From: a virus | Taxonomy: Duplodnaviria; Heunggongvirae; Uroviricota; Caudoviricetes | Length of the DNA: 64,000 bases | IMG/VR virus record: IMGVR_UViG_3300044535_000502 | Reading direction: 5' to 3' (one strand) | Shown here: positions 1-64,000 of the stretch, in pieces | How positions within the stretch are numbered: position 1 is the first letter of the stretch | Layout: every line of letters starts with the position of its first letter | The notes under the pieces: generated by a model | The model's input: only the letters and a program-made list of their open reading frames with translations | What the model was told of the DNA's origin: nothing | The model's database searches: none | Position numbers and translations under genes: made by a program

Positions 1-1926
1 TTCCCATTCATTGACCGCCTGAACGTATACACTAAAGGTGGTATTTCAACTGGCGTCAAATTTACGGATGAAGAGTCTGAGTTTGTTCGCAAGGTAGAAG
101 CCGCTGAGACTTGGGATGATGTTGTAGAAATCACTGGCGCAATTTTTGATTACTCTAAGCAAGATCAACAAAAGCAAAACAAACTTCCTGCCATGCAATT
201 TAGTATGGACATGGATGAAATGGACGATGGTGAATTCTCTGAGTCTGATTATGATTCGGACCAGTCTGATGATTCGGAAGAAACAACTGGTAATGGTCCA
301 GATAAAGAAACTGATGGATCATCCGATAGTGGTTCAGGTAAAGAAACTAATGGATCATCCGAAGATGGTGAGCAAAAGCCTGGCAATAAAAAGTCAAATG
401 CTGATGCACAAAAGTCTGATGAAAAAAGCGAAGACACAAAACCTGGCAACCAAATCAATCGTTTCAAACCAACTCAGTCTGTAGCTGGTCAAGATGATTT
501 TGAGCCAACGTGTGAAACGGATGAGGCTTACCGTGAAAATGAGTATAAACTTCTGGACGAAAAGTCTAAAGACTATTCTTACATGAATGTTCCTACACCG
601 ATCATGTCTGAAATTTTGACACCAGCATCCATTGTGCATAAACAAATGCAAGAGTTTTGGAGCCCATATTTGCGCGCCGAGCAAGATGCATTGGTCAAAG
701 ATTTCAAAAACAACAATGATCGATATATCAGCCTGTTGGCCAAAGAATTTGAAATGCGCAAAGCCGCAGAAAAGTTTTCAAAGACTAAAGTGTCTAATAC
801 TGGTGACATTGATGTGAATCGCATCTACAAATACCAAATTGACGACAACATTTTCAAGAAAATGAACCGTGTGCCGAAAGGTAAATCGCATGGTTTGATT
901 CTGCTGTTGGATCGCTCTGGTTCAATGAAGGGTCAAATGGCAGCGGCCATTGAGCAGATTTTGATTCTTGTTATGTTCTGCCGTAAAGTCAATATTCCTT
1001 TTGTGGTATATGGTTTTGGTAATGAAACAGACGGCTTCAAAATGGATCATGGTCGTACTGCCAAAGATTCATTTACCCGCGGCGAAAATGAGTTGGCATT
1101 CTCCCACGTATTCTTGCGTGAGTATTTCAATTCACGTATGGGTAATGTTGAATTCAATAACTGTGTTCGTAACATGGTTACATTGGCTGATGCATATTCT
1201 AAAAAGAATTATGGTGATGTGCGCAATTTTCGTATTCCTTTGAGTGAGCCATTGTCTGCAACACCTATGATGGAAGCAATGGTTGCATTGAAGCCACTGA
1301 CTGAGCAATTCCGCAAAGTGAACAATCTTGATATCGTGAACCTTGCGTTGATTCATGATGGTGATGCTGATGAAATTTCGTACCATTACGTGGATGGTGG
1401 TACCAACACAATGTACAATTATTTCAACAGTAAGAACTATGTTTTGGTTGACACTAAAACAAAGTTTCAGAAGCTGGCTCCTAGTGGCAATTACGACACC
1501 GCCCTGCGTAGTGTAGTTTTTGATTGGTATCGCAATGCAACTGGAGCCAAAATCATTGGTTTCTATATTGCAGGTACTGGTGCCTCAGCACGGTCTAATT
1601 TGTCTCGCCGTTACACTGACTCTACAGGTCAAAACTTGTATGAGAAATATCCTGATCGTGATGGCGGTTATCACAAGCGCCAAGAACTGGCTAAAAAACT
1701 CACCGAGGATTTGAAGGAAGAGCGGTTTGTGGAATCTTTCAATCATGGCTACAATAAGTTTTTCTTTATTCCTGGTGATGCTGACCTGCAAGCCGATGAT
1801 GGTGAACTGGAAATTTCTGGTAGCTTCACAGCAAGCAAACTAAAGAATGCATTTATCAAGATGAATAAAAAGAAGCAAGTCAGCCGCGTTCTTGTGAACC
1901 GATTCATTACAGAAATTGCTGTGTGA
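1..1926 (+). CDS. CobT-like von Willebrand factor A (vWA) domain protein; the 5' end lies outside the window (the frame is open from nt 1)
   Basis: The frame of ORF 193..1926 stays open back to position 1. There is an acidic D/E/S-rich stretch and a MIDAS-like motif LLLDRSGSM, and the gene sits directly upstream of a MoxR-type AAA ATPase (the CobS/CobT arrangement). Confidence 0.6.
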   Translation, partial: FPFIDRLNVYTKGGISTGVKFTDEESEFVRKVEAAETWDDVVEITGAIFDYSKQDQQKQNKLPAMQFSMDMDEMDDGEFSESDYDSDQSDDSEETTGNGPDKETDGSSDSGSGKETNGSSEDGEQKPGNKKSNADAQKSDEKSEDTKPGNQINRFKPTQSVAGQDDFEPTCETDEAYRENEYKLLDEKSKDYSYMNVPTPIMSEILTPASIVHKQMQEFWSPYLRAEQDALVKDFKNNNDRYISLLAKEFEMRKAAEKFSKTKVSNTGDIDVNRIYKYQIDDNIFKKMNRVPKGKSHGLILLLDRSGSMKGQMAAAIEQILILVMFCRKVNIPFVVYGFGNETDGFKMDHGRTAKDSFTRGENELAFSHVFLREYFNSRMGNVEFNNCVRNMVTLADAYSKKNYGDVRNFRIPLSEPLSATPMMEAMVALKPLTEQFRKVNNLDIVNLALIHDGDADEISYHYVDGGTNTMYNYFNSKNYVLVDTKTKFQKLAPSGNYDTALRSVVFDWYRNATGAKIIGFYIAGTGASARSNLSRRYTDSTGQNLYEKYPDRDGGYHKRQELAKKLTEDLKEERFVESFNHGYNKFFFIPGDADLQADDGELEISGSFTASKLKNAFIKMNKKKQVSRVLVNRFITEIAV

Positions 1927-1932
1927 TTTTTA

Positions 1933-1972
1933 CAACATACCACTTGACTTTGTGGTATGTTCCTTGTATAAT
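1933..1972 (+). promoter_or_regulatory. stem-loop (ACATACCAC/GTGGTATGT) overlapping a sigma70-like promoter (TTGACT-17-TATAAT)
   Basis: A 9-bp perfect inverted repeat is present at about 1933-1958. A -35 TTGACT lies at about 1944-1949 and a -10 TATAAT at about 1967-1972, upstream of the cobS-like gene. Confidence 0.5.
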
Positions 1973-2005
1973 TAGTTTATTGATTTGATTGATTTGGAGT
2001 TTATT

Positions 2006-3196
2006 ATGCGTACCATTCAGATGGACAAGCGTGAGAAGTTTATTGCCATTGCCAGCGCAACTGGTAAAGAGTTTATGACATTGCAGGAAGTCAAAAGCCT
2101 GTGTGCAGAAAATGATATCAAGGAACCTCAATGGTTCCTCAAAGACCTAGCCAATCGCGCAGGACGCGGCATGTATAAAATGCCTACTGCATTGGTTCAA
2201 AATGTTGTTCCCATGACTACTAAAAAGCCAGACACTAAAAAAGAAGTGGTTGATGCACCACGAATCTCCAATCTTGTAACTCAGTTGGAAACTGAGAATC
2301 TTGTTCCACAAAAGTACAAGAATTATGTTCCGTTTGGTAATTTTGATGACTTGGTTTCCATCTTCAAAAGCAACCAATTCTTTCCCATCTTTATCACTGG
2401 TCAATCTGGTAACGGTAAGACCATGTCCGTCGAACAGGCTTGTGCCAAACTTGGTCGCAAATTTATCTGTGTGTCAATGACACCTGACACCGATGAAGGC
2501 GACTTGCTTGGTAACTATGTACTGATTAATGGTCAGATGGAATGGCGTGATGGTCCTGTTACCGTAGCAGCCCGCCAAGGCGCTGTATTGTGTATTGACG
2601 AAATCGATTATGGTGCACAGAATTTGGCATGTCTCCAACGTGTTCTGGAAGGCAAACCATTCTTGCTGAAAAAGAAGAATGAATTGGTTGCACCCGCTGA
2701 GGGCTTTACCGTTGTTGCTACGGCTAACACAAAAGGTAAAGGCTCCGATGATGGTCGTTATATGTTCACCAACGTTTTGAACGAAGCCTTCCTTGAGCGT
2801 TTCTTGAATACCTATGAACAAGAATATCCACCAACCGCAGTTGAAAAGAAAATTGTGCGTAAGGAAATGGCTGCATTCGGTCGTCAAGATGATGAATTTG
2901 CCGATCTGTTGGTGACTTGGGCTGATATCACACGGAAGACCTTTGCAGAAGGTGGTGTGGACGAGATTATCTCCACTCGCCGTTTGGTACACATCTGCAA
3001 AACTTATGGTGTGCATGGTGACCGCCTGAAGGCTGTTGGCTTGTGTCTGAATCGTTTTGATATCGATACCAAGACATCCTTCCTTGACTTGTACACTAAA
3101 CTGGACGTTGAGGCTACAAAAGCCAAAATTCCTGCTGACGAACAGGCTGTTCCCACAATGAAGCGCGTTCCAGTTGATGAAGAAATTCCTTTCTAA
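2006..3196 (+). CDS. cobS: CobS-like MoxR-family AAA+ ATPase
   Basis: Walker A motif GQSGNGKTM and Walker B motif VLCIDEID. The ~397 aa length is typical of phage CobS. The start was chosen at MRTIQ, which has a GGAG ribosome-binding site 7 nt upstream. Confidence 0.7.
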   Translation: MRTIQMDKREKFIAIASATGKEFMTLQEVKSLCAENDIKEPQWFLKDLANRAGRGMYKMPTALVQNVVPMTTKKPDTKKEVVDAPRISNLVTQLETENLVPQKYKNYVPFGNFDDLVSIFKSNQFFPIFITGQSGNGKTMSVEQACAKLGRKFICVSMTPDTDEGDLLGNYVLINGQMEWRDGPVTVAARQGAVLCIDEIDYGAQNLACLQRVLEGKPFLLKKKNELVAPAEGFTVVATANTKGKGSDDGRYMFTNVLNEAFLERFLNTYEQEYPPTAVEKKIVRKEMAAFGRQDDEFADLLVTWADITRKTFAEGGVDEIISTRRLVHICKTYGVHGDRLKAVGLCLNRFDIDTKTSFLDLYTKLDVEATKAKIPADEQAVPTMKRVPVDEEIPF

Positions 3197-3211
3197 TTGA
3201 CACATGTTTAC

Positions 3212-3245
3212 CGCCCAGAGTATTGATTTACTCTGGGCGTTATGC
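3212..3245 (+). terminator. rho-independent terminator hairpin
   Basis: cgcccagagta...tactctgggcg forms an 11-bp stem followed by a T-rich tract. Confidence 0.6.
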
Positions 3246-3310
3246 TATCATGTGTAATGAGATTTCAATCACCTCTCACAAAACAAGTGTGATTTTATTA
3301 TGGAGTTCTT

Positions 3311-3574
3311 ATGAACGTAAAACAGAAAATGTTGCTTGCTCTGAGCAAAACTGAGGGATACAATACCTTTACTACCGCACAAGCCCGTGTACGATTTGGC
3401 ATTTCCAATGTCGCCGCACGGATCGGCGAGTTGCGCAAAGAAGGTCATGCTATCTATACCAACACCAAGACTTTGGAAGATGGTCGCAAGATTAGTTTCT
3501 ATCGCCTGGGTACACCAACTAAGCGCATGTTGGCTACTCAGTCTAAAACAAAGCGTGTTGCCACTTTTGCCTGA
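3311..3574 (+). CDS. small winged-helix/HTH DNA-binding protein
   Basis: 87 aa. The pattern ...TAQARVRFGISNVAARIGELRKEGHAIYT... resembles a helix-turn-helix followed by a wing. The ORF is flanked by terminators. Confidence 0.45.
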   Translation: MNVKQKMLLALSKTEGYNTFTTAQARVRFGISNVAARIGELRKEGHAIYTNTKTLEDGRKISFYRLGTPTKRMLATQSKTKRVATFA

Positions 3575-3594
3575 TTGATCAATAAAATCTGATC

Positions 3595-3632
3595 AAGGGA
3601 GTGATATATACTGTATCACTCCCTTTATTTAT
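3595..3632 (+). terminator. rho-independent terminator
   Basis: aagggagtgatat...atcactccctt forms a stem followed by TATTTA. It is preceded by a TGATCA...TGATCA inverted repeat. Confidence 0.6.
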
Positions 3633-3641
3633 GGAAACATT

Positions 3642-4457
3642 ATGGAAATCAAAGTCAAAATTGAAGATTTGAAAAAGAACAAACTGTTCATTGCAACGCC
3701 AATGTATGGTGGTATGAATCACGGCATGTATATGAAATCTTGCCTGGATTTACAGACGATGATGATGAAGTATGGAGTTGAAATTCGTTTTTCTTTCCTA
3801 TTCAACGAATCATTAATTACCCGCGCAAGAAATTATCTGGTCGATGAATTTTTGCGTTCCGATTGTACGCATATGCTATTCATAGACTCTGACGTACATT
3901 TTAGTCCTCAAGACGTTGTGGCACTACTTGCTTTGGATAAAGATGTTATTGGCGGACCATATCCAAAGAAGTCAATCAATTGGAATAATATTGCTGAGGC
4001 TGCAAGGAAACATCCTGATATGCCCGCAAGCGAATTGGAAAACTTGGTGGGCGATTACGTTTTCAACGTAGTAAAAGGCACACAACAATTCACAGTGACT
4101 GAGCCATTGGAAGTTCTTGAGATTGGTACAGGATTTATGATGGTGAAACGTGAAGTTTTCCCTGTGCTGGCCGAAGCCTATCCTCAGTTGCGATACAAAC
4201 CCGATCACGTTGGTCAAGCCAACTTTGATGGCACACGTTATATCCACGCATACTTTGACACAATCATTGATACCAAAGACAGTGCAACTGGCGGTGGCTC
4301 TGATCGTTATTTGTCTGAGGACTATATGTTCTGCCAACTGTGGAGAAAAACTGGTGGTAAAATCTATCTGTGCCCATGGATGAAGACCCAACATATTGGC
4401 ACATACGCTTTCACTGGTAACATGCCTAAGATTGCAGAGTTGACTGGAAAGTTGTAA
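3642..4457 (+). CDS. putative glycosyltransferase (GT-A-like, DxD motif)
   Basis: 271 aa. A FIDSDVHF DxD-like motif is present, and a Gly-rich N-terminal stretch LFIATPMYGG. Confidence 0.35.
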   Translation: MEIKVKIEDLKKNKLFIATPMYGGMNHGMYMKSCLDLQTMMMKYGVEIRFSFLFNESLITRARNYLVDEFLRSDCTHMLFIDSDVHFSPQDVVALLALDKDVIGGPYPKKSINWNNIAEAARKHPDMPASELENLVGDYVFNVVKGTQQFTVTEPLEVLEIGTGFMMVKREVFPVLAEAYPQLRYKPDHVGQANFDGTRYIHAYFDTIIDTKDSATGGGSDRYLSEDYMFCQLWRKTGGKIYLCPWMKTQHIGTYAFTGNMPKIAELTGKL

Positions 4458-4807
4458 TGCGACATTTCACTGATGATGAAACTGTACATGTGAGTGCGAC
4501 TGATACCACACCCGGTCGCAAATTTGACAGTGACAAGTTGCGCTATGATTTGGTGCCGCCACTAGCACTGGAAGAAATGGTAAAGGTTCTGACGTTTGGT
4601 GCACAGAAGTATGAGCCAGACAACTGGCAAAAAGTGCCTGATTCCAAACGCAGATACTTTGCCGCCTTACAAAGGCATCTATGGGCATGGAAACAAGGTG
4701 AAAAACTAGATTCTGAATCTGGTATTCATCACCTCGCTCACGCCGCATGTTGTTTGTATTTCCTATACGAACATGATGTGAAATATTCTGTTGACAAAGC
4801 AGAATGA
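4457..4807 (+). CDS. all-alpha NTP pyrophosphohydrolase-like protein (MazG-like; resembles a dATP/dGTP diphosphohydrolase N-terminal domain)
   Basis: 116 aa. Motifs ...LVPPLALEEMVKVLTFGAQKYEPDNW... and ...HHLAHAACCLYFLYE. Translationally coupled to the upstream gene by an ATGA overlap. Confidence 0.4.
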   Translation: MRHFTDDETVHVSATDTTPGRKFDSDKLRYDLVPPLALEEMVKVLTFGAQKYEPDNWQKVPDSKRRYFAALQRHLWAWKQGEKLDSESGIHHLAHAACCLYFLYEHDVKYSVDKAE

Positions 4808-4841
4808 ATGTTGTACAATTGATTTTTTATTGGAGTATATT

Positions 4842-5525
4842 ATGAAGCTATCTAAAGACACACTAAGCATTTTGAAGAATTTCGCCAACATCAATGATGG
4901 AATTGTGTTCCGTCAAGGTAATGTTTTGCGTACATGTGACGCACAGAAACAAATTCTCGCTGAGACTACCATCAGTGAGGTTATTCCAAATGATTTTGGT
5001 ATCTTTGACTTGAATCGTTTTCTGTCAGCACTTGATCTTGAAGGTGAGAATTCAACACTTGTGTTTGAAGAATCTACGAATTCCGTTGTTGTCTCTGCGG
5101 CATCAGGACGAAGCAAAACAGTTTACCGCATTTGTGATGCGAGCAACATCAAAAACGCACCGGAAAAGAGTGTGAACATGCCAACACCTGATGTGACATT
5201 TCAGTTGTCACAGGAAGATTTGGAACACATTGTAAAAGCATCTGGTCGTCTTGCTACGCCACACGTTGCTCTCAAATCTGATGGATCAAAAATCTTCCTT
5301 CATGCACTAGACAACAAAAATACATCGTCACATACGAATGAACTTGAGGTTGGTGTTGGAAATGGCAAGCGATATTCTATGCTATTTAAAACAGAAAACT
5401 TGAAGATGATTCCTGGCGCATATGAAGTGTCAATTTCATTCAAGGGTATCGCAAGTTTCAAGAATACCGCAAAGCAGATTCAGTATTGGATCGCAACTGA
5501 GATTGGTTCAAACAGCGAAGCCTGA
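4842..5525 (+). CDS. 45: sliding clamp (T4 gp45 homolog)
   Basis: The N-terminus MKLSKDTLSILKNFANINDGIV is almost identical to T4 gp45 (MKLSKDTTALLKNFATINSGIM). The 227 aa length matches. A GGAG ribosome-binding site is present. Confidence 0.93.
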   Translation: MKLSKDTLSILKNFANINDGIVFRQGNVLRTCDAQKQILAETTISEVIPNDFGIFDLNRFLSALDLEGENSTLVFEESTNSVVVSAASGRSKTVYRICDASNIKNAPEKSVNMPTPDVTFQLSQEDLEHIVKASGRLATPHVALKSDGSKIFLHALDNKNTSSHTNELEVGVGNGKRYSMLFKTENLKMIPGAYEVSISFKGIASFKNTAKQIQYWIATEIGSNSEA

Positions 5526-5531
5526 TTGATA

Positions 5532-6092
5532 TCATTTTCTTCTGGTTTTAGGTCTAAGTCTGAAAAACGTTGGATACTTTTCACTATCCAATCGTTTTCT
5601 GATACTGATTCCAGGAAAAGAAGATTGGGCTTTTCCCACCGAATCATAAACAACGCCATCACAAGAGACTGGACATGAGTTTGCTTTTGTAATCGCCTCA
5701 AAAAAATTGCAAGATTGCTTTTTACCCAGCATTCCATATGTCGCGTAATCTTTCGGATTCTTATTTGAGTGAATTCTTTTTATAGCTGCTCTGTAGTTTG
5801 GTGAATTTGATGTGTCTCCGCCATCACCACCACTAGTCATATTGTATTTTGGTTTGAGTTGATCTATCCAATACATTTCTCGTTGATTCAAAACTTCCGG
5901 AGACTCAACTTCTTCCAAAATGGAAAATGTGAAGTTTTCTACTCCATATTTTCTCATGGCGCGGTGTATGTATGTTTGACTTTTGTTGTGGGTTGCGTTA
6001 TACTTGTGCCTATAGAATCGTTCTTGATGATTCTTAGTCTTACCAATATAAAAATCATCGGTAAGTTTGTTGGTGATTTGATAAATAATCAT
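5532..6092 (-). CDS. GIY-YIG homing endonuclease (Seg-like)
   Basis: IIYQITNKLTDDFYIGKT carries the GIY...YIG spacing, followed by conserved R/H/N/E residues. It is inserted in reverse orientation between gp45 and gp44, as T4 seg genes are. Confidence 0.7.
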   Translation of the reverse strand: MIIYQITNKLTDDFYIGKTKNHQERFYRHKYNATHNKSQTYIHRAMRKYGVENFTFSILEEVESPEVLNQREMYWIDQLKPKYNMTSGGDGGDTSNSPNYRAAIKRIHSNKNPKDYATYGMLGKKQSCNFFEAITKANSCPVSCDGVVYDSVGKAQSSFPGISIRKRLDSEKYPTFFRLRPKTRRK

Positions 6093-6182
6093 GCTGGCAT
6101 GGTCCTTTCATGTTAGAATAGGTGCGAGTTCCCGCTCGGCGACCTATACCTATTTATATATTTTGTTATTTGAAAGTGAAAT

Positions 6183-7124
6183 ATGAGTTTAGATCATCTT
6201 TTGTGGGTGGAACGGTATCGCCCAAAAACAATCGCGGAGTGTATTCTTCCTGACCGACTGAAAGCTCCTTTTCAGGAGTACGTCAACAAGAACGAAATTC
6301 CAAACCTGTTGCTACATGGTGGCGCAGGTGTTGGTAAGACTACTGTTGCTAAAGCGATGTGTAATGAAGTTGATGCAGACTATTTGGTCATCAATGGCTC
6401 AGATGAAACTGGTGTTGATATGGTACGAAGCAAGATCAAAGACTTTGCTTCTACCATGTCATTCACTGGTGGACGAAAGGTCATCATCGTTGATGAGGCT
6501 GATTATCTTTCACCTAACGCACAAGCCGCATTCAGGAATGTGATTGAAGAGTTTGCATCAAATTGTTCTTTCATCTTCACATGCAACTTCAAAAACAAGA
6601 TCATTGATCCACTGCACAGCCGATGTGCTGTTGTGGATTTCACACTGAAATCACCTGAGAAAACTGGAATGGCTGGTCAATTCTTCAAGCGTGTTTCCGG
6701 TATTCTTGCTGAGGAAAATGTCAAGTTTGATCCTAAAGTAATCGCTGAGGTTGTGAAGAAACACTTTCCAGACTTTCGCCGTGTTCTGAATGAACTACAA
6801 AGATATTCATCCAACGTAGACAAGACTATTGACGTTGGCATTCTGTCACAGGTTGGTGACGTTAGCATGGGTGAAGTCATCAAGTTTTTGAAAGACAAAG
6901 ACTTTGGTGCCTTGCGCAAGTGGGTTGCATCAAGTGATATTGATCCAGCTACACTGTATCGTAAACTCTACGATGGAATGTATGATGTGTTGCAGCCACA
7001 GAGTATTCCTCAAGCTGTGATTATTCTCGCAGACTATCAGTATAAACATGCATTCGTTGCTGATGCAGAAATCAACACGGTTGCATGTTTGACTGAGTTG
7101 ATGGTTGGTGTGGAATTCAAATGA
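6183..7124 (+). CDS. 44: clamp loader large subunit (T4 gp44 homolog)
   Basis: RYRP..ECILP, Walker A motif LLHGGAGVGKTT, SRC motif and FPDFRRVLNELQRYSS align with T4 gp44. 313 aa. Confidence 0.93.
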   Translation: MSLDHLLWVERYRPKTIAECILPDRLKAPFQEYVNKNEIPNLLLHGGAGVGKTTVAKAMCNEVDADYLVINGSDETGVDMVRSKIKDFASTMSFTGGRKVIIVDEADYLSPNAQAAFRNVIEEFASNCSFIFTCNFKNKIIDPLHSRCAVVDFTLKSPEKTGMAGQFFKRVSGILAEENVKFDPKVIAEVVKKHFPDFRRVLNELQRYSSNVDKTIDVGILSQVGDVSMGEVIKFLKDKDFGALRKWVASSDIDPATLYRKLYDGMYDVLQPQSIPQAVIILADYQYKHAFVADAEINTVACLTELMVGVEFK

Positions 7125-7408
7125 TTACGTTTTTTAAACCAACCATTGAGTGGATCAAAAATGACATTGACTCTCATCCTTTTCGTTTTGGCGTTGAGTT
7201 GCTTGCTTGGGCTATTTCAATTGGCTGTAGCATTACCATGGCTCTTACAGTCCCGAATCCGCCCCTACTTGCTCTTTATCCTATTTGGATCATCGGCTGC
7301 GGTCTCTATGCTTGGGCTGCTTTTACTCGCAAATCTTTTGGCATGTTGGCTAACTACCTCTTGCTTACTACCATAGACACTATCGGTTTGATTAGGATGT
7401 TAGCATGA
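7121..7408 (+). CDS. hypothetical small membrane protein
   Basis: 95 aa and hydrophobic (2-3 predicted transmembrane segments). ATGA overlap with gp44. Confidence 0.35.
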   Translation: MITFFKPTIEWIKNDIDSHPFRFGVELLAWAISIGCSITMALTVPNPPLLALYPIWIIGCGLYAWAAFTRKSFGMLANYLLLTTIDTIGLIRMLA

Positions 7409-7986
7409 GTTATTTGTATGATGATGGTGGTAGATCATTGGGTTGGTTTACTCAAACTGAAATTCGTGAGATGAAAAATCATATTACTGCGGCAGTATAT
7501 GCATTTGCTTTTCTTGATGAAAAGCCAAGTGATAAAGTTTTGCCATACGAACTTGAAGATACTTTCTACATTGGCATGTCTGGTGGAACATCTTTTGAGT
7601 ACACATATGACAGTAACAAAAAAGAATATTTCACAGGATTCGCATATCGCCAGAAATATCACTGGCGCAACTTGACAAAGATAAATGATACTTTTGATGA
7701 AAAGTATAGAGGCTTTCATGACTATTATTTGCCTAAAATAAATCCACACAAAACAATTTTTATGAATGTTTGTGTTCCTGGCAATTCCATTCTATCACAA
7801 AATGTTAGAGGATATCTGAGTGTTGTTGAGCAGGAGTTTATATACCTATATCAAAGACGTTGGAGTAAACCTCCTCTTTTGAATCTTGCTGAAAATACAA
7901 CAAGGAATACGGGAATACCTTCTTCTAAATCCGGTCAATTGCGTGACTTCGGAATCAAAAATAATCTGAATGAGTTTTTATCATGA
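7405..7986 (+). CDS. hypothetical protein; possibly a degenerate GIY-YIG/Seg-like nuclease
   Basis: A FYIGMSGG (YIG-like) motif and downstream R/H/Y residues resemble the 5532..6092 endonuclease. It sits between gp44 and gp62, where T4 carries seg genes. Confidence 0.25.
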   Translation: MSYLYDDGGRSLGWFTQTEIREMKNHITAAVYAFAFLDEKPSDKVLPYELEDTFYIGMSGGTSFEYTYDSNKKEYFTGFAYRQKYHWRNLTKINDTFDEKYRGFHDYYLPKINPHKTIFMNVCVPGNSILSQNVRGYLSVVEQEFIYLYQRRWSKPPLLNLAENTTRNTGIPSSKSGQLRDFGIKNNLNEFLS

Positions 7987-8270
7987 AGCTAGACCAATCA
8001 ACTAAATTAGATACAACCAGTATCATTTCCAGTTTGCCCACATCATATGCACCGGCATCTTCTGGTTTGACTGCTACAATAACTGGATCGTTTCCCACAG
8101 TTGTTCCTTATCCATTGTCTTATCAATTTAGGGTTGTGGAATGGACAAAAGATGGACAGCCCGATGGTGTTGAACTACAGGTGAAACATACAAAGCACGA
8201 TCAGTATGGAAATGTTGTCAGTGAGGAACTATGGAATAAAGTTCCTCGCATTAAACTGGATAGAGTATGA
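7983..8270 (+). CDS. hypothetical protein
   Basis: 95 aa ORF, coupled to its neighbours by ATGA overlaps. Confidence 0.3.
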   Translation: MKLDQSTKLDTTSIISSLPTSYAPASSGLTATITGSFPTVVPYPLSYQFRVVEWTKDGQPDGVELQVKHTKHDQYGNVVSEELWNKVPRIKLDRV

Positions 8271-8653
8271 GTAATCCCTTTGAATATGCAAATCAAATTC
8301 TGCAGGGTAAGAAACAACTGATCGTTGATGAATCTACTGAGGCTGAATACGTACCATTCATGGTCAACCGAGCACTGTCCTACCATAAAGACTGTGTATT
8401 GTATGCCAATGAAATGAATCGTAGACACCAGCTGGACAAAAAGCTACAGAATGATTTTTTACTAAATACTATCAGGGCTAAGAAAAGGCCTTTCAATAAG
8501 TGGATAAAGCCTGAAAAAAGTGATGATATAGCATGTATAAAATCTTTCTACGGTTTCTCTGATGCGAAAGCTAGGGATGCACTCAGACTGCTTACTGACA
8601 AACAAATCCAAGAATTAAAAGAAAAGACCGATAAAGGTGGATTGGGGAAGTAG
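8267..8653 (+). CDS. 62: candidate clamp loader small subunit (gp62-like)
   Basis: Synteny: it lies between gp44 and regA as in T4. The ...YVPFMVNRALS... region weakly resembles T4 gp62 (SKFMVENALSQ). Confidence 0.4.
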   Translation: MSNPFEYANQILQGKKQLIVDESTEAEYVPFMVNRALSYHKDCVLYANEMNRRHQLDKKLQNDFLLNTIRAKKRPFNKWIKPEKSDDIACIKSFYGFSDAKARDALRLLTDKQIQELKEKTDKGGLGK

Positions 8654-8655
8654 CC

Positions 8656-9057
8656 ATGGTAGATTTATCAACATTTGTTGAGGTGAAGCTGAAAGAACAA
8701 GATGATTTTTTGAAAGTACGTGAGACATTAACACGGATTGGTGTGTCTTCTCGCAAAGAGAAAATACTGTACCAGTCGTGCCATATCCTACATAAGCGCG
8801 GTCAATATTACATTACACATTTTAAAGAACTGTTTGCATTGGATGGAAAGCCATCTAGTATCGTAGACAACGACATTGAAAGACGTAATGCAATTGCCAA
8901 ATTGCTTGAGCAGTGGGGCTTAGTTACGATTGTTAATCCAGAAATTATGGTAGACAAGATCGCTGAGATTCACCATATCAAAATCATTCCCTTCCGTGAG
9001 AAAGACGATTGGGAGCTAGTCAGCAAATACAACATAGGTAAGAAGAGTCCAGAGTGA
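8656..9057 (+). CDS. regA: translational repressor RegA
   Basis: FLKVRETLTRIGV...ILYQSCHILHKRGQYYITHFKELFALDG closely matches T4 RegA (FLKVKETLTRMGI...VLYQSCHILQKKGLYYIVHFKEM). Confidence 0.88.
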   Translation: MVDLSTFVEVKLKEQDDFLKVRETLTRIGVSSRKEKILYQSCHILHKRGQYYITHFKELFALDGKPSSIVDNDIERRNAIAKLLEQWGLVTIVNPEIMVDKIAEIHHIKIIPFREKDDWELVSKYNIGKKSPE

Positions 9058-9066
9058 TTTTATATT

Positions 9067-9249
9067 ATGAAAAAAGTGAAAGAGAAATTGACAAAGCTAA
9101 AGAACATCTACACAGGTGAAATTGTCATAACAAGCAACCTGTATGAGAAACGTGTCGATAGCACAATGACATTCATACAGGTATACACAGAGCAAAACCC
9201 ACAAAGAAAATATTTTGTGAATGGTGCTGCATTTGTCAAAATTGTATAA
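9067..9249 (+). CDS. hypothetical protein
   Basis: 60 aa ORF downstream of regA. Confidence 0.3.
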   Translation: MKKVKEKLTKLKNIYTGEIVITSNLYEKRVDSTMTFIQVYTEQNPQRKYFVNGAAFVKIV

Positions 9250-9252
9250 ATA
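9245..9252 (+). promoter_or_regulatory. T4-type late promoter TATAAATA
   Basis: Exact TATAAATA match, 170 nt upstream of the hsp20 start. Confidence 0.55.
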
Positions 9253-9424
9253 ACAGAACCCACCTTAGGGCCGTTTGACGTTAACGGTTAGAGAATGAGT
9301 GATCATTTTCAGGCGTCCGGATGAATAAGACTGTACCTCGTTAGTGTACGCTGGAGAAAGTAACCAGCACAACGATACGCTTTCGAGGTATCATTTCACA
9401 ACTTGCTTTTATAGGAGAAAACTT

Positions 9425-9907
9425 ATGACATTAGGACGTATAAACTTTGGACCATTGGTCCCACAAACTGTCGGCTTTGATCGTTTCTTTGATGCATTCG
9501 ATCAACTCGCACTAGAAAAACTTCCAGCAAACACTTTTCCACCACATAACATCGTCAAGCTAGACGACAACAATTATTTGGTTGAACTTGCTGTTGCGGG
9601 ATTCTCGGAAGACGAAATCGAAATCGAGACACTAAAGGGTGAATTGACCATCACAGGCAAGAAAGCTACTGTGGATGAGAATCGTTCTTATTTGCATCGA
9701 GGCATCGGTACTCGCGCATTCAAGAAAGTTGTTCGCCTGGCGGACACGGTTCAGGTGGATGGAGCGGGTCTGGAGAACGGTATTCTGACCGTCAAGCTAG
9801 TGAACGTCATTCCTGAGGAAAAGCTGCCAAAACGCATTCCAATCGCTTCTGGTGGTAACGATAAAGTACTCAAATCTACCAAAAATAAAACTCTTCTTCA
9901 AGAGTAA
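9425..9907 (+). CDS. hsp20: small heat shock protein (Hsp20/alpha-crystallin family)
   Basis: The alpha-crystallin domain pattern is present: PPHNIVKLDDNNYLVELAVAGFSEDEIEIE...LTITGKK...GILTVKL. The start was chosen at MTLGRINF, which follows an AGGAG ribosome-binding site. Confidence 0.88.
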   Translation: MTLGRINFGPLVPQTVGFDRFFDAFDQLALEKLPANTFPPHNIVKLDDNNYLVELAVAGFSEDEIEIETLKGELTITGKKATVDENRSYLHRGIGTRAFKKVVRLADTVQVDGAGLENGILTVKLVNVIPEEKLPKRIPIASGGNDKVLKSTKNKTLLQE

Positions 9908-9910
9908 TAC

Positions 9911-9955
9911 TTGACAGGAAAGCCTTTCTGTGCTATACTAACAGCATAGAAAGGC
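9911..9955 (+). promoter_or_regulatory. sigma70-like promoter (TTGACA-17-TATACT) overlapping a 13-bp stem-loop; it may also act as the hsp20 terminator
   Basis: TTGACAggaaagcctttctgtgcTATACT. gcctttctgtgct/agcatagaaaggc forms a hairpin followed by a T-rich run, 10 nt upstream of the phosphoesterase ATG. Confidence 0.5.
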
Positions 9956-9965
9956 ATCTTATATT

Positions 9966-10883
9966 ATGAAAATTGCACTCGCATCCGATCTACACCTAGA
10001 ATTCGGAACAATCTCCCTCCAAAACACAGAAAACGCCGATGTTCTGATTCTTTCAGGTGACATTTGCTTAGCCAATGAGTTGAACGACCAGGATGTCCAT
10101 AATCTGTTGGGCGCATCCGACAAGTCTAATCGATATCACACATTCTTCCAAGAATGCTCCGAGCGATTTCCTACAGTCTTGTATGTTGCTGGCAACCATG
10201 AACACTATCATGGTGATTATGCACTGTCTCTTCCCAGACTCAAAGAGAAACTTGGATATCTGAAAAATCTACACATTCTAGACCGTGAATATGTTACAGT
10301 AAATGGTGTGACATTTATTGGCGGCACTTTGTGGACAGATATGAACAATGGTGATGCACTAACATTATACCATGTTCGTAGCATGATGAACGATTTCCGC
10401 ATTGTTAAAAATAGCAAGCGCGTAGTCACTCGTAAAGTTCCTGTATACAAACGTGGCGATGATGGCCAATACGTACTTGATGAAAAAGGAATGGCGATTC
10501 CTGATGGATTCAAATTCAAAGAAGATATTGCGTCATTCAGCCCAGAAGATGCATATGCGGATCATGTAGCCATGAAGGAATATATTCGCCATGTTATTGA
10601 GGGAATGTTTGATGAAAAATTTGTAGTTGTGGGTCACCACGCTCCATGTAAATTGTCAACAAAGCCACAATATCAAAACGATGTGATGATGAATGGTGCA
10701 TACTCTTCTGACTTGTCAGAGTTTATTCTTGATCATCCACAGATCAAACTATGGACACACGGTCATACACATGATCGTTTTGACTACATGATCGGCTCAA
10801 CTCGCATTGTATGTAATCCACGCGGATACATCAATTATGAAGATTGCGCTGATCGTTTTGAACTTCAATACCTTGACATATGA
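9966..10883 (+). CDS. calcineurin-like metallophosphoesterase
   Basis: Motifs D-x-H (ASDLHLE), GD (LSGDICL), GNHE (VAGNHEHY), and GHHAP / GHTH histidine motifs. 305 aa. Confidence 0.7.
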   Translation: MKIALASDLHLEFGTISLQNTENADVLILSGDICLANELNDQDVHNLLGASDKSNRYHTFFQECSERFPTVLYVAGNHEHYHGDYALSLPRLKEKLGYLKNLHILDREYVTVNGVTFIGGTLWTDMNNGDALTLYHVRSMMNDFRIVKNSKRVVTRKVPVYKRGDDGQYVLDEKGMAIPDGFKFKEDIASFSPEDAYADHVAMKEYIRHVIEGMFDEKFVVVGHHAPCKLSTKPQYQNDVMMNGAYSSDLSEFILDHPQIKLWTHGHTHDRFDYMIGSTRIVCNPRGYINYEDCADRFELQYLDI

Positions 10884-11275
10884 TTGATTGCTTAATTCTT
10901 GGTGACAGTATTGCAGTAGGAACACACATGGCTAGACCGGAGTGTGTTGTACATGCAAAAACTGGTTGGAACAGTATGCAGTGGAATCGTAACTATCTAA
11001 AAAATGATTTATCTGCAAAGACTGTGATCATTAGTTTAGGTAGCAATGATCATAATGGCATTAGAACTAAAGCAGAGCTTCAACGTATTCGTGAGAAAGT
11101 TGGAACAGCTAGAGTTTTTTGGATTTTACCTGCAATAAAACCAGACATTCAGATGATGATCCAAGATGTGTCAAAAGAGTATGGTGACACCGTTCTTCCA
11201 ATTACAGGATTGAGTAAAGATGGCGTTCATCCTACCACTTCAGGTTATAAACAAATTGCGGAGAAAACAAAATGA
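10880..11275 (+). CDS. SGNH/GDSL-family hydrolase-like protein
   Basis: An N-terminal LILGDSIAVG (GDSxxxG) motif and a C-terminal DGVHPT (DxxH) motif. 131 aa. Confidence 0.45.
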   Translation: MIDCLILGDSIAVGTHMARPECVVHAKTGWNSMQWNRNYLKNDLSAKTVIISLGSNDHNGIRTKAELQRIREKVGTARVFWILPAIKPDIQMMIQDVSKEYGDTVLPITGLSKDGVHPTTSGYKQIAEKTK

Positions 11276-11305
11276 CTGCATGTTCAACTAACATACATAA
11301 TTGCT

Positions 11306-11734
11306 ATGAAGACAAAGCACATTGAAGCATTCATGACGACTGCTGAAACATTTGCTAACTGTTCAACCGCAGTTAGATTGCAGGTCGGTGCTATCGTTGT
11401 AAAAGATGATAGAATTATATCCATCGGATATAACGGCATGCCATCTGGCTGGGACAATACATGTGAGAATATTGTTGGTTATGATAAGGGTGCACCCGTA
11501 CTAAAAACAAAACCAGAGGTATTACATGCAGAAACCAACGCAATTGCAAAACTGGCAAAAAGTACCGAGTCTGGCGACGGTGCTACTATGTTTATCACTC
11601 ATGCCCCTTGTATTGATTGCGCCAAACTTGTTTTTCAAAGTGGTATCTCTTCTGTGTATTATCGTAATCATTATCGTAATGCTGATGGCGTTCAGTTCTT
11701 GGAGAGAGCCGGAGTGAAAGTGGAAAAATTATGA
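11306..11734 (+). CDS. cd: dCMP deaminase
   Basis: HAETNAI (H-A-E zinc ligand and catalytic Glu) and PCIDCAK (PCxxC) motifs. 142 aa. Confidence 0.85.
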   Translation: MKTKHIEAFMTTAETFANCSTAVRLQVGAIVVKDDRIISIGYNGMPSGWDNTCENIVGYDKGAPVLKTKPEVLHAETNAIAKLAKSTESGDGATMFITHAPCIDCAKLVFQSGISSVYYRNHYRNADGVQFLERAGVKVEKL

Positions 11735-12045
11735 ACATGCGAAGAAATTTTTTAAAAGGTGCAGGCATCATCGGTGCATTCGCTGTGGGTGCAGCATCTT
11801 ATAGGCAAGTAAAAGAGATTGGAGAAGCCAATCGTGATATTACACATCTTGCACCACCGAAAACTGCTTACACGCTACAACTTACTGGATCATATGATGA
11901 ACCAAAAGCTCCAGCTAGTCCTTATGGAATTCAATTTCATTCTAATCCGCGTGTGACAAACTCTGTTGCAATGGCTGTGGGAAAAGATGACAGATTGTGG
12001 ATGAAAATTGGTGATGAATGGAAGAGGGTGTCAATTGAAGGATAA
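11731..12045 (+). CDS. small exported protein with a twin-arginine (Tat) signal peptide
   Basis: MNMRRNFLKGAGIIGAFAVGAA matches the Tat consensus (S/T)RRxFLK followed by a hydrophobic region. Confidence 0.45.
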   Translation: MNMRRNFLKGAGIIGAFAVGAASYRQVKEIGEANRDITHLAPPKTAYTLQLTGSYDEPKAPASPYGIQFHSNPRVTNSVAMAVGKDDRLWMKIGDEWKRVSIEG

Positions 12046-12553
12046 AACTTATAGTGCTGAAATCGTGGAGATTCTGGATAATGGTGATGCCATTCTACAG
12101 TTGCCTGATGATTTGGTGCAAGACATGGGTTGGTACGAAGGTACCAGATTAAATATTAGTATGGAAAATGGAGCAATTATTTTGAAAAAACTGAACACCG
12201 ACATGAATCAGGACGTGAATACATTCATTGATGCATGTGACCAACTGCCTAGCAAAGAAAATGTTAGCTTGTATCGTAATCTGATCAATGAAGAGTATTG
12301 GGAATTTCAAGACGCAATGAAAGCCAATGATGAGGTTGAACAACTTGATGCTTGCATGGACATGATCTGGGTTATCTTGGGTTACTGCAAGATGAAAGGT
12401 TACGATGTTGATGGAGCATGGGCTGAGGTTGCGCGAAGTAACTTAGCCAAAATTGATTTGGTAACTGGTAAAGTTATCAAACGTGCGGATGGTAAAGTTC
12501 TAAAACCTGAGGGTTGGACTGCTCCAGAGCTTGCACCTTTCGTGAAAGCCTGA
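12008..12553 (+). CDS. AbrB/SpoVT-like N-terminal domain fused to a MazG-like NTP pyrophosphohydrolase domain
   Basis: N-terminus ...AEIVEILDNGDAILQLPDDLVQDMGW.. resembles the AbrB swapped-hairpin fold. C-terminus EEYWEFQDAM...DACMDMIWVILGYCKMKGYD is MazG-like. The start is uncertain because it overlaps the upstream gene by 38 nt. Confidence 0.4.
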   Translation: MVMNGRGCQLKDKTYSAEIVEILDNGDAILQLPDDLVQDMGWYEGTRLNISMENGAIILKKLNTDMNQDVNTFIDACDQLPSKENVSLYRNLINEEYWEFQDAMKANDEVEQLDACMDMIWVILGYCKMKGYDVDGAWAEVARSNLAKIDLVTGKVIKRADGKVLKPEGWTAPELAPFVKA

Positions 12554-12557
12554 TATA

Positions 12558-12836
12558 ATGAACGAAGATACCAGAGAGATACTGCTGATTCTCCAAGAAG
12601 AATGTGCAGAGGTAACTCAAGCAATCAGTAAGTGCTTTCGTTTCGGTCCTGACCAGATAAAACCTGGTAAAGATTGTACGAATATCCAGATGCTCCAAGA
12701 AGAATTGGGTGATCTGTTAGCCATGATTGATTTGCTTGTGAAAAAAGATGTTGGTGTAGAATGGAAAGGACTAATGCTTGCTAAACAATATAAATTTGAA
12801 AAACTTAAACAATGGAGTAACATCGAAATTGAATAA
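12558..12836 (+). CDS. mazG: MazG-like nucleotide pyrophosphohydrolase
   Basis: ILLILQEECAEVTQAI...QEELGDLLAMIDLLV carries the MazG EExxE...ExxD signature. 92 aa. Confidence 0.55.
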   Translation: MNEDTREILLILQEECAEVTQAISKCFRFGPDQIKPGKDCTNIQMLQEELGDLLAMIDLLVKKDVGVEWKGLMLAKQYKFEKLKQWSNIEIE

Positions 12837-13077
12837 TATCGATACATCGAAGCTAGCCTATAAATTGGCTGTAGCAAATAATCTGCAAGCATACAAGTAT
12901 GACTTGTTTCTGCGTGAGTTTGACAACATGGTCGAGCTTGTTGGTCTGGTCAATGATCCAACATTGAACATCAATGACTTCCGCGGTCGTGAAATGTTGT
13001 TTCCCAAGAAGTGGGTAACACTGAAAACATTTTTCGGTGAAGCTAATGTCAACAAGTTGCTGGAGCCAGCACGATGA
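12778..13077 (+). CDS. hypothetical protein (start uncertain)
   Basis: 99 aa ORF. It overlaps the upstream gene, and an in-frame TTG near 12829 is a possible alternative start. Confidence 0.25.
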   Translation: MLNNINLKNLNNGVTSKLNNIDTSKLAYKLAVANNLQAYKYDLFLREFDNMVELVGLVNDPTLNINDFRGREMLFPKKWVTLKTFFGEANVNKLLEPAR

Positions 13078-13376
13078 CATTGAAACTTGTTACCTTCAAA
13101 ACCAATCAGACGGTTCTTGGTGATGTTGAGCAAGAGTATGCTGGCGACTTGATTGTTATCAAGAAGCCTGTCCAAGTCGCAACTCAAGTAACCAAAGATG
13201 GTCCAATGCTTGGATTTATTCCATACCTAGAATATGCACAAGAGTTTGAAACTGGCATCACAATCTATCGCAGTGACATTCTTACCATCAATTCACCTGT
13301 GCGTGAGCTAGAAAATCAGTATAATACAATGTTCGGATCAGGCATCCAGATTGCATCAACAATTCCAAAATATTAA
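13074..13376 (+). CDS. hypothetical protein
   Basis: 100 aa. ATGA overlap at both ends, immediately upstream of the DNA polymerase. Confidence 0.35.
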   Translation: MTLKLVTFKTNQTVLGDVEQEYAGDLIVIKKPVQVATQVTKDGPMLGFIPYLEYAQEFETGITIYRSDILTINSPVRELENQYNTMFGSGIQIASTIPKY

Positions 13377-15926
13377 ATGAGCAACTTTTACACAAACGTA
13401 ATCAGTATTGGCAACAATATTCTTTATCGTGGTGTAGAAAACGGGCGGCGAGTAAAGATGAAAATTGCTTACTCGCCGTCACTGTTTTTGACTACCAATA
13501 AACAAACACAATGGAAGAATCTTCAAGGTGAGTACCTTGATGAAATCAAGCCTGGGTCCATTCGTGAGTGCCGAGATTTCATCGAAAAGTATGACGGTGT
13601 TCAGAACTTCAAGATTTTTGGCATGACCAAGTATGAGTACGCATTTATTGCGGACGAACATAAGGGTATGGTCGATTGGAAGCAAGAAAACATTGCTATT
13701 GATATCATCGATATTGAAGTTGGCTCAGAGAATGGTTTTCCTGATCCATATAAAGCCAATGAGCCTATCACTGCTATCGCAGTGAAGCGAATCGGTGGGC
13801 ACATGAAAGTGTATGGTTGCGGTAATTTCAACAACTATAATGATAACGTCACATATCTAAAGTGTCGTGATGAATATGATTTGTGTAAGAGATTCGTTGA
13901 AGATTGGTTTCATGACTGCCCAGATATCATAACTGGTTGGAACACCAAGTTCTTTGATATTCCATATCTGTACAACCGATTCATGAAGATTCTTGGTGAA
14001 GAGCAAACCAAGCGCCTTTCACCATGGAACATGATTCATGAGCGTAAGGCTGTTGTGAATGGTCGTGATATGACCGCGTATGAAATCAAAGGTGTTGCAT
14101 CGCTGGACTACATTGAATTGTACAAATGGTTTGCGCCAGGCGGTAAGTCACAAGAGTCATATCGTCTAGACAACATCGCCAACGTTGAGTTGGGTAAGAG
14201 CAAGCTGTCATATGATGAATTTGACAGTCTGCACCAACTGTATAAGATGAACTATCAAAAGTTCATTGAATACAACATCGTTGACGTTTTGCTGATTGAA
14301 GAGCTTGAAGACAAGTTGAAGTTGCTGGAGTTGTCGCTGACTCTTGCGTTTGATACCAAGTCTAATTTTGAAGATGTATTCACACAGACTCGCATGTGGG
14401 ATGCAATCATGCACAACTATCTACTGGAACGCAATATCATTGTTCCTCCTAAAGGTAGCACTAAGAAAGATGGTGCTTTTGAGGGTGCATATGTCAAAGA
14501 ACCACAGATTGGCCTACATAAGTGGGTCGCATCTTTTGACTTGAATTCGCTGTACCCGCATTTGATGATGCAATACAACATCTCGCCAGAAACTCTGATT
14601 GATCCAAAAGATTATACTCCTGCTATGCGCAAGATTTTATCTTCCAGTGTTGACGTTGAACGCCTGTTGAATCAGGAGATTGATTTCGCTGATCTTGATA
14701 ATGCTACATTGACGCCGAATGCACAATTCTTTCGCACAGATATCCAAGGCTTTGTGCCTAAGATGCTTGAGGACATGTACAATGATCGTAAGAAATTCAA
14801 GAAGATGATGTTGGGTGCGCAACAGGAATACGAGAATGAAAAAGATCCTGTTAAACGCACAGAATTGGAAAATAAAATTGCTAGATATAATAATCTGCAA
14901 CTTGCTAAGAAAGTTTCATTGAACTCTGCATATGGTGCTATGGGTTCACAGTACTTCCGTTTTTATGACTTGAGAATTGCGTTAGCCGTTACTCTTGCTG
15001 GTCAGTTGTCGATTCGCTGGATTGAAAATAAACTCAATGGCTACATGAATAGCCTACTGAAAACGAATGGAACTGATTATGTTATTGCATCGGATACGGA
15101 CTCGATATATCTCAGGCTTAATGAGCTTGTTACAAAGGTGTATGGTGCGCCAGATAAACTATCGCTACCTCCAGCAAAAGTCATCGAATTCATGGACCGT
15201 GTATGTGAAGATAAAATTCAACCGTTTATTGATAAGTCTTATCTTGACCTTGCTACGTATGTAAAAGCATTTGCACAGAAGATGCAAATGAAGCGTGAAG
15301 GCTTGTCTGATAAAGGTATCTGGACTGCTAAGAAGCGATATATTCTGAACGTGTACAACAACGAAGGTGTCCAGTATGCTGAACCACATATGAAAGTTAT
15401 GGGTTTGGAAATGGTCAAGTCATCAACTCCATCAGCTATCCGTGAAAAGATGAAGCAAACGATCAAGTTGATTGTTACCACTGATGAAGATACTGTGCAG
15501 AAATTCATTGAGGAATTCCGAAATGAGTTTGGTCAATTACCGCCTGAAGAGATATCATTTCCTCGTTCTGTGAATGGTCTAAACACATACTCAGACAGTA
15601 GCCAGATATATACTAAGGGTACACCAATTCATGTCAAGGGTGCGCTACTCTACAATTACCTTTTGAAAAAGCATGATCTGACCAAAAAGTATCAGGTAAT
15701 TCAAGAAGGTGAAAAGCTGAAATTTACATATCTACGTCAGCCGAACCCAATCAACGATACGGTAATCTCTTATCCATCTAGACTGCCTACTGAGTTTAGA
15801 CTTGACAACTACGTAGATTATGATGTACAATTCCAGAAAGCATATTTGGATCCAATTAAAATCATTCTTGATTGCATTGATTGGAAGCCAGAGAAAACAA
15901 ATTCACTTGAGAGCTTCTTTGGCTGA
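13377..15926 (+). CDS. 43: family B DNA polymerase (T4 gp43 homolog)
   Basis: Exonuclease motifs are present (DIEV.. exo I). Polymerase motif A is DLNSLYPHLMMQYN and motif C is YVIASDTDSIYL, and a KKRY motif is present. 849 aa. Confidence 0.95.
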   Translation: MSNFYTNVISIGNNILYRGVENGRRVKMKIAYSPSLFLTTNKQTQWKNLQGEYLDEIKPGSIRECRDFIEKYDGVQNFKIFGMTKYEYAFIADEHKGMVDWKQENIAIDIIDIEVGSENGFPDPYKANEPITAIAVKRIGGHMKVYGCGNFNNYNDNVTYLKCRDEYDLCKRFVEDWFHDCPDIITGWNTKFFDIPYLYNRFMKILGEEQTKRLSPWNMIHERKAVVNGRDMTAYEIKGVASLDYIELYKWFAPGGKSQESYRLDNIANVELGKSKLSYDEFDSLHQLYKMNYQKFIEYNIVDVLLIEELEDKLKLLELSLTLAFDTKSNFEDVFTQTRMWDAIMHNYLLERNIIVPPKGSTKKDGAFEGAYVKEPQIGLHKWVASFDLNSLYPHLMMQYNISPETLIDPKDYTPAMRKILSSSVDVERLLNQEIDFADLDNATLTPNAQFFRTDIQGFVPKMLEDMYNDRKKFKKMMLGAQQEYENEKDPVKRTELENKIARYNNLQLAKKVSLNSAYGAMGSQYFRFYDLRIALAVTLAGQLSIRWIENKLNGYMNSLLKTNGTDYVIASDTDSIYLRLNELVTKVYGAPDKLSLPPAKVIEFMDRVCEDKIQPFIDKSYLDLATYVKAFAQKMQMKREGLSDKGIWTAKKRYILNVYNNEGVQYAEPHMKVMGLEMVKSSTPSAIREKMKQTIKLIVTTDEDTVQKFIEEFRNEFGQLPPEEISFPRSVNGLNTYSDSSQIYTKGTPIHVKGALLYNYLLKKHDLTKKYQVIQEGEKLKFTYLRQPNPINDTVISYPSRLPTEFRLDNYVDYDVQFQKAYLDPIKIILDCIDWKPEKTNSLESFFG

Positions 15927-15948
15927 TGTGCTGACAATAAATAATGAT

Positions 15949-15975
15949 AAGAGGGATAGTTTCCCTCTATAAAAT
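15949..15975 (+). terminator. rho-independent terminator after gene 43
   Basis: agagggatagtttccctct forms a hairpin followed by ATAAAATAAT. Confidence 0.55.
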
Positions 15976-16008
15976 AATCAACAATATAACAAACGAAACG
16001 GAGTAAAT

Positions 16009-17064
16009 ATGAGTTTGCTTGAGAAAATGAAAAAAATCAATTCGTTGAAAAATACGGAACTGCTAAGTGAGTCTTCTTTTTTCAATAAAAAAGAATGTGT
16101 CGCAACAAGTGTTCCCATTATCAACATCGCACTATCTTCTGAAGTTGACGGTGGTCTAAGTTCTGGTCTAACTTTTTTAGCTGGTCCATCTCGTCACTTC
16201 AAGTCGCTTTTGGGATTAGTGATGGTAAAAGCATATATGGATCATCACAAGGATTCTATATGTTTATTTTATGATTCTGAGTTCGGAATCACACCAGAAT
16301 ATATCAAAACCAATGGTATAGACACTGAACGGGTGTTACATATACCAATTGAACACCTTGAACACCTGAAGTTTGATTTATCAAAGCGACTTGAAGCACT
16401 TGAGCGGGGCGATAAAGTTGTTATCTTTATAGATTCTGTTGGTAACCTGGCATCCAAAAAAGAGGTTGAAGATGCTCTTGATGGTAAATCAGTGGCTGAC
16501 ATGACTCGGGCCCGTGTGATGAAATCATTATGGAGAATTGTTACTCCGCATCTGACAACTAAAGACATTCCTTGTATTGCTGTAAATCACACATACCAAA
16601 CTATGGAATTGTATTCCAAATCTGTTATGAGTGGTGGCACTGGTGGAATGTATTCCGCTAATCAGGTATTCATTATCGGTAAAGCGCAAGAGAAAGAAGG
16701 ATCAGATTTGGTAGGATATAATTTTACTATCAACATTGAAAAGTCTAGATTCGTCCGTGAAAAATCTAAATTTCCTTTCTTAGTCACTTTTGAGGGTGGT
16801 ATTCAGAAATATTCAGGCTTGATGGATATTGCACTTGAAGGTAACTTTGTGCAGAAGCCAAGCAATGGATGGTATGCAAAGGTTGACCAAGAGACTGGTG
16901 AATTAGGTGATAAAAAGCGTTTGGCAGACACGGATAATGCAGAGTATTGGGAACCACTGTTAGCTGATGCTAAATTCAAAGATTATGTGAAAGGTAAATA
17001 TGGGATTGCTTACGGAAGCCTTTTGGCAGAAACTCCTGTTCTGGAGAGCGCCGAAGTCAATTGA
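16009..17064 (+). CDS. uvsX: recombinase UvsX (RecA-like)
   Basis: Extensive identity to T4 UvsX: FYDSEFGITPEY, VIFIDSVGNLASKKE, IPCIAVNHTYQT, GGTG.MYSA. 351 aa. Confidence 0.95.
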   Translation: MSLLEKMKKINSLKNTELLSESSFFNKKECVATSVPIINIALSSEVDGGLSSGLTFLAGPSRHFKSLLGLVMVKAYMDHHKDSICLFYDSEFGITPEYIKTNGIDTERVLHIPIEHLEHLKFDLSKRLEALERGDKVVIFIDSVGNLASKKEVEDALDGKSVADMTRARVMKSLWRIVTPHLTTKDIPCIAVNHTYQTMELYSKSVMSGGTGGMYSANQVFIIGKAQEKEGSDLVGYNFTINIEKSRFVREKSKFPFLVTFEGGIQKYSGLMDIALEGNFVQKPSNGWYAKVDQETGELGDKKRLADTDNAEYWEPLLADAKFKDYVKGKYGIAYGSLLAETPVLESAEVN

Positions 17065-17368
17065 GGTCGGGAAGGACTTTTCCTTCCACGACTTTGAAGA
17101 TAGTGATTTGACTGGTATCCTCATACTCCGACCAGAGTATGAGGGTGTCATTTATTATTATACTAATGCCAGCATAGAAGAAGTTGGCATGGGCGCAAGA
17201 CTCAAGTTTGGTTATCAAGTTGTCAAACCTGGTAATCACAACAAAAAAGACTTAGAAAATAGTGAGGAATTTGTTACAATGATAGGTGACATCCTCTCTC
17301 AAATTATTTTAACGGAAACACAAATTGAATCGCCTAGAAAAATCTATTCTGAAGAGTCTGATTTATAA
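17000..17368 (+). CDS. hypothetical protein (start uncertain; overlaps the uvsX 3' end)
   Basis: 122 aa ORF between uvsX and gene 41. Confidence 0.25.
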   Translation: MGLLTEAFWQKLLFWRAPKSIEVGKDFSFHDFEDSDLTGILILRPEYEGVIYYYTNASIEEVGMGARLKFGYQVVKPGNHNKKDLENSEEFVTMIGDILSQIILTETQIESPRKIYSEESDL

Positions 17369-18722
17369 TGAAGACTTTACCAGAAAAACAATACCTTTCA
17401 TTCAAGAGGAATACTTCTCTGATAACGTAGAGAAACTTGTATTCAATGAAGTTCGTGAGTTTCTGGACAAATACAAGAATTTGCCGACACATGAAGCATT
17501 GATTATTAATCTCACTGAGGGTAAGAATCATACCGAAGAGCAGGTTCGTGGCGCCATTGAGTTACTGAATGAAATTCATGAGCAACGTAATGAAGAAACC
17601 AACATTGATTGGTTGACTGACCAGACAGAAAAGTTTTGTCAGGACAAAGCAATCTACAATGCTATCATGGAATCTGTAACGATTCTTGATGATAAGAAAA
17701 GCACCAAAGGCAAAGGTGAGATTCCCAAGATTCTTGCTGATGCATTGGGTGTATCATTTGACCAGAACGTTGGTCATGACTACATCAGTGATTATGAAAG
17801 TCGTTTTGAATTCTATCACAGGAAAGAAGAACGTGTTCCGTTTGATCTGGATTACTTCAACAAAATCACCAAGGGTGGTTTGCCTAACAAGACACTGAAT
17901 ATTGCACTTGCTGGTACCGGTGTTGGTAAGAGTTTGTTCATGTGTCACGTTGCTGCTGGTTGTATCTCGGCTGGCACCGATGTGTTGTACATCACCATGG
18001 AAATGTCTGAGGAAAAGATTGCAGAACGAATCGATGCGAATCTGTTGAATATTGCAATCAATGATCTCCACGTTATCAGTAAAGATGAATATGTTCGCAG
18101 ATTCAAAGCTGTTCAGAACAAAGCACAAGGTAAGTTAGTCATCAAAGAGTATCCAACTGCGGCTGCTGGATCAATGCACTTCCGTTCACTGTTGAACGAA
18201 TTGCACCTGAAAAAGAACTTTCGACCAAAGATCATCTTTATCGACTATCTGAACATCTGCTGTTCCTCTAGAATGAAGATGGGTGCAAGTGTAAACTCAT
18301 ACACATACATCAAAGCTATTGCTGAAGAGTTGCGCGGCCTTGCAGTTGAATTCAACGTGCCTATCGTTTCTGCAACACAGACAACACGAAGTGGTTTCAG
18401 CAACTCAGACGTTGGCCTTGAAGATACCTCAGAATCATTTGGTTTGCCTGCAACTGCTGACTTTATGTTCGCATTGATCAGTACAGAAGAATTGCACCAA
18501 CTGAATCAAATCATGGTGAAACAACTCAAGAATCGATACAGTGATCCTAACGAGAATAAGAAATTCGTGATTGGTGTTGACAAATCCAAGATGAGGCTGT
18601 ATGATGTTGAGGATATTGCACAGAACATCATAGATTCTGGTCAAGTTGATGACAAGCCTATCAATACCTTTGGTAATCGTGAGCGTAAATTCAACTCAAA
18701 GTTCGAAGGTGTTCGTGTATAA
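17325..18722 (+). CDS. 41: replicative DNA helicase (T4 gp41 homolog, DnaB-like)
   Basis: Walker A motif LAGTGVGKS, ITMEMSEEKIAERIDANLL, and the C-terminus match T4 gp41. 465 aa. Confidence 0.95.
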   Translation: MNRLEKSILKSLIYNEDFTRKTIPFIQEEYFSDNVEKLVFNEVREFLDKYKNLPTHEALIINLTEGKNHTEEQVRGAIELLNEIHEQRNEETNIDWLTDQTEKFCQDKAIYNAIMESVTILDDKKSTKGKGEIPKILADALGVSFDQNVGHDYISDYESRFEFYHRKEERVPFDLDYFNKITKGGLPNKTLNIALAGTGVGKSLFMCHVAAGCISAGTDVLYITMEMSEEKIAERIDANLLNIAINDLHVISKDEYVRRFKAVQNKAQGKLVIKEYPTAAAGSMHFRSLLNELHLKKNFRPKIIFIDYLNICCSSRMKMGASVNSYTYIKAIAEELRGLAVEFNVPIVSATQTTRSGFSNSDVGLEDTSESFGLPATADFMFALISTEELHQLNQIMVKQLKNRYSDPNENKKFVIGVDKSKMRLYDVEDIAQNIIDSGQVDDKPINTFGNRERKFNSKFEGVRV

Positions 18723-18725
18723 ATA
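18718..18725 (+). promoter_or_regulatory. T4-type late promoter TATAAATA
   Basis: Exact TATAAATA match overlapping the gene 41 stop codon, 20 nt upstream of the next ORF. Confidence 0.5.
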
Positions 18726-18745
18726 TCCAATAAATGGAGATTTTT

Positions 18746-19495
18746 ATGGCCGCTCAACAAGGCTTCCAATACGAAATAAATGCCGCTAATGTCTTGAAAC
18801 CTATGGGTCTTGTGCCTAAAAGTTTTAAGCCAGCGGGAGCAGGACATGATCAACCAGATTTGATGCTTGAACATAAGAAAGACAAAGCTGGTTGTGAATT
18901 GAAAATCACGGCAGCGTCCGCTGGTTCCCTTGTTTTGAAATATGATGCGAAAGATAAAAAAAGTCCCTGGAAATTTGGCAATGTCAGTGAAGATGATGCT
19001 GAAAAGTTCTTTATTAAGAATCTAGCTGAAGAAGTTGGATTATTCAAAAGACTTAAAGCTGAGTGGAAAGAAATTCCTTTCAAGAGAGATAAAGATCCAT
19101 TATGGGAAGCCACTGCAGGTAAACTATCTCCTCAAAAGAGATATGAAAGGGATAGAGATACTTTTCAAGATATTCGTGGTGAGATTAGTGCAAAAGAAAT
19201 TGAAGATTATTACAACAAAAAAGATACTTACTATGTAAATGTTGGCACTCACGGTTTCTACTTAATGGGCTCAAAAAATCCCTTAAAGCTGAAAGACGTT
19301 CCTCGCTTCGGTACTTCTGCAAAAGCAACTTATAGAGCCAGGGTTCAATATAAAGGTAGCGGCAATTATCAGTTCACTTTTGAAATGCAATTTTCTATAC
19401 CATCAAGCAAAAAATCACCATTCAACATTGCTCCAGTTGATGGCAAAAGTGTCACAATTATCAAAAAAGATTTAAGTTTAGGGTGTTTTACGTAA
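18746..19495 (+). CDS. hypothetical protein (late-expressed?)
   Basis: 249 aa. The start was chosen at MAAQQG, which has a GGAG ribosome-binding site 6 nt upstream. No recognisable motif. Confidence 0.4.
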   Translation: MAAQQGFQYEINAANVLKPMGLVPKSFKPAGAGHDQPDLMLEHKKDKAGCELKITAASAGSLVLKYDAKDKKSPWKFGNVSEDDAEKFFIKNLAEEVGLFKRLKAEWKEIPFKRDKDPLWEATAGKLSPQKRYERDRDTFQDIRGEISAKEIEDYYNKKDTYYVNVGTHGFYLMGSKNPLKLKDVPRFGTSAKATYRARVQYKGSGNYQFTFEMQFSIPSSKKSPFNIAPVDGKSVTIIKKDLSLGCFT

Positions 19496-20727
19496 TGAAA
19501 TTCAAAGAATTCCTAACAGAGTCCTCAAAAGAAGGCAAGAACGTTCACCTAGAGCATATCGAGGAAGAAGTTCTAAATCGCGGTGTAGCTGGTACGAGAG
19601 ATGCAATCAACTTTTTGCGATCACTCAGAGACATGCTTGCTGGCAATTCAGACGGCAAGGTAAACATTACCACAAAATGGGACGGTGCACCTGCTGTATT
19701 TGCTGGCACTAATCCAGAGAATGGTAAGTTCTTTGTAGCCACAAAAGGCATCTTCAACAAAGATGCAAAGCTGAACTACACCGATGAAGATATTGACAGA
19801 AATCATCCAGGTGAAGGCCTGAATAAGAAACTGAAGGTTGCACTAGCATACTTGCCTAAGATTGGTATCGATGGCATTCTGCAAGGCGACATGATGTTTG
19901 CTAAAGGTGATATCAAGAAAGCAACGATTGATGGTGTCAAGTATGTGACATTTCAACCAAACACAATCGTGTATGCGGTTCCTGAAGATTCTGCACTAGC
20001 TAAGTCCATGTTGACAGCACAAATGGGTATTGTGTTTCATACGGCATACACAGGAAAGACAATCGCAGATTTGAAGTCTTCATTCAACATCGATATTGGT
20101 AGAATGAAAGCAACTAAGGATGTTTGGTTCCGTGATGCATATTTCGTTGACGCATCTGGTACAGTCACATTTACCGAAAAAGAGACTAAAGAAATCACAG
20201 CTATTTTATCTCAAGCAGGATCCCTGTTCCAAAGAACCAGTAGCATGACCCTGAATCGTATTGCTACCTCTGAGATATTCAATGTTCAGATCAAAACATA
20301 CAACAACACGAAAGTTCGTTCCGGTGAACACATCAAAGATACAACGGAACATGCGAAAGGACTGTTGAAATGGATTGAAGACAAGCTGAACAAAGAGATT
20401 ATTGCCGCTAAAAGAGAAGACACTAAACTCAAGCGTCAAGCTGAAAAGAATGAAATCATGCGATTCTATCGAAGCAACTTTGCCGAGCTTGTTAAGATTT
20501 TTGATATCATGAATATGATCGTTGATTCCAAGAATATCATTATCAAAAAGTTACAACAGATGCGTCAAGTTACTGGTGCATTCTTACGTACAGATGATGG
20601 ATTTAAGGTCACGAATCCAGAAGGCTTTGTTGCTGTTGATCGACTAAAAGGTAATGCCGTCAAGTTGGTTGATAGACTTGAATTCAGTCATGCAAACTTC
20701 ACCGCACAGAAAGCGTGGGACAAATAA
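19495..20727 (+). CDS. putative RNA ligase (Rnl1/RnlA-like nucleotidyltransferase, KxDG motif)
   Basis: TTKWDGAPAV resembles T4 Rnl1 motif I (TKEDGSL). The downstream ATKGIF resembles KSKGSI. 410 aa. TAATG overlap with the upstream gene. Confidence 0.45.
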   Translation: MKFKEFLTESSKEGKNVHLEHIEEEVLNRGVAGTRDAINFLRSLRDMLAGNSDGKVNITTKWDGAPAVFAGTNPENGKFFVATKGIFNKDAKLNYTDEDIDRNHPGEGLNKKLKVALAYLPKIGIDGILQGDMMFAKGDIKKATIDGVKYVTFQPNTIVYAVPEDSALAKSMLTAQMGIVFHTAYTGKTIADLKSSFNIDIGRMKATKDVWFRDAYFVDASGTVTFTEKETKEITAILSQAGSLFQRTSSMTLNRIATSEIFNVQIKTYNNTKVRSGEHIKDTTEHAKGLLKWIEDKLNKEIIAAKREDTKLKRQAEKNEIMRFYRSNFAELVKIFDIMNMIVDSKNIIIKKLQQMRQVTGAFLRTDDGFKVTNPEGFVAVDRLKGNAVKLVDRLEFSHANFTAQKAWDK

Positions 20728-21032
20728 TGCAGTCATTCAAAGAACTGGTGAAAGAAGCATCTTATGCTGGTAACATCGGCATTATGGAACTTATCAAATT
20801 CAAGCAAAAAGCTACACCTGAACAGAAAAAGAAATTTGATGATCATGTGAAGAACAAGCGAACAAAGGATGCTTGGGATATGGTCCAGAAAGTCACTGGA
20901 GTTCAGCTACATAAAAGTGTGCATGAAGAAAAGAAGTCTCCTAATCCAGACATTCTGCCACCAGCTGGCGCAGGGCAAGAGGGCACAGACTTGCTAGTCA
21001 AGCGATACAAACGAGATACTCCAGGTCAGTAA
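20727..21032 (+). CDS. hypothetical basic protein
   Basis: 101 aa and Lys-rich. TAATG coupling to the upstream gene. Confidence 0.35.
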   Translation: MQSFKELVKEASYAGNIGIMELIKFKQKATPEQKKKFDDHVKNKRTKDAWDMVQKVTGVQLHKSVHEEKKSPNPDILPPAGAGQEGTDLLVKRYKRDTPGQ

Positions 21033-21048
21033 CTAACTCAATTATATT

Positions 21049-21777
21049 ATGAACCCATTGATCACAGTAATTACACCAACAACAGGAACTGCTCAATTAG
21101 CTGACGCAGTTCGGTCTGTTGATAATCAAACATACAAGAACATACAGCATCTAATCGTTGTTGATGGAGTTGAGCATTATGAAAATGCACTAGATTCCAT
21201 TGTCGGATCACGATATGCTAGTATACTCACATTACCATATAACACAGGTCATAGCCAATACAATGGTCATCGTATCTATGGTGCTATGACATTTATTGCT
21301 GAGGGCGAATACCTGTGCTTTCTAGACCAAGACAATTGGTACGATGATAATCACATTGAATCGCTAGTTAACCAACTCACAAGAGGTAATGATTGGGCAT
21401 ACTCATTACGCAAAATCGTTGATCAGGATGGCAACTACATTTGTAATGATGACTGTGAATCACTTGGTAAGTGGCAATCGGTGATCGGTGACAATTTTGT
21501 TGATGTGAACTGTTTCATGATACCGAAGATGGCCGCACTAGAATTTGCTCCATATTGGTATCGTAGAGCTAGACATCCTAACGATCAACCTGAAGTTGAT
21601 AGAATTCTTTCGGCATTTATGATGGCCAAGTCGAAAACATTTGACACGAATGGTCAATATACTGTAAACTATAGGGTGGCGAGTCGCGCAGACTCTGTAC
21701 AGGACTCATTCTTTATTCGCGGTAATAATGCGATGCAACAGCATTTGAAAGGAAACTATCCATGGCGAAAGATTTAA
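21049..21777 (+). CDS. glycosyltransferase family 2
   Basis: The N-terminus VITPTTGTAQLADAVRSVDNQTYKNIQHLIVVDG carries the typical GT2 signature, and a DQD (DxD) motif is present. Confidence 0.6.
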   Translation: MNPLITVITPTTGTAQLADAVRSVDNQTYKNIQHLIVVDGVEHYENALDSIVGSRYASILTLPYNTGHSQYNGHRIYGAMTFIAEGEYLCFLDQDNWYDDNHIESLVNQLTRGNDWAYSLRKIVDQDGNYICNDDCESLGKWQSVIGDNFVDVNCFMIPKMAALEFAPYWYRRARHPNDQPEVDRILSAFMMAKSKTFDTNGQYTVNYRVASRADSVQDSFFIRGNNAMQQHLKGNYPWRKI

Positions 21778-22646
21778 TAATTGGTGCATTTAGTAACTAC
21801 AGCGACTTCAACGTTGTCAAGCCGTGGATTCATTCCATCAAAGAAACTGGCTTCGATGGTGATATTGTACTGATTGCAATTGATGCACCGAAAAGTATTG
21901 TGTTAGAGATTGAAGACGCTGGTGTGACTGTTGTTGAGCATCCAAAGCAAGGCAACATGATGATTCACATGATGCGCTTCCTATACATCTACGATTTCCT
22001 GAAAAAGTACCATAACAAATATCGCTATGTCATCACTACAGATGTTCGTGATGTGATATTTCAGAGCAATCCTAGCTTGTATCTACACAATCTATATGGT
22101 AGCTACAAAGGTATCGTAGCACAATCGGAAGCAATCCAGATTCAGCATGAGCGATGGAATCGTGAAAACATCATCAAAAACTTTGGTCAATACTTCTATG
22201 AGGATATCAAAGAACATGAAGTATTCAACGTGGGCATCCTAGCGGGCACAACAGAATACATCAAGGACCTGTGCTTTGCACTATTTCAAATGTCTAGTAA
22301 TCGTCCCGACTGGGTTGCTGATCAAGCTGCATATAATATGTTGCTGAGTTTCAAGCCATGGAACGAGGTGGCGACATGTCTTCCACTGATGGATGGCTGG
22401 GCATTGAATGCACATGTGACAAATAAACCAGACCAGATGGACGAGTTTGGTCCATATTTACTTGAGGATCGTCCATACATGGAAGATGGTGTTGTTAAGA
22501 ACGCCGATGGTGAGCCTTTCGTTATTGTGCATCAGTACGACCGAGTGCCTGAGTGGACAAAATACTTCTATGATAAGTATGATGTGAAGATTACAACTGA
22601 AACTGATACTGGGTCATCTCCTAAGTATTTTACTATTACTACATGA
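21762..22646 (+). CDS. putative nucleotide-sugar-dependent glycosyltransferase (GT-A-like)
   Basis: 294 aa. The pattern IIGAFSNYSDFNVVKPWIHS...YVITTDVRDVIFQSNP is typical of GT-A-fold transferases. Confidence 0.35.
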   Translation: MAKDLIIGAFSNYSDFNVVKPWIHSIKETGFDGDIVLIAIDAPKSIVLEIEDAGVTVVEHPKQGNMMIHMMRFLYIYDFLKKYHNKYRYVITTDVRDVIFQSNPSLYLHNLYGSYKGIVAQSEAIQIQHERWNRENIIKNFGQYFYEDIKEHEVFNVGILAGTTEYIKDLCFALFQMSSNRPDWVADQAAYNMLLSFKPWNEVATCLPLMDGWALNAHVTNKPDQMDEFGPYLLEDRPYMEDGVVKNADGEPFVIVHQYDRVPEWTKYFYDKYDVKITTETDTGSSPKYFTITT

Positions 22647-22655
22647 AAGAATATT

Positions 22656-23210
22656 ATGAGCGATTACATTGTAATGAATACTAATCCTGCCAATGAGTGG
22701 ATTTGTTCAGGTAAAGGACTTCTGCTACTATTGCGTGATAAGGGACCACAGGTTGGTTTGGAGATCGGCTGTGCTGAAGGCCACACAACACACTATTTGC
22801 TGAAAAACTTACCTGAGTTGGTGTTGCATGGTATTGATCCGTATGTCAACTATGAAGACTGGAATGGTAGATTCCTGACAGATCGTGTTGACATGCACAA
22901 ACAGATTCTGGATTACTGTGCTGAGTTCGGTGATAGATTCGTCATGCATCGTGATTTCTCGGATAATATGGTCAATCATTTTGAAGATGACTCACTCGAT
23001 TTCATATTTATTGATGGAATACACACATACGAACAAGTCACGATTGACTGTGAGAATTACTTCAGTAAAGTAAAATCTGGTGGTGTTTTTGCAGGTCACG
23101 ATTACAATGTCATCGAAGGTGTAAATCGTGCGGTAAATGAATTTGCAGCCAAGCACGGCGCAGAAGTACAAACTTGTGCAAACGATGTATGGTACTGGAT
23201 CAAGAAATGA
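22656..23210 (+). CDS. class I SAM-dependent methyltransferase (TylF/CmcI-like O-methyltransferase family)
   Basis: Motif I GLEIGCAEGHTT. The downstream DFIFIDGIHTYE...GGVFAGHDY pattern is typical of this family. Confidence 0.55.
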   Translation: MSDYIVMNTNPANEWICSGKGLLLLLRDKGPQVGLEIGCAEGHTTHYLLKNLPELVLHGIDPYVNYEDWNGRFLTDRVDMHKQILDYCAEFGDRFVMHRDFSDNMVNHFEDDSLDFIFIDGIHTYEQVTIDCENYFSKVKSGGVFAGHDYNVIEGVNRAVNEFAAKHGAEVQTCANDVWYWIKK

Positions 23211-24004
23211 GTGAGACTGTCACAATTGTAACTGCGTTCTTTGACATTGGTAGGTCAAATTGGGAAGGTACTCTAAATGGTCAGCAACTGCCACACTACC
23301 TAAAGCGTGACACACAGACATATCTGGACAGATTCAAGCGACTAACTGAGCTAAAGAATCCTATCGTTGTTTTCACCGAAAGCAAATTCATTGACACCAT
23401 CAAGAGTTATCGTGACGATATCATCTGTGTTGTTGCTGATAACATTTTTGAAGACAACAACCAGCTACTGAGTCGTATCGCACACATTCAAAGACGCCCT
23501 GAGTTTATTGCGCATCTGAATCAACCAACGATGCCTGAGTATTGGTCGCCACATTATGTGTTCATAAATTACGCCAAATCTTTGTTTGTCAATACAGCAA
23601 TTAAGATGGGTCATGTGTCAACAGGCACGGCTGCTTGGTTAGACTTTGGATATGTGCGTGAAGATACATTCTGTCCTGCTGGAATGGAATGGAAGTTCAA
23701 CACACAGAATCTAATCAATCTGTTCTGTTTCTCCAACCCTGACGAAGCTGAACCTATATTCAATATCGTCAAGACAAATAATGTGTACGTCCAAGGCTGT
23801 CACATCGTTGCACCAGTTGAAAAGTGGAAGCAAATGGCAACACTCATGACACGGGCAATAATGAACTACATTGAAGTGGATTTGATTGATGATGATCAGT
23901 CCATGTTGCTCATGTCATACAAAATGTCACCGCACGACTTCAAAATCAATTATGTCAATCCTGACTATTGGTTTGTCATATTCAGAGACTTCAATCACAC
24001 ATGA
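23207..24004 (+). CDS. hypothetical protein, possibly involved in glycan or LPS modification
   Basis: 265 aa. ATGA overlap with the methyltransferase. Carries a TVTIVTAFFDIGRSNW motif (HtrL/YibB-like?). Confidence 0.3.
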   Translation: MSETVTIVTAFFDIGRSNWEGTLNGQQLPHYLKRDTQTYLDRFKRLTELKNPIVVFTESKFIDTIKSYRDDIICVVADNIFEDNNQLLSRIAHIQRRPEFIAHLNQPTMPEYWSPHYVFINYAKSLFVNTAIKMGHVSTGTAAWLDFGYVREDTFCPAGMEWKFNTQNLINLFCFSNPDEAEPIFNIVKTNNVYVQGCHIVAPVEKWKQMATLMTRAIMNYIEVDLIDDDQSMLLMSYKMSPHDFKINYVNPDYWFVIFRDFNHT

Positions 24005-24660
24005 ATGTATTCATCGTAACTTCCGCTTTGCTCACACAAGCTGGCGTTTTCAATACAATACAGAGGTTCAACGACACACTGGACACACTGAAATCTATTC
24101 GTGAGAAAGATCCAACAGCTATGATCTTTCTCGCTGATATCTCAGTTGCGCCACTTGGTGGAATGATAGATGAACTGCAAGAATATTGTAAGGTTGTGAG
24201 TTTCAATGATCATCATGCAGTCAAGATGTTTTCAACTCATGGCATGAAGAGTCATGGTGAAACAGTCATTCTTATGGAAATGCTGAATTTCATAAAGAGG
24301 CAAGGAATCGTGTGTGATAGAATATTCAAGTTGTCTGGTAGATATGTCCTTGATGATGGCTTTGACATTTCATATTATACAGACAAGCAAGGACATTATG
24401 TGTTTAAGCGCCGCAATGAAACATGGATGAATCCTGTTGTTTCTGGTGCAACACATTGCTTGGACACAAGACTGTTCTCACTGTGCTCCAGTCTAGCTGA
24501 TGATTATTTTGAAATATTACAGAAAAATCTCAATATTCTTGGACAATTGGACACAGAACATGTGCATTTTTTGCACATTCCAAAAGATAAGCTGGTTGAG
24601 GTTGACCGTGTGTATTGCACAGGAATGATCGCCAGGACTGGAGAATTAGTCAGAGATTGA
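24001..24660 (+). CDS. hypothetical protein, weak paralog of the preceding gene
   Basis: 219 aa. ATGA overlap. Its N-terminus MNVFIVTSALL resembles the neighbouring gene's TVTIVTAFF. Confidence 0.3.
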   Translation: MNVFIVTSALLTQAGVFNTIQRFNDTLDTLKSIREKDPTAMIFLADISVAPLGGMIDELQEYCKVVSFNDHHAVKMFSTHGMKSHGETVILMEMLNFIKRQGIVCDRIFKLSGRYVLDDGFDISYYTDKQGHYVFKRRNETWMNPVVSGATHCLDTRLFSLCSSLADDYFEILQKNLNILGQLDTEHVHFLHIPKDKLVEVDRVYCTGMIARTGELVRD

Positions 24661-24714
24661 CAATTGTTTTTTGCTAAATAGACTATAATGAAACTTGCTG
24701 TAGAGGCGGAGTAA

Positions 24715-27246
24715 ATGAAGTTCAGACAATATTTAGAAGAAACAACAGAAAAACATGCGGTCCTTGCGTTCGGACGCATGAATCCACCAACAACCGGTCA
24801 TGCAAAACTGGTTGATAAAGTCAAAGATGTTGCTAAGTCTGTGAGAGGAACACACCACGTGGTTCTATCGCATTCACAGGACGCTGAGAAGAATCCACTC
24901 TCAGGTGAGCAAAAAGTCAAACACGCACAACGATATTTTCCTGACACGAATATCACAACCTCCAGTAAAGAACATCCAAACTTTCTGGCTCAAGCATCAA
25001 AACTCCACAAAGCTGGCGCTACACATTTGCACATGGTTGCAGGATCCGATAGAACTGGTGAGTATGAGAAGATTTTACACAAATACAATGGCGTAAAAGG
25101 TACGCATGGATACTTCAAGTTTCGTGGTATTCACGTACACTCCGCTGGTGAGCGTGATCCTGATGCTGAGGGTGTATCTGGTATGTCTGCATCCAAGATG
25201 CGTAGCCATGCATCAAAAGGCAACTTCAAAGAATTCAAAAAAGGCATTCCAAGTCACGTAGCGCCAGAACACGCTAAAGAATTGTATAATGATGTGCGCA
25301 AGGGAATGCAAGTCAAAGAAGATTTCCGATCACAAATTCAGATGATCCTATCTGAGGGTGTCCACGATAAAGGCATCTTCAAGGCTGTGTTTCTATCGGG
25401 CGGTCCAGGCTCAGGTAAAGACTATGTGTTGGATAACACACTTGCTGGTCATGGCTTGATTGAAATCAACTCAGACAAAGCACTTGAGTTTCTGATGGAC
25501 AAGAATAATCTGGACAAGAAAATGCCAGAGACTGAAGCTGATGCACGGACACTTGTTCGCGGTAAAGCAAAAGACATGACAGAGTTGAAGCAGAAGCTGG
25601 CGCTGTTGGGTCGCAACGGCATCATTATCAATGGCACAGGCGATGATCCCGCAAAGTATGCCAAGATAAAGAAAAACTTAGAAGAAATTGGCTATGAAAC
25701 TTCTATGGTTGCCGTTGTTACACGCGATGAAATTTCTGCACAGAGAAACGTTGAGCGTGGGCAAAGAGGTGGTCGTACAGTTCCTGAGAATATTCGTAAA
25801 GAAAAGTGGGACGCAGTAAACAATTCACGCCCAGAGATGGCTAAGTTGTTTGGCAACAGCTATATTGAATTTGATAACTCTGAAGACTTGCGCACCGCAG
25901 CACCAGAAGTGGTCAAAGCCAAGAAAGAAGAGATGAACAACATCTTCAAGACTGTCCAAAAGTTTGTTCAAGCACCACCTAAGAATGAGCAAGCTAAGGC
26001 TTGGGTTGCTGGTGAACTACAGAAGAAAGACACCTTGCCTGTTCCTAAGAAAGGCACGGAACTGTCTATTCCACACTCCGCTGAGGGCGAAAACAAAGCA
26101 ACTGATGAAGCTAGACGCCTTGGGCTACAATACTATGGCTATGGCCGATATGGTAAGAATGGTAAAGTCACACATCACACAGTTCACGGAACTTTGGTGC
26201 AGGATCCAACACACGCTGAACAGCAAAAGATGATTAAGAAAACTGCTGAAGTTCCTATGAGTGGAGCTAGTAGCCAAAAGCCTGTGCCCAAGAAACCAGT
26301 CAAAGAGTCTATCAACGAAGATTTTCAGAATCTTTTTGAGGCCGTTTCAGTTACTTTCAAAGCTGATACCCCAGAAGAGCTACAAAAAGCAATGAAGATG
26401 CTGACTGGCAATGGAGATGCAGAAGTGGAAGAGCAGGAAGTTGAGGAGCACGTGGACCACACAGAAATGTCTGATTCTGGTGCATACAATCTATTGACGC
26501 TCGGAAAATCCATGTTTGTCTCCGAAAGTATCAGTGGTGAAAGAACTGCCGTAAAAGATGGAGCTACATATATTGCATCAGGCAACAAGCCTAAAGTATA
26601 TGCAATACGAAACAATGCTGCTAAAGACGCACACACCAAAGGTGGTGAAGTCGTTAAGACAGACAAAGGTTACATAGTTAAATTAAAGGAGAATGTAAAT
26701 GTTGAAATTCGTGAAAAGTTTCTTTGTGAAGAGCAAACCGCCAGTGGAACCGGAGCCACAACCATTGCCGAAAGTGGAAGCACCAGCCGTAGTGCCGGAG
26801 TCAGCACCGGAGCCACAACCATTGCCGAAAGTGGAAGTTCCGGTCGTAGTAGTACCAGAGCCATTACCGAAAGTGGAAGTGGAAGTTCCAGTGGTAACAG
26901 TGCAGGAACAAGTGCCAGTGCCAGTGCCGAAGCCAGCACCAAAAACATCCACGAAGCCAGCCGCTTTAAAGGCAAGCTCACCCTCTCGCAAGCCAAAAAC
27001 ACGTTCAAAGAAGCCATCGACAAAGGCATAGAAACTGGCATGTCCATGGCTGCTGGTGGCGAAGGCATTGGGCGTGACATGGGCGAAATCAATGACAAGA
27101 ATGGCAAAGTGAATCCTCTGAAAAAGAAACCTGTTGCTGAAATGGGTGGGGATTCAACCACAGCGTCAATTGGTGCACAAAAACAAGATGAACTGGCTAA
27201 ACATGGCATATCACTTAGCACGTTCAGAGGAAAGAATTACCTATGA
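24715..27246 (+). CDS. multidomain protein: N-terminal cytidylyl/adenylyl-transferase-like domain, central P-loop kinase domain, and a C-terminal Ser/Thr/Gly-rich repeat region
   Basis: MNPPTTGH is an HxGH-type motif and GMSASKMR an ISSTxxR-like motif, together indicating the nucleotidyltransferase alpha/beta fold. GGPGSGKD is a Walker A motif with a downstream lid. The C-terminus carries TTIAESGS repeats. A GGAG ribosome-binding site is present. 843 aa. Confidence 0.5.
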   Translation: MKFRQYLEETTEKHAVLAFGRMNPPTTGHAKLVDKVKDVAKSVRGTHHVVLSHSQDAEKNPLSGEQKVKHAQRYFPDTNITTSSKEHPNFLAQASKLHKAGATHLHMVAGSDRTGEYEKILHKYNGVKGTHGYFKFRGIHVHSAGERDPDAEGVSGMSASKMRSHASKGNFKEFKKGIPSHVAPEHAKELYNDVRKGMQVKEDFRSQIQMILSEGVHDKGIFKAVFLSGGPGSGKDYVLDNTLAGHGLIEINSDKALEFLMDKNNLDKKMPETEADARTLVRGKAKDMTELKQKLALLGRNGIIINGTGDDPAKYAKIKKNLEEIGYETSMVAVVTRDEISAQRNVERGQRGGRTVPENIRKEKWDAVNNSRPEMAKLFGNSYIEFDNSEDLRTAAPEVVKAKKEEMNNIFKTVQKFVQAPPKNEQAKAWVAGELQKKDTLPVPKKGTELSIPHSAEGENKATDEARRLGLQYYGYGRYGKNGKVTHHTVHGTLVQDPTHAEQQKMIKKTAEVPMSGASSQKPVPKKPVKESINEDFQNLFEAVSVTFKADTPEELQKAMKMLTGNGDAEVEEQEVEEHVDHTEMSDSGAYNLLTLGKSMFVSESISGERTAVKDGATYIASGNKPKVYAIRNNAAKDAHTKGGEVVKTDKGYIVKLKENVNVEIREKFLCEEQTASGTGATTIAESGSTSRSAGVSTGATTIAESGSSGRSSTRAITESGSGSSSGNSAGTSASASAEASTKNIHEASRFKGKLTLSQAKNTFKEAIDKGIETGMSMAAGGEGIGRDMGEINDKNGKVNPLKKKPVAEMGGDSTTASIGAQKQDELAKHGISLSTFRGKNYL
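26745..26945 (+). repeat. GC-rich tandem repeat (~57-bp unit, about 3 copies) inside the 24715..27246 CDS
   Basis: ggagccacaaccattgccgaaagtggaag recurs at about 26751, 26808 and 26857. It leaves long open frames on both strands. Confidence 0.7.
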
Positions 27247-27620
27247 AAAACTATAAAGATTTTGTCACTGAAGCTGGGCGCTGCTGGAAAGGCTATAAAC
27301 CTGTTCCAGGTAAGAAAGCATACTCACCCGATTCTTGTATGAAAGAAGAAACTGTAGTGGAAGCCGCAGTTGATGCTAAAGGACTAAAAAGCTCTACTGG
27401 TGGTCTAACTCAAAAGGGTCGTGACTACTACAACAGAAAAGATGGCGGCAATCTAAAAGCACCGGTTACAACACCACCATCAAAATTGACACCGGGCAGT
27501 AAAGCTGCTAACCGTCGCAAGTCATTCTGTGCTAGAATGGGTGGAGTGGAAGGTCCGATGAAGAAACCTAACGGAGAGCCGTCCCGTAAAGCTCTCGCAC
27601 TAAGAAAATGGAATTGCTAA
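27243..27620 (+). CDS. hypothetical basic protein
   Basis: 125 aa, Lys/Arg/Gly-rich. ATGA overlap with the upstream gene. Confidence 0.35.
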   Translation: MKNYKDFVTEAGRCWKGYKPVPGKKAYSPDSCMKEETVVEAAVDAKGLKSSTGGLTQKGRDYYNRKDGGNLKAPVTTPPSKLTPGSKAANRRKSFCARMGGVEGPMKKPNGEPSRKALALRKWNC

Positions 27621-29273
27621 GTGGCACAATTTAATAAAGATATTGGTGCGCTAGATCCGAAGATTTCATCTCGATATGAGGTGATGATGTTGGCTAATAA
27701 CGCTAATGGTGATATCGTTTCTCTCTCAAATCCTTTACCAGTAACTCTTGGTTCAGAAAATATCACAATTACTGGAAACGTGAATTTTGTGGATACGGTT
27801 AATGTCGCAAGTTCGCCAGAAAACCCAGTTCATACACACATTACGGAAGTTGGCACAAGTGGTTTATTGACTGTATCTTATATGCCAATAGGCGGAAATG
27901 TTAACATTGGCACAGACGGCATCGTTAGTTTATCGGCAAACACATTGTCAGCATTGGAAAATACCACAGTTACTATCAGCGGCACTCCTACAGTTAACAT
28001 TGGCACTATGCCTGAGGTAGAGATTAAAAACGACAGCGGCAATCCTATACCTATTAGTGGTAATGTAAATGCTACCCTAACTGGCACCAGTGCTGTAACT
28101 TTGGGGGCAGCGGCCACTGATGCGTTTGGACGGTTGCGTGTAAGTAATCCATATACACTGTTCGATGGTGGTCTGCGTTACTTTGACAATACATACAAGT
28201 GGGACCAAGTGGACACAGGCTCTGTCACTTCCTCTTTCTTACCTAACGAAAGTTCTATTCTAATGAGCGCTACAGGAGCAGGATCGGCCATTCGTCAGAC
28301 TAAACAGGTATTTTCCTACCAGCCTGGTAAGAGTCTATTGGTTCTGTTGACCTTTGTTATGAACGCTCCTACCGCTGGCGTTACACAACGAGCAGGCTAT
28401 TTCGGAGCACAGAACGGCATCTACTTTGAAGTAGCAGACACCACAAAAAATCTAGTTATTAGAAAATACACTTCTGGTTCAGTAGATGACACTACGGAAA
28501 AATTCCCTCAAAGTTTGTGGAATGGTGATAAATTAGATGGAACTGGAGCCAGCGGAATAACATTAGATGTAACCAAAGCACAAATCTTCTGGACAGACAT
28601 AGAATGGTTAGGTGTAGGGACAGTTCGTTGTGGATTTGTGATTAACGGACAGTTCATCGTTTGTCACAGTTTTCATCATGCCAACATATTAAACAAGGTC
28701 TATATGACCAGTGCTACGTTACCCCTACGATATGAATTGATCAGCACTGGACCCGCAGCCTCAATGAGAGCAATCTGTAGTACAGTTATGTCGGAAGGCG
28801 GTTATAGTAATCGCAGTTTTACCCGTGCCATAGGAACAGCACTAACTGGTAAGGACCTCAGCAATACCGTGTACAGACCATTAGTCTGTTTACGCATGAA
28901 GTCAACAGCCCCGGACTCTATTGTAGTGCCCACTGCGTTCGATGTATTTGGACTACAACAAGCAGCCTTTTCATATCGCATTATTCTCAATCCCACATTG
29001 ACTGATGCTAATTGGACCAGTGCTGACACAGACAGTACAGTAGAGTATGACATCTCTGCTACAGCATTATCTGGCGGCAAAGTAATAACGCAAGGTGTAT
29101 TTGTAGGATCTAATAAGGGCGGATCCGCTCAAGTTACTAGCAACGAAATAGACTTTAGTCAACAGTTAGGTAGAACTATAGCAGGTGTATCAGACATATG
29201 GTGTTTGGCAGCAATAGCCACTACCAACAACGATGATGCTGTGGGCATTGTAAACTGGCAGGAACATAACTAA
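27621..29273 (+). CDS. large beta-rich protein, probably a virion structural protein or adhesin (possible GTG start)
   Basis: 550 aa. The N-terminus has short Thr/Gly/Asn/Val repeats (NVNIGTDG.., TVNIGTMP..), which suggest a beta-helix. The C-terminus looks jelly-roll-like. Confidence 0.35.
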   Translation: MAQFNKDIGALDPKISSRYEVMMLANNANGDIVSLSNPLPVTLGSENITITGNVNFVDTVNVASSPENPVHTHITEVGTSGLLTVSYMPIGGNVNIGTDGIVSLSANTLSALENTTVTISGTPTVNIGTMPEVEIKNDSGNPIPISGNVNATLTGTSAVTLGAAATDAFGRLRVSNPYTLFDGGLRYFDNTYKWDQVDTGSVTSSFLPNESSILMSATGAGSAIRQTKQVFSYQPGKSLLVLLTFVMNAPTAGVTQRAGYFGAQNGIYFEVADTTKNLVIRKYTSGSVDDTTEKFPQSLWNGDKLDGTGASGITLDVTKAQIFWTDIEWLGVGTVRCGFVINGQFIVCHSFHHANILNKVYMTSATLPLRYELISTGPAASMRAICSTVMSEGGYSNRSFTRAIGTALTGKDLSNTVYRPLVCLRMKSTAPDSIVVPTAFDVFGLQQAAFSYRIILNPTLTDANWTSADTDSTVEYDISATALSGGKVITQGVFVGSNKGGSAQVTSNEIDFSQQLGRTIAGVSDIWCLAAIATTNNDDAVGIVNWQEHN

Positions 29274-29299
29274 TTAACATAAAACAAAAAGGAAAAACC

Positions 29300-31093
29300 A
29301 TGTTCAACGATAAAATTCTAAAATCAGTGGCCGAAGCAGTGAAAGCTGTTGTGGACGAAGCACTGAAAGGCGATCAACACAAGATCGATAAAAACAAAAA
29401 CGGCAAAGTTGATGCACACGACTTCAAGTTGTTGCGCAAAGAGGAAGCCAAGAAGCCTGCTAGCCCATTTGACTGGAAGAATACTCCACGCCAAACTGCT
29501 GAAAAAGGTGAGAAGACTGGCCACGATGCTAAGAAAATCTCCACAGGCACTGTGTACACTAAGAAGTATACAAAAGAAGAAGCATCTCAAGAAGAGTTCA
29601 ACAAAGAGATCAAGATAGCACAAGACAAGTCCATTGGCAAGAGCAAAGCTGAAGTTGCAAAGCCTGCTGTGCAAGCTGTCAAGCAAGAATCTGTTGAACA
29701 ACTAGATGAACTGAGCAAGAAGACTCTTGGTAAATATATTAAGGCTGCCCGAGATAATGTGAGAAATAGATCATACATGATAGGACGTGATGTTTCTAAA
29801 CTTAAACCGTCCCCACAACATGTCCGTAAAGTTAAAAATTCAACTACTGGTATACAAAGAGCGGTAGATCGTTTGACTAAAGAAGAAGTTGAACAAATTG
29901 ATGAGTTAAGTAAGAAGACACTCGGTTCATACATCAATAAAGCTGTAAGCAGTGTAGCAAATAAAGATTATAATATTGGACGTCTGCACTTTGGCGACCA
30001 ACCTGAAAAAAAAGCTGATGTGAAACAGCAAGCCCGCGAAATAAAAAAAGATGAACGTGTGATTAAAAAGCGAAATCGCGGCGTTGATCGCGCTGTTAAA
30101 CGTTTGACTAGAGAAGAATATGAAAACTTAGATGAACTTGAATTTACTGTTGAAGATGTTGAAAACTTCATGCAAACTGAAGAATTTGAACAACTAGATG
30201 AACTGAGCAAGAAGACTCTTGGTAAATATATCAATAAAGCCCAAGGCAGGGTGAGGTATGCCGCACACGAGGTAGGTCATCATCTTACTACACTGGAACG
30301 AAATCGTAGGACGCCAGGAAACTTCCGTAGACTTAAAAATTCAACTACTGGTATACAAAGAGCGGTAGATCGTTTGACTAAAGAAGAAGTTGAACAAATT
30401 GATGAGTTAAGTAAGAAGACACTCGGTTCATACATCAATAAAGCTGTAAGAAGTCAAGCAGATAGAGAGCATAATATTGCAAGCGTGGCGTATGGTGCCC
30501 AACCTGAAAAAAAAGCTGATCAGGTTCGTAACGCCCGCGAAATGAAAGCAGATCAGCGTGTGATTAAAAAGCGAGACCGCGGCGTTAAAAAAGCTGTTAA
30601 ACGTTTGACTAGAGAAGAATATGAAAACTTAGATGAACTTGAATTTACTGTTGAAGATGTTGAAAACTTCATGCAAACTGAAGAATTTGAACAACTAGAT
30701 GAACTAAAGAAGTCTACACTAGCATCCTATGTCAAGAAAGCATCTCATGATGTTGCACACAAGGGCGCATTGACTCGTCAACATGCTAATGATTCAGAAG
30801 CTGCACGTAAAGATTCACGCTACAATGATGCTAGAAAGAGCATGGAGAAAGCAGATAAAACTTTTGCTAAGTCTTGGAAGCGCCGCGAAAACATGGGCAA
30901 AGCTGTTGATCGTTTAGCTAAGGAAGAAGTTGAGCAAATTGAAGAGCGTTCATTGACCACCGCTGAAAAGGCTGCATTGGAAAAGAATGTCAAAGGCATG
31001 AAGAAGAACATTGCTGGCTTCAAAGAGCGTTATGGCAAAGATGCTAAGTCTGTTATGTACGCTACGGCCACCAAGCAAGCCAAGGGAGAGTAA
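29300..31093 (+). CDS. Lys/Glu-rich internally repeated protein (EEVEQIDELSKKTLGSYINKA motif repeated five or more times)
   Basis: 597 aa. A strong ribosome-binding site AAAGGAAA is present. Two ~167-aa tandem units are nearly identical. Confidence 0.6.
   Translation: MFNDKILKSVAEAVKAVVDEALKGDQHKIDKNKNGKVDAHDFKLLRKEEAKKPASPFDWKNTPRQTAEKGEKTGHDAKKISTGTVYTKKYTKEEASQEEFNKEIKIAQDKSIGKSKAEVAKPAVQAVKQESVEQLDELSKKTLGKYIKAARDNVRNRSYMIGRDVSKLKPSPQHVRKVKNSTTGIQRAVDRLTKEEVEQIDELSKKTLGSYINKAVSSVANKDYNIGRLHFGDQPEKKADVKQQAREIKKDERVIKKRNRGVDRAVKRLTREEYENLDELEFTVEDVENFMQTEEFEQLDELSKKTLGKYINKAQGRVRYAAHEVGHHLTTLERNRRTPGNFRRLKNSTTGIQRAVDRLTKEEVEQIDELSKKTLGSYINKAVRSQADREHNIASVAYGAQPEKKADQVRNAREMKADQRVIKKRDRGVKKAVKRLTREEYENLDELEFTVEDVENFMQTEEFEQLDELKKSTLASYVKKASHDVAHKGALTRQHANDSEAARKDSRYNDARKSMEKADKTFAKSWKRRENMGKAVDRLAKEEVEQIEERSLTTAEKAALEKNVKGMKKNIAGFKERYGKDAKSVMYATATKQAKGE
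29836..30835 (+). repeat. ~500-bp tandem duplication (2 copies) within the 29300..31093 CDS
   Basis: Segments at about 29841-29950 and 30341-30450 are near-identical, as are 30003-30210 and 30503-30710. Confidence 0.7.
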
Positions 31094-31094
31094 T

Positions 31095-32762
31095 ATGAGA
31101 AGTTTCAAGCAGATTGCAAGTCTTGTCCGCGGTGAGGACATTTTGGAAGAGGGTAAAAAGTCTCTTGGAACAGGATGGATGCTGAAGGCTGATCCGAAGT
31201 TGGGAAAAGCTGTCAAAGATAAGCTCGACCTTGCTAAAAAACGTCAGGCAACTTATGGTGATAAATCTGCTGGCAAATCCATCAAAGAAGAAGAAACCAT
31301 TGAAGAAGCTGGTCTGTGGGACAACATTCATGCCAAGCGTGAAAGAATCAAAAAAGGTTCAGGTGAACGTATGCGTAAGCCTGGCTCAGAGGGTGCACCA
31401 TCCGAGAAGGATTTGAAAAACTCACAGACTAATGAAGAGGTTGAACTGGCCGAAGCTGACGCCAAAGACTATCACTCAGTACATGTCAATGGTCGTCACT
31501 GGAAAACATTTGATACCAAGTCTCATGCCGAGAACGTTGCAAAGAAAGTCAAAGGCGCTACAGTACATAAGTATGATGCTGAGAGACTGCAACAAAACTA
31601 TGGTGCAAAATCTGCGGCTAGAAATGCGGCACGTGGTAAGCAGTGGGATGAGTCTGTTGATGTTGAGCAACTAGATGAAATGCCTGGTGCTAACATGGAT
31701 ACCCGTGCTGTGCATCAACATCTGAAGAAGCGTGGTTGGAAACTTTCGCGCACATCAGGTAGCCACGATGTATACACACATCCAGAAGCAAAGCACCACA
31801 TTCCAGTTCCACGTCATCGTCAATTAAAGGCACCATTGGTCAAAGGTATTCTGAAACAAGCTGAAATCAATGAGCAAGCTGAATCGGATACCACCGAAAA
31901 AACTGAGATGGCCCAAACGCAACTACACTTCATCAAGTATGCCGCTGAAGAAATTCTTGAGTTCATTGAGATGGGTGGTGAAATTGAAGAGTGGTATCAG
32001 AACAAACTATCTAAAGTTCAAAGTGATGTAGAATCACTACACTCATACATTGAAGGTGAGTCTCGCCGTACAGGGATGAAGGAAGAAGTTGAGCAGATTG
32101 ATGAGTTGTCAAAGAAAACTCTTGGCTCCTATGTCAATAAAGCAATGGACAGCGCAAGAGAATTGCCTGGCACCGGCACAAACGCTGAGGCGAGTAAGAA
32201 GACAAAACGATACGCTGCTGTTTCTGCTGCTGCATATCGCACACAAGGTCTTGCACCAAGAAAAGGTACTGATATGTTTAAGAAGTACAAAGCTGAGAGT
32301 GTTGTGGCGGAAGAAGTTGGTCAAACTAGCAACTCCAACGAGAATCCGGACGCTGGTCGTTTCACATCCGGACCAGCTAAGAAGCCTGCGAAGCCTACAC
32401 CTATCATTACTGCTGAACAAACTGCAACAGACTTGGGTAAAGAGCGTTATGAGGTTCCATTTGATGGTCCTTATACCAAAAATACAACAAAAGTGACAAC
32501 AGACAAATCTGGCGCAAAACACACAGCAATGTCTAGAGTTAAGCACCTCGCAAAGACTGCTGCACGTAAACAAGCAGGTCTAAAAGAAGAGCAAGAGCCG
32601 GAAGATTCTTTTGAGAAAACAAGCACACCTGCGAAACGTTCACTGTCTAAGACTGCTGGCATCGTAAAAGATTTGGCTAAGAATTCTAAGTCATCTAGCA
32701 AAGAAAAAGCTGATACATTCCAAGCTGAACCTGAGCTATCATCACAGATCATCAAAACATAA
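31095..32762 (+). CDS. Lys/Glu-rich protein with an embedded HicA-toxin-like (YcfA) domain and one copy of the EEVEQIDELSKKTLGSY repeat
   Basis: Residues ~201-257 read KKRGWKLSRTSGSHDVYTHPEAKHHIPVPRHRQLKAPLVKGILKQAEI, which matches the HicA signature (GSH..HP..VP.H..L..g.L..IlkqA). The start was chosen at MRSFKQ, which has an AAGGGAGAG ribosome-binding site. Confidence 0.55.
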   Translation: MRSFKQIASLVRGEDILEEGKKSLGTGWMLKADPKLGKAVKDKLDLAKKRQATYGDKSAGKSIKEEETIEEAGLWDNIHAKRERIKKGSGERMRKPGSEGAPSEKDLKNSQTNEEVELAEADAKDYHSVHVNGRHWKTFDTKSHAENVAKKVKGATVHKYDAERLQQNYGAKSAARNAARGKQWDESVDVEQLDEMPGANMDTRAVHQHLKKRGWKLSRTSGSHDVYTHPEAKHHIPVPRHRQLKAPLVKGILKQAEINEQAESDTTEKTEMAQTQLHFIKYAAEEILEFIEMGGEIEEWYQNKLSKVQSDVESLHSYIEGESRRTGMKEEVEQIDELSKKTLGSYVNKAMDSARELPGTGTNAEASKKTKRYAAVSAAAYRTQGLAPRKGTDMFKKYKAESVVAEEVGQTSNSNENPDAGRFTSGPAKKPAKPTPIITAEQTATDLGKERYEVPFDGPYTKNTTKVTTDKSGAKHTAMSRVKHLAKTAARKQAGLKEEQEPEDSFEKTSTPAKRSLSKTAGIVKDLAKNSKSSSKEKADTFQAEPELSSQIIKT

Positions 32763-32788
32763 ATAAACAATAACAAAAGGAGTCATAA

Positions 32789-33349
32789 ATGACACTATGG
32801 GCAAAATCAGATTCAAGCAACGCGGCACCAAAACACGCAGGCGTTGCAGCTACTAACAATGCAAACGGAGCAACACTGTTTGGTAGCACAACTATCGGTG
32901 CATTCACACCTAGACAAGCTGTTGGCATTTTCGGTGTTGACAGTACTGAACAGGGCGTTGCGGCTAATCCAAAAGGAGCACACGCAGGTTGGGTTGTTGT
33001 AAAGCAAGGCACAGGTCCTGTTGCAACACTTACAGCGAATGCAAGTTCATACTCACCTGACGGTAACGTATTCTTGACATTCACTGGCGGTGGCACAGGT
33101 AACACTTCCGCTAACGCACGTATCGTTACAAACGGTGCAAAGTTGATTACTGGTATTACACTGACAACTGGTGGTAACTACTTGGCTGCACCAACAATCG
33201 GCGCGGTGCCAAACTCTAACGTATCAATTACAATCACCATGGGTGGTCGTGTCGGGCGCGAACACACAGAGACTCTTGTTGCTATGGGCAGCATCGGTCA
33301 AGCAGGTGTTGCTGACGCTTCCGATGACACAGTGTTTGCAGACAGCTAA
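32789..33349 (+). CDS. Gly/Thr/Ala-rich protein, probably structural
   Basis: 186 aa. A strong AAGGAG ribosome-binding site is present. Low-complexity G/T/A/N composition. Confidence 0.4.
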   Translation: MTLWAKSDSSNAAPKHAGVAATNNANGATLFGSTTIGAFTPRQAVGIFGVDSTEQGVAANPKGAHAGWVVVKQGTGPVATLTANASSYSPDGNVFLTFTGGGTGNTSANARIVTNGAKLITGITLTTGGNYLAAPTIGAVPNSNVSITITMGGRVGREHTETLVAMGSIGQAGVADASDDTVFADS

Positions 33350-33711
33350 TGAATTTCAAAGAATTCATCACGGAGTCAATGGATGGTGGAGATGAAGTCT
33401 CCATTGACTCAGTAACGCAGGGTAAACTCAATCTGTTGTTGATGGTTGAGCTAACTCAGCCTGTCTTGACACCAGAATCGGGTATCGCAAAGATTCGTAA
33501 AATACTTTATCTTGAGGGAATCGCATTTGAGTCCCTTTATGATTTGAACACTGAAGGTGAAGAATTAGCAACACACTTATCTGGCGATAGTTTTCTGTAT
33601 ATTCTGTATTATCCAACGGATGATGGATACTATGATTTTTATGCTGAGATTATGGATGAAAGTGGTGTAGAGCAAGCAATGTCTGAACTGGAAGGGGAAG
33701 ACGAAAGCTAA
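33349..33711 (+). CDS. hypothetical acidic protein
   Basis: 120 aa, highly acidic. TAATG coupling. Confidence 0.35.
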   Translation: MNFKEFITESMDGGDEVSIDSVTQGKLNLLLMVELTQPVLTPESGIAKIRKILYLEGIAFESLYDLNTEGEELATHLSGDSFLYILYYPTDDGYYDFYAEIMDESGVEQAMSELEGEDES

Positions 33712-33712
33712 A

Positions 33713-34105
33713 ATGTCTTTTGATGATTTGACTAGTGAGAACATCCTACTATATGCAGTCAAGGCTTATGATAAGCCTAATTGCATTATGAGTGAGTTCA
33801 AAGAAGACATGAAGCGGTTCAATTATTTGAAGCGCCTGTTCTATCGTTATCGAAAAGAAGGCGAGATGCGTGAGCGTCTTGTCATCAATCACTTGATAGT
33901 GCTATACAATGTTTTTGGTGTTGAAGTTGCTACTAGAATGTTGTTTTTCAAGGTACATAAAGAGGATTACCACACACTCAAAACATATCTGCTGTTTCTA
34001 AATTACATGCCGAGTGTTGTTATGGGTATTAGAGGCAATAACATCATATCGTCAGACATAGATGTTGACATGAAAGTTGCTGAGGTTCTTAGGGAAATAA
34101 AATGA
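33713..34105 (+). CDS. hypothetical protein
   Basis: 130 aa ORF. Confidence 0.35.
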   Translation: MSFDDLTSENILLYAVKAYDKPNCIMSEFKEDMKRFNYLKRLFYRYRKEGEMRERLVINHLIVLYNVFGVEVATRMLFFKVHKEDYHTLKTYLLFLNYMPSVVMGIRGNNIISSDIDVDMKVAEVLREIK

Positions 34106-34434
34106 CAATAAAAGAAGATGCTCCAACAAACTCTGTAGGTGGTGGTAATGTAGCTGGTATCGGTGTGCCAAACCCTAATATTCCAAATCAAGCTGAACCA
34201 GGCATTAAACGTAAGAAGTTTGCTGGTTCTACCGTATTCACTGTGCCATCCAAATCCTTTGTCATGGCTAAGATGCTGAAACGTAAGGGCGCCAGATTTG
34301 AATCCTATCTTGGTGATTCTGGTGTGTCCAAAGAGATTGCAGACTATGCTAATGCCAACTGGAAAGAAGGCATTGTGCTAGAAGATGAACAAACTGGTGC
34401 AATGGTATACCTGAGATACGGCAGAGGCAACTAA
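34102..34434 (+). CDS. hypothetical protein
   Basis: 110 aa. ATGA overlap with the upstream gene. Confidence 0.35.
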   Translation: MTIKEDAPTNSVGGGNVAGIGVPNPNIPNQAEPGIKRKKFAGSTVFTVPSKSFVMAKMLKRKGARFESYLGDSGVSKEIADYANANWKEGIVLEDEQTGAMVYLRYGRGN

Positions 34435-34435
34435 A

Positions 34436-34891
34436 ATGTGGATTTTGCAATGGCTTCCTAACTGGATTTTCTATGCTTGCTTTTTAGCTGGTGTATTAGG
34501 TCTTGCTGCAACTTTTGTCATGAAGTTCATTCCGTTTGTATATGTCTATAAGACACCGATACAGATGGTGTCTATTATTTTGATAGCATTGGGCACTTAC
34601 ATGGCAGGTGCAATCAGTAACAACGAACAGTGGGAAGCAAGAGTTAAGGAACTTCAAATCAAAGTCGCTGAAGCGCAAGCCAAAGCTGCGGAAGAGAATG
34701 TCAAAATTGTTGAGAAAGTGGTCAACAATACAAAGATCGTTAAAGAGCGTGGTGAAGAAGTTATCAAGTATGTTGACAAAGAGGTTATCAAGTACGACAC
34801 AAAATTTATCGCTGGCGGTGAGTGTGAAATACCTAAAGAATTCATAATTTCACTGAACAAAGCAGCAACACCGCCGGATGCAAAAAAATGA
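34436..34891 (+). CDS. i-spanin-like protein (N-terminal transmembrane segments plus a periplasmic coiled coil)
   Basis: N-terminal hydrophobic segments followed by EQWEARVKELQIKVAEAQAKAAEENVKIVEK, a coiled coil. It is followed by an overlapping lipoprotein gene. Confidence 0.5.
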   Translation: MWILQWLPNWIFYACFLAGVLGLAATFVMKFIPFVYVYKTPIQMVSIILIALGTYMAGAISNNEQWEARVKELQIKVAEAQAKAAEENVKIVEKVVNNTKIVKERGEEVIKYVDKEVIKYDTKFIAGGECEIPKEFIISLNKAATPPDAKK

Positions 34892-35154
34892 AATCAATCA
34901 TAACATGCTTTATGGTATTTCTGTTGGTGGGTTGTTCAACAACTGTGCCCGTCACTATGAAATTTCCAGATGCTCCACTTATGCTGAAACAAAAATGTGC
35001 TCCACTGAAGCTGTTAGCTGAGGACGCAAAGTTGAGTGATATTGCAAAAAATGTTACCGAGAATTACAACATGTATTATAGCTGTGCAGTCAAAATGGAT
35101 GCATGGATTGAGTGGCATGAAAAACAACAAAAAATATTTGAGGTGTTACAATAA
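34888..35154 (+). CDS. o-spanin-like outer-membrane lipoprotein
   Basis: A signal peptide with the lipobox LLVGC|S. 88 aa. ATGA overlap with the i-spanin-like gene. Directly upstream of the endolysin. Confidence 0.5.
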   Translation: MKSIITCFMVFLLVGCSTTVPVTMKFPDAPLMLKQKCAPLKLLAEDAKLSDIAKNVTENYNMYYSCAVKMDAWIEWHEKQQKIFEVLQ

Positions 35155-35780
35155 TGGAACTAACTAAAGACCAACTAAGGAAACTTCTACCGAAGAATCC
35201 ATACATCGACAACTGGCATGCCGCGCTGTCACAATTGCTGCCTGATTATAACATCAATACACCACAGCGTATCGCAGCATTTGTTGCACAGTGTGCCCAT
35301 GAGTCTGGTAACTTCATGGTACTCAAAGAAAATCTGAATTATAAGGCTGTAACTCTACGCAAGATTTTTCCAAAGTATTTTCCAACTGATGCTATGGCAA
35401 ACGAATATGCAAGTAAGCCAAACAAGCAGGAAGCTATTGCTAATCTGGTGTATGCTAATCGTATGGGCAATGGTGCACCAGAAACTGGTGACGGCTGGCG
35501 CTATGCTGGCAAGGGCTTGATTCAATTGACGGGCAAGAGCAACTACACATGGTTTGCAGAATCTCTACAAATTTCAGTAGAAGATGCGTCCGAATATCTG
35601 TTGACGTTTGAAGGTGCTGCACAATCAGCTTGCTGGTTCTGGGAAACAAACAATCTGAATCAGTGGGCTGACAAGGGTGATATTGTTACATTGACAAAGC
35701 GAATCAACGGCGGCACTATTGGTCTTGAGGATCGTATCAAGCATTATGAACATGCGCTCCATGTCTTGGGAGCACACTAA
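35154..35780 (+). CDS. endolysin, glycoside hydrolase family 19 (chitinase-like lysozyme)
   Basis: GH19 signature: ...AQCAHESGNF... and GKGLIQLTGKSNY. 208 aa. Confidence 0.75.
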   Translation: MELTKDQLRKLLPKNPYIDNWHAALSQLLPDYNINTPQRIAAFVAQCAHESGNFMVLKENLNYKAVTLRKIFPKYFPTDAMANEYASKPNKQEAIANLVYANRMGNGAPETGDGWRYAGKGLIQLTGKSNYTWFAESLQISVEDASEYLLTFEGAAQSACWFWETNNLNQWADKGDIVTLTKRINGGTIGLEDRIKHYEHALHVLGAH

Positions 35781-36073
35781 TGAACAGTGATGTGAAATTA
35801 TTTAAGTGGCTAGGTGTATTAATTCTTTTACCTCTAGCACTAGCTATTTTTGGTGGTGATAGATTTCGCTATCCTTGCCAAAATCCAGAAAACTGGGATA
35901 AACCAGTTTGTCAAAAACCAGCATGTGATGTGACAAGAACTTGCCCTGAACATGTATTCAAAGGGCAGAGAGACCCTAGATTAGGACCACCAGATGAAAA
36001 TAAAAATGTTTTGGGAGCAGTTGCGCCAGCGACTTGCCCAGCGCCAGCTAAAGGAGAAGCCTGTGCAAAATAA
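35780..36073 (+). CDS. small Cys-rich membrane-anchored or secreted protein
   Basis: An N-terminal hydrophobic segment (LGVLILLPLALAIFGG) and 7 Cys in 97 aa. TAATG coupling to the endolysin. Confidence 0.35.
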   Translation: MNSDVKLFKWLGVLILLPLALAIFGGDRFRYPCQNPENWDKPVCQKPACDVTRTCPEHVFKGQRDPRLGPPDENKNVLGAVAPATCPAPAKGEACAK

Positions 36074-36077
36074 TGTA

Positions 36078-36542
36078 ATGTACACCGAAGAGCAATTGAT
36101 GGCCCGATTGAAGTTTTTCATCGGCGTATGTCTTGCATTGACTCTAACTGGTATCGTATTTGTTGTGTTGTACTCACTAATTTTTGTGACACAACCACTG
36201 AATGCTATCAGCCCAATTGATCAGAAATTCTTTGAGTTGATTGTGCCTATTGCCACTTTCTTGACTGGTACACTATCAGGCATTATGCTTGCTGGCGGCA
36301 CTAAAGAAGAGAATGATGCAAAGATGGCTATGATGAAGCAAGCACAAGATAATGCTAATTCGGCCGCTAAGAATACTGTTGAGTTTGCAAGAGTACAAGC
36401 TGAGCCTGCTAAAGCATCTGTAGCACCTGTTATGAGAGCAGAGACATCTTTCAATGTTGAAGCACCTGCACCAGCTGGACAAGTTATCATGGGCTACGGC
36501 GGCAAGCCAGCACCTGCACCTGCACCACAGCCGGAGCTATAA
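36078..36542 (+). CDS. membrane protein (2 transmembrane segments, Ala/Pro-rich tail); holin candidate
   Basis: The start was chosen at MYTEEQ. Two hydrophobic helices are followed by PAPAPAPQPEL. Confidence 0.35.
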   Translation: MYTEEQLMARLKFFIGVCLALTLTGIVFVVLYSLIFVTQPLNAISPIDQKFFELIVPIATFLTGTLSGIMLAGGTKEENDAKMAMMKQAQDNANSAAKNTVEFARVQAEPAKASVAPVMRAETSFNVEAPAPAGQVIMGYGGKPAPAPAPQPEL

Positions 36543-36775
36543 TGCTAAACGGGATGCTAGACGACTCACATAACAATTCTCTTAGTAGTAAGAGAGTTGT
36601 GACTTTTCTAGCATTTGTGTTATGTGGTACAGCATTCATTGCTAATCTATTTTGGGACTACAAAGTGGAATCATACATGTTTGAGGGTATGATATATTTG
36701 ACAATGGCTGGTCTTGGATTCACTGCATCTGAGAAATTCGCATCTATAAATAAGAAAACGGAGAAAAACTCATGA
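36542..36775 (+). CDS. small membrane protein
   Basis: 77 aa with 2 predicted transmembrane segments. TAATG coupling. Confidence 0.35.
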   Translation: MLNGMLDDSHNNSLSSKRVVTFLAFVLCGTAFIANLFWDYKVESYMFEGMIYLTMAGLGFTASEKFASINKKTEKNS

Positions 36776-36963
36776 AAAAACTAATTGCATCACTTGTGTT
36801 GGCTTTTGCACTGATTCCAGCATATGCAACGGACAAACAACCAGAAACTAAAAAAGTTTGCGTTGAAGAAAAAGACGCAAAATCTGGTAAAGTAAAAGAA
36901 GTCTGCAAGACAATCAAGATTCATAAGAAACTTGAAGGCACTAAAGTTCCAGAGAAAAAATAA
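36772..36963 (+). CDS. small secreted Lys-rich protein
   Basis: Signal peptide MKKLIASLVLAFALIPAYA. 63 aa. Confidence 0.35.
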   Translation: MKKLIASLVLAFALIPAYATDKQPETKKVCVEEKDAKSGKVKEVCKTIKIHKKLEGTKVPEKK

Positions 36964-37400
36964 TGTCTGACGAAAAAGAGTGTATCGATATGAAAGTGGA
37001 TGTGGGTGTTCTAAAGACACAGGTTTCATCACTGACTGTGCTTTGTGATAAAATGGACAAAGTTATCGATAGACTCATGGACAATCATGATCGTGTCGTC
37101 AATCAAATCTATAATGATATGGAAAAAAGAAAAAGTGACACGGTTGCAGACATAAAGGAGATGCATTCTCGCATCTCCACAGTTGACAGGAACCTATCAG
37201 ATAAGATAGAATTGACGGAACGCCGTATTATGGAGGAAATCAAGTCACTGAGGGCTGATATTTCCAAGCATAATAAGGAAGAAGATTCCGCGCTAAAAAA
37301 GATCCTTGAATGGAAATGGTTTGTTACCGGTGGTGTAGTCATATTCGCATGGCTGGTAACAAATGTTAATCTAGCAACACTAGGTAAACTATTCAATTAG
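36963..37400 (+). CDS. coiled-coil protein with a C-terminal transmembrane anchor
   Basis: 145 aa. The C-terminal WFVTGGVVIFAWLVT segment is a transmembrane anchor. Confidence 0.35.
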   Translation: MSDEKECIDMKVDVGVLKTQVSSLTVLCDKMDKVIDRLMDNHDRVVNQIYNDMEKRKSDTVADIKEMHSRISTVDRNLSDKIELTERRIMEEIKSLRADISKHNKEEDSALKKILEWKWFVTGGVVIFAWLVTNVNLATLGKLFN

Positions 37401-37401
37401 C

Positions 37402-37429
37402 TTGACTTTTTGGTGGATGTGTATATAAT
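37402..37429 (+). promoter_or_regulatory. sigma70-like promoter TTGACT-16-TATAAT immediately upstream of the primase gene (near-leaderless)
   Basis: The -10 ends about 9 nt before the primase ATG. Confidence 0.4.
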
Positions 37430-37437
37430 GTATAGCT

Positions 37438-38469
37438 ATGAGTCTGTCCACCGATCTATCATTCGTTCAACGAATCACACACCGTTTCAATAAGTATCAG
37501 CGCAAGTCTGATTACCTATTCAACGTCCGTTGTCCTCTATGCGGGGACTCACACAAAAACAAGACCAAGATGCGTGGGTATATCTACCGGCGCGGAAATG
37601 GTCTTTTTTACCTTTGCCACAACTGTGGTGAGAGTATGTCTCTTGGTAATTTTATCAAGCGACTTGATGGTACCATCCACAAAGAATATGTCCTAGAGAA
37701 ATACAAGTCTGGTGAATACAATGGTGTATCAACTCGCCGAACATTGTTTGATGTTCCTGTGACCAGATTTGGTAAGGTAGAGAAAAAGATTTTCGATAAT
37801 GCCGAACGATGCGATAAGCTACCTGACCAACACTTCTGTGTTTCTTATTTGAAGAATCGTAAGATTCCACTAGAGCATTACAAGAATCTATACTTCACTG
37901 CAAACTACAAAAAGTTCTGTGATGAGGTATATCCTGACCATGGCAAAGATAAGATCACCGCTGATGCAAGACTGGTCATACCGTTCTATGATTCATATAA
38001 CGCACTGATTGGTGTATCCGGTCGTGCGTTGGTGACTGCTGACTATAAGTTGCGCTATGTCACTATCAAGACAAATACCAGTGAGAACAAGTTAATCTAT
38101 GGCCTAGACCGCATAGATATATCTCAACCCATAAAGATTGTCGAAGGACCGATTGACTCGTTGTTCTTGGACAATTGTGTTGGCTCTGGAGATTCCAGCT
38201 TGACCATCACAGCAAAGCAATTGAATGCTGAAAAGACAGTCCTGATATATGACAATGAACCTAGAAATAGAGAAATCGTCAATCTCATGGGCGATGCAAT
38301 CAAACATGGCCATAACATCGTTGTATGGCCCGACACCGTAGACGGCAAAGATATCAATGAAATGGTTATGAGTGGGATATCACCTGATGAAATAGAAGAT
38401 ATCATAAGTAATAACACCTTCAAAGGTATCGAAGCACAAATTAATTTTAATTATTGGAAGAAAGTATAA
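37438..38469 (+). CDS. 61: DNA primase (T4 gp61 homolog)
   Basis: Zn ribbon RCPLCGDSHKNKTKMRGYIY..CHNCG. The Toprim region RLVIPFYDS, IVEGPIDSLF and YDNEPRN closely matches T4 gp61. Confidence 0.93.
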   Translation: MSLSTDLSFVQRITHRFNKYQRKSDYLFNVRCPLCGDSHKNKTKMRGYIYRRGNGLFYLCHNCGESMSLGNFIKRLDGTIHKEYVLEKYKSGEYNGVSTRRTLFDVPVTRFGKVEKKIFDNAERCDKLPDQHFCVSYLKNRKIPLEHYKNLYFTANYKKFCDEVYPDHGKDKITADARLVIPFYDSYNALIGVSGRALVTADYKLRYVTIKTNTSENKLIYGLDRIDISQPIKIVEGPIDSLFLDNCVGSGDSSLTITAKQLNAEKTVLIYDNEPRNREIVNLMGDAIKHGHNIVVWPDTVDGKDINEMVMSGISPDEIEDIISNNTFKGIEAQINFNYWKKV

Positions 38470-38470
38470 C

Positions 38471-39154
38471 ATGAAAGCGCGACTGATTAGCTATAGTAAA
38501 CCCTCCCGTGAGATTGCCAATGAAGGCTTATATGATATGCAAGAACTAATTGCATTTTGTGCAAGAGTATCAAATCCTGCAAACCAACTAAACACAGAAA
38601 CATCCACAAAACTGATCAATTACTTGGTCAAGAATAAGCACTGGAGTCCTCTGGAGATGGTGTCTGCATGTGTTGAAGTTGAAACTACCCGCGATATCGC
38701 CCGACAGATTCTACGCCACAGGTCATTCTCTTTTCAGGAGTTTAGCCAACGATATGCTGATCCAACTAAGGACCTAGATTTTGTGTTTCGTGAAGCGAGG
38801 CTGCAAGACACCAAGAATCGTCAAAATTCAATTGAACTTGATATGAATAATGATAGTCATCGTCAGATTGCATATCAGTGGCAAAATTTACAGCGAGATT
38901 TAATTCAAAAATCAAAGGAAGTCTATGCTTGGGCAATGGAAAAGGGTATTGCAAAAGAGCAAGCCAGAGCCATTCTACCCGAAGGAAATACCGTGTCACG
39001 CATGTACATCAATGGTACACTGCGTTCCTTCATTCACTACATAGAAGTCCGCTCTGAAAAAGCAACGCAAAAAGAACACAGGGAAATGGCAATTGAAATT
39101 GCCAAAGTGATCGCTGAGGTATTTCCTTTGGCGCAAGAGTTCGTATCAAAATAA
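38471..39154 (+). CDS. thyX: flavin-dependent thymidylate synthase ThyX
   Basis: ThyX motif RHRSFSFQEFSQRY (RHRxxxxxS). 227 aa. Confidence 0.85.
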   Translation: MKARLISYSKPSREIANEGLYDMQELIAFCARVSNPANQLNTETSTKLINYLVKNKHWSPLEMVSACVEVETTRDIARQILRHRSFSFQEFSQRYADPTKDLDFVFREARLQDTKNRQNSIELDMNNDSHRQIAYQWQNLQRDLIQKSKEVYAWAMEKGIAKEQARAILPEGNTVSRMYINGTLRSFIHYIEVRSEKATQKEHREMAIEIAKVIAEVFPLAQEFVSK

Positions 39155-39168
39155 TAACAGGAGACAAG

Positions 39169-40962
39169 ATGGAAAGTATCGTTCACGATATTAGAGTGGA
39201 TTATTCTCGGGATAATCTATTCGATGATTTAGGTAGGAAGCGCCTTAAAGAAAGCTACATGAAAGATGAGGAACAATCACCACAGGAGAGATTCGCGTTT
39301 GTCAGCAAAACTTTTGGATCTAATCAAGCACATGCTCAGAGGTTGTATGAATATTCTTCTAAGCATTGGCTCAGCTATTCTACACCTATCCTTTCTTTTG
39401 GTCGTAGCAGCCGGGGCCTACCTATTTCTTGCTTTCTACCATATCTCCACGATAGTGCAGAAGGTTTGGTGGATTGTCTCTCGGAGGTAAACTGGCTGAG
39501 TATGCTCGGCGGAGGTATTGGAATTGGATTCGCTATTCGTTCTGCTGATGACAAGTCTACTGGCATCATGCCTCATCTTAGGACTTATGATGCATCAAGC
39601 CTCGCCTATAGGCAGGGCCGTACTCGCCGCGGTTCTTATGCCGCTTATCTTGATATTAGCCATCCAGATATTCCTCTATTTTTGGATATGAGGAAGCCAA
39701 CTGGTGATCCAAATATGCGGGCCTTGAACTTGCATCACGGTATCAATATCACCGATGACTTCATGCAATTGGTTGAGCAGGCTATGTTGGATCCAAATGC
39801 TGATGATAGTTGGCACTTCCGTGATCCACATGATAACACCATTCGTGATACAGTATCAGCTAAAGAGTTGTGGCAACAAGTCCTTGAAATGCGTATGTTG
39901 ACAGGTGAGCCATACATCCACTTCATTGACACAAGCAATCGTGCAATGCCACAGTTTCAGAAAGACTTGGGCTTGAAGATTGCACAATCCAATCTGTGTT
40001 CTGAAATCATTCTTCCAACAAACAAAGACCGCACCGCGGTGTGTTGCCTGTCTTCCGTGAATCTGGAGTACTATGATGAATGGAAAGATGATCCACTATT
40101 CATTCGTGATATCGCAGAGATGTTAGACAACGTTTTGCAATACTTCATCGACAATGCACCAGACACCATCGCAAGGGCTAAATTCTCTGCTATGCGTGAG
40201 CGAAGCATTGGTATCGGTGCACTGGGCTTCCATGCATTCTTGCAGAAAAAGGGAATTGCATTTGAAGGTGTGATGGCTAAGTCATACAACATCCAGATGT
40301 TCAAGAACATCCATACAAAGGGCGCTGTTGCTAATCTTGAGTTGGGTAAAGAGCGAGGTGAGGCACCTGATGCTGTCGGCACAGGCCGCAGATTCAGCCA
40401 CATGTGGGCTATTGCACCAAATGCATCATCGTCCATCATCATGGGCAATACATCACCATCCATTGAACCATACCGCGCAAATGCTTATCGCCAAGACACA
40501 CTGAGTGGTTCTTCACTGAACAAGAATCGTTGGTTGGACAAGATCATTCAGAAAGAAGCTGAGACTCATACAGATGGCTGGGCTGATGAAGTTTGGTCGT
40601 CAATCATTGCCAACGATGGCTCGGTGCAACACCTAACATGGATGAATGAAAATGATCGTGAAGTGTTCAAGACTTCTATGGAGATTGATCAGCGTTGGGT
40701 CATTGAACACGCCGCAGATAGACAGCCATACATTGATCAAGCACAGAGTTTGAATCTATTCTTCCGTCCAGATGCACACATCAAGTATATCCATGCTTGC
40801 CATTTCCTAGCATGGAAACGTGGGTTGAAGACTTTGTACTATTGCCGCAGTGAGAAGTTGGCTAAAGCGGATAAGGTATCAAAGCGCATTGAGCGTGAAA
40901 TCATCAAAGAATTGGACTTGAGTGCAATCATTGGTGGTGATGAATGCCTAGCTTGCCAATAA
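39169..40962 (+). CDS. nrdA: ribonucleotide reductase class I alpha subunit (no ATP-cone)
   Basis: Active-site motif NLCSEI and a C-terminal CxxC redox pair (ECLAC). 597 aa. Confidence 0.85.
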   Translation: MESIVHDIRVDYSRDNLFDDLGRKRLKESYMKDEEQSPQERFAFVSKTFGSNQAHAQRLYEYSSKHWLSYSTPILSFGRSSRGLPISCFLPYLHDSAEGLVDCLSEVNWLSMLGGGIGIGFAIRSADDKSTGIMPHLRTYDASSLAYRQGRTRRGSYAAYLDISHPDIPLFLDMRKPTGDPNMRALNLHHGINITDDFMQLVEQAMLDPNADDSWHFRDPHDNTIRDTVSAKELWQQVLEMRMLTGEPYIHFIDTSNRAMPQFQKDLGLKIAQSNLCSEIILPTNKDRTAVCCLSSVNLEYYDEWKDDPLFIRDIAEMLDNVLQYFIDNAPDTIARAKFSAMRERSIGIGALGFHAFLQKKGIAFEGVMAKSYNIQMFKNIHTKGAVANLELGKERGEAPDAVGTGRRFSHMWAIAPNASSSIIMGNTSPSIEPYRANAYRQDTLSGSSLNKNRWLDKIIQKEAETHTDGWADEVWSSIIANDGSVQHLTWMNENDREVFKTSMEIDQRWVIEHAADRQPYIDQAQSLNLFFRPDAHIKYIHACHFLAWKRGLKTLYYCRSEKLAKADKVSKRIEREIIKELDLSAIIGGDECLACQ

Positions 40963-40976
40963 CAAAAGGAATAAAA

Positions 40977-41414
40977 ATGAAAAAAATAATAATCGGTGCT
41001 ATGATAGCACTAACCGCAATCGCAAGTTTTGCACAAAAAGAAAAAGCTGGTGTTGCATATGATGCAGTATTGACCAGAGTAATTGATGGTGACACAGTGG
41101 CGTTTCAAGCTAACTGGTTGCCTGAGCCTCTGAAAAAGGAATTGAGTGTCCGTGTATTTGGTGTTGATACACCTGAGAAGGGTCATCGCGCAATGTGCCC
41201 AAGTGAAGATGCACGTGGTCAAGCTGCAACTGCATTCACTAAGGCACAAATCAATGGGGCACAGAAACGCCAAGTTGTATTGATGGGTTGGGACAAATAT
41301 GGTGGGCGTGTATTGGGTGATATTTTGCTTGACGGCAAGAGCCTGCGTCAAATGTTGATAACAAATGGTTTTGCCCGTGAGTACTACGGCGAAGCTAAAA
41401 CATCATGGTGCTGA
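40977..41414 (+). CDS. secreted staphylococcal-nuclease (SNase/thermonuclease)-like nuclease
   Basis: Signal peptide MKKIIIGAMIALTAIASFA. SNase motifs VIDGDTV and VRVFGVDTPEKG. Confidence 0.65.
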   Translation: MKKIIIGAMIALTAIASFAQKEKAGVAYDAVLTRVIDGDTVAFQANWLPEPLKKELSVRVFGVDTPEKGHRAMCPSEDARGQAATAFTKAQINGAQKRQVVLMGWDKYGGRVLGDILLDGKSLRQMLITNGFAREYYGEAKTSWC

Positions 41415-41415
41415 T

Positions 41416-41661
41416 ATGAGAAAAGTATTGAGATTCACCGCATCATGGTGCCAACCATGCAAAGCTATGGCTAAATTGATAGATGGTGTTGACACCAACC
41501 TACCGATTGAAGTCATTGATATTGATGAACAGTCTGAATTGGCTGTTGATTATGGAATCAGATCGGTTCCTACACTGGTCATGCTTGATGAAAACATCGA
41601 AGTTCGTAGAATGGTCGGCCTGGTGACAAAAGATAAATTAGAAAATTGGATAAAAGAATGA
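41416..41661 (+). CDS. thioredoxin/glutaredoxin-like redoxin (NrdH-like)
   Basis: WCQPCK active site. 81 aa. Located between nrdA and nrdB. Confidence 0.75.
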   Translation: MRKVLRFTASWCQPCKAMAKLIDGVDTNLPIEVIDIDEQSELAVDYGIRSVPTLVMLDENIEVRRMVGLVTKDKLENWIKE

Positions 41662-42644
41662 CAAAGAAAAATGTAGAATCAAAACTGACTGATGAACGTA
41701 GTTCGTTCAAACCATTTTCTTATCCTTGGGCCTACGATGCATGGTTGAAACACGAACAGAGTCACTGGTTGCATACAGAATGTCCGATGATGGAGGACGT
41801 CAAGGACTGGAAGAAAAGACTTACTGATGATGAAAAGAAGTTTCTGACAAACATCTTTAGATTCTTCACACAAGGTGACATTGACGTTGCTGGTGGTTAT
41901 GTGAAGAACTATCTTCCATACTTCCCACAGCCAGAAGTTCGTATGATGTTGTTGGGCTTCGCAGCACGGGAAGCATTGCATGTGGCTGCATATAGTCACT
42001 TGATTGAAACTCTTGGTCTGCCTGAAACAACCTACAATGAATTTCTATCGTATCAGGAGATGAAGGACAAGCATGACTATGTGCTAGATATCTCAAACAA
42101 GAATGGCACTAAAGAAAACACAGCAAGGCACATTGCGGTGTTCAGTGCATTCACTGAAGGTATGCAATTGTTTAGCTCATTCATTATGTTGTTGAACTTC
42201 CCACGCCATGGTAAGATGAAAGGCATGGGTCAAATCGTTACCTGGTCTATCGTTGATGAAACGATGCATGCCGAGAACATGATGAAATTGTTCAAGACAT
42301 ACATCGGTGAGAATCCAGAAATCTGGAACGATGAACTCAAAGGCTCCATCTACACCATCGCTGAGAAAATGGTAGAATTGGAAGATAGATTCATTGATTT
42401 GGCTTTCGGTATCGCAGAGGGAGAAGGTCTGACCAAGGATGAATTGAAGAAATACATCCGTTACATTGCTGACCGTAGACTGATTGGTTTGGGTATGAAA
42501 GGTATCTTTAAGGTCAAGAGGAATCCATTACCATGGGTGGAAGAAATGATCAATGCTCCTACACATACCAACTTCTTTGAGAATCGGAGCACAGACTATG
42601 CCAAAGGTGCCTTGTCTGGCACATGGGATGACGTTTGGGCATAA
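41658..42644 (+). CDS. nrdB: ribonucleotide reductase class I beta subunit
   Basis: Ferritin-like di-iron ligands (E..H: AAREALHVAAYSHLIETLG; E..H later). ATGA overlap with the redoxin gene. Confidence 0.9.
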   Translation: MTKKNVESKLTDERSSFKPFSYPWAYDAWLKHEQSHWLHTECPMMEDVKDWKKRLTDDEKKFLTNIFRFFTQGDIDVAGGYVKNYLPYFPQPEVRMMLLGFAAREALHVAAYSHLIETLGLPETTYNEFLSYQEMKDKHDYVLDISNKNGTKENTARHIAVFSAFTEGMQLFSSFIMLLNFPRHGKMKGMGQIVTWSIVDETMHAENMMKLFKTYIGENPEIWNDELKGSIYTIAEKMVELEDRFIDLAFGIAEGEGLTKDELKKYIRYIADRRLIGLGMKGIFKVKRNPLPWVEEMINAPTHTNFFENRSTDYAKGALSGTWDDVWA

Positions 42645-42653
42645 GGTAAAAAT

Positions 42654-42688
42654 GAACAGGGCAGCTTTACAACTGCTCTGTTTTGTAT
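42654..42688 (+). terminator. rho-independent terminator after nrdB
   Basis: gaacagggcag...ctgctctgtttt forms a hairpin followed by T-rich sequence. Confidence 0.5.
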
Positions 42689-42700
42689 TATAATGGAGTC

Positions 42701-42976
42701 ACTATGACATTAAACAAAAAACTTCAAGAACTAGCTAGAGATGCAGGCTTTGCATTCTGGGACAATGAACCATATGGTCCTGGTCCAGATAACATCGATT
42801 GGTCCTCACTGTATGATGAACAACTTCAAGGCCTATATGATAGGATGCTTGAGGAAGTTATCCAATCGGTTGAAGAGTCTTGCAAAAAGAAAACGTTTAC
42901 CACATATGATCATGGCATGATTGGTGGCATCAAGAAGCAAATTGTTGAGGACTTACTGAAAGAGTTTGGTAAATGA
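42701..42976 (+). CDS. hypothetical protein
   Basis: 91 aa. The start follows a GGAG ribosome-binding site. Confidence 0.35.
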   Translation, partial: TMTLNKKLQELARDAGFAFWDNEPYGPGPDNIDWSSLYDEQLQGLYDRMLEEVIQSVEESCKKKTFTTYDHGMIGGIKKQIVEDLLKEFGK

Positions 42977-43206
42977 AGTTGATTGATTTAATTCACCAAC
43001 TTGAAGACCTGTATTACTCTTACGATGCTGAATACCACTCCGTAATGGGTGAACCAGAAATTATGATTGATGCCTTTGATTTGGTTGGTGATCATAAGTT
43101 TGAGTATGCTGGCTTTGGACCAGAAATTTACATTGACAAAAGCGCCGATGGCGTGTATGATATAATTCGTGCATTCAAAACAAAGGAAGAAGAAAATGGC
43201 AACTGA
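42973..43206 (+). CDS. hypothetical protein
   Basis: 77 aa. ATGA overlap. Confidence 0.35.
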   Translation: MKLIDLIHQLEDLYYSYDAEYHSVMGEPEIMIDAFDLVGDHKFEYAGFGPEIYIDKSADGVYDIIRAFKTKEEENGN

Positions 43207-43372
43207 AGCTAAACAAGAGAAAGTAAAAGAGTTGGATCGCAAAGCTATCCAAATCGCAACATCAACCACCGGCACAGGACAGATAATGCTGTTTGCATTG
43301 TGTGATGATGGCACAATTCACATGATACGACCAACAACTGATATTGGTTGGGCACAAGTCAAAAAACTATGA
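43196..43372 (+). CDS. hypothetical protein
   Basis: 58 aa. The start was chosen at MATEAK. Confidence 0.3.
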   Translation: MATEAKQEKVKELDRKAIQIATSTTGTGQIMLFALCDDGTIHMIRPTTDIGWAQVKKL

Positions 43373-43521
43373 GTAAGACCATGCTCGGCGTTGCCGTACT
43401 GATATACAATTTTGCAATTGTTGCAGGCACAGCATGGCTTGTTGCGGTGCATGACTGGTCTGGCTGGTGGTTCATGTTATCGCTTGCAATTATGATGAAC
43501 ATAAAGAACAAAGATGAATGA
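43369..43521 (+). CDS. small hydrophobic membrane peptide (~50 aa)
   Basis: MSKTMLGVAVLIYNFAIVAGTAWLVAV.... ATGA overlaps at both ends. Confidence 0.35.
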   Translation: MSKTMLGVAVLIYNFAIVAGTAWLVAVHDWSGWWFMLSLAIMMNIKNKDE

Positions 43522-43810
43522 TGTAACGTTCACTTCACATGACTATCCTATCGGTGGCAAAATGGTTGTTGGTTCATATATGGTGTCTGAGTTGGATGCA
43601 ATTGATATGATGAACAATGTTGTTGGCGGCAAAGAAGAGATAAAAAAGCGTTTACTAATGGAAATGCTGGAATACATGTTAGAAAACAAACTGGTAGAGT
43701 TTACTATGGTTGAGGATCATGCCCGTGCTACTCGCACCTTCCGTGTTCGTGCATATCTAGCACCAAATGATCAAGTGAAAATTCTACGTACTGCCTATAA
43801 GATTGATTAG
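43514..43810 (+). CDS. hypothetical protein
   Basis: 98 aa ORF. Confidence 0.35.
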   Translation: MNDVTFTSHDYPIGGKMVVGSYMVSELDAIDMMNNVVGGKEEIKKRLLMEMLEYMLENKLVEFTMVEDHARATRTFRVRAYLAPNDQVKILRTAYKID

Positions 43811-43835
43811 ACTCGGTACTCTAGTAAAATCATGT

Positions 43836-43900
43836 TGCAATACAACATTTTCTGATATATAATTGTATGGTGTTGCTCACTAACGAGGACACCATATAAC
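43836..43900 (+). promoter_or_regulatory. sigma70-like promoter (TTGCAA-17-TATAAT, extended -10 TG) followed by an 8-bp stem-loop (TATGGTGT/ACACCATA)
   Basis: Intergenic, upstream of 43985..44197. Confidence 0.4.
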
Positions 43901-43984
43901 ATGCTAAAAACAATTCTATCAACAATCGCTGAGATAAAACATCTATTCAGCAAAGCACCAATCGCTTTACAATAAGGATACAAA

Positions 43985-44197
43985 ATGGACAATACTAAAT
44001 TCAAAGAACTAGCACTGACTGCTATTCAAATCAATTCAACTGCTACACACTCAGGCATCGATGCATTGAAGAAATTTGCAGGTACTGAATATGCTACATA
44101 CTTACATGGACTAACCAATGTAGCGGACGAAATTACCAAGAATGCAAGAAAAATCATCGAGAGCACGGAACTTGCTTTTGCAGGAAATAAGAAGTAA
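43985..44197 (+). CDS. hypothetical protein
   Basis: 70 aa ORF. Confidence 0.3.
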   Translation: MDNTKFKELALTAIQINSTATHSGIDALKKFAGTEYATYLHGLTNVADEITKNARKIIESTELAFAGNKK

Positions 44198-44387
44198 CAC
44201 CTCATACTTCCAGCCTGCGCTAAAGAACGGATGGATTATAAAATTCTCCGTTCATAAAAATTCAGATGTTTTATTAATCATTGTGTCCAAGTACACAGGA
44301 CAGACATTCTTGAGGTATTTCATTGATGAGGACGATGCCGTTAAATTCATCAACATGATAACAATGCTGGATCCCACTGTTTTGTCT

Positions 44388-44395
44388 GTATAAAT
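44388..44395 (+). promoter_or_regulatory. T4-type late promoter TATAAATA
   Basis: Exact match 25 nt upstream of the 44420 ORF. Confidence 0.5.
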
Positions 44396-44419
44396 ATAAG
44401 ATCAATTGAGGATATACAG

Positions 44420-44752
44420 ATGGCAACTTATTTGGTAGCAACAGGCGTTAAATTTCCTGATGACACAATACGAACTTCAGCTAGAGAAATTATACAGGTA
44501 ATCGGTACAAACACTACAGCCGTGGCTTTCCGCACGTATGTGTTGACCGCATCATTGACACTAACTCTGCCCTCATCTCCCACCGCAGGAGATTGGGTGA
44601 AAATACAAAACAGTAGCGGTACAACCACAGCCGTTATCGCAAGAAACGGTAGCAACATTATGTCATTGGCTGAGAACATGACACTTGACGCAAACTTTGT
44701 ACCGTTACAGCTTGTTTACGCCGATGCAACACGCGGCTGGGTTTTTAATTAA
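44420..44752 (+). CDS. hypothetical late protein (structural?)
   Basis: 110 aa. Preceded by a late promoter and an AGGA ribosome-binding site. Confidence 0.4.
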   Translation: MATYLVATGVKFPDDTIRTSAREIIQVIGTNTTAVAFRTYVLTASLTLTLPSSPTAGDWVKIQNSSGTTTAVIARNGSNIMSLAENMTLDANFVPLQLVYADATRGWVFN

Positions 44753-44762
44753 GGAATAACAC

Positions 44763-45551
44763 ATGAGTACGATGAGTCAATTTTTTGCTGCTGGCGGAGT
44801 GCCAATTCAATACAGCACAAATACCTCCGGCAGCTTTACTACACCAGTCTCAGGTAAGTATTTGATCACTGCAATCGGAGGTGGCGGTGGCGGTGGCGGC
44901 GGCGGTGCGTACCGTGGAGGTGGTGGTGGAGGACTGGCACAGTCGCTTGTATCCCTTTCTTCCGGTGTCGTGCTGACACTGACTGTTGGTGCAGGCGGCG
45001 CAGGCGGATATCCAGGCACAGCTGGTGGCACTACAACGGTATCAGGCTCAGGCATCACAACATTGACAGCAAACGGTGGTGCAATTTCCACAGGCACTGG
45101 TGGTGCTGGAGGCACTGCCTCTGGCGGAAATATTATGAATGTGACAGGTGGAAGCGCAGGAAATGGAGATTATTTTGGAGGAGGCGCTGTTGGAGTATAT
45201 GGAACGACACCCGCAGCATCGTCCGTCCAATATGCAGGAGCATCAGTGACTGGTGCTCTTGTGGGTGTAGAACATACTTCCGATGGCTTTCTTGGTGGAA
45301 GACTACTGCAACCTCTCGGTGGAATTTATTACTACTGGTGGGGAGATTATGGCCGTCAAATTACTCCACATCCTGGACAGGGAGGCATGAGCGGCTCGGG
45401 CAATGGCTTTGCGGCGCAGGCTGGACTATTTGCGGGTGGCGGTTATAGCGGCGCAGCAGGAAAATTTGGTGGAGGAGGCTTCACCAACTACCAAGGCTAC
45501 GCCGTTGCTGGTGGTGTTGGTGGTGTAATCATTGAATATTTTCTTGCATAA
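44763..45551 (+). CDS. glycine-rich protein (fiber or structural-like)
   Basis: 262 aa with long Gly runs (GGGGGGGGGAYRGGGGGG) and GAGG repeats. Confidence 0.4.
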   Translation: MSTMSQFFAAGGVPIQYSTNTSGSFTTPVSGKYLITAIGGGGGGGGGGAYRGGGGGGLAQSLVSLSSGVVLTLTVGAGGAGGYPGTAGGTTTVSGSGITTLTANGGAISTGTGGAGGTASGGNIMNVTGGSAGNGDYFGGGAVGVYGTTPAASSVQYAGASVTGALVGVEHTSDGFLGGRLLQPLGGIYYYWWGDYGRQITPHPGQGGMSGSGNGFAAQAGLFAGGGYSGAAGKFGGGGFTNYQGYAVAGGVGGVIIEYFLA

Positions 45552-45563
45552 CGGAGCAAACAT

Positions 45564-45713
45564 ATGATATATGAAATACTAAACGAAGATGGTGAAGTCA
45601 CCAACAGGATCGCAGCCGACATTGAATTTATGTTGTCTAACTATCCAGATGGTAATTACAATGAGTTGCCGGAACCTCCTGAGGTTCCGAATATTCTCAC
45701 GGCACAACCATAA
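45564..45713 (+). CDS. small acidic ORF (49 aa)
   Basis: A GGAG ribosome-binding site is present. It ends just before a terminator. Confidence 0.25.
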   Translation: MIYEILNEDGEVTNRIAADIEFMLSNYPDGNYNELPEPPEVPNILTAQP

Positions 45714-45739
45714 CAACCTAACCACCAGGTAAACAATCA

Positions 45740-45767
45740 ATCCCGAGCTTGACTCGGGATTTTCTTT
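45740..45767 (+). terminator. rho-independent terminator
   Basis: atcccgagcttgactcgggat forms a hairpin followed by TTTCTTT. Confidence 0.6.
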
Positions 45768-45783
45768 GGAGTATAATAGACTC

Positions 45784-46044
45784 ATGAAATACACACAACA
45801 ATTTGAATTACATGAAAAAGAATTGCACTGGAACTATCGTATCAAGTGGTATGCCGCGCCCAATCCACACGACAATGATAAGTACTGGGAACATGAAGAA
45901 AACTGGTACATCCTGATTGGGATAGGTGATAGGTTGTTTGACTATGAAGAATTTGAATATGATTACTACCAACAGACAACTATTACCATCCTAGGTATTG
46001 TATTCGGTAAGGGCTATTCATATCAAGATGAAAGAATATTATGA
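45784..46044 (+). CDS. hypothetical protein
   Basis: 87 aa ORF. Confidence 0.3.
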   Translation: MKYTQQFELHEKELHWNYRIKWYAAPNPHDNDKYWEHEENWYILIGIGDRLFDYEEFEYDYYQQTTITILGIVFGKGYSYQDERIL

Positions 46045-46235
46045 GAATTGATGATGAGGTCGATAGGATCAATGCATTGTTGTTGCCTCTGCTTGGCAAC
46101 CAGCGGATGGTCAACCTGTGGTGGGACACACCAAATTATGCATTGGACATGAAGACACCTGCGGATGTGTGGGAGTATGACCAAAAGAGAGTCTTTGATT
46201 ATATACGGAAACAATACAGTGGTGATTATTCATGA
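46041..46235 (+). CDS. hypothetical protein
   Basis: 64 aa. ATGA overlap. Confidence 0.3.
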   Translation: MRIDDEVDRINALLLPLLGNQRMVNLWWDTPNYALDMKTPADVWEYDQKRVFDYIRKQYSGDYS

Positions 46236-46684
46236 AGACAATCATATGTGGTGGGCGTGGTTTTGAAGACTGGAAGTATTTCAGTGGATACATGAGTACA
46301 ATACCACCATGGGTTGAAATCACTGAGGTAGTATCCGGTCATGCAGCCGGTGCTGATACACTTGGTGAGCGTTGGGCCACAATGCATGGCAAGCAACTGA
46401 AATTATTTCCGGCTGATTGGGACACACATGGGCGCAAAGCAGGACCCATGAGGAATGTGGAAATGTCTAAGTATGCCGAACAGTGCATAGCATTTTGGAA
46501 TGGCACATCAACCGGCACGAAACATATGATAGATACATCAATCAAAGCCGGATTGTGGACATACGTGATTCGGACTGATATACCATGGTGCAAAGAATTC
46601 AAAACAATCGTGCATCTAAGTAAGACAATAAAAGAACCAATTTTGAACAACGTGGAAATATACAATGAAAACAGTAACGTGTGA
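46232..46684 (+). CDS. SLOG-superfamily (DUF2493/YspA-like) protein
   Basis: ICGGRGF...VVSGHAAGADTLGERWA...GPMRN...AFWNGTSTGT resembles the phage DUF2493 / SLOG Rossmann-like fold. Confidence 0.45.
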   Translation: MKTIICGGRGFEDWKYFSGYMSTIPPWVEITEVVSGHAAGADTLGERWATMHGKQLKLFPADWDTHGRKAGPMRNVEMSKYAEQCIAFWNGTSTGTKHMIDTSIKAGLWTYVIRTDIPWCKEFKTIVHLSKTIKEPILNNVEIYNENSNV

Positions 46685-46964
46685 CGTTTGCGGCGATGGT
46701 CAGGCTGAGATAAAACTGACCGACAACCTATTTTATTATGAGTGTGATACATGCCACTCAGATTATAGTGACCTTACATTATCACAGTGCAATATCCTAA
46801 CACGGTATGAGTATCCAGAGTTTGACGATTGGTTCAATGAACTGCAAGGATTCAGCATGAGGTCAGAGTGGCTCCTGAGCCATTTCAGTGATGACCCACG
46901 CACCAAGCAGATTGTTATTGATTATTTGAAAGCAGCATTTGTCTGCGGAAGGGCACGTAAATAA
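46665..46964 (+). CDS. zinc-ribbon protein
   Basis: CDVCGDG...CDTCHS forms a CxxC...CxxC arrangement. Confidence 0.35.
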   Translation: MKTVTCDVCGDGQAEIKLTDNLFYYECDTCHSDYSDLTLSQCNILTRYEYPEFDDWFNELQGFSMRSEWLLSHFSDDPRTKQIVIDYLKAAFVCGRARK

Positions 46965-47554
46965 TGTTTATGTTTGATGTGGAGACGCTAGGTAAGCGAT
47001 CCAATTCTGTTATTCTATCAATGGCTTGTACCTGGTTTGATCCTGAGTCCAAGCCAAGGCCCGAGACACTCCGAGCAAATACGTTCTTTGCCAAATTCAG
47101 TGTATCGGATCAAATCCAACGCCTGAAACGTGAGAGCGACAAAAGCACCATTGAATGGTGGTCTAAACAATGTGACAATGTACGGATCAAGTCCTTCAAG
47201 CCATCCACCGCTGATGTACCATTTGAACAGGGCTATGAAAGGATGTGCAAGTGGGCCCGGTCCTTTGATGAACCGGACAGTTGGGTATGGGCCCGTGGTA
47301 ATCTGGATCAATTAGTCCTGGATGATATCGTAGAGCAATGCGAGTTGGAGCATATCTTTCCACACTACAGGTGGCGAGATGTCCGTACAGCGGTAGATTT
47401 TCTGTATGGTACCAAGAATGGCTATGTGAAAGTGGACTATCCAAAGTGGGACTCCTTTCTTGAAATTACAAAGCACAACCCAGTGGACGATTGTATCCTG
47501 GATGTGATGCAAATCTTATATGGCGTAACAGGTGAAGAAGATGTTAGACGATGA
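46964..47554 (+). CDS. dexA: DnaQ-like DEDD 3'-5' exonuclease (T4 DexA-like)
   Basis: MFMFDVETLG is the Exo I D-x-E motif (T4 DexA: MFDFIIDFETMG). The C-terminal HNPVDDCILD is the Exo III H..D motif. Confidence 0.55.
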   Translation: MFMFDVETLGKRSNSVILSMACTWFDPESKPRPETLRANTFFAKFSVSDQIQRLKRESDKSTIEWWSKQCDNVRIKSFKPSTADVPFEQGYERMCKWARSFDEPDSWVWARGNLDQLVLDDIVEQCELEHIFPHYRWRDVRTAVDFLYGTKNGYVKVDYPKWDSFLEITKHNPVDDCILDVMQILYGVTGEEDVRR

Positions 47555-47921
47555 TGTAGTAGCAGCATGGGTATTACAGGCGTTGGTTTGGAATGAGAAG
47601 CGTAAGCCAATCTATTGGGTGATAACAGGAAATCACCAAGAATATGTGGAATACATCCGCCATATTACAGACATTCATCCAGAAAGGTTGGAGCAATATG
47701 ATTATCGGTATGTCCGGCATGTTGATATAATCAGAGGTCAAAGAAACATGCGAGGCTCATTCATCGGCACCTGGTATAATAGAGAAGACGCAAGAATAAT
47801 CTATGGAATCATAAGTGCAAGCCACATCGGGTACGCCGAAAACACATACAATCCAGGACTATTCACCGCAAGAAAGGTCCTAGACCGATATGGTAAACCA
47901 GTAGGAGCAGTAGGTGCCTAG
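47532..47921 (+). CDS. hypothetical protein, paralog A of a tandem pair
   Basis: Shares YW(V/I)I(T/A)G...EYV..I...HPE..EQY.YRYV....GSFIGTWYNREDA..IY.II.S with 47914..48225. Confidence 0.4.
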   Translation: MKKMLDDDVVAAWVLQALVWNEKRKPIYWVITGNHQEYVEYIRHITDIHPERLEQYDYRYVRHVDIIRGQRNMRGSFIGTWYNREDARIIYGIISASHIGYAENTYNPGLFTARKVLDRYGKPVGAVGA

Positions 47922-48225
47922 AATTAATAAAACACAATATTGGATCATAGCCGGGTGTTGGCGGCAATATGGAGATTATGTCCGTGATATCGCAAAAAAT
48001 CATCCGGAAAAATGGGAGCAATATCAATATCGGTACGTAACTGATCCATGTATGCTCCATGGCCTAAAAGAAATCCATGGCTCATTCATCGGCACCTGGT
48101 ATAATAGAGAAGACGCATCCGAAATCTATAGAATCATCCGATCCAGTTATTCATTTGAATCTAATGCAACAGTCTTTTCAATGAACAAAGTAAAGCAAAT
48201 TATTCTGGAGCACCACAACAAATGA
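47914..48225 (+). CDS. hypothetical protein, paralog B of a tandem pair
   Basis: See 47532..47921. GSFIGTWYNREDA is identical in both. Confidence 0.4.
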   Translation: MPRINKTQYWIIAGCWRQYGDYVRDIAKNHPEKWEQYQYRYVTDPCMLHGLKEIHGSFIGTWYNREDASEIYRIIRSSYSFESNATVFSMNKVKQIILEHHNK

Positions 48226-48422
48226 ATAAAATTATCCTCAGCAGACAAGAACTAATAGACATTCAGAAGTTTATAGATACATTTCCGAATGCACCAAGAG
48301 TAACAATAGAATGTGATGATTCATCCGGTATAGGAACAATCCTCACAGCAAGCGTAGACGTACCAATAAGCAACTATGACACGACAGTAACAGTATCAAT
48401 CACAGACGAATCCGACTGGTAA
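48222..48422 (+). CDS. hypothetical protein
   Basis: 66 aa. ATGA overlap. Confidence 0.3.
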   Translation: MNKIILSRQELIDIQKFIDTFPNAPRVTIECDDSSGIGTILTASVDVPISNYDTTVTVSITDESDW

Positions 48423-48437
48423 ACAAAAGGAAAACCA

Positions 48438-48626
48438 ATGACAAATCAAGAAATCAATCAAAAGATCCAAGAGCTAATTCAATACTATATCAATGGTAAA
48501 CAAGCAGAGTTTGAAGCATCCACCTATAGCAGTATCACATTCAAGACAAACAAGTACCAAGAGATGGTCAATGAGTATAAAGAACTAATGGAAATGGCTC
48601 AAAAGATAGCTCAATCATTGAAATAA
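48438..48626 (+). CDS. hypothetical protein
   Basis: 62 aa. An AAAGGAAAA ribosome-binding site is present. Confidence 0.35.
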   Translation: MTNQEINQKIQELIQYYINGKQAEFEASTYSSITFKTNKYQEMVNEYKELMEMAQKIAQSLK

Positions 48627-48720
48627 TAGCAATATCCTTTCAATAATGGTGTAATCCTAGCAATATCCTTGCTGAAACCACTGTATAAAAGCACAGTGCT
48701 ACTCCACTACTGACGTTTCC

Positions 48721-48728
48721 TATAAATA
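48721..48728 (+). promoter_or_regulatory. T4-type late promoter TATAAATA
   Basis: Exact match 8 nt upstream of the 48736 ATG. It is preceded by a 13-bp direct repeat (tagcaatatcctt x2) and a hairpin (cactgt..acagtg). Confidence 0.45.
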
Positions 48729-48735
48729 TTGCATT

Positions 48736-49053
48736 ATGAAAACATGCCCGGTATGTGGCGCCCAACATAAAAAGAGAGGGCGTTTTTGTGGTCAATCATG
48801 CGGCAATAGTCGCCCACAGTCCGATGAATTGAAGGCGCAGAAGTCCGCGAAACTATTGGCCTATCACGCGAGTCCTGAAGGAGCCGCCACCAGGTCCATC
48901 GCATCGGATTTTGCCAATCGCCTGAATAAGAATAGAGCCCTTGAGCGGTCCGGTGAATACGTCCTTGAGGATCCGGATTGGATGCTGGACATTCCGCTGA
49001 CCACAGATAACATGCATACATATCACGATGAGGACGATACCTCATGGTTATAA
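48736..49053 (+). CDS. zinc-ribbon protein
   Basis: N-terminal CPVCG....CGQSCG. 105 aa. Confidence 0.35.
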   Translation: MKTCPVCGAQHKKRGRFCGQSCGNSRPQSDELKAQKSAKLLAYHASPEGAATRSIASDFANRLNKNRALERSGEYVLEDPDWMLDIPLTTDNMHTYHDEDDTSWL

Positions 49054-49067
49054 GAATAAAGGAAATG

Positions 49068-49226
49068 CATGAATACAATAAAGCACGAATGCGAAAATTG
49101 TGACAACGCCTTCAAGATAGTATATGATGGAGACGAGTGCAACGCCGATCCAATTCATTGTCCTTTCTGTGCCGAGTATCTAATTGATACGCCGTCCGAG
49201 GAGTCCGATGACAGCATGGACGATTG
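49068..49226 (+). CDS. small zinc-ribbon ORF (52 aa)
   Basis: CENC...CPFC. An AAAGGAAA ribosome-binding site is present. Confidence 0.3.
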
Positions 49227-49615
49227 ATAACGGTAAGCCAGTTACGGATGAAATGCTTGATGGGCACTGGGGTTTCATCTATGTTATAATGAACAAGGTG
49301 ACCGGTCGCCGCTATGTTGGTAAGAAGTTCTTCACCAAAGCTGGCTATAGAACAGTAAAGGGTAAGAGGAAGAAGATCCGCCTTGCTAGTGATTGGCAAG
49401 ATTACTATGGATCCAATAAGACTTTGCTAGAGGATGTGGCTACACTTGGGGTAGATAACTTTGAGCGGTACATCATCCGCCTGTGTAAGACCCGCTCCGA
49501 GTGTACCTATTATGAAACCCACTTTATATTTCAGTATGAGGCACTACTAAGCGACAGATGGTACAATGAGTGGTGTTCATGTAAAGTGATGAAGCGGAAC
49601 TTGATCCAACGGTAG
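49208..49615 (+). CDS. GIY-YIG homing endonuclease-like protein
   Basis: GFIYVIMNKVTGRRYVGKK carries the GIY-(10)-YVG spacing, with conserved R/E/N residues downstream. Confidence 0.55.
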   Translation: MTAWTIDNGKPVTDEMLDGHWGFIYVIMNKVTGRRYVGKKFFTKAGYRTVKGKRKKIRLASDWQDYYGSNKTLLEDVATLGVDNFERYIIRLCKTRSECTYYETHFIFQYEALLSDRWYNEWCSCKVMKRNLIQR

Positions 49616-49659
49616 CCCACTCCCACCGTCCACCCTGCCTTTTGCTTCGATCTGATACA

Positions 49660-49705
49660 ATTATACCACAGGTGGATCTGGTGTCAAGTCAGTGGAAAGT
49701 ATGCA
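49660..49705 (-). promoter_or_regulatory. early promoter cassette copy 1 (TTGACA-16-TATAAT on the minus strand; orphan/antisense)
   Basis: The plus strand reads attata...tgtcaagtcagtggaaagtatgc. No minus-strand gene lies downstream; it points into the GIY-YIG gene. Confidence 0.5.
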
Positions 49706-49832
49706 TAAATGCCTGGATTGGTACTACCATACTATCCACGCAATAACCATCAATAGAATCGGATATCCGAAATCCGGGCTCTTGGAACCCGCATGCCTAT
49801 TGACTTGGAGAAGACCGTTTTAAAATCAATGA

Positions 49833-50270
49833 TTATGAGGCCACTTGAACCTCAACGATAACGAAAGGAACAGGCTTCACATGAACCAGGGCTAACTCAT
49901 CCAGAAGTTTACTCAGTTCCTCGCGATTCTTAGCAATACAATTCGTTACACGATTAACCTGCCTTTTCATGGCACCGGCTCGACCTCTTTGATCATGCAT
50001 GATAGCAGTTAGGAGCTCATTTTTATACCACGCCAATCTATGAGTGTTATATTCAATTTGTCTATCTGTAAAATCAATATCATAATCTAAAGTTAGAGCA
50101 TACATTCGCAAAAGGTTATCGAGAGCCTTTTCTGCGTTTCTATGTAAAATGAATGTGTGATCAATACCATAATGTTGTTGGGCGCAGTGCGCGGCTCGGG
50201 ATATCCGATTTCCACACATCACGGTATCAATGCTATCTCCGGTGTATACAACAGCGTATTTGATTTTCAT
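49833..50270 (-). CDS. hypothetical protein
   Basis: The start was chosen at MKIKYAVVYTGDS. 145 aa. Confidence 0.35.
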   Translation of the reverse strand: MKIKYAVVYTGDSIDTVMCGNRISRAAHCAQQHYGIDHTFILHRNAEKALDNLLRMYALTLDYDIDFTDRQIEYNTHRLAWYKNELLTAIMHDQRGRAGAMKRQVNRVTNCIAKNREELSKLLDELALVHVKPVPFVIVEVQVAS

Positions 50271-50272
50271 AA

Positions 50273-50488
50273 TTACAGAATATAGGTTTTGGCTGATTTG
50301 CTCAACTCGGCATAAACACATTCACGGACTTCCGTATCCAGCGCCTCAGCATAACGTGAGTCATAGGACAATGCAGTCAACATAGCATCAACTGTAGTCC
50401 AGGACAATTTAGCAGCTTTAGCCGCTAAGGTGATGTTACGGACAGCAGCATCTCCGGCTGGAGTAAACATGGCGTAGGTCTTTTTCAT
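50273..50488 (-). CDS. hypothetical protein
   Basis: The start was chosen at MKKTYAMF, just downstream of cassette copy 2. 71 aa. Confidence 0.4.
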   Translation of the reverse strand: MKKTYAMFTPAGDAAVRNITLAAKAAKLSWTTVDAMLTALSYDSRYAEALDTEVRECVYAELSKSAKTYIL

Positions 50489-50504
50489 AATCAATTCTCG
50501 CTTT

Positions 50505-50550
50505 CTTCCATACAATTATACCAGGATTCCGGTAATTGTCAAGTCAGTGG
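50505..50550 (-). promoter_or_regulatory. early promoter cassette copy 2
   Basis: The plus strand reads attataccaggattccggtaattgtcaagtcagtggaaag, which is the reverse complement of TTGACAATTACCGGAATCCTGGTATAAT. Confidence 0.65.
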
Positions 50551-50561
50551 AAAGTTCTCTT

Positions 50562-50948
50562 TTACCACAAGGCGTGGTTATCGCGCCATTCCCGTATGTG
50601 AGCACCGCGGTCCCTCATTGAATCGAAGGTTTCAGCCGGTTCCTTATCCAGACGGTCTACAATATATTTGAATTCAGCATAGGATAATTTGAACCATTCG
50701 CCTCTGATTAGTCTCTTGGAGTAATTCTTATGTAAATACAATTCAACGTCATATGGTTCTGGAATTTGAGGTGAGATATATTCTATGCCCAACTGCAACC
50801 AGTTTCCGGTATTCAAAGTTGACAGGCGTTTGGCTACACCTTTATTGCTTTTGGAAACACCAATTTTGAATGGCCATGTTCCAGTTCCACTAGTCCAACC
50901 TTTGTGGGGTTTGATGGGTCCAATTAAGTATACATGTCCAATGGCCAT
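50562..50948 (-). CDS. T5orf172 (MUG113-like) domain protein
   Basis: GHVYLIGPIKP...FKIGVSKSNKGVAKRLSTLNTGN...GEWF matches the T5orf172 / GIY-YIG-like DNA-binding domain pattern. Confidence 0.5.
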   Translation of the reverse strand: MAIGHVYLIGPIKPHKGWTSGTGTWPFKIGVSKSNKGVAKRLSTLNTGNWLQLGIEYISPQIPEPYDVELYLHKNYSKRLIRGEWFKLSYAEFKYIVDRLDKEPAETFDSMRDRGAHIREWRDNHALW

Positions 50949-50950
50949 AT

Positions 50951-51114
50951 TACTCTCCGATTACAATGGTATCACCCCAAACATGGATGTCCGAGGCGAA
51001 AACTGGGCTTTGATACTCTTGGTTCATGGCCATCTCAACGCTGGCATCCTGGTCTGGCAATGCTTGCAAAATACGGATCAATTCTGCTACAGTCAATTGG
51101 GTTTGCATGGTCAT
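50951..51114 (-). CDS. small leader ORF (54 aa), first gene after cassette copy 3
   Basis: MTMQTQLTVAELIRILQALPDQDASVEM.... Its stop lies 2 nt from the next start. Confidence 0.35.
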
Positions 51115-51135
51115 CTTTCGTCTTAGTATGGTTCT

Positions 51136-51182
51136 ATTATAACAGGATTCCAGTAATTGTCAAGTCAGAAGAAAGTATTACA
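51136..51182 (-). promoter_or_regulatory. early promoter cassette copy 3
   Basis: The plus strand reads attataacaggattccagtaattgtcaagtcagaagaaagta. Confidence 0.6.
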
Positions 51183-51314
51183 TAATGGCTAGGTGGAGAA
51201 TCACCGCCAATGTATTCAGTGCCAAAGCCACGGCATGGAGTATAATGGAGGGTTTGTTCTCAGATACGGACAAAAAGTATGCACTGGTCACAACAAATAG
51301 TAGGTTAATATAAA

Positions 51315-51542
51315 TCATTCTTCAACTCCGAAATGTTCTTTAATGATTTCATCGGCAAATAAATCGTGTATGCCTTTACCAGTGGAACACCGTTTGGTAA
51401 GTTCCATACATTTTTTCACAATCAACTCGGCGAACTTTTCACTATATTGATACACCCACATCCCACTTCGGTCTGAACTTCCGGTATTTTTATCAGCATA
51501 CCTACCAGCCTCAAACATTAGTTCTTCAATTCGTTCGTTCAT
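51315..51542 (-). CDS. member of the MNERIKEL/EKFAELIV/HFGVEE small-protein family (copy A)
   Basis: MNERIEELMFEA...EKFAELIVKKCMEL...KEHFGVEE. The start was set at the internal ATG that overlaps the upstream stop (ATGA). Confidence 0.5.
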   Translation of the reverse strand: MNERIEELMFEAGRYADKNTGSSDRSGMWVYQYSEKFAELIVKKCMELTKRCSTGKGIHDLFADEIIKEHFGVEE

Positions 51543-51787
51543 ACAATCTCCATAATATGCCAAACAAATGACCCCTCGAGACAGGTCCCAATGTAGAACA
51601 TATTCTCGTCCAGTTCCCATCCAGTCCCTACAACCTCAAAGGTTCGAGGTTCTATTTGAGCATCAGTGTCTACCAGTGCCCACATACAGAAATCTTTTCC
51701 CTGCATATTGCAATGGAGTATACGGGCACCAACCGGCATTTCTGTGTCGGAGCGACCGGTTACTGTGTATTTGTAAATTGTTTTCAT
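51539..51787 (-). CDS. hypothetical protein
   Basis: 82 aa. ATGA overlaps at both ends. Confidence 0.4.
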   Translation of the reverse strand: MKTIYKYTVTGRSDTEMPVGARILHCNMQGKDFCMWALVDTDAQIEPRTFEVVGTGWELDENMFYIGTCLEGSFVWHIMEIV

Positions 51788-52017
51788 TCTTGGACTCCAT
51801 AGCGTGTACGAATGTCGTGAGCGTAACCACCGAGTTCGGGCATGATGTATGAATCTTCGTCCAACATCTTAGCACAATCTTCGGCGATCAATTGGGCGAA
51901 CTTTTCTCCCCAGCCACTGACTAATTCAACAGCTTTTTCTCTAGACACTGGCGTAACTGGATCACCGTAGTGACTCTGAAAAGCCTCAATCATAAGTTCT
52001 TTAATTCGTTCGTTCAT
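51784..52017 (-). CDS. member of the MNERIKEL family (copy B)
   Basis: MNERIKELMIEA...EKFAQLIAEDCAKM...RYGVQE. Confidence 0.5.
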   Translation of the reverse strand: MNERIKELMIEAFQSHYGDPVTPVSREKAVELVSGWGEKFAQLIAEDCAKMLDEDSYIMPELGGYAHDIRTRYGVQE

Positions 52018-52163
52018 AATATAATCTTGATAATGTAATCGTGCTTGATGTTGGCTTCCAGAAACATTCTCCGTGCTTCTGCTTTATTAGCAGCATCAAC
52101 CTCAAAGTGTTCTAGCCCAGGTCTTTGGTAGGACTTATAGACCACAAAGTAATGCTTGGTCAT
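52014..52163 (-). CDS. hypothetical protein (49 aa; the track gives a longer alternative, 52014..52232)
   Basis: A start at MTKHYFVVYK avoids overlap with the 52165..52329 ORF. Confidence 0.3.
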   Translation of the reverse strand: MTKHYFVVYKSYQRPGLEHFEVDAANKAEARRMFLEANIKHDYIIKIIL

Positions 52164-52164
52164 G

Positions 52165-52329
52165 TCACTCCGACCAGCTGGAGATATACTCCTCAATGTT
52201 TTCAATCTCCGTACGGAGTGCATCTGGAGCAACCTTCTCCAATAGCTTTAGGATATCCACCAGAGCATCCTCAGGGACCATATCATACTGGTCCACCATA
52301 TCCATGTATTGTTGGGCTAGGGTTTTCAT
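52165..52329 (-). CDS. small ORF (54 aa)
   Basis: MKTLAQQYMDMVDQYDMVPEDALVDILKLLEK.... ATGA overlap with the upstream gene's stop. Confidence 0.3.
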   Translation of the reverse strand: MKTLAQQYMDMVDQYDMVPEDALVDILKLLEKVAPDALRTEIENIEEYISSWSE

Positions 52330-52532
52330 CCGATTACATCAATTACTTCGTTCTTATCCACCAGAAGAAAACTGGTAGGCTCTGAGCGCCAAGGCAACTG
52401 GACAGGTTCGTCCAGCTCTACTGAGTATTGGACACTGCCACCATACTTCACGCGACTGGAGACAACTCGACCAGTGACGGCTGTGCCAAGGTAGCAAGCC
52501 GAGATTTTTTGTCCATCTAATATCCACGACAT
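52326..52532 (-). CDS. hypothetical protein
   Basis: 68 aa. An AAGGAAA ribosome-binding site is present. Confidence 0.4.
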   Translation of the reverse strand: MSWILDGQKISACYLGTAVTGRVVSSRVKYGGSVQYSVELDEPVQLPWRSEPTSFLLVDKNEVIDVIG

Positions 52533-52545
52533 GGTATTTCCTTAT

Positions 52546-52723
52546 TCAAGCCAGAAGTTTAGCGGCGCGTTCGCAGGCAGTGTCCAATGCAGCCTGAGCA
52601 TGGCACCATTCTTCATAGGCGCGGAGAACATGACTCCGATCTTCTTGGTCGCTGTTTTTTGCTTCGTGAAATGCCACCAGCTTTTCGGCGTATTGGAGGG
52701 CGAGTTCTTGGACAGTATATTTC
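52546..52723 (-). CDS. small leader ORF (59 aa), first gene after cassette copy 4
   Basis: MKYTVQELALQYAEKLVAFHEAKNSDQEDRSH.... Confidence 0.4.
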
Positions 52724-52752
52724 ATTGGTATCTTTCGTCTTGGTATGGTTCT

Positions 52753-52800
52753 ATTATACCAGGATTCTGGTAATTGTCAAGTACATCAAAAGTACTCACT
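52753..52800 (-). promoter_or_regulatory. early promoter cassette copy 4
   Basis: The plus strand reads attataccaggattctggtaattgtcaagtacatcaaaagtactcac. Confidence 0.65.
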
Positions 52801-53128
52801 TGGACATATACTCAATCCACTCCAATAGAATGGCCTTTGCATCCACGTACGGTACACCAAACTCCCGTTCAATATAGGGTGTAGCTCCCCACATGTTGGT
52901 GGCACCAGAATCCCTCAGTTGGATTAGGTAGTCGTGGTGCTCTTGTGTGAGGACTTTACCTAGTAGGGTTTTTTCCCTGGGCTCTACTCGTTCCGGAAGA
53001 CCATCCATGCATTCGTCACACCAGTTGGCGCCACTACCCACATAGACACTACCGTCTTCGGTATGGATTTCTGTTACGGTTTGTTCATGGCCGCAATCGG
53101 TGCAGCGGTACAATGCTTTAACGTTCAT
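52796..53128 (-). CDS. zinc-ribbon protein
   Basis: CTDCGHE...CDEC. 110 aa. Confidence 0.4.
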   Translation of the reverse strand: MNVKALYRCTDCGHEQTVTEIHTEDGSVYVGSGANWCDECMDGLPERVEPREKTLLGKVLTQEHHDYLIQLRDSGATNMWGATPYIEREFGVPYVDAKAILLEWIEYMSK

Positions 53129-53337
53129 TCTTCAACTCCGAAATGTTTTGTAATCTTATTGAAGACCTCAAAGTTACCAGTTGCTTGTCCATCAGTAAGT
53201 GCAATCTCGGCACATTCTGCCACAATCAACTGGGCGAACTTTTCTTTATCAAAATCTTCAATCATTACCTGAGTTGTGGCATTCCAGTATTTGCTTCTAG
53301 TAGCCTGTTCAGCAAGTTCTTTTATTCGTTCACTCAC
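53125..53337 (-). CDS. member of the MNERIKEL family (copy C; apparent GTG start)
   Basis: (V/M)SERIKELAEQA...EKFAQLIVAECAEI...KHFGVEE. Confidence 0.45.
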   Translation of the reverse strand: MSERIKELAEQATRSKYWNATTQVMIEDFDKEKFAQLIVAECAEIALTDGQATGNFEVFNKITKHFGVEE

Positions 53338-53477
53338 ATACTTCCCTTCAAATCAATCATTGCGACTAGAGCCATAATCGCTATGAATTCAATGGGCTTT
53401 TCAATCACATTGATACCCAAAAGACCCAGCACTAGGCCAAGGACGGCATACAAAATCAAACTAATCATTAACATCAT
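53334..53477 (-). CDS. small hydrophobic membrane peptide (47 aa)
   Basis: MMLMISLILYAVLGLVLGLLGINVIEKPIEF.... Confidence 0.3.
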   Translation of the reverse strand: MMLMISLILYAVLGLVLGLLGINVIEKPIEFIAIMALVAMIDLKGSM

Positions 53478-53486
53478 TTTCTCCTA

Positions 53487-53723
53487 TTAAGTCTTATAGT
53501 GGTTAGCATAGCGGTTGAACAGACTGGCCAGGTACTCACCTTTTGTGAACCAAAATGCTAAGTCATAGCATTCATCCACCATTTTCAATGCTTTCTTTGG
53601 CAACCAAAAGGTAGCTTTTTCATTATCTGCTACTACAAATTTGATAGCTGCTGGTGACTCTTGGAGCACCTTTACTGTCAGTGCAGCACGGACATTGCGG
53701 CCTGACCAAATTGTTGTGTACAT
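53487..53723 (-). CDS. hypothetical protein, first gene after cassette copy 5
   Basis: 78 aa. Confidence 0.4.
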   Translation of the reverse strand: MYTTIWSGRNVRAALTVKVLQESPAAIKFVVADNEKATFWLPKKALKMVDECYDLAFWFTKGEYLASLFNRYANHYKT

Positions 53724-53752
53724 GTTCTTTCCTTCTCTGGTGTATGGCTCTA

Positions 53753-53798
53753 TTATACCAGGTTTCTGGTAATTGTCAAGTCAGACTAAAGTACTAAT
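53753..53798 (-). promoter_or_regulatory. early promoter cassette copy 5
   Basis: The plus strand reads attataccaggtttctggtaattgtcaagtcagactaaagtac. Confidence 0.65.
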
Positions 53799-54007
53799 TT
53801 CACTAGGTGGTAGATTCCAGGTATGACGGCTAACATCACCCATAAAGATAGGATCAGGAAAATCAAAATGGCCTGTATCAAGGCTAGTATAAAGTCAAAC
53901 ATGGTTCTGGGGTGGGGTGGTGTAGAGGGGTTCGATTTCTTTGTCTTCCTCGGGAGTCGGTGAATATCCATAAAGTTTCCAATCACCAATTCGTTTAGCC
54001 ATACCAT
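53786..54007 (-). CDS. small membrane protein
   Basis: 73 aa. A C-terminal hydrophobic helix LILSLWVMLAVIPGIY. Confidence 0.35.
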   Translation of the reverse strand: MVWLNELVIGNFMDIHRLPRKTKKSNPSTPPHPRTMFDFILALIQAILIFLILSLWVMLAVIPGIYHLVKLVL

Positions 54008-54025
54008 CCGTGCCGTAGTGGAATC

Positions 54026-54406
54026 TCACACGCCACGCCACGCCACAGGCTCCTGCACAGGTGCTGCGGTTTTGAGTCGGTCTATTGCAAGATACGGGTT
54101 GTCACCCCACTTGCAGCCGAGGGCATCATGCAAATCTAAGCAGACCTGAGCCATCGCATAGGCTTGCGCTACGTTAATCGGCTCTTGCTGTGCTGGCTGT
54201 GCTGCGGGTTCCATCACGCATTCAACGCACGAACAATAGCCCGTTCCACAGTTGGGTGGGCGTTTCTGCACAGGTGCTTCAAGGGCTTGCTTGATGGCGG
54301 TGATGGCTTTACTCGCCATTGATGTGCCGTGACCTTGCGATGGTAGATAGTCCATGTTCCACTCCAACGCCTCCAGCGCCAGCTTCAATGCTTCTTTGTC
54401 ATTCAT
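54026..54406 (-). CDS. hypothetical protein
   Basis: 126 aa. A GAAGGAAACC ribosome-binding site is present. Confidence 0.4.
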   Translation of the reverse strand: MNDKEALKLALEALEWNMDYLPSQGHGTSMASKAITAIKQALEAPVQKRPPNCGTGYCSCVECVMEPAAQPAQQEPINVAQAYAMAQVCLDLHDALGCKWGDNPYLAIDRLKTAAPVQEPVAWRGV

Positions 54407-54418
54407 GGTAGGTTTCCT

Positions 54419-54574
54419 TCAATCAATAAAAACGGGTGTATCAGCCAACACGATAGCCACATCATAGGACTTACGTGCCTTGAACACGGCTGCGGCTTTC
54501 AACTGCGCCTCATATGAGGTGGATGCAGTTACGGTGATAACGCGGTTTTTGTAGAATGCTTGGTAAGTTCTCAT
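54419..54574 (-). CDS. small leader ORF (51 aa), first gene after cassette copy 6
   Basis: MRTYQAFYKNRVITVTASTSYEAQLKAAAVFK.... Confidence 0.4.
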   Translation of the reverse strand: MRTYQAFYKNRVITVTASTSYEAQLKAAAVFKARKSYDVAIVLADTPVFID

Positions 54575-54602
54575 TGGTGTCTTTCTATCTGGTATGGTTC
54601 TA

Positions 54603-54650
54603 TTATACCAGGTTTCTGGTAATTGTCAAGTACAGTAAAAGTACTCAATT
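54603..54650 (-). promoter_or_regulatory. early promoter cassette copy 6
   Basis: The plus strand reads attataccaggtttctggtaattgtcaagtacagtaaaagtactcaa. Confidence 0.65.
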
Positions 54651-54851
54651 ATCAAATTCACACAATTGGTGGTGGTACAGGTCCCACTCTTCGCCCACGT
54701 TCATCCAGTCCGCCACTTTCATAGCTTCGTCCTCGGAATCAAACCGTTTCAGGTCTTCACCTGAGCGAATACCTGGGCTAATGGTTGTCCATCGCACCAG
54801 ACGGAAGTCCATAGTCTTGTCATGGAACTCTACAGTGTATACTTTTGTCAT
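54645..54851 (-). CDS. hypothetical protein
   Basis: 68 aa. Confidence 0.4.
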   Translation of the reverse strand: MTKVYTVEFHDKTMDFRLVRWTTISPGIRSGEDLKRFDSEDEAMKVADWMNVGEEWDLYHHQLCEFDN

Positions 54852-55072
54852 ACAAACAGGTCTCCGTACATTTCTTCGTAAGCGGCATCAAAATCCTCAC
54901 GGATCCACTCAATGGTATATCCGTTCAGTGCGTAGTTATCAGCCATGGCTTGCAAGCGGCGCAGGGCCTGTTCAGCAGTCAGACCCATGCTTGCCATGAT
55001 ACTCAGATTGCTCCAGTGAGCAAAGTTATTGCTATCTTTGTGGGCACTGACTTGGACGAATTGTTTGGTCAT
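54848..55072 (-). CDS. hypothetical protein, first gene after cassette copy 7
   Basis: 74 aa. Confidence 0.4.
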   Translation of the reverse strand: MTKQFVQVSAHKDSNNFAHWSNLSIMASMGLTAEQALRRLQAMADNYALNGYTIEWIREDFDAAYEEMYGDLFV

Positions 55073-55097
55073 TTGGAATCTTTCTGTCTATGGCTCT

Positions 55098-55145
55098 ATT
55101 ATACCAGGTTATAGGTAATTGTCAAGTCAGTGAAAAGTACTCAAT
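55098..55145 (-). promoter_or_regulatory. early promoter cassette copy 7
   Basis: The plus strand reads attataccaggttataggtaattgtcaagtcagtgaaaagtactcaa. Confidence 0.65.
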
Positions 55146-55344
55146 TTCCTGCATAGATGGAAACATACTCTTCACCTTCGTCTAGGTCAAATGGACCACA
55201 ATCACCATCTACTTCATCGGTAATGAATGCTGAGGACAATGGACCACAATCACCTGAGGCGCCGTGCCGATAGAAAACTTCCTTATCGCCATGACCCTCG
55301 GTTTGGAGTTTTTGCAATTGTTCAATAAATTTATTCAGTTTCAT
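55141..55344 (-). CDS. hypothetical acidic protein
   Basis: 67 aa. A TAGGATGA ribosome-binding site is present. Confidence 0.4.
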   Translation of the reverse strand: MKLNKFIEQLQKLQTEGHGDKEVFYRHGASGDCGPLSSAFITDEVDGDCGPFDLDEGEEYVSIYAGN

Positions 55345-55350
55345 AATATC

Positions 55351-55400
55351 ATCCTACGAATTCGTCAATGGTACGGATCAAGTCAGTGGAAAGTACTCAG
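55351..55400 (-). pseudogene. degenerate cassette plus a 3' remnant of a paralog of gene 56047..56343 (encodes ...[11 protein letters not shown])
   Basis: A 27-nt identity (CGTACCATTGACGAATTCGTAGGATGA) with the 3' end of 56047..56343. The upstream AAAGTACTCAG box is retained, but the -35/-10 elements are replaced. Confidence 0.4.
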
Positions 55401-55403
55401 TAT

Positions 55404-55787
55404 TTACAAGTTCAACAATTCACGCTCTTCCGCAGTCAACAATTCATTGACCTTACGCAATGCCTCTGCCTTTACTTCGGCCAGGCGCTTACGTTCAGCA
55501 AGTTCCGCTTCATGGCGATCCAGATCATATTCCAACGATTCTAATTGTTCTTGGCTATCGGGAGAATGTGCGTAAGCCAAAGAGAAATAATCATAACGGT
55601 CGTTACGGTTAGTAAGTTGGAACTTGTTGTTGTTACTTACAGTGAGTTCAAAGTATGCTTTTGTAGCACGTGCCAGAGCAAGCATGAGGCGCTGTGGATA
55701 TTCATCCACTTGCTTTGCGAGGTATGTTTCACGCTCTTGGGCGTATCGTGCATTACGTTGTGCTACTGTTTCACGTGCCATTTCCAA
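55404..55787 (-). CDS. coiled-coil protein
   Basis: 127 aa, Glu/Arg/Leu-rich. Confidence 0.4.
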   Translation of the reverse strand: MEMARETVAQRNARYAQERETYLAKQVDEYPQRLMLALARATKAYFELTVSNNNKFQLTNRNDRYDYFSLAYAHSPDSQEQLESLEYDLDRHEAELAERKRLAEVKAEALRKVNELLTAEERELLNL

Positions 55788-55814
55788 CTCCTGTTTCTTT
55801 CTATCTAAGTCTCT

Positions 55815-55862
55815 ATTATACCAGGTTATAGGTAATTGTCAAGTCAGTCGGAAGTACTCTTT
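55815..55862 (-). promoter_or_regulatory. early promoter cassette copy 8
   Basis: The plus strand reads attataccaggttataggtaattgtcaagtcagtcggaagtactc. Confidence 0.65.
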
Positions 55863-56050
55863 TTATTGGGTGTGAATAGTTCCAACGCCTTAGCTGGATA
55901 AATCTGGACTGAACCCACCTCTGTGAAACTTTCCACAGCATAGCCTTCTGGTGTAAGTTTGGTGCTATAAGTTCCCACAATGGTGCCATGCCACTGTGAG
56001 CCAGACACTTTTCTAACGGTGTCACCTAGTTTGAATTTCATTTGGATCAT
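55844..56050 (-). CDS. small protein (DUF2158-like SH3/KOW-like?)
   Basis: [27 protein letters not shown] overlap with the upstream gene. Confidence 0.35.
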
Positions 56051-56343
56051 CCTACGAATTCGTCAATGGTACGAATCAAGTCCTCAGCATATACGTCCAC
56101 CACTATCTTGCGGACTTTCACTGTAGGAACGCCTTTGACCTTACGGACTTGCATAAATGTGATGTTATACAGGTCAGGGCAAGGCTTGTATTGGATATAC
56201 ACCAAACCTTTGAATGGTGTCATACCAGTTGTTTTAAATTGTAAGCCATCACCCATATCAGTGAGGTCTACTGCACCCCAAGCATACATAGCCCATGGGT
56301 CTAGATATCCAATTTGATCAAGAATAGTCCGAGCGATTTTCAT
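56047..56343 (-). CDS. hypothetical protein
   Basis: 98 aa. The C-terminus ...[12 protein letters not shown] is duplicated as a remnant at 55351..55400. Confidence 0.4.
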
Positions 56344-56457
56344 GATAACTCCAATGAAAGGATTAACCTAAGGTCTCAACGGAGCCACTAACAGTGCCAC
56401 CAACCAAGACCAACACAACACAAACAACGACTAAAAATTCAAACATAAAAACTCCAA

Positions 56458-56646
56458 TCAAACAAAGTCAAAAGCAAATTGATCACCAACAGGAGAGACA
56501 ATCACGCCGTAAGCGGGATTTTCCAAAATCGTTTGGATTTTAGCGGCCTCACGTGGAGTGCATGTCACGAAAAGAGTACCGCTGGTGAATTCAGCATCGG
56601 TGGTGACTTTAGCAACAAGGGAGAGGATTTTTGATTCGAAGGCCAT
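56458..56646 (-). CDS. hypothetical protein, first gene after cassette copy 9
   Basis: 62 aa. Confidence 0.4.
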   Translation of the reverse strand: MAFESKILSLVAKVTTDAEFTSGTLFVTCTPREAAKIQTILENPAYGVIVSPVGDQFAFDFV

Positions 56647-56675
56647 GATTTGTCTTTCTTACTGTCTATGGCTCT

Positions 56676-56722
56676 ATTATACCAGGTTTCCGGTAAGTGT
56701 CAACCAATACCTGACTAAACTT
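56676..56722 (-). promoter_or_regulatory. early promoter cassette copy 9 (variant upstream region)
   Basis: The plus strand reads attataccaggtttccggtaagtgtcaacc. Confidence 0.55.
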
Positions 56723-56745
56723 GGTGTAAGACTAAAGTATTACTT

Positions 56746-57351
56746 TTAGTATATCCAAAATCCTAATCGTTCTGCTGAGGGCGATTCGTACCATGAAGAA
56801 CCTGGTGGTTGCTCAATGGATTCGTTTTTCCAAACGGGTATTATAGTGTTGCATGAATGGTTGGTGAAGTCGTCATTGTACCTTGCATGGACTTCAATCG
56901 GATTACCACCAACATACTCTACATTGATCCATTCGTATTTTTCTGATAAGTGCTTTAGCGGAAGTGGTATTGGAATGTGCTTATCTATTTTAGTCCATCT
57001 GCAAAATCTATCAAGCCTATCACTGTTTCTAAACCCTTGTACACAAATGTGTTGTTGACCATAATGATAGTCTACTGAGATATGGTCACCAGTGAAAAAC
57101 TCACACCAAAAATAACCATCTGGAATTGCGTTAACATCATTGGGCGTTAGCCATTGCTTTGCTGCACCACGACTCATCATGCGGAGATTGGTTATAGGGC
57201 GAACAATGTACCAATTAGGGCTATCAACTGGAACACCTGCGGGCGCGGCTTTATATCCAAGTTTCTTGGCTAGGATTAGCTTATCATAAATCCAAAGATC
57301 GTCAGCATCTAATGTATGCCAAACATCTTTGTCATCTATCAGGAAAGTCAA
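56746..57351 (-). CDS. hypothetical protein
   Basis: 201 aa. DKLILAKKLGYKAAPAGV is weakly ATP-grasp-like. Confidence 0.3.
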   Translation of the reverse strand: MTFLIDDKDVWHTLDADDLWIYDKLILAKKLGYKAAPAGVPVDSPNWYIVRPITNLRMMSRGAAKQWLTPNDVNAIPDGYFWCEFFTGDHISVDYHYGQQHICVQGFRNSDRLDRFCRWTKIDKHIPIPLPLKHLSEKYEWINVEYVGGNPIEVHARYNDDFTNHSCNTIIPVWKNESIEQPPGSSWYESPSAERLGFWIY

Positions 57352-57526
57352 TCGGTTTACCTGAGTTGGTATAGTGGCGTTCTTTGATACCTTCTTTTTT
57401 GGCTAGTGCTATGGCTTCGTTTCGGAGCTTTACAAACTCCTCATATGCTTCCTGAGTGCCTATTCTATAACCACCATCACCTGCGTTCATATCTGCGCCA
57501 GCTTTGATATTGTCTTTATCGTTCAT
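57332..57526 (-). CDS. hypothetical protein
   Basis: 64 aa. Confidence 0.3.
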   Translation of the reverse strand: MNDKDNIKAGADMNAGDGGYRIGTQEAYEEFVKLRNEAIALAKKEGIKERHYTNSGKPIDFPDR

Positions 57527-57741
57527 ACCATCATGTCTATAATGTTTTGTTGATTGTGTTTGGTCACGACTGCATTTTTATCATACACTTCAATGGTATC
57601 ATGATAGCTTCTGGTGACTACTGAGCCATTGGGATACGTGGTTTGTTCCCAGACTGTTTTGTTTATAACGCCTTTACCCACGGCTGAGGTGGGTAATACA
57701 CCTGTGAAACTGGTGTTATAAAATGTTATGGGTTGATTCAC
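57523..57741 (-). CDS. hypothetical protein
   Basis: 72 aa. ATGA overlap. Confidence 0.35.
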   Translation of the reverse strand: MNQPITFYNTSFTGVLPTSAVGKGVINKTVWEQTTYPNGSVVTRSYHDTIEVYDKNAVVTKHNQQNIIDMMV

Positions 57742-57959
57742 TCTGGTACCTCGATAAGTTGGAATATCTTATACTCGCGCTTTTCCTTACCTCTGTTATC
57801 TGGGCGTGACTGACAGTATGCTTGGAAGTTCTTGGCTTCTTCCATTGTGCCATAAAAGACTTCGCTACCAGATGCATACAGACCTACGTGACCGCTATCG
57901 CCTTCCCAATAGAAGCCTACGCCATACATAAACTTCTTTGCTTCTTTCTTTTTAGTCAT
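57738..57959 (-). CDS. hypothetical protein
   Basis: 73 aa. ATGA overlap. Confidence 0.35.
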   Translation of the reverse strand: MTKKKEAKKFMYGVGFYWEGDSGHVGLYASGSEVFYGTMEEAKNFQAYCQSRPDNRGKEKREYKIFQLIEVPE

Positions 57960-58273
57960 TCCGGCACTCTTCCAAACAAACAGTATATTTCAAACCACTT
58001 TGTGGGTGCATTCTCTATAAAATAGGGATTCACTCTCCATGACATACCATCAGGACCCCACTGCCAGTGTCTGGTACCAAATCTAATATTGAACCAAAGG
58101 TTGCTCATATTACACACCATCAGTCAAATAGATGAACACCCTGAAACCGGCTACAATTGTTCCAAGTACAATACCCGCTGGCGGAAATACTATAATGGCA
58201 ACAGTCAAAAGTCCGATTAGGAATCCGATTGATAACTGCACAGACAACGGCAATGATTTAAATTTATTCCACA

Positions 58274-58552
58274 TTACTTAACTCCAAAATGATTTACAAT
58301 TTCACGACCAGCTTCACTAGCAGCCATATCCCATGTATGTCCGAACGTTTTTCTAACTTCAACATCAGTATCTGGAAAAGGTGTTGCTCTGGCAATTCTA
58401 GCACATTCCTGAACAATTAGCTCGGCAAACTTTTCTAATGTGATCCACTCGTCTGTACTGTCAGTTTCAACAGTTTTGATTTCATGTGTTTCAGTTAGAT
58501 CATAAAGGTAATAGCCGGCTTCTCTTGCAAGGTCTTTAATTCGTTCGTTCAT
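58274..58552 (-). CDS. member of the MNERIKEL family (copy D)
   Basis: MNERIKDLAREA...EKFAELIVQECARI...NHFGVK. Confidence 0.5.
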   Translation of the reverse strand: MNERIKDLAREAGYYLYDLTETHEIKTVETDSTDEWITLEKFAELIVQECARIARATPFPDTDVEVRKTFGHTWDMAASEAGREIVNHFGVK

Positions 58553-58994
58553 ACGTAGCCTTTCCTAACTTGGCATCTACCATACGGTGTCGCTCAATGT
58601 CTTCTATAAACTTTTCATTAGGTCGGTTGATAACATAAGCCGGTCTACCACCAAAGTACACTGCAAAGCCACCAACCAAGTCGCTTTCAATGATACAAAC
58701 ATATGCACTGGTAATAGCTTGACCACCAATCCCACCGAAGCCTAGTGCTGTGCTACTCCAGGTCTGTGGAAACATATTGTACACAGTCAAGTCATATAAT
58801 GAATGCTTGCGAGACTTCTCAACAAAACAATCGGCTGGTGCTACCGCTGTTTTCATTTCTTCTCGCGTCAGCGTAGCTCGCCACTTATCATGTTTGGCCC
58901 AGTCGCGGTCTTGATACTTGTATTCAGGAAACGCCACATATGCGGCATGAGCCATACAGCCAGCTAGGGTTTCAATAGGGTTAGTTGCGTTCAT
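58536..58994 (-). CDS. hypothetical protein
   Basis: 152 aa. Confidence 0.35.
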   Translation of the reverse strand: MNATNPIETLAGCMAHAAYVAFPEYKYQDRDWAKHDKWRATLTREEMKTAVAPADCFVEKSRKHSLYDLTVYNMFPQTWSSTALGFGGIGGQAITSAYVCIIESDLVGGFAVYFGGRPAYVINRPNEKFIEDIERHRMVDAKLGKATYERTN

Positions 58995-59233
58995 TCTTCA
59001 ATTCCGAAATGTTCTTTTATCTTTTCACTGATAAGATGTGTATATTCACACTCCTCGGTATCGGGAGTGTTCATCTGAGCAACTTCGGCACATTCCTTCA
59101 CAATCAACTCAGCAAACTTTTCATGGTCAAAGAATTCACGGTAATGTGTAATACCTGTATCAGGATTATACACATCAGTCGTCACTGTTGCTTCCAGAAT
59201 AAATTCTTGGATTCGCGTATTAGTCGTGGTCAT
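58991..59233 (-). CDS. member of the MNERIKEL family (copy E; start uncertain)
   Basis: ...IQEFILEA...EKFAELIVKECAEV...KEHFGIEE. Confidence 0.4.
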   Translation of the reverse strand: MTTTNTRIQEFILEATVTTDVYNPDTGITHYREFFDHEKFAELIVKECAEVAQMNTPDTEECEYTHLISEKIKEHFGIEE

Positions 59234-59702
59234 ATTCTTGAACATCAAAACCTTCACGGGTCGCAAACACCTTGCAGTGATCGCCGAACATGTCAAGGAA
59301 CACATCATCCGAAATCTTAGAAAGCAATTTGCGCAATGCTTCACTATTCGCAGAAACGGAATCAGGAATCAATTCTTCATTGTGATCACCATAGTCGGGA
59401 TCATTGATCCAAACAGTTTCATCATCACCTTCATATTCACCATACCGGACACTATCATAGTCCACTGCATTGGAAACAAATGCGTATGATGCATAGCAAT
59501 TGAATGTACATGCATCTCCATCATTGAAGTATGGAGTGTATTGACGCCAGCCGACAACCTTTACCTCAGGATTTGCATCAAAGAATTCTTTGAATGCAAG
59601 TTTGAAAATTTCTTGGCCGCGTTTCTGGTATGTCGCTTTCAGTTCTTCCATTTCGGCGTTCATTTGGTCGAACAATGCTTCGATTTCGTTGATTTGTTTC
59701 AT
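59220..59702 (-). CDS. hypothetical acidic protein
   Basis: 160 aa. Confidence 0.35.
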   Translation of the reverse strand: MKQINEIEALFDQMNAEMEELKATYQKRGQEIFKLAFKEFFDANPEVKVVGWRQYTPYFNDGDACTFNCYASYAFVSNAVDYDSVRYGEYEGDDETVWINDPDYGDHNEELIPDSVSANSEALRKLLSKISDDVFLDMFGDHCKVFATREGFDVQEYDHD

Positions 59703-59704
59703 GA

Positions 59705-60130
59705 TTAAACTCCAAATTTAGTTGATACGTCTTCAATAATAATTTCTTGTGGAACGAACTCGACCACAATAGATTCTGCTACACGGGTGTAGAACCCATC
59801 ACCACCATAACCAGTGTACTCGCCGATAATGTCCATTGCAATATCTAGAGGTTCATAGATGCTATCTGGCCGTGAATGTTTCAGAAAAACTCTAATAACA
59901 GCTTCCTGAAATGCTTCAAGTTCACTATCCCTAGGATTATACATGTTACCGAATACTGTTTTGTCGTTGCTGTTACTACCCACAATCAACTTCAAAAGAT
60001 CAATATGAAAATTAACTTCATCTTCATTCAAACCCTCGACAGTTTTGGTATTGTAATTGTCTGCGTCATTTTCCCAAGAGGTGACGGTAATACGATATCC
60101 AGCTTTAATTATTGACATGTTAGTCCTCAA
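59705..60130 (-). CDS. hypothetical protein
   Basis: 141 aa. Confidence 0.35.
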   Translation of the reverse strand: MRTNMSIIKAGYRITVTSWENDADNYNTKTVEGLNEDEVNFHIDLLKLIVGSNSNDKTVFGNMYNPRDSELEAFQEAVIRVFLKHSRPDSIYEPLDIAMDIIGEYTGYGGDGFYTRVAESIVVEFVPQEIIIEDVSTKFGV

Positions 60131-60476
60131 GTTTGATAAATTTACTACGGTTGGTTTTCATTGTGCCTGACATCCAAGGTTGGAGCGTCATGTTGTTTAG
60201 ATACATTTCCATGGTAGGAATGAAGCCTAGGTCTTGCTGAATGTGGTCTTCGGCAATGTCTCTTGGGCTGTACTCTTTGCCATCTGAATTAATTCTGGTT
60301 CTACCGAACATTTGTTCAACGACAAAACAGCCAAAAGCAGAGTGTAGTACGGCTCGGTGCCGCACATCTGCAACCGATGCTTTAGAGCTGTCAATGAAGT
60401 CGTCAATGTCTGCGTAGTCATCGGCGACTCCTCCATATTTTTTAGCGTGGATTTTTCCATGCAGATAGGCTTTCAT
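60120..60476 (-). CDS. hypothetical protein
   Basis: 118 aa. Confidence 0.35.
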   Translation of the reverse strand: MKAYLHGKIHAKKYGGVADDYADIDDFIDSSKASVADVRHRAVLHSAFGCFVVEQMFGRTRINSDGKEYSPRDIAEDHIQQDLGFIPTMEMYLNNMTLQPWMSGTMKTNRSKFIKLED

Positions 60477-60493
60477 TCACCACTCCGAAATGT

Positions 60494-61291
60494 TTACTTA
60501 CCCATCATCAAAGCATTGAAGTTGGATGGCACAACGATTGTCTGCACCTTGCCGTTCTTGATACCTTCTGAGATATTCAACATAGCTTGTGCTTGCATGA
60601 ATGCAATGGAACTGCCTGAGTTGTTAGCCAATGCAGCCATACGACGGCTTTCGGCCTCAGCAGTTTTCACTTCCACTTCCTTTTGCTTCAATTCGTTTTT
60701 GCTACGAACCAATGCGTTAGCGGATTCTACCACTGTATCACTTGGCAATACGTTACGGATCATGACCTGGGAGATAGTGATACTACCGTCAAGTTTTTCC
60801 TCAGCAAGGTTTCGCTGAATTTCATCCTTGATATAGTTTTCCATATCCGTGCGGTTATCAGCCATGTCCAATGCTTCATACTTTCGTGCGGCTTTGTAGA
60901 TGGCATTCCGTGCGTTTTGCACCACATAGTTATACATCACATATGTGTCACCTTTGAATTCTGCGTGGAACGATTTGTTCTTTGCGGAGTATAGTTCAGC
61001 AACGGTTTGTGGATTGATGTTGTAAACAACCACAGCGTCCAAGTCTTTCATGGTGCTGTTGTCTTTTGCAACGGGTGTCATATTCTCCAGGACTACGTTA
61101 ACGTCCTTGACTGGGAAAGTCAAAATAGTGCCAACGATAGTTTGGTTGAATGATCCAGGCAGCAACTCACCAGACTGCACCTGTTTATCAAAGCCGACAC
61201 GAACACCGACCTCACCAGTTTCAATACGAGTACATGCGGAAGTCAAAGCAACGGCTGCGGCGATAGCGCCAAGTTTCAGGTAACGATTCAT
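60494..61291 (-). CDS. SPFH/band-7 (stomatin/prohibitin-like) domain lipoprotein
   Basis: Signal peptide with the lipobox LTSAC at the MNRYLKLGAIAAAVALTSAC start. SPFH-like core GEVGVRVGF.... A GGAG ribosome-binding site is present. Confidence 0.5.
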   Translation of the reverse strand: MNRYLKLGAIAAAVALTSACTRIETGEVGVRVGFDKQVQSGELLPGSFNQTIVGTILTFPVKDVNVVLENMTPVAKDNSTMKDLDAVVVYNINPQTVAELYSAKNKSFHAEFKGDTYVMYNYVVQNARNAIYKAARKYEALDMADNRTDMENYIKDEIQRNLAEEKLDGSITISQVMIRNVLPSDTVVESANALVRSKNELKQKEVEVKTAEAESRRMAALANNSGSSIAFMQAQAMLNISEGIKNGKVQTIVVPSNFNALMMGK

Positions 61292-61292
61292 A

Positions 61293-61379
61293 TTAAAGAA
61301 CTCCAAAAGAAAAAAGAACAAAACAAACAAGGAAGCCCAGGATGAAATACAAGGGCCTTAGCAAAAGGTCACTGAACAT
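61293..61379 (-). CDS. small hydrophobic peptide (28 aa)
   Basis: MFSDLLLRPLYFILGFLVCFVLFSFGVL. A GGAG ribosome-binding site is present. Confidence 0.25.
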   Translation of the reverse strand: MFSDLLLRPLYFILGFLVCFVLFSFGVL

Positions 61380-61388
61380 GATAACTCC

Positions 61389-61565
61389 TTAAAAGAGGAC
61401 AACAATACCAACAAGAATTGCTACTGCGATAAGAGAACACATTGTAGCATAGCCAACAACTTTTGTCAACTGCCATTTTTGTTTACCAGACAAACTTCGG
61501 AACATGGTAATCAAGAATGCAATGAGGGCGCTTAGGATCGCCCAGGCCAAAATAACTCGGATCAT
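61389..61565 (-). CDS. small membrane protein (58 aa, 2 predicted transmembrane segments)
   Basis: MIRVILAWAILSALIAFLITMF...ATMCSLIAVAILVGIVVLF. Confidence 0.35.
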   Translation of the reverse strand: MIRVILAWAILSALIAFLITMFRSLSGKQKWQLTKVVGYATMCSLIAVAILVGIVVLF

Positions 61566-61647
61566 GGTTTCATCATAAAAAGGAAGTAATAAAAGAAAGG
61601 ACCAAACATCAGAGTGGCGATGATGGCGGCTTGGAAGATTTCAGTAA
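61562..61647 (-). CDS. small hydrophobic peptide (29 aa), first ORF after cassette copy 10
   Basis: MKLITEIFQAAIIATLMFGPFFYYFLFMMKP. ATGA overlap with the next ORF. Confidence 0.25.
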
Positions 61648-61654
61648 TCAGTTT

Positions 61655-61700
61655 CATAGGTTCTATTATACAGATTGGTGGAGACTTGTCAAGTGGTTTT
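61655..61700 (-). promoter_or_regulatory. early promoter cassette copy 10 (variant spacer)
   Basis: The plus strand reads attatacagattggtggagacttgtcaagtggtttt. Confidence 0.55.
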
Positions 61701-61980
61701 ACATTGACCAAAAAGATTCTGACGCAGGATTACAACACCATGGTGTGTCGCGGTCGATTTGGACATCCTCGCCAGTCATGTAACTTTTGACGGTAATTGT
61801 GGTTGGGTGACATTCAAAGCGCCACCCTTTTGTCGCGGGATACAGGTCATACAATTCGTTGCACTCGCGGCGGATCGTGGCTTCATCACGGTTAGGCCAC
61901 ACGGTAGTGGAGAACAGGCGCTCACCAGTCTTGCAACGGCGGTCGGCTTTGTAAATATACATTGTATAATTTTGCTTCAT
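61699..61980 (-). CDS. hypothetical protein
   Basis: 93 aa. Confidence 0.4.
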   Translation of the reverse strand: MKQNYTMYIYKADRRCKTGERLFSTTVWPNRDEATIRRECNELYDLYPATKGWRFECHPTTITVKSYMTGEDVQIDRDTPWCCNPASESFWSM

Positions 61981-61989
61981 AACTACTCC

Positions 61990-62157
61990 TTAGAAAAGTT
62001 TGGCACCTTCAGCCATGAACACACGATAGGCGCGCATGGTATCATAACTGTATGCTGACATACCACGCTCTTGGATATCCAGAAGTGTTTCCAAAAGACC
62101 CAAGCCCAAGTGTTCGGCTTCTTGGTTGATTTGCGCGATTGCCGTGGTGATATCCAT
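61990..62157 (-). CDS. small leader ORF (55 aa), first gene after cassette copy 11
   Basis: MDITTAIAQINQEAEHLGLGLLETLLDIQERG.... Confidence 0.4.
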   Translation of the reverse strand: MDITTAIAQINQEAEHLGLGLLETLLDIQERGMSAYSYDTMRAYRVFMAEGAKLF

Positions 62158-62187
62158 TTTGATTCCTTCGTTTCGTTCTAAGTCTCT

Positions 62188-62237
62188 ATTATACCAGGTT
62201 CTAGGTAATTGTCAAGTACAGTAAAAGTACTCACTTC
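62188..62237 (-). promoter_or_regulatory. early promoter cassette copy 11
   Basis: The plus strand reads attataccaggttctaggtaattgtcaagtacagtaaaagtactcac. Confidence 0.65.
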
Positions 62238-62392
62238 TGAACTTCGTACCACCAGCCATTCAGTCGGAATGTTTCCATGTCCGCTTCGCTGATCCAACCT
62301 TCGCACCAAATATCACCAATTTTGGTGGCTTGCATTGAAGTGCAGCGCAAGGCTTCCAGAGCTTGGAGGCGATAAAAAAGAATTCTTGTCAT
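62231..62392 (-). CDS. small ORF (53 aa)
   Basis: ATGA overlap with the upstream gene. Its stop codon lies within the TGAGTACT box of cassette 11. Confidence 0.35.
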   Translation of the reverse strand: MTRILFYRLQALEALRCTSMQATKIGDIWCEGWISEADMETFRLNGWWYEVQK

Positions 62393-62637
62393 ACTAAGTC
62401 CACCTGTACTTGGATACGCTCGGATTCCATCTTTTCATTGTAGCACGAAAAGGTGGTCGCGAGTCCGGTAATTTTTTCTTTAACCATACGCTCCAGTGCA
62501 AACTGAACCGCGATGCGCTGGTTACGATACATGATATCGTCAGTCCCCGATGCTGTAGTAAAAAATGCTACATTATTGAGGATCACACGGATACGTTGGG
62601 AGTTTTTCAAGCCACGGATCAACTGTTTGGTTCGCAT
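62389..62637 (-). CDS. hypothetical protein, first gene after cassette copy 12
   Basis: 82 aa. Confidence 0.4.
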   Translation of the reverse strand: MRTKQLIRGLKNSQRIRVILNNVAFFTTASGTDDIMYRNQRIAVQFALERMVKEKITGLATTFSCYNEKMESERIQVQVDLV

Positions 62638-62669
62638 TAGGGTCTCGCTTTCTGTCTGTCTAAGGCTCT

Positions 62670-62715
62670 ATTATACCACGCCCATGGTAATTGTCAATAG
62701 GTAAAAGATGTTGGT
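62670..62715 (-). promoter_or_regulatory. early promoter cassette copy 12 (leftmost minus-strand promoter)
   Basis: The plus strand reads attataccacgcccatggtaattgtcaataggtaaaag. Confidence 0.6.
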
Positions 62716-62731
62716 GTTGCAAAAAAACAAC

Positions 62732-62760
62732 TTGACAACCGGTGGAAATGTGCGTAGAAT
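62732..62760 (+). promoter_or_regulatory. plus-strand sigma70-like promoter TTGACA-17-TAGAAT (divergent from cassette 12)
   Basis: cttgacaaccggtggaaatgtgcgtagaat, upstream of 62789..63361. Confidence 0.55.
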
Positions 62761-62788
62761 CGTCGGTGTCGGTACTTGAGAATAATTT

Positions 62789-63361
62789 ATGAATACTAAT
62801 ACATCTTGGAATAAAACTGCTACTACCTTGAAAGGCGATGTAGTACTAAAGCTCTATAAACAGAAGGACTTGTTGCCTAAGGCGCTGTGGTGGATGATTC
62901 ACGATAGCTGCATTCTGTCTGGTTCTTGTACCTCTTCAATATATCATAAAGAAGAGCCAAAAGACTATGATTTCTGGCTCCGTGATCCCGCAAAAATTCA
63001 GTACCTGCGCGACATTATAATTTGTGACTACTCTGACTATATCATGGATGTGGCTGCAAAGTATGGTAATCTACAAAGTTCACAACCGCTAATTACCGAA
63101 AATGCCATCACACTGATCAATGACTTTCAAATAATTACATTGGGTGATTATTACACTGAAAGAAAAAAGTTTGATTATATACATTGCTTGCCATATTTGG
63201 ATTTAGCTGAGAATGTATTTTATATTTCGGAAAATCAACTTGATGTTATTGATAGGAAAAGATTGGTAAAAAATCCTGGTGGTAGAGAGCCTGTTGCGAA
63301 AAGGCAACAGAAATTCCTGGAACGTGGATGGACACTTGACAATGATGACGTTTTGTTGTAA
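62789..63361 (+). CDS. putative Pol-beta-superfamily minimal nucleotidyltransferase-like protein
   Basis: LSGSCTSS...(10 aa)...DYDFWL matches the h[GS]S..x(9-13)DhD pattern. A downstream acidic residue lies in LINDFQIITLGDYY. 190 aa. Confidence 0.3.
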   Translation: MNTNTSWNKTATTLKGDVVLKLYKQKDLLPKALWWMIHDSCILSGSCTSSIYHKEEPKDYDFWLRDPAKIQYLRDIIICDYSDYIMDVAAKYGNLQSSQPLITENAITLINDFQIITLGDYYTERKKFDYIHCLPYLDLAENVFYISENQLDVIDRKRLVKNPGGREPVAKRQQKFLERGWTLDNDDVLL

Positions 63362-63387
63362 GATAGAGAAACTAACTGGAGAAATTT

Positions 63388-63534
63388 ATGTCTGTTATGT
63401 CAGAGCTTTGGATGGATGTTCAAGATATGCTGGAACGCGGCGAGTCGTGGCAAAATGTGGCTGACACGCTGAACGTGCCTGTGTCATGGGTTGAGGAAGT
63501 CGCCCGCGAGATGGCCGAGTTTGAAAATGAATAA
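63388..63534 (+). CDS. small acidic ORF (48 aa)
   Basis: MSVMSELWMDVQDMLERGESW.... ATGA overlap with the next gene. Confidence 0.3.
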   Translation: MSVMSELWMDVQDMLERGESWQNVADTLNVPVSWVEEVAREMAEFENE

Positions 63535-63754
63535 ACAATTTAGAGAACTTGCTGAACAAGCAAGCATTGAGTTTACTTATGACGTAACCGAAACACCAGC
63601 GCGAGCATTTGCTGAATGTTGGGAAGATGAATTGGAAAAGTTTGCCGAGTTGATTGTTCGGCAATGTGCATTGACTGCTGGTCTTATGGAGCATGATGGT
63701 CGTAAAAACATCGGCGCAAATATTCTAGATAGTTTTGGAATTCAAGATGACTGA
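63527..63754 (+). CDS. member of the MNERIKEL family on the plus strand (copy F)
   Basis: MNKQFRELAEQA...EKFAELIVRQCALT...DSFGIQDD. Confidence 0.45.
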   Translation: MNKQFRELAEQASIEFTYDVTETPARAFAECWEDELEKFAELIVRQCALTAGLMEHDGRKNIGANILDSFGIQDD

Positions 63755-63854
63755 GTTTGAAATTGCTGGTCTTATTTTGTTGGCTTGGGTCAATGGCATT
63801 TACCTTGGCTGGCTATTGTGGCGTAAACCTAATTTGAAATACGAAAATGAATAA
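63747..63854 (+). CDS. small membrane peptide (35 aa)
   Basis: MTEFEIAGLILLAWVNGIYLGWLLWRKPNLKYENE. ATGA overlaps at both ends. Confidence 0.3.
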   Translation: MTEFEIAGLILLAWVNGIYLGWLLWRKPNLKYENE

Positions 63855-64000
63855 AGAATTGATTGATGTGGTGCGACAATTACGTGCTAGTGATATAAAG
63901 CAGGACAAATATATTTGTTCTGTTCCTCGGGATATCAATAGTATCTTTTTTGAGAGTGAATATTTTGAACAGTGTCATATCCAACGTACTCTTTTGATTC
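63847..64000 (+). CDS. hypothetical protein, 3' end outside the window
   Basis: MNKELIDVVRQLRASDIKQDKY... The frame stays open to the window end. Confidence 0.3.
   Translation, partial: MNKELIDVVRQLRASDIKQDKYICSVPRDINSIFFESEYFEQCHIQRTLLI

Follow-up and report, generated by a model that had tools for sequence, protein, structure and literature searches.

Genomic setting of the fusion gene

The window, that is the whole 64,000-nucleotide stretch of DNA that was analysed, belongs to a Kyanoviridae-type T4-like marine myovirus, kin of Pelagibacter phage HTVC008M and Methylophilales phage Melnitz. In an island flanked by the gp41 helicase and gp61 primase genes, it encodes a fusion protein of 843 aa (91.6 kDa, pI 9.1) in which a leader is followed by a nucleotidyltransferase, a kinase, and a long tail (Table 1). 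The ORF was found as originally predicted, with the motifs MNPPTTGH (aa 22-29), GMSASKMR (aa 156-163), and GGPGSGKD (aa 229-236), whose residues were invariant or nearly so among 17 to 31 homologues; both catalytic centres, that of the transferase and that of the kinase, were conserved. Searches with the whole protein returned >4,900 metagenomic sequences, none bearing a name, and proteins of uncultured phages matched across the transferase and kinase domains at 24-40% identity.

Table 1. Coordinates of the fusion gene, its parts and motifs, and neighbouring features in the window
Position	Strand	Feature	Remarks
19495..20727	+	DUF6267 protein	Conserved partner gene
20727..21032	+	Small ORF	CTS-like leader MQSFKELVKE
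21049..24660	+	Variable sugar/LPS-type island	Between DUF6267 and fusion gene
24715..27246	+	Fusion ORF	843 aa: leader, nucleotidyltransferase, kinase, tail
24715..24741	+	N-terminal MKFRQYLEE	Resembles T4 internal-protein capsid-targeting sequence MKTYQEFIAE
24742..25338	+	HxGH-type (here TxGH) nucleotidyltransferase	Residues ~10-208; phage 'cytidyltransferase' family
24790-24801		T26-T-G28-H29	Transferase motif
25180-25203		G156-MSASKM-R163	Second transferase motif
25339..26022	+	P-loop phosphotransferase, Zeta-toxin/PNK type	Residues ~209-436
25399-25422		GGPGSGKD	Walker A
25474-25476		Asp254	Catalytic Asp
25633-25644		G307-T-G-D310	GTXR position
25744-25776		R344, R348, R354	Lid residues, within this span
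26023..27243	+	Clade-specific tail	~400 residues; conserved small modules, low-complexity linkers between
~26110-26199		Tail module LGLQYYGYGRYGKNGKVTH	
26749..26892	+	Imperfect direct repeat	Starts 57 nt then 42 nt apart; encodes Ser/Thr/Gly-rich stretch
27243..27620	+	DUF6321 protein	Directly 3' of fusion gene; leader MKNYKDFVTE
33349..33711	+	Small acidic ORF	CTS-like leader MNFKEFITE
34436..34891 and 34888..35154		Spanin-like pair	Weak PHROG Rz-like matches, E 2e-4 and 5.5e-4
35154..35780		Endolysin	Match at E 4e-74

The sugar island contains a GT2 gene, a second glycosyltransferase, Methyltransf_24, HtrL_YibB, and one gene of no assigned family, and in this clade such an island always lies between DUF6267 and the fusion gene. 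Its gene content varies among close relatives, which carry an SDR epimerase, a C-methyltransferase, a HAD hydrolase, a PfkB-like gene, or a LacAB_rpiB isomerase, whereas the fusion gene is constant. The constant position of the island invites the reading that the two domains feed the upstream glycosyltransferases, the transferase by activating a sugar phosphate and the kinase by modifying the nucleotide-sugar; HldE and TagD are HxGH transferases, and nucleotide-sugars are substrates of zeta toxins. However, HTVC008M, Melnitz, and hundreds of cyanomyoviruses keep the transferase while lacking such an island between it and DUF6267, the HldE transferase domain was the weakest of the hhalign matches tested (0.1% probability), and a capsid-targeted protein, as suggested below, would be an odd site for a biosynthetic enzyme. 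A nucleotide-sugar pathway is very improbable, and the island probably stands outside of the DUF6267/fusion module.

A protein with a HicA-toxin domain is encoded in the same island as the fusion gene. The spanin-like pair that had been noted downstream is there, followed by the endolysin, ~7-8 kb from the fusion gene, but the likeness drawn to the T4 arrangement, in which spanin genes sit next to pseT, is an accident of gene order. A search for late promoters with TATAAATA gave 6 occurrences against 2.5 expected, none of them directly upstream of the fusion gene.

The nucleotidyltransferase domain

The N-terminal domain is a divergent member of the HxGH nucleotidyltransferase superfamily (NMNAT/NadD/PPAT/GCT fold), as had been proposed from its motifs. 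It matched PHROG "cytidyltransferase" families at 1e-65 and 2e-43, G28 and H29 of the (H/T)xGH motif were invariant in pelagimyophage and cyanophage homologues, and so was the second, ISSTxxR-type motif (M157-S-A-S-K-M-R163). The score against PF01467 (CTP_transf_like) was 17.8 bits against a cut-off of 21, while that of the Melnitz homologue was above it at 27.4 bits; P0072 is listed with PF01467 in a precomputed table. An AlphaFold2 model of aa 1-440 (mean pLDDT 82) gave a transferase domain of ~200 aa with a C-terminal helical subdomain as in NadD and NMNAT, and the best Foldseek matches of this domain were the NadD structures 8aih, 3mmx, and 2qtm (E 5e-5 to 3e-4, target TM-scores 0.55-0.59).

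These structural matches favour a role in NAD-type dinucleotide metabolism, in which the transferase would be an NMN/NaMN adenylyltransferase and the kinase would either supply the mononucleotide (nucleoside to NMP, as NadR/Nrk) or phosphorylate the dinucleotide (to 3'-NADP, as the zeta-family effector AvrRxo1), so that NAD is restored or diverted as infection begins, for instance to counter NAD-depleting defences. Some authors label the cyanophage homologues as NMNAT (PMC12801897, PMC10665884), and NAD can be a substrate of zeta-family kinases (PMC5491322, PMC5087710). At the level of specificity the transferase gave no such signal: the NadR model TIGR01526 scored 14.6 bits against a cut-off of 341.15, with a match limited to aa 17-84, and the transferase profile matched PPAT and NMNAT among solved structures, all insignificantly. 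Comparison by hhalign with E. coli NadD, CoaD, NadR, RibF, and HldE assigned no specificity, because the probabilities were low (0.7% for NadD, 7% for NadR, and 18.8% for PPAT, the last a match of the N-terminal motif).

The kinase domain

The Walker A region belongs to a kinase-type domain, in keeping with the original prediction. Pfam Zeta_toxin (PF06414) was the top family (48.8 bits against a cut-off of 22.3), K235 and D254 were invariant, and D254 is the counterpart of zeta Asp67. Among PDB sequences, the kinase profile matched the zeta toxin 1gvn best (3e-10), followed by AK1 (1e-8) and T4 Pnk (5e-7); the 1gvn alignment spans the catalytic Asp and the GTG motif, and pairs INSD with IDND. 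Foldseek matches of the kinase included Clostridium thermocellum Pnkp, UMP/CMP kinase, mammalian PNKP, a Trl1 kinase, and T4 Pnk.

The NadR-like form of the NAD reading, one of the two originally offered, failed here, as the kinase shares only the P-loop with the ribosylnicotinamide kinase domain of NadR (20 columns, 12% probability in hhalign) and the transferase resembles NadR by fold alone; the alignment with CoaE covered 34 residues only. Furthermore, none of the ~35 ORFs scanned against profile libraries, out of ~90 in the window, was an NAD-salvage gene, and the reading leaves the conserved pairing or fusion of the transferase with DUF6267 unexplained. An NAD-type function is rather unlikely.

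The family assignment raises another possibility, namely that the kinase is an injected zeta-type toxin which phosphorylates UDP-GlcNAc or another UDP-sugar and stalls peptidoglycan synthesis, with the transferase as an accessory, and so weakens the cell wall while the phage enters or takes over the cell, a role suggested for MuF-zeta polyvalent proteins (PMC5512222). In cyanophage PSS2, a related kinase domain is indeed fused to a MuF head protein (gp030). However, the GTXR motif is required for UNAG binding (PMC6362051), and its Arg is replaced by Asp throughout this clade (G307-T-G-D310, invariant); in HTVC008M, Melnitz, and Atu_ph07 the position is taken by Arg or Lys. Among the neighbours (the flanks being DUF6321, an unassigned gene, and HtrL_YibB), no epsilon- or PezA-type antitoxin was found, though a divergent one could escape such a search. 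As the toxin reading also fails to account for the link between transferase and DUF6267, it is improbable, and more so than an NAD-type function.

A polynucleotide kinase, the second of the original readings, stood in part. At the profile level, hhalign aligned the kinase with the kinase domain of T4 Pnk at 96% probability (E 3e-9, 143-144 columns), with the P-loop Lys K235 kept, Asp254 on T4 Asp35, and Arg348 on T4 Arg126. Arg38 of T4 Pnk contacts the polynucleotide. Its equivalent (D-x-x-R) is missing here, where five diverse members have L, F, Y, I, or K, and Pfam, PHROG, and NCBIfam found no 3'-phosphatase (DxDxT) domain in the 843 aa; neither does the fusion protein have a cyclic phosphodiesterase domain. 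By sequence, zeta toxin matches the kinase no less well than Pnk does, which speaks against a polynucleotide substrate.

Kinase and transferase, too, are partners in evolution: the two are fused here, and in HTVC008M the kinase is a separate gene adjoining the transferase gene.

The tail

The tail had zero matches among isolated phages and belongs to no Pfam or PHROG family; one of its modules, LGLQYYGYGRYGKNGKVTH, was found again at the N-terminus of Syn9 gp184. The GC-rich 57-bp tandem repeat ascribed to it turned out to be more modest than that description. A repeat search found two 45-nt copies at 26749 and 26806, which are 91% identical and 57 nt apart, and a third, degenerate copy of 64% identity 42 nt further on, whereas Tandem Repeats Finder reported no 57-bp array in the tail. 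The GC content of the repeat stretch was 0.52-0.55 as compared to 0.40-0.47 elsewhere in the gene, and no part of the family varies more than the Ser/Thr/Gly repeat.

DUF6267, the conserved partner gene

The true start of the DUF6267 ORF is the ATG at 19495, as in a 100%-identical database homologue. DUF6267 matched 468 phage records and the transferase 560; the two genes are neighbours in ~470 Kyanoviridae records, lie side by side in Syn9, Syn1, S-H9-2, Melnitz, and HTVC008M, and are fused in S-PM2 (S-PM2d138). Transferase and DUF6267 are thus evolutionary partners, which supports the suggested partnership of the fusion gene with this upstream gene.

The description of this partner as an Rnl1-like ligase held for its motifs. 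K61-W-D-G, Q130-G-D132, E376-G-F-V-A-V, and K390-L-V-D-R correspond to motifs I (KxDG), III, IV (EGhh), and V in the order of Rnl1, and K61-W-D-G, Q130-G-D132, E376-G-F-V, and K390-L-V were invariant in 7 diverse members; a local alignment with T4 Rnl1 falls on motifs IV-V, where NPEGFVAV stands against NIEGYVAV. It did not hold beyond them, since single-sequence and profile searches matched no solved structure, ligases included, and hhalign gave a probability of 4.7% over 19 columns for Rnl1 and 1.5% for T4 DNA ligase. An AlphaFold2 model built with 30 homologues of 74-100% identity reached a pLDDT of 51, which is too low for use. The likeness of DUF6267 to Rnl1 is hence one at the level of motifs only. 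I found no paper that mentions DUF6267.

Cyanomyoviruses lack gp30 (PMC2984593), and DUF6267 was considered as their missing DNA ligase. This idea is weakened by Stenotrophomonas phage DLP6, which has a gp30 ligase alongside both DUF6267 and the transferase (PMC5349666); the role of an absent replicative ligase is therefore too simple an account of DUF6267. Around the distant transferase homologues of the jumbo phages RaK2 and Paride, the neighbouring genes were uninformative; an rnlA gene lies 5.5 kb from the homologue in RaK2.

A capsid-targeting-like leader

According to the T4 rule for capsid targeting, which concerns the first 10 residues, positions 4 and 7 serve targeting and positions 8 and 10 serve processing (PMC9026906); the N-termini of T4 ipII and ipIII were read directly as a reference. 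MKFRQYLEE has the aromatics F and Y at the targeting positions, and L and E at the processing positions, with a one-residue offset from T4. Similar leaders resembling the T4 sequence, a new observation that the original reading had missed, begin five genes of the island: the fusion gene, DUF6267 (MKFKEFLTE), DUF6321, and two further ORFs. In a ranking of 695 ATG starts by their similarity to the T4 sequence, these five took places 1, 3, 5, 6, and 11, with DUF6321 as the best in the window. A pattern taken from T4 mutational data matched 8 starts where 0.26 were expected, five of them the island gene starts and three internal methionines. Taken by itself, the fusion protein's leader reaches a modest similarity score of 19 to the T4 sequence, a level at which chance would yield ~2 starts across the window. 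[LIVM]-x-E at the leader was kept in 114/120 homologues of the fusion protein, and the leader motif in 118/120 homologues of a second set.

The related transferases S-SZBM1_140 and S-CREM2 gp154 have been detected in virions by mass spectrometry (PMC9146016, PMC10665884), a method that can also detect abundant contaminants (PMC10665884), and they carry this leader too, reading MRFRQFIIEA and MKNFSSFLTEA, respectively; this virion association had likewise escaped the original reading. A further pointer to packaging is cyanophage PSS2, where this kinase domain occurs within a MuF head-protein fusion (PMC5512222). Judging by its leader, which is of the T4 head-loading type, the fusion protein is probably a head-packaged enzyme that is injected with the DNA.

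Proposed function

The explanation that I favour, albeit tentatively, is that the fusion protein is a head-packaged and co-injected enzyme for processing nucleotides or the ends of nucleic acids; the assignment of substrates is its weakest step. The leader would act as a capsid-targeting sequence that the prohead protease cuts after Glu9, and the protein would be loaded into the phage head and delivered with the DNA like the T4 internal proteins and Alt. Kinase, transferase, and DUF6267 may then form one pathway on the 5' ends of nucleic acids or on nucleotides. The kinase would phosphorylate a hydroxyl, with Asp254 as the base and Lys235 and Arg344/348/354 holding ATP; the transferase would take AMP or a different NMP from an NTP and couple it to a phosphate, much as NMNAT turns NMN into NAD; and DUF6267 could be a sealing, ligase-type enzyme. 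Pre-packaging would allow cleaved tRNA or mRNA, or nicked DNA, to be healed at the earliest stage of infection in slow-growing hosts. Against this explanation, we know of no HxGH transferase that acts in nucleic-acid repair.

A more specific version, in which the gp41-gp61 island is an injected repair kit whose kinase makes 5'-phosphates, whose transferase adenylylates them (App-N), and whose DUF6267 protein seals the ends, is highly unlikely. In that version the steps of ligation would be divided over two proteins, one a non-covalent HxGH enzyme and the other ligase-like, an arrangement that has, to our knowledge, not been described before.

Few unexplained genes of marine T4-like phages are as well conserved as those for the transferase and DUF6267, which are spread over hundreds of cyanophage genomes and thousands of metagenomic sequences of SAR11- and OM43-type phages. 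If the leader does load capsids, it would explain the puzzling "metabolic" enzymes in cyanophage virions, extend the T4 internal-protein concept to oceanic phages, and provide a simple sequence rule for listing injected effectors, here including the HicA-domain neighbourhood. The fusion itself narrows the biochemical search, as a kinase joined to an enzyme that nucleotidylates phosphates, and co-evolving with a ligase-like protein, leaves few candidate activities.

Comparison with known systems

The closest relatives are the cyanomyovirus 'cytidyltransferases' (T4-like gene cluster 190; PHROG 395/3041; e.g. Syn9 gp184, S-SZBM1_140, and S-CREM2 gp154), which share 37-44% identity in the transferase, the same invariant motifs, and the same place after the gp41 helicase and DUF6267; several members have a CTS-like leader, but SH3-like modules or other tails take the place of the kinase.

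NadR and CoA synthase (PPAT plus dephospho-CoA kinase) likewise fuse an HxGH transferase to a P-loop kinase, and their two domains catalyse consecutive steps towards a dinucleotide cofactor, yet the fusion protein has a family-level sequence match to neither.

T4 Pnkp and Rnl1 are early cytoplasmic proteins and are not packaged. The kinase is a homologue of Pnkp at the profile level (P-loop, Asp base, and lid Arg), and DUF6267 shares motifs I, III, IV, and V with Rnl1; in contrast, the fusion protein lacks the HAD 3'-phosphatase and the Arg38 equivalent, its partner resembles a ligase in its motifs, and the HxGH transferase is absent from T4.

The kinase shares its Walker A motif, catalytic Asp, GTG motif, and lid arginines with the Zeta/PezT toxins and AvrRxo1 (PF06414), a family in which some members phosphorylate nucleotide-linked substrates (UDP-sugars, NAD); it differs by the Asp in place of the GTXR Arg, by having no antitoxin partner, and by its fusion to a transferase. 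MuF-linked polyvalent proteins (Iyer et al., 2017) are virion-delivered multidomain effectors, and the same type of kinase is fused to MuF in PSS2 gp030, whereas the fusion protein lacks MuF, portal, and all other packaging domains known and would depend for its delivery on a T4-type leader.

[quoted passage not shown] The leader shows the residue pattern that T4 genetics requires for head targeting and gp21 cleavage, although it is similar rather than identical, offset by one residue, and known here from sequence. In both cases the leader-bearing proteins are basic and of diverse function and belong to a T4-like lineage with a gp21-type protease, and at 92 kDa the fusion protein is larger than the T4 IPs and comparable in size to Alt.

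Architecture of the fusion protein

The window belongs to a T4-like marine myovirus and includes genes for a CobS-like protein, gp45 sliding clamp, gp44 clamp loader, gp47-like phosphoesterase, gp43 DNA polymerase, UvsX, gp41 helicase, gp61 primase, thymidylate synthase, and ribonucleotide reductase; in culture, its closest relatives are two Kyanoviridae, Methylophilales phage Melnitz and Pelagibacter phage HTVC008M. The fusion gene sits in the variable gp41-gp61 island. It is a real ORF of 843 aa, and the three motifs named in the original prediction are present, with residues that were invariant or nearly so in a comparison of 17 to 31 homologues. Metagenomic homologues number more than 4,900, all labelled hypothetical, and many lie on 140-175 kb contigs.

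Features of the fusion gene and its surroundings (window nucleotides, or aa of the fusion protein; single numbers are start positions)
Feature	Position	Strand	Details
DUF6267 gene	19495..20727	+	leader MKFKEFLTE
Small ORF	20727		leader MQSFKELVKE
Glycan-type island	21049..24660	+	GT2, second glycosyltransferase, TylF-like Methyltransf_24, HtrL_YibB, one unknown gene
Fusion gene	24715..27246	+	leader MKFRQYLEE
MNPPTTGH	aa 22-29		N-terminal domain
GMSASKMR	aa 156-163		N-terminal domain
GGPGSGKD	aa 229-236		kinase domain
Tail	aa 437-843		conserved small modules alternating with variable linkers
DUF6321 gene	27243..27620	+	leader MKNYKDFVTE
HicA-domain protein	31095..32762 (ORF-list start 31011)	+	555 aa, low-complexity; HicA-toxin Pfam 2e-12, aa 206-258
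Small ORF	33349		leader MNFKEFITE
Lysis cluster	34436..35780	+	Rz-like spanin pair, then endolysin (E 4e-74, strong support)

The N-terminal domain (aa about 10-208) proved to be a nucleotidyltransferase, as had been proposed: PHROG "cytidyltransferase" families matched it at 1e-65 and 2e-43, and an AlphaFold2 model of aa 1-440 (pLDDT 82) matched NadD structures in Foldseek. Pfam CTP_transf_like scored below threshold for the fusion protein and above it for the Melnitz homologue. Profile searches of solved structures gave no significant match for this domain, hhalign to E. coli NadD, CoaD, NadR, RibF, and HldE returned probabilities of 0.1-19%, and the NadR equivalog model reached 14.6 bits (cut-off 341). 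These sequence-level comparisons carry no substrate signal, and the domain is therefore classed as a divergent HxGH-superfamily protein to which they assign no specificity. Its size and C-terminal helical subdomain bring it closer to NadD and NMNAT than to PPAT and GCT, which are shorter.

The Walker A domain (aa about 209-436) is likewise of the kinase type expected. Pfam Zeta_toxin matched over threshold, AAA_33 matched too, and a profile built from five diverse members found zeta toxin 1gvn (3e-10), AK1 (1e-8), T4 Pnk (5e-7), and PezT (2e-6); against the kinase domain of T4 Pnk, hhalign gave 96% probability over 143 columns. The suggestion of a NadR-like kinase was not borne out, with an alignment to the NadR kinase domain limited to the P-loop, and CoaE aligned over only 34 residues. 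A role in NAD-type dinucleotide metabolism, which the NadD-like model of the transferase would suit and the NadR comparisons of both domains would not, is doubtful.

K235, D254 (which corresponds to Asp67 of zeta and Asp35 of T4), T308-G309, R344, R348, and R354 are invariant. In the UDP-GlcNAc-binding GTXR motif of zeta toxins (PMC6362051) the arginine gives way here to Asp, and the family shows no conservation at the position of T4 Arg38. With the catalytic set kept and two specificity marks missing, the pattern points to a zeta/PNK-group phosphotransferase that looks active, with a substrate not fixed by homology. An injected zeta-type toxin with UDP-sugars as its target would agree with the Zeta_toxin matches and disagree with the loss of this arginine; I consider it improbable.

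Other uncultured-phage proteins align across both the transferase and kinase domains at 24-40% identity. The kinase homologue is a separate gene adjoining the transferase in HTVC008M, is embedded centrally in a 778-aa Atu_ph07 protein, and is fused to MuF in cyanophage PSS2. Melnitz gp118 (3983-4651 of Melnitz stretch L003) is a stand-alone kinase homologue far from the transferase, beside baseplate and head-completion genes, and begins with the CTS-like MKTFAELQE.

No family match (Pfam, PHROG) and no match among isolated phages was found for the tail (aa 437-843); one of its modules, LGLxYxGYGRY...VTH, recurs at the N-terminus of Syn9 gp184. The GC-rich 57-bp tandem repeat reported there exists in a weaker form than described, as two 45-nt copies, 57 nt apart and 91% identical, plus a degenerate third copy; it is moderately GC-rich (0.52-0.55 versus about 0.43) and was not called by TRF. 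Long alternative-frame ORFs cross this region at 26670..27221 (-) and 26699..27031 (+), one encoding PEPQPLPKVE repeats; they are artefacts of the repeat rather than genes.

Linkage to DUF6267 and the surrounding island

The conserved partner gene matched Pfam DUF6267 at 5e-111. Phage record matches numbered 468 for DUF6267 and 560 for the transferase, and the two are adjacent in Syn9, Syn1, S-H9-2, S-SZBM1, Melnitz, and HTVC008M. In S-PM2 they form a single 591-aa polypeptide (S-PM2d138, L007 3492-5267), and PHROG 455 models this DUF6267-transferase fusion. The partner had been called an Rnl1-like ligase, and motifs I, III, IV, and V do occur in T4 Rnl1 order (ITTKWDG for ILTKEDG, NPEGFVAV for NIEGYVAV, AVKLV for HFKIK), with HLEH, K61-x-D-G, Q130-x-D132, E376-G, K390, and R394 invariant among seven diverse members. 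Profile searches of solved structures returned no match for DUF6267, and hhalign to Rnl1 was limited to motifs IV-V (19 columns, 4.7% probability). DUF6267 may be regarded as a candidate ligase by motif, a lead. The gp30 ligase is absent from cyanomyoviruses (PMC2984593), and DLP6 carries gp30 plus the DUF6267-transferase pair (PMC5349666).

The architecture and gene linkage of the fusion protein are established by these comparisons. My preferred reading, offered tentatively as one possibility, is a kinase-transferase-DUF6267 pathway acting on 5' ends of nucleic acids or on nucleotides. In it, a phosphate added by the kinase would be nucleotidylated by the transferase, and sealing would fall to DUF6267. 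Probability not taken up by this reading or by the three rivals (NAD-type metabolism, zeta-type toxin, nucleotide-sugar enzyme) goes to some other function.

In the fusion-gene clade, DUF6267 and the fusion gene are separated by an inserted sugar/LPS-type island that varies in content among relatives while the genes on either side stay constant; relatives carry an SDR epimerase, C-methyltransferase, HAD hydrolase, PfkB-like gene, and LacAB_rpiB isomerase in this slot, so that the site is fixed and the cassette in it varies. That the fusion protein is a nucleotide-sugar enzyme feeding this adjacent island would suit its position, set against such changing content, and is very improbable.

Several further observations concern the neighbourhood. 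A T4 late-promoter-like TATAAATA lies at 18718..18725 (+), directly past the helicase stop codon at the island entry; directly upstream of 24715 there is no such sequence, and TTGACA and TATAAT occur 21 nt apart. Two genes 3' of the fusion gene, within the replication-gene region, 27621..29273 (+) encodes a 550-aa protein matching PHROG 1645 'virion structural protein' (2e-110). The 597-aa protein of 29300..31093 (+) holds an internal tandem duplication of ~190 aa with repeated LTKEEVEQIDELSKKTLGSYINKAV and EEYENLDELEFTVEDVENFMQTEEFEQLDEL blocks, and its EEVEQIDELSKKTLGSY module is found again in the following gene. The island also encodes the HicA-domain protein, a homologue of which occupies the equivalent place in two relatives (L022 14615-15970, L023 14577-15881). 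The Cys motif CWKGYK...G...C is shared by the DUF6321 protein N-terminus, the Melnitz transferase tail (L002 7995-9947), and S-SZBM1_139 (L025 6989-8362), a virion protein by mass spectrometry. The proteins of the island resemble mosaics built from mini-modules of this kind. The spanin pair noted downstream is weakly supported, its Rz-like matches having E-values of 2e-4 and 5.5e-4.

A capsid-targeting-like leader

When all 695 window ATG starts were scored for similarity to the T4 internal-protein capsid-targeting sequence (CTS), the five island starts with leaders ranked 1, 3, 5, 6, and 11. Mutational data on the T4 CTS assign positions 4 and 7 to targeting and positions 8 and 10 to processing (PMC9026906); a search pattern derived from them matched 8 starts versus 0.26 expected, five being the island gene starts and three internal methionines. 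Among real gene starts of the 64 kb, a CTS-like leader occurs only at these five genes, and the motif is retained in 114/120 and 118/120 homologues. The cyanophage transferases S-SZBM1_140 (MRFRQFIIEA) and S-CREM2 gp154 (MKNFSSFLTEA), found in virions by mass spectrometry (PMC9146016, PMC10665884), carry it as well. From the leader and the proteomics on homologues, I infer that the fusion protein is packaged in the virion.

Already on record are the domains, the "cytidyltransferase" family of phages, fusions of MuF with zeta, and the capsid-targeting sequence of T4. The searchable literature yielded neither the transferase-kinase fusion, nor its conserved tie to DUF6267, nor, for pelagimyophage-like phages, a set of island proteins that share a T4-type leader. 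T4 internal proteins have been described as diverse anti-defence proteins with only the leader in common (PMC3012670); the ipII and ipIII products start MKTYQEFIAE and that of ipI MKTFKEF, and the five island genes have similar N-terminal starts.

What the first reader, a model, noticed from the sequence alone, without database searches (positions are those of the whole stretch)
29300..32200. Recent ~500-bp tandem duplication and a shared 21-aa repeat (EEVEQIDELSKKTLGSYINKA) across two adjacent Lys/Glu-rich genes
Gene 29300..31093 contains two nearly identical ~167-aa units, with nucleotide identity over ~500 bp at 29836-30335 versus 30336-30835. It also contains five or more copies of the 21-aa motif, which occurs again in the next gene at about 32086-32150. 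Both proteins are extremely rich in K/E/R/D. They resemble phage internal-head or scaffold-like proteins, or DNA-mimic/DNA-binding proteins. The near-perfect duplication indicates ongoing expansion.
Basis: seen in the sequence. Interest (0 to 1): 0.6.

Follow-up and report, generated by a model that had tools for sequence, protein, structure and literature searches.

The report
Cassette polyproteins with protease-site-like linkers
Two adjacent genes of a T4-like aquatic phage encode strings of small basic protein cassettes joined by a conserved acidic linker that looks like a T4 head-protease cutting site. They are probably polyproteins packed into the phage head and cut into pieces that enter the host with the DNA.

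Summary
The repeat is real but misdescribed. Gene 1 (29300-31093) has a 501-nt-period tandem duplication: two exact blocks (118 and 113 nt) flank a core that is only about 77% identical. It is not about 500 bp of near-identity.

The "21-aa motif" is two things: an 8-aa acidic linker, EEVEQ(I/L)DE, plus the first helix of the following cassette.

- The linker bounds every cassette in gene 1 and gene 2.
- Orthologues keep the same ends but carry different cassette sets.
- Insertions and deletions fall exactly at linkers.
- The motif is kept by selection on the protein: 11 synonymous against 1 non-synonymous codon differences between the gene 1 and gene 2 copies.

The phage is T4-like. The linker ends in I/L-x-E, the T4 gp21 prohead-protease motif. 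Neighbouring genes start with leaders like the T4 capsid targeting sequence (MKNYKDFVTE|A against MKTYQEFIAE|A). The same cassettes occur elsewhere directly behind such leaders. Syntenic leader- and linker-bearing proteins were detected in cyanophage virions.

Best explanation (confidence about 0.5): head-packaged polyproteins cut at each linker into basic internal or ejected proteins, one of them a HicA RNase domain. Packaging and cleavage are inferred, not shown.

The family has at least 4,185 clusters and no published description in the searched library.

The parts
29300..31093 (+). Gene 1: 597-aa basic modular protein (leader, N-terminal module, cassettes A, B, spacer, A', B', spacer, D, C-terminal module)
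   Evidence: ORF listing, segmentation at linkers, JGI gene call of the same length
29300..29359 (+). 20-aa N-terminal leader MFNDKILKSVAEAVKAVVDE, ending in V-D-E before ALKG. Predicted propeptide.
   Evidence: Paralogues carry a canonical leader at the same junction (MKSYTQFLE|ALKG, MQFKSFME|ALKG). AF2 gives helix 5-19, then a low-pLDDT break at 20-25.
29387..29422 (+). EF-hand-like loop DKNKNGKVDAHD in the N-terminal module
   Evidence: Sequence. EF-hand Pfam hits in related linker proteins.
29687..29710 (+). Linker 1, ESVEQLDE
29882..29905 (+). Linker 2, EEVEQIDE
30113..30136 (+). Linker 3, EEYENLDE, followed by an acidic 14-aa spacer
30179..30202 (+). Linker 4, EEFEQLDE. Start of tandem unit 2. 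Its sequence is D-type at the 5' end and A-type at the 3' end, as expected for an unequal cross-over junction.
30383..30406 (+). Linker 5, EEVEQIDE
30614..30637 (+). Linker 6, EEYENLDE
30680..30703 (+). Linker 7, EEFEQLDE
30923..30946 (+). Linker 8, EEVEQIEE
29687..30178 (+). Tandem unit 1 (cassette A + cassette B + acidic spacer), 492 nt
30179..30679 (+). Tandem unit 2 (A' + B' + acidic spacer), 501 nt
29832..29949 (+). Exact 118-nt block, repeated at 30333-30450. It is centred on linker 2 (linker 5 in the second copy).
30092..30204 (+). Exact 113-nt block, repeated at 30593-30705. It spans linkers 3-4 (linkers 6-7 in the second copy).
30451..30592 (+). 142-nt patch in the core of B'. It holds all 38 differences between the window and the otherwise identical relative L002.
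30947..31090 (+). C-terminal 48-aa module RSLTTAEK...YATATKQAKGE. Also present in cyanomyovirus proteins next to the cytidylyltransferase gene.
   Evidence: AF2 pLDDT is about 90 here.
31095..32762 (+). Gene 2: 555-aa modular protein
31095..31151 (+). Leader-like N-terminus MRSFKQIASLVRGEDILEE
31308..31424 (+). Small basic module (phrog_16028), preceded by EEETIEE
31656..31679 (+). Linker-like VDVEQLDE in front of the HicA module
31710..31868 (+). HicA toxin domain (aa 206-258). GSH at aa 222-224; the His aligns with the Ala of GSAHH in PDB chain 4c26.
   Evidence: Pfam PF07927, 47.4 bits against a cut-off of 27. PDB alignment.
32082..32144 (+). Gene 2 copy of the 21-aa motif. The linker EEVEQIDE is 32082-32105. 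In the L003 orthologue a 41-aa cassette is inserted exactly here.
27243..27620 (+). DUF6321 protein with a T4-CTS-like leader MKNYKDFVTE|A and an internal EETVVE|A junction
24715..27246 (+). 843-aa fusion of a cytidylyltransferase and a Zeta-toxin-like kinase, with leader MKFRQYLEE|T
   Evidence: Cyanophage homologues were detected in virions.
19495..20727 (+). DUF6267 protein with leader MKFKEFLTE|S
20727..21032 (+). 101-aa protein with leader MQSFKELVKE|A
33349..33711 (+). 120-aa protein with leader MNFKEFITE|S
27621..29273 (+). Virion structural protein (phrog_1645) immediately upstream of gene 1, separated by a 26-nt gap

Best explanation
Genes 1 and 2 encode cassette polyproteins of a T4-like phage. 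Small, mostly helical, basic modules of 48-117 aa are strung together by a conserved acidic octapeptide, EEVEQ(I/L)DE.

**Proposed mechanism**
1. An N-terminal leader takes the whole chain into the assembling prohead, as the T4 capsid targeting sequence does for T4 internal proteins.
2. The gp21-type prohead protease cuts after the last Glu of the leader and of each linker (I/L-x-E|). This releases a set of basic internal proteins and discards the acidic spacers.
3. The products, including a HicA RNase-type domain from gene 2, stay with the DNA and enter the host at infection.
4. Because every cassette is bounded by the same linker, recombination and gene conversion at linkers duplicate, delete and swap cassettes. 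The 501-nt tandem duplication is one such event.

**Shown:** the cassette-and-linker architecture, its shuffling, selection on the protein sequence, the T4-like context, and the equivalence of leader and linker in front of the same cassettes.

**Inferred:** packaging into the head, proteolytic cleavage, and ejection into the host.
For: **Architecture and shuffling**
- All cassettes in gene 1 and one in gene 2 start right after a linker. In the 64-kb window the strict linker occurs only in these two genes.
- Orthologues of 328-695 aa share the N-terminal 130 aa and the C-terminal 56 aa but carry different cassettes, with the homology breaks at linkers.
- The gene 2 orthologue in L003 has a 41-aa cassette inserted exactly at GMKEEV.
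- The exact DNA blocks are centred on linkers, while the cassette cores diverge.
- The window and L002 are identical over 21.7 kb except for 38 differences inside 30451-30592.

**Selection on the peptide**
- The gene 1 and gene 2 motif copies differ at 11 synonymous and 1 non-synonymous codons out of 21.

**T4-like phage**
- The gp43 DNA polymerase matches cyanomyoviruses full-length at 52% identity. UvsX, a helicase, a primase and ribonucleotide reductase are present, and relatives carry gp45, gp44/62, RegA, gp46/47 and TAGT in the flanks.

**Fit to the T4 rules**
- gp21 cuts after L/I-x-E. Internal-protein propeptides are 10-19 aa. Residues 4 and 7 serve targeting and residues 8 and 10 serve processing (PMC9026906).
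- The T4 capsid targeting sequence is MKTYQEFIAE and the internal proteins are highly basic (bioRxiv 10.1101/2021.01.19.427310).
- The linker has I/L and E at the positions that correspond to processing residues 8 and 10.
- Neighbouring genes start MKNYKDFVTE|A, MKFRQYLEE|T, MKFKEFLTE|S, MQSFKELVKE|A and MNFKEFITE|S.
- Across 118 viral loci that carry the linker, 57 of 1,236 ORFs have the strict leader. Random sequence gives 12 in 200,000, and internal Met positions give 8 in 7,218.

**Leader and linker are interchangeable**
- 28 of 29 DUF6321 cores and 430 of 431 LSKKTLGSY-type helices follow a hydrophobic-x-E motif. That motif is either an N-terminal leader (MLKFKDFILE|VAAWQRKEG; MKHYKDLVSE|ISRKTLGSY; Cr30 MRSKILAE|ISKKTL) or an internal linker.

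**Predicted products**
- The gene 1 cassettes have pI 9.3-10.4 and net charge +5 to +8. The 22-aa spacer has net charge -9.
- In the AF2 model, six of the nine predicted cut sites lie in or next to a low-confidence segment, and a seventh lies in a helix break.

**Experimental support from relatives**
- Virion mass spectrometry of S-CREM2 and S-SZBM1 detected the leader-bearing cytidylyltransferase (MKNFSSFLTE|A and MRFRQFIIE|A).
- It also detected modular proteins from the same locus (gp160 and _139) that share cassettes with linker proteins (PMC10665884, PMC9146016).
Against: - No gp21 gene was seen, because the head genes lie outside the window and outside the flanks I could fetch. Its presence rests on T4-like membership.
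- There is no proteomic or N-terminal data for gene 1, gene 2 or any EEVEQIDE protein.
- Gene 1's own leader is not canonical: it has no aromatic residue at position 4.
- L/I-x-E is a short motif and glutamate-rich helices contain it often. Because a hydrophobic-x-E motif precedes the LSKKTLGSY helix in 430 of 431 cases, it could simply be part of that module.
- Two of the nine predicted sites (aa 202 and 301) lie inside continuous predicted helices.
- No T4-type late promoter motif lies upstream of gene 1.
- Detection in virions of purified cyanophages does not prove a location inside the head.
Confidence: 0.5

Rival explanations
1. The same modular proteins are packaged or virion-associated but remain uncut. 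The acidic octapeptide is only a flexible spacer or helix cap between domains of a multi-domain (polyvalent-type) ejected protein.
For: - Multi-domain injected proteins are common in phages (PMC5512222).
- AF2 places some linkers inside continuous helices.
- Related proteins were detected in virions without any information on processing.
Against: - A plain spacer would not need eight conserved residues that end in the exact gp21 processing determinants.
- It would not be expected to be interchangeable with an N-terminal leader that resembles a propeptide known to be cleaved.
- The hallmark domains of polyvalent proteins (MuF, zincin-like peptidase) were not found.
Confidence: 0.22
2. These are intracellular proteins that are not packaged. 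They would be Lys/Glu-rich helical proteins that bind nucleic acid or regulate it, and the leader-like N-termini would serve some other shared purpose such as translation or stability.
For: - The composition is basic and helical.
- The genes lie among replication and nucleotide-metabolism genes rather than in the head cluster.
- No late-promoter motif was found directly upstream.
Against: - The gene immediately upstream is a virion structural protein.
- The syntenic cytidylyltransferase and modular proteins were detected in purified virions of two cyanophages.
- The leader matches the T4 capsid targeting sequence at all four functionally mapped positions.
Confidence: 0.17
3. The proteins are prohead scaffold or core proteins of the gp22, gp67 or gp68 type. 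They would be cut up and expelled during maturation rather than delivered to the host.
For: - They are helical and charged, and they carry multiple L/I-x-E sites like gp22, which is cut into many fragments.
- A weak, non-significant fold hit to a 'prohead core protein' appeared.
Against: - Gene 1 is basic (pI 9.6), whereas the cyanophage gp22 sequence I read is visibly rich in Asp and Glu.
- Length varies from 328 to 695 aa among close relatives, which is unlikely for a size-determining scaffold.
- The genes are not located next to gp21 and gp23.
- The chains carry a HicA domain and enzyme fusions.
Confidence: 0.07
4. The repeat is an assembly artefact.
For: One relative (L002) shows a perfectly homogenised second copy, which could be a short-read collapse.
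Against: - The window's exact sequence was recovered in an independent ENA assembly with 0 differences over 4,794 nt.
- The exact protein is indexed in 28 assembly blocks.
- The diverged copy is also present in a 695-aa variant.
Confidence: 0.02

Closest known systems
T4 internal proteins IPI, IPII, IPIII and Alt: capsid targeting sequence plus gp21 processing
   Same: - The phage lineage is T4-like.
- The proteins are small and basic.
- An N-terminal leader of 10-20 aa ends in hydrophobic-x-E, with an aromatic residue at position 4 and a hydrophobic residue at positions 7-8 in the neighbouring genes.
- The L/I-x-E motif is present.
- The mature parts are very diverse while only the targeting and cleavage element is conserved (PMC9026906, PMC3012670, bioRxiv 10.1101/2021.01.19.427310).
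   Different: - T4 internal proteins are separate genes that are cut once. Here up to about nine predicted sites join many cassettes in one reading frame.
- The internal element is a longer, conserved octapeptide that carries the processing determinants but not the targeting ones.
- There is no sequence similarity to the mature T4 internal proteins.
- Packaging and cleavage are untested.
Inner-body and ejection proteins of giant phages (phiKZ, 201phi2-1, SPN3US) processed by gp21-related proteases
   Same: Head-internal proteins are cut after Glu at several sites per chain, and the fragments are kept in the head and ejected (PMC9026906, PMC7411985, PMC10052503).
   Different: - I recall the phiKZ-type motif as S/A/G-x-E; I did not check this in the papers I read.
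- Those proteins are not built from shuffled cassettes with a uniform linker.
- The phage lineage is different.
Polyvalent proteins of phages and conjugative elements (Iyer et al. 2017, PMC5512222)
   Same: Several unrelated modules, including enzymes or toxin-type domains, sit in one polypeptide that is proposed to be delivered with the DNA and possibly processed.
   Different: - That paper does not mention HicA, Zeta toxin or any linker.
- Its marker domains (MuF, zincin-like peptidase, ART and others) are absent here.
- Most modules here are tiny helical units unknown to Pfam.
HicA toxins of type II toxin-antitoxin systems (PF07927)
   Same: Gene 2 aa 206-258 scores above the Pfam cut-off and keeps the GSH motif.
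   Different: - The domain is embedded in a 555-aa chain between linkers.
- No HicB family appeared in the family scans of the ten genes at 24715-34891.
- The context is a phage structural or effector locus, not a two-gene toxin-antitoxin operon.
Pfam DUF7443 (PF24227), DUF6321 (PF19846) and PHROG 5709
   Same: The cassettes of gene 1 resemble DUF7443 and phrog_5709. The neighbouring gene is DUF6321.
   Different: - Gene 1 scores below the DUF7443 cut-off (21 bits against 27).
- These families are uncharacterised domains.
- None of the searched papers describes them or the linker.

Membership tests
T4-type internal (capsid-targeted, gp21-processed) proteins | Encoded by a phage of the T4-like superfamily | tested here: met
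   - gp43 matches full-length at 52% identity to cyanomyoviruses.
- UvsX, helicase, primase and RNR are in the window.
- gp45, gp44/62, RegA, gp46/47 and TAGT are in relatives' flanks.
T4-type internal (capsid-targeted, gp21-processed) proteins | The phage encodes a gp21-type prohead protease | not tested
   The head genes lie outside the window and outside the 10-kb flanks I fetched. A gp21 is present in the related cyanophage S-SZBM1.
T4-type internal (capsid-targeted, gp21-processed) proteins | N-terminal capsid targeting sequence of 10-19 aa, with an aromatic or hydrophobic residue at positions 4 and 7 and I/L at 8 plus E at 10 | tested here: inconclusive
   - Five neighbouring genes match, for example MKNYKDFVTE|A.
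- Gene 1 has a 20-aa leader ending V-D-E but no aromatic residue at position 4.
- Gene 2 has MRSFKQIASLVRGEDILEE.
- Paralogues of the gene 1 first module carry canonical leaders.
T4-type internal (capsid-targeted, gp21-processed) proteins | Cleavage after Glu in L/I-x-E by the prohead protease | not testable with these tools
   The motif is present at the leader and at all eight linkers of gene 1 and at the gene 2 linker. Actual cleavage needs virion mass spectrometry or an enzyme assay.
T4-type internal (capsid-targeted, gp21-processed) proteins | Basic mature proteins present inside the virion | tested here: inconclusive
   - The predicted products have pI 9.3-10.4.
- Presence in virions is shown only for syntenic, cassette-sharing proteins of S-CREM2 and S-SZBM1.
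Polyvalent proteins (Iyer et al. 2017) | Two or more domains of disparate biochemical activity in one polypeptide, linked to packaging genes or to MuF or zincin-like peptidase domains | tested here: inconclusive
   - Gene 2 has HicA plus unknown modules.
- Related linker proteins carry cytidyltransferase, DUF192, ferritin-like and EF-hand domains.
- No MuF or zincin-like peptidase was found.
HicA toxin (PF07927) | Score above the Pfam gathering threshold, with the Gly-Ser-His motif conserved | tested here: met
   47.4 bits against a cut-off of 27. GSH lies at aa 222-224 and aligns to GSAHH of chain 4c26. I recall 4c26 as the H24A mutant; I did not verify this.
HicA toxin (PF07927) | Adjacent HicB antitoxin gene | tested here: not met
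   No HicB family appeared among the Pfam or PHROG hits of the ten genes at 24715-34891, which include gene 2's neighbours on both sides.
DUF7443 (PF24227) | Score at or above the Pfam gathering threshold | tested here: not met
   21.0 bits against a cut-off of 27 for gene 1. Relatives P0071 and P0098 carry precomputed PF24227 hits.
Prohead scaffold or core protein (gp22-type) | Acidic, of conserved length, encoded between gp21 and gp23 | tested here: not met
   - pI is 9.6.
- Length varies from 328 to 695 aa among relatives.
- The locus lies between the cytidylyltransferase and spanin genes.

The most novel reading that the evidence does not exclude
Aquatic T4-like phages may use a general "leader/linker code".
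- An N-terminal leader like the T4 capsid targeting sequence (M-K-x-F-K-x-F-L-x-E) would mark proteins for loading into the head.
- An internal EEVEQ(I/L)DE linker would serve both as the prohead-protease site and as the recombination point.
- Thousands of small cassettes and enzymes (HicA RNase, cytidylyltransferase-kinase, DUF6267, DUF6321 and others) could then be concatenated, shuffled, loaded as polyproteins and released as a changeable mix of injected effectors.

This would be a previously undescribed, sequence-readable catalogue of injected proteins in an abundant group of environmental phages.
Probability: 0.4. Interest if true: 0.8.

Novelty: new variant of a known kind. Interest (0 to 1): 0.62.

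Why it matters
If the reading is right, the proteins that aquatic T4-like phages inject with their DNA could be read from sequence by looking for a leader and a linker. These are the first proteins to act in the host and the likely anti-defence or takeover factors.

- It would give a function to a very large unannotated family: at least 4,185 clusters at 50% identity, plus DUF7443 and DUF6321.
- It would explain why a cytidylyltransferase turns up in cyanophage virion proteomes.
- It would show a simple evolutionary device, a uniform in-frame linker that doubles as processing site and recombination point, for rapid turnover of effector sets.
- The leader and linker could be tried as tools for loading foreign proteins into environmental phage capsids, as the T4 capsid targeting sequence is used in T4.

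If cleavage and packaging are refuted, what remains is a well-documented case of cassette shuffling in a phage protein family of unknown role.

Tried and rejected
- **Tandem Repeats Finder** found nothing in 28000-34000. The 501-nt period is just over its 500 limit and the copies are mosaic.
- **Megablast** of 27000-33500 against isolated phages gave no match.
- **tblastn of gene 1** against phages gave only Cr30 and a few cyanophage hits to the C-terminal module.
- **PDB sequence search** gave nothing for gene 1 and only weak HicA hits for gene 2.
- **NCBIfam** had no family for gene 1, gene 2 or the leader-bearing neighbours.
- **AF2 of gene 1** gave no global fold (pLDDT 65, pTM 0.29). The Foldseek search against viral models gave no hit at E <= 0.001, only generic long-helix proteins, so I drew no fold-based conclusion.
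- **Full-text search** for the motif strings, DUF7443 and DUF6321 found no paper. Only the T4 review holds both "capsid targeting sequence" and "cyanophage".
- **Looking for gp21 and gp23** by fetching flanks of the first and last window genes failed. There was no exact record for the first gene. The upstream flanks hold replication and repair genes, and the downstream flanks hold mostly small unannotated genes plus DNA and RNA ligases.
- **Promoter and terminator scan**: counts did not exceed shuffled controls, and no TATAAATA lies near gene 1.
- **BLAST-HSP breakpoint analysis** was uninformative because gapped HSPs ran through the repeats. A cruder prefix/suffix comparison was used instead, and it was disturbed by a 1-aa indel in some orthologues.
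- **First automated "Rosetta-stone" test**, which extrapolated alignment starts, was too noisy (53 of 336). I replaced it with direct motif-anchored counts.
- **Scaffold, DNA-mimic and assembly-artefact readings** were considered and rejected, as set out under the rival explanations.

Full report
**1. What is in the sequence**

Gene 1 is 29300-31093 (597 aa). Gene 2 most likely starts at the ATG at 31095, one base after the gene 1 stop, and ends at 32762 (555 aa). The JGI gene calls on a near-identical contig agree.

The self-comparison peaks at an offset of 501 nt.

- At offset 501 the stated 500 nt are 76% identical.
- The truly related stretch, 29823-30205 against 30324-30706, is 89% identical.
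- Within it, two blocks are exact: 29832-29949 = 30333-30450 (118 nt) and 30092-30204 = 30593-30705 (113 nt). The core between them is about 77% identical.

Tandem Repeats Finder reported nothing, because the period is just over its limit.

The exact 21-mer EEVEQIDELSKKTLGSYINKA occurs twice in gene 1. There are three diverged full copies and three linker-only copies. Gene 2 has one copy with a single substitution at 32082-32144.

The structure is not an assembly artefact. An independent ENA assembly is identical over 4,794 nt across the repeat, and the exact protein is indexed in 28 assembly blocks.

**2. The "motif" is a linker plus the first helix of a cassette**

Cutting gene 1 at the pattern E-E-V-E-Q-(I/L)-D-E splits it into these parts:

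- a 129-aa N-terminal part;
- cassettes A and B and a 22-aa acidic spacer;
- A', B' and the same spacer again;
- cassette D;
- a 48-aa C-terminal module.

In the window the strict linker occurs only in these two genes.

Twenty-two orthologues (328-695 aa) keep the same N-terminal 130 aa and C-terminal 56 aa but hold different cassettes between them. Some of those cassettes are unrelated to the LSKKTLGSY type, for example EEVEQVAE|AKFDPMKHIDKK and EEVEQMDE|VAKWRKTS. Homology breaks fall at linkers.

In gene 2, the orthologue on contig L003 carries an extra 41-aa cassette inserted exactly at the GMKEEV linker. The HicA domain is itself preceded by VDVEQLDE.

A logo built from 187 linkers in 120 homologues shows:

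- EE, then V (74%), then E, then Q (68%), then I/L/V, then D/E, then E at the fixed positions;
- K at position -2;
- a much more variable sequence downstream.

**3. How the repeat evolves**

The window and JGI contig L002 are identical over 21.7 kb except for 38 substitutions. All 38 lie in 30451-30592, the core of B'. In L002 the two units are 100% identical over about 365 nt. A single event must explain this: gene conversion from unit 1, a patch import, or an assembly collapse in L002.

The diverged B' is also present in a 695-aa variant that differs elsewhere. The diverged state is therefore probably older, and the duplication is not very recent.

The exact blocks sit on the cassette boundaries. 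The start of A' is D-like at its 5' end and A-like at its 3' end, as expected for an unequal cross-over within the shared linker DNA.

The linker is nevertheless kept by selection on the peptide. The gene 1 B copy and the gene 2 copy differ at 11 synonymous and 1 non-synonymous codons out of 21.

**4. Context**

The phage is T4-like.

- The window holds a gp43-type DNA polymerase (52% identity, full length, to cyanomyoviruses), UvsX, a helicase, a primase and ribonucleotide reductase.
- Relatives' flanks hold gp45, gp44/62, RegA, gp46/47 and TAGT.

The locus order is: helicase, DUF6267..., cytidylyltransferase-kinase, DUF6321, virion structural protein, gene 1, gene 2, a 186-aa "MxLWxx" protein..., DUF7207, spanins, primase, NrdA. 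Most of this order recurs in Caulobacter phage Cr30 and in the cyanomyoviruses S-H68, S-CREM2 and S-SZBM1.

Of 118 IMG/VR loci that hold the exact EEVEQIDE coding pattern, many also carry homologues of the window's neighbouring genes:

| Neighbouring gene | Loci with a homologue |
|---|---|
| Cytidylyltransferase | 51 |
| DUF7207 | 50 |
| DUF6321 | 33 |
| DUF6267 | 29 |
| Primase | 21 |

The family is large. There are 4,185 clusters at 50% identity with E <= 1e-3, and 1,519 with E <= 1e-10. It is essentially unannotated.

**5. Why I read the linker as a protease site and the locus as internal-protein genes**

The T4 literature sets out the rules.

- gp21 cuts after Glu in L/I-x-E.
- T4 internal proteins carry 10-19-aa N-terminal propeptides, the capsid targeting sequences. 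Residues 4 and 7 serve targeting and residues 8 and 10 serve processing (PMC9026906).
- The T4 sequence is MKTYQEFIAE, and the internal proteins are highly basic.
- The internal proteins of T-even phages are diverse, with only this targeting sequence conserved (PMC3012670).

The locus fits these rules in several ways.

- The linker ends in I/L-D-E. It therefore has the processing determinants but not the targeting ones.
- Five neighbouring genes begin with close look-alikes of the T4 leader: MKNYKDFVTE|A, MKFRQYLEE|T, MKFKEFLTE|S, MQSFKELVKE|A and MNFKEFITE|S.
- In the linker-bearing loci, 57 of 1,236 ORFs carry the strict leader. Random sequence gives 12 in 200,000. The consensus, M-[K/L]-[S/K/T]-F-K-[Q/E]-[F/Y]-[L/I/V]-x-E, agrees with the T4 sequence at all four functionally mapped positions.

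Leader and linker are interchangeable in front of the same cassette.

- 28 of 29 DUF6321 cores follow a hydrophobic-x-E motif: 5 are leaders and 23 are internal linkers.
- 430 of 431 LSKKTLGSY-type helices follow one. N-terminal examples include MKHYKDLVSE|ISRKTLGSY and Cr30 MRSKILAE|ISKKTL.
- The first module of gene 1 (ALKG..., with an EF-hand-like loop) follows a canonical leader in paralogues such as MKSYTQFLE|ALKG.

Other observations point the same way.

- The predicted cleavage products of gene 1 are basic (pI 9.3-10.4), and the 22-aa spacers are very acidic.
- The AF2 model is helical with no global fold. Six of the nine predicted cut sites lie in or next to a low-confidence segment, and a seventh lies in a helix break.
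- In about ten of 93 linker proteins a cytidyltransferase is fused into the same chain.

There is experimental support from relatives. Virion mass spectrometry detected:

- the leader-bearing cytidylyltransferase of S-CREM2 (MKNFSSFLTE|A) and of S-SZBM1 (MRFRQFIIE|A);
- the modular proteins gp160 and _139 from the same locus, which share cassettes with linker proteins (PMC10665884, PMC9146016).

**6. What is not shown**

- I did not see a gp21 gene for this phage.
- No data show that gene 1 or gene 2 is packaged or cut.
- Gene 1's own leader is atypical.
- L/I-x-E is a short motif in a glutamate-rich protein.
- Two predicted sites lie inside continuous helices.
- The hydrophobic-x-E could be part of the cassette fold.

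I therefore give the full mechanism (packaging plus cleavage at the linkers) a confidence of about 0.5. The remainder is divided among an uncut packaged multi-domain protein, an unpackaged nucleic-acid-binding protein, a scaffold-type core protein, and an artefact, which is essentially excluded.

**7. Comparison with known systems and novelty**

The system probably works like the T4 internal-protein, targeting-sequence and gp21 system, and like the multiply processed inner-body proteins of giant phages. It differs in three ways:

- it concatenates many cassettes in one frame;
- it uses a uniform, longer linker;
- it shuffles cassettes at that linker.

It resembles the "polyvalent protein" idea but lacks that class's marker domains, and that paper does not cover it.

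Formal membership is met for HicA (domain only, with no HicB partner), not met for DUF7443, and untestable for the T4 internal-protein class. No paper in the searched library contains the motif or these DUF names.

I rate it a new variant of a known kind, with interest of about 0.6.

Noticed in passing
window 62789-63361 (+): This 190-aa protein carries PF26128 (Gad2) in the precomputed gene tables of identical contigs. I understand Gad2 to be an anti-Gabija family, which would make this a candidate anti-defence gene. It sits at the switch between a block of minus-strand small genes and a plus-strand block.
   Followed up: no
window 24715-27246 (+): The 843-aa protein fuses a cytidylyltransferase-like domain (aa 9-205) to a Zeta-toxin/AAA_33 P-loop kinase (aa 223-370). 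A long tail follows, containing a Ser/Gly/Thr-rich internal repeat (GATTIAESGS, about aa 700-735). The L003 orthologue is 27 aa shorter. With the leader-bearing DUF6267 protein, whose S-SZBM1 homologue contains a KWDG sequence (the KxDG motif I associate with ligases), this may form an RNA- or nucleotide-modifying enzyme set.
   Followed up: partly
window 27621-29273 (+): The virion structural protein (phrog_1645, shared with cyanomyoviruses and the podovirus HMO-2011) has about 118 extra N-terminal residues, rich in short V/N/G/T repeats, compared with the 432-aa orthologue in L003.
   Followed up: partly
window 24657-24689 and 32758-32765: A perfect TTGACA and a perfect TATAAT lie upstream of the cytidylyltransferase gene, but they are separated by 21 nt. 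CATAAATA, which resembles a T4 late promoter, lies just upstream of the 186-aa gene at 32789. Neither was tested further.
   Followed up: no
window 34436-34891 and 34888-35154 (+): This is a likely spanin pair. The first gene gives Rz-like and 'signal peptide motif' PHROG hits. The second overlaps it and starts MKSIITCFMVFLLVGCSTT, a lipoprotein signal. The pair is syntenic with Cr30 gp058.
   Followed up: partly
L128/L129 (flanks upstream of the window start in related contigs): Relatives carry TAGT (T4 alpha-glucosyltransferase, PF20691), peptide deformylase, gp46/47 and a second small CTP_transf_like gene. TAGT suggests glucosylated hydroxymethylcytosine DNA.
   Followed up: no
L039:2819-3655 (+): An internal leader-like sequence (...LSFKQYLNE|VAAWQRKEG) lies about 190 aa into an ORF. 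Either two leader-bearing genes have fused in frame, or a leader has been captured as a linker. It could represent an intermediate between separate genes and a polyprotein.
   Followed up: no
L005 (Caulobacter phage Cr30, gp064, locus 2855-4903): The 682-aa protein has the same cassette grammar but a different linker dialect (ESENLNE, ESENLEE, ESEEMINE). Its leader MRSKILAE sits directly before ISKKTL. Cr30 is a cultured phage in which the cleavage prediction could be tested.
   Followed up: partly
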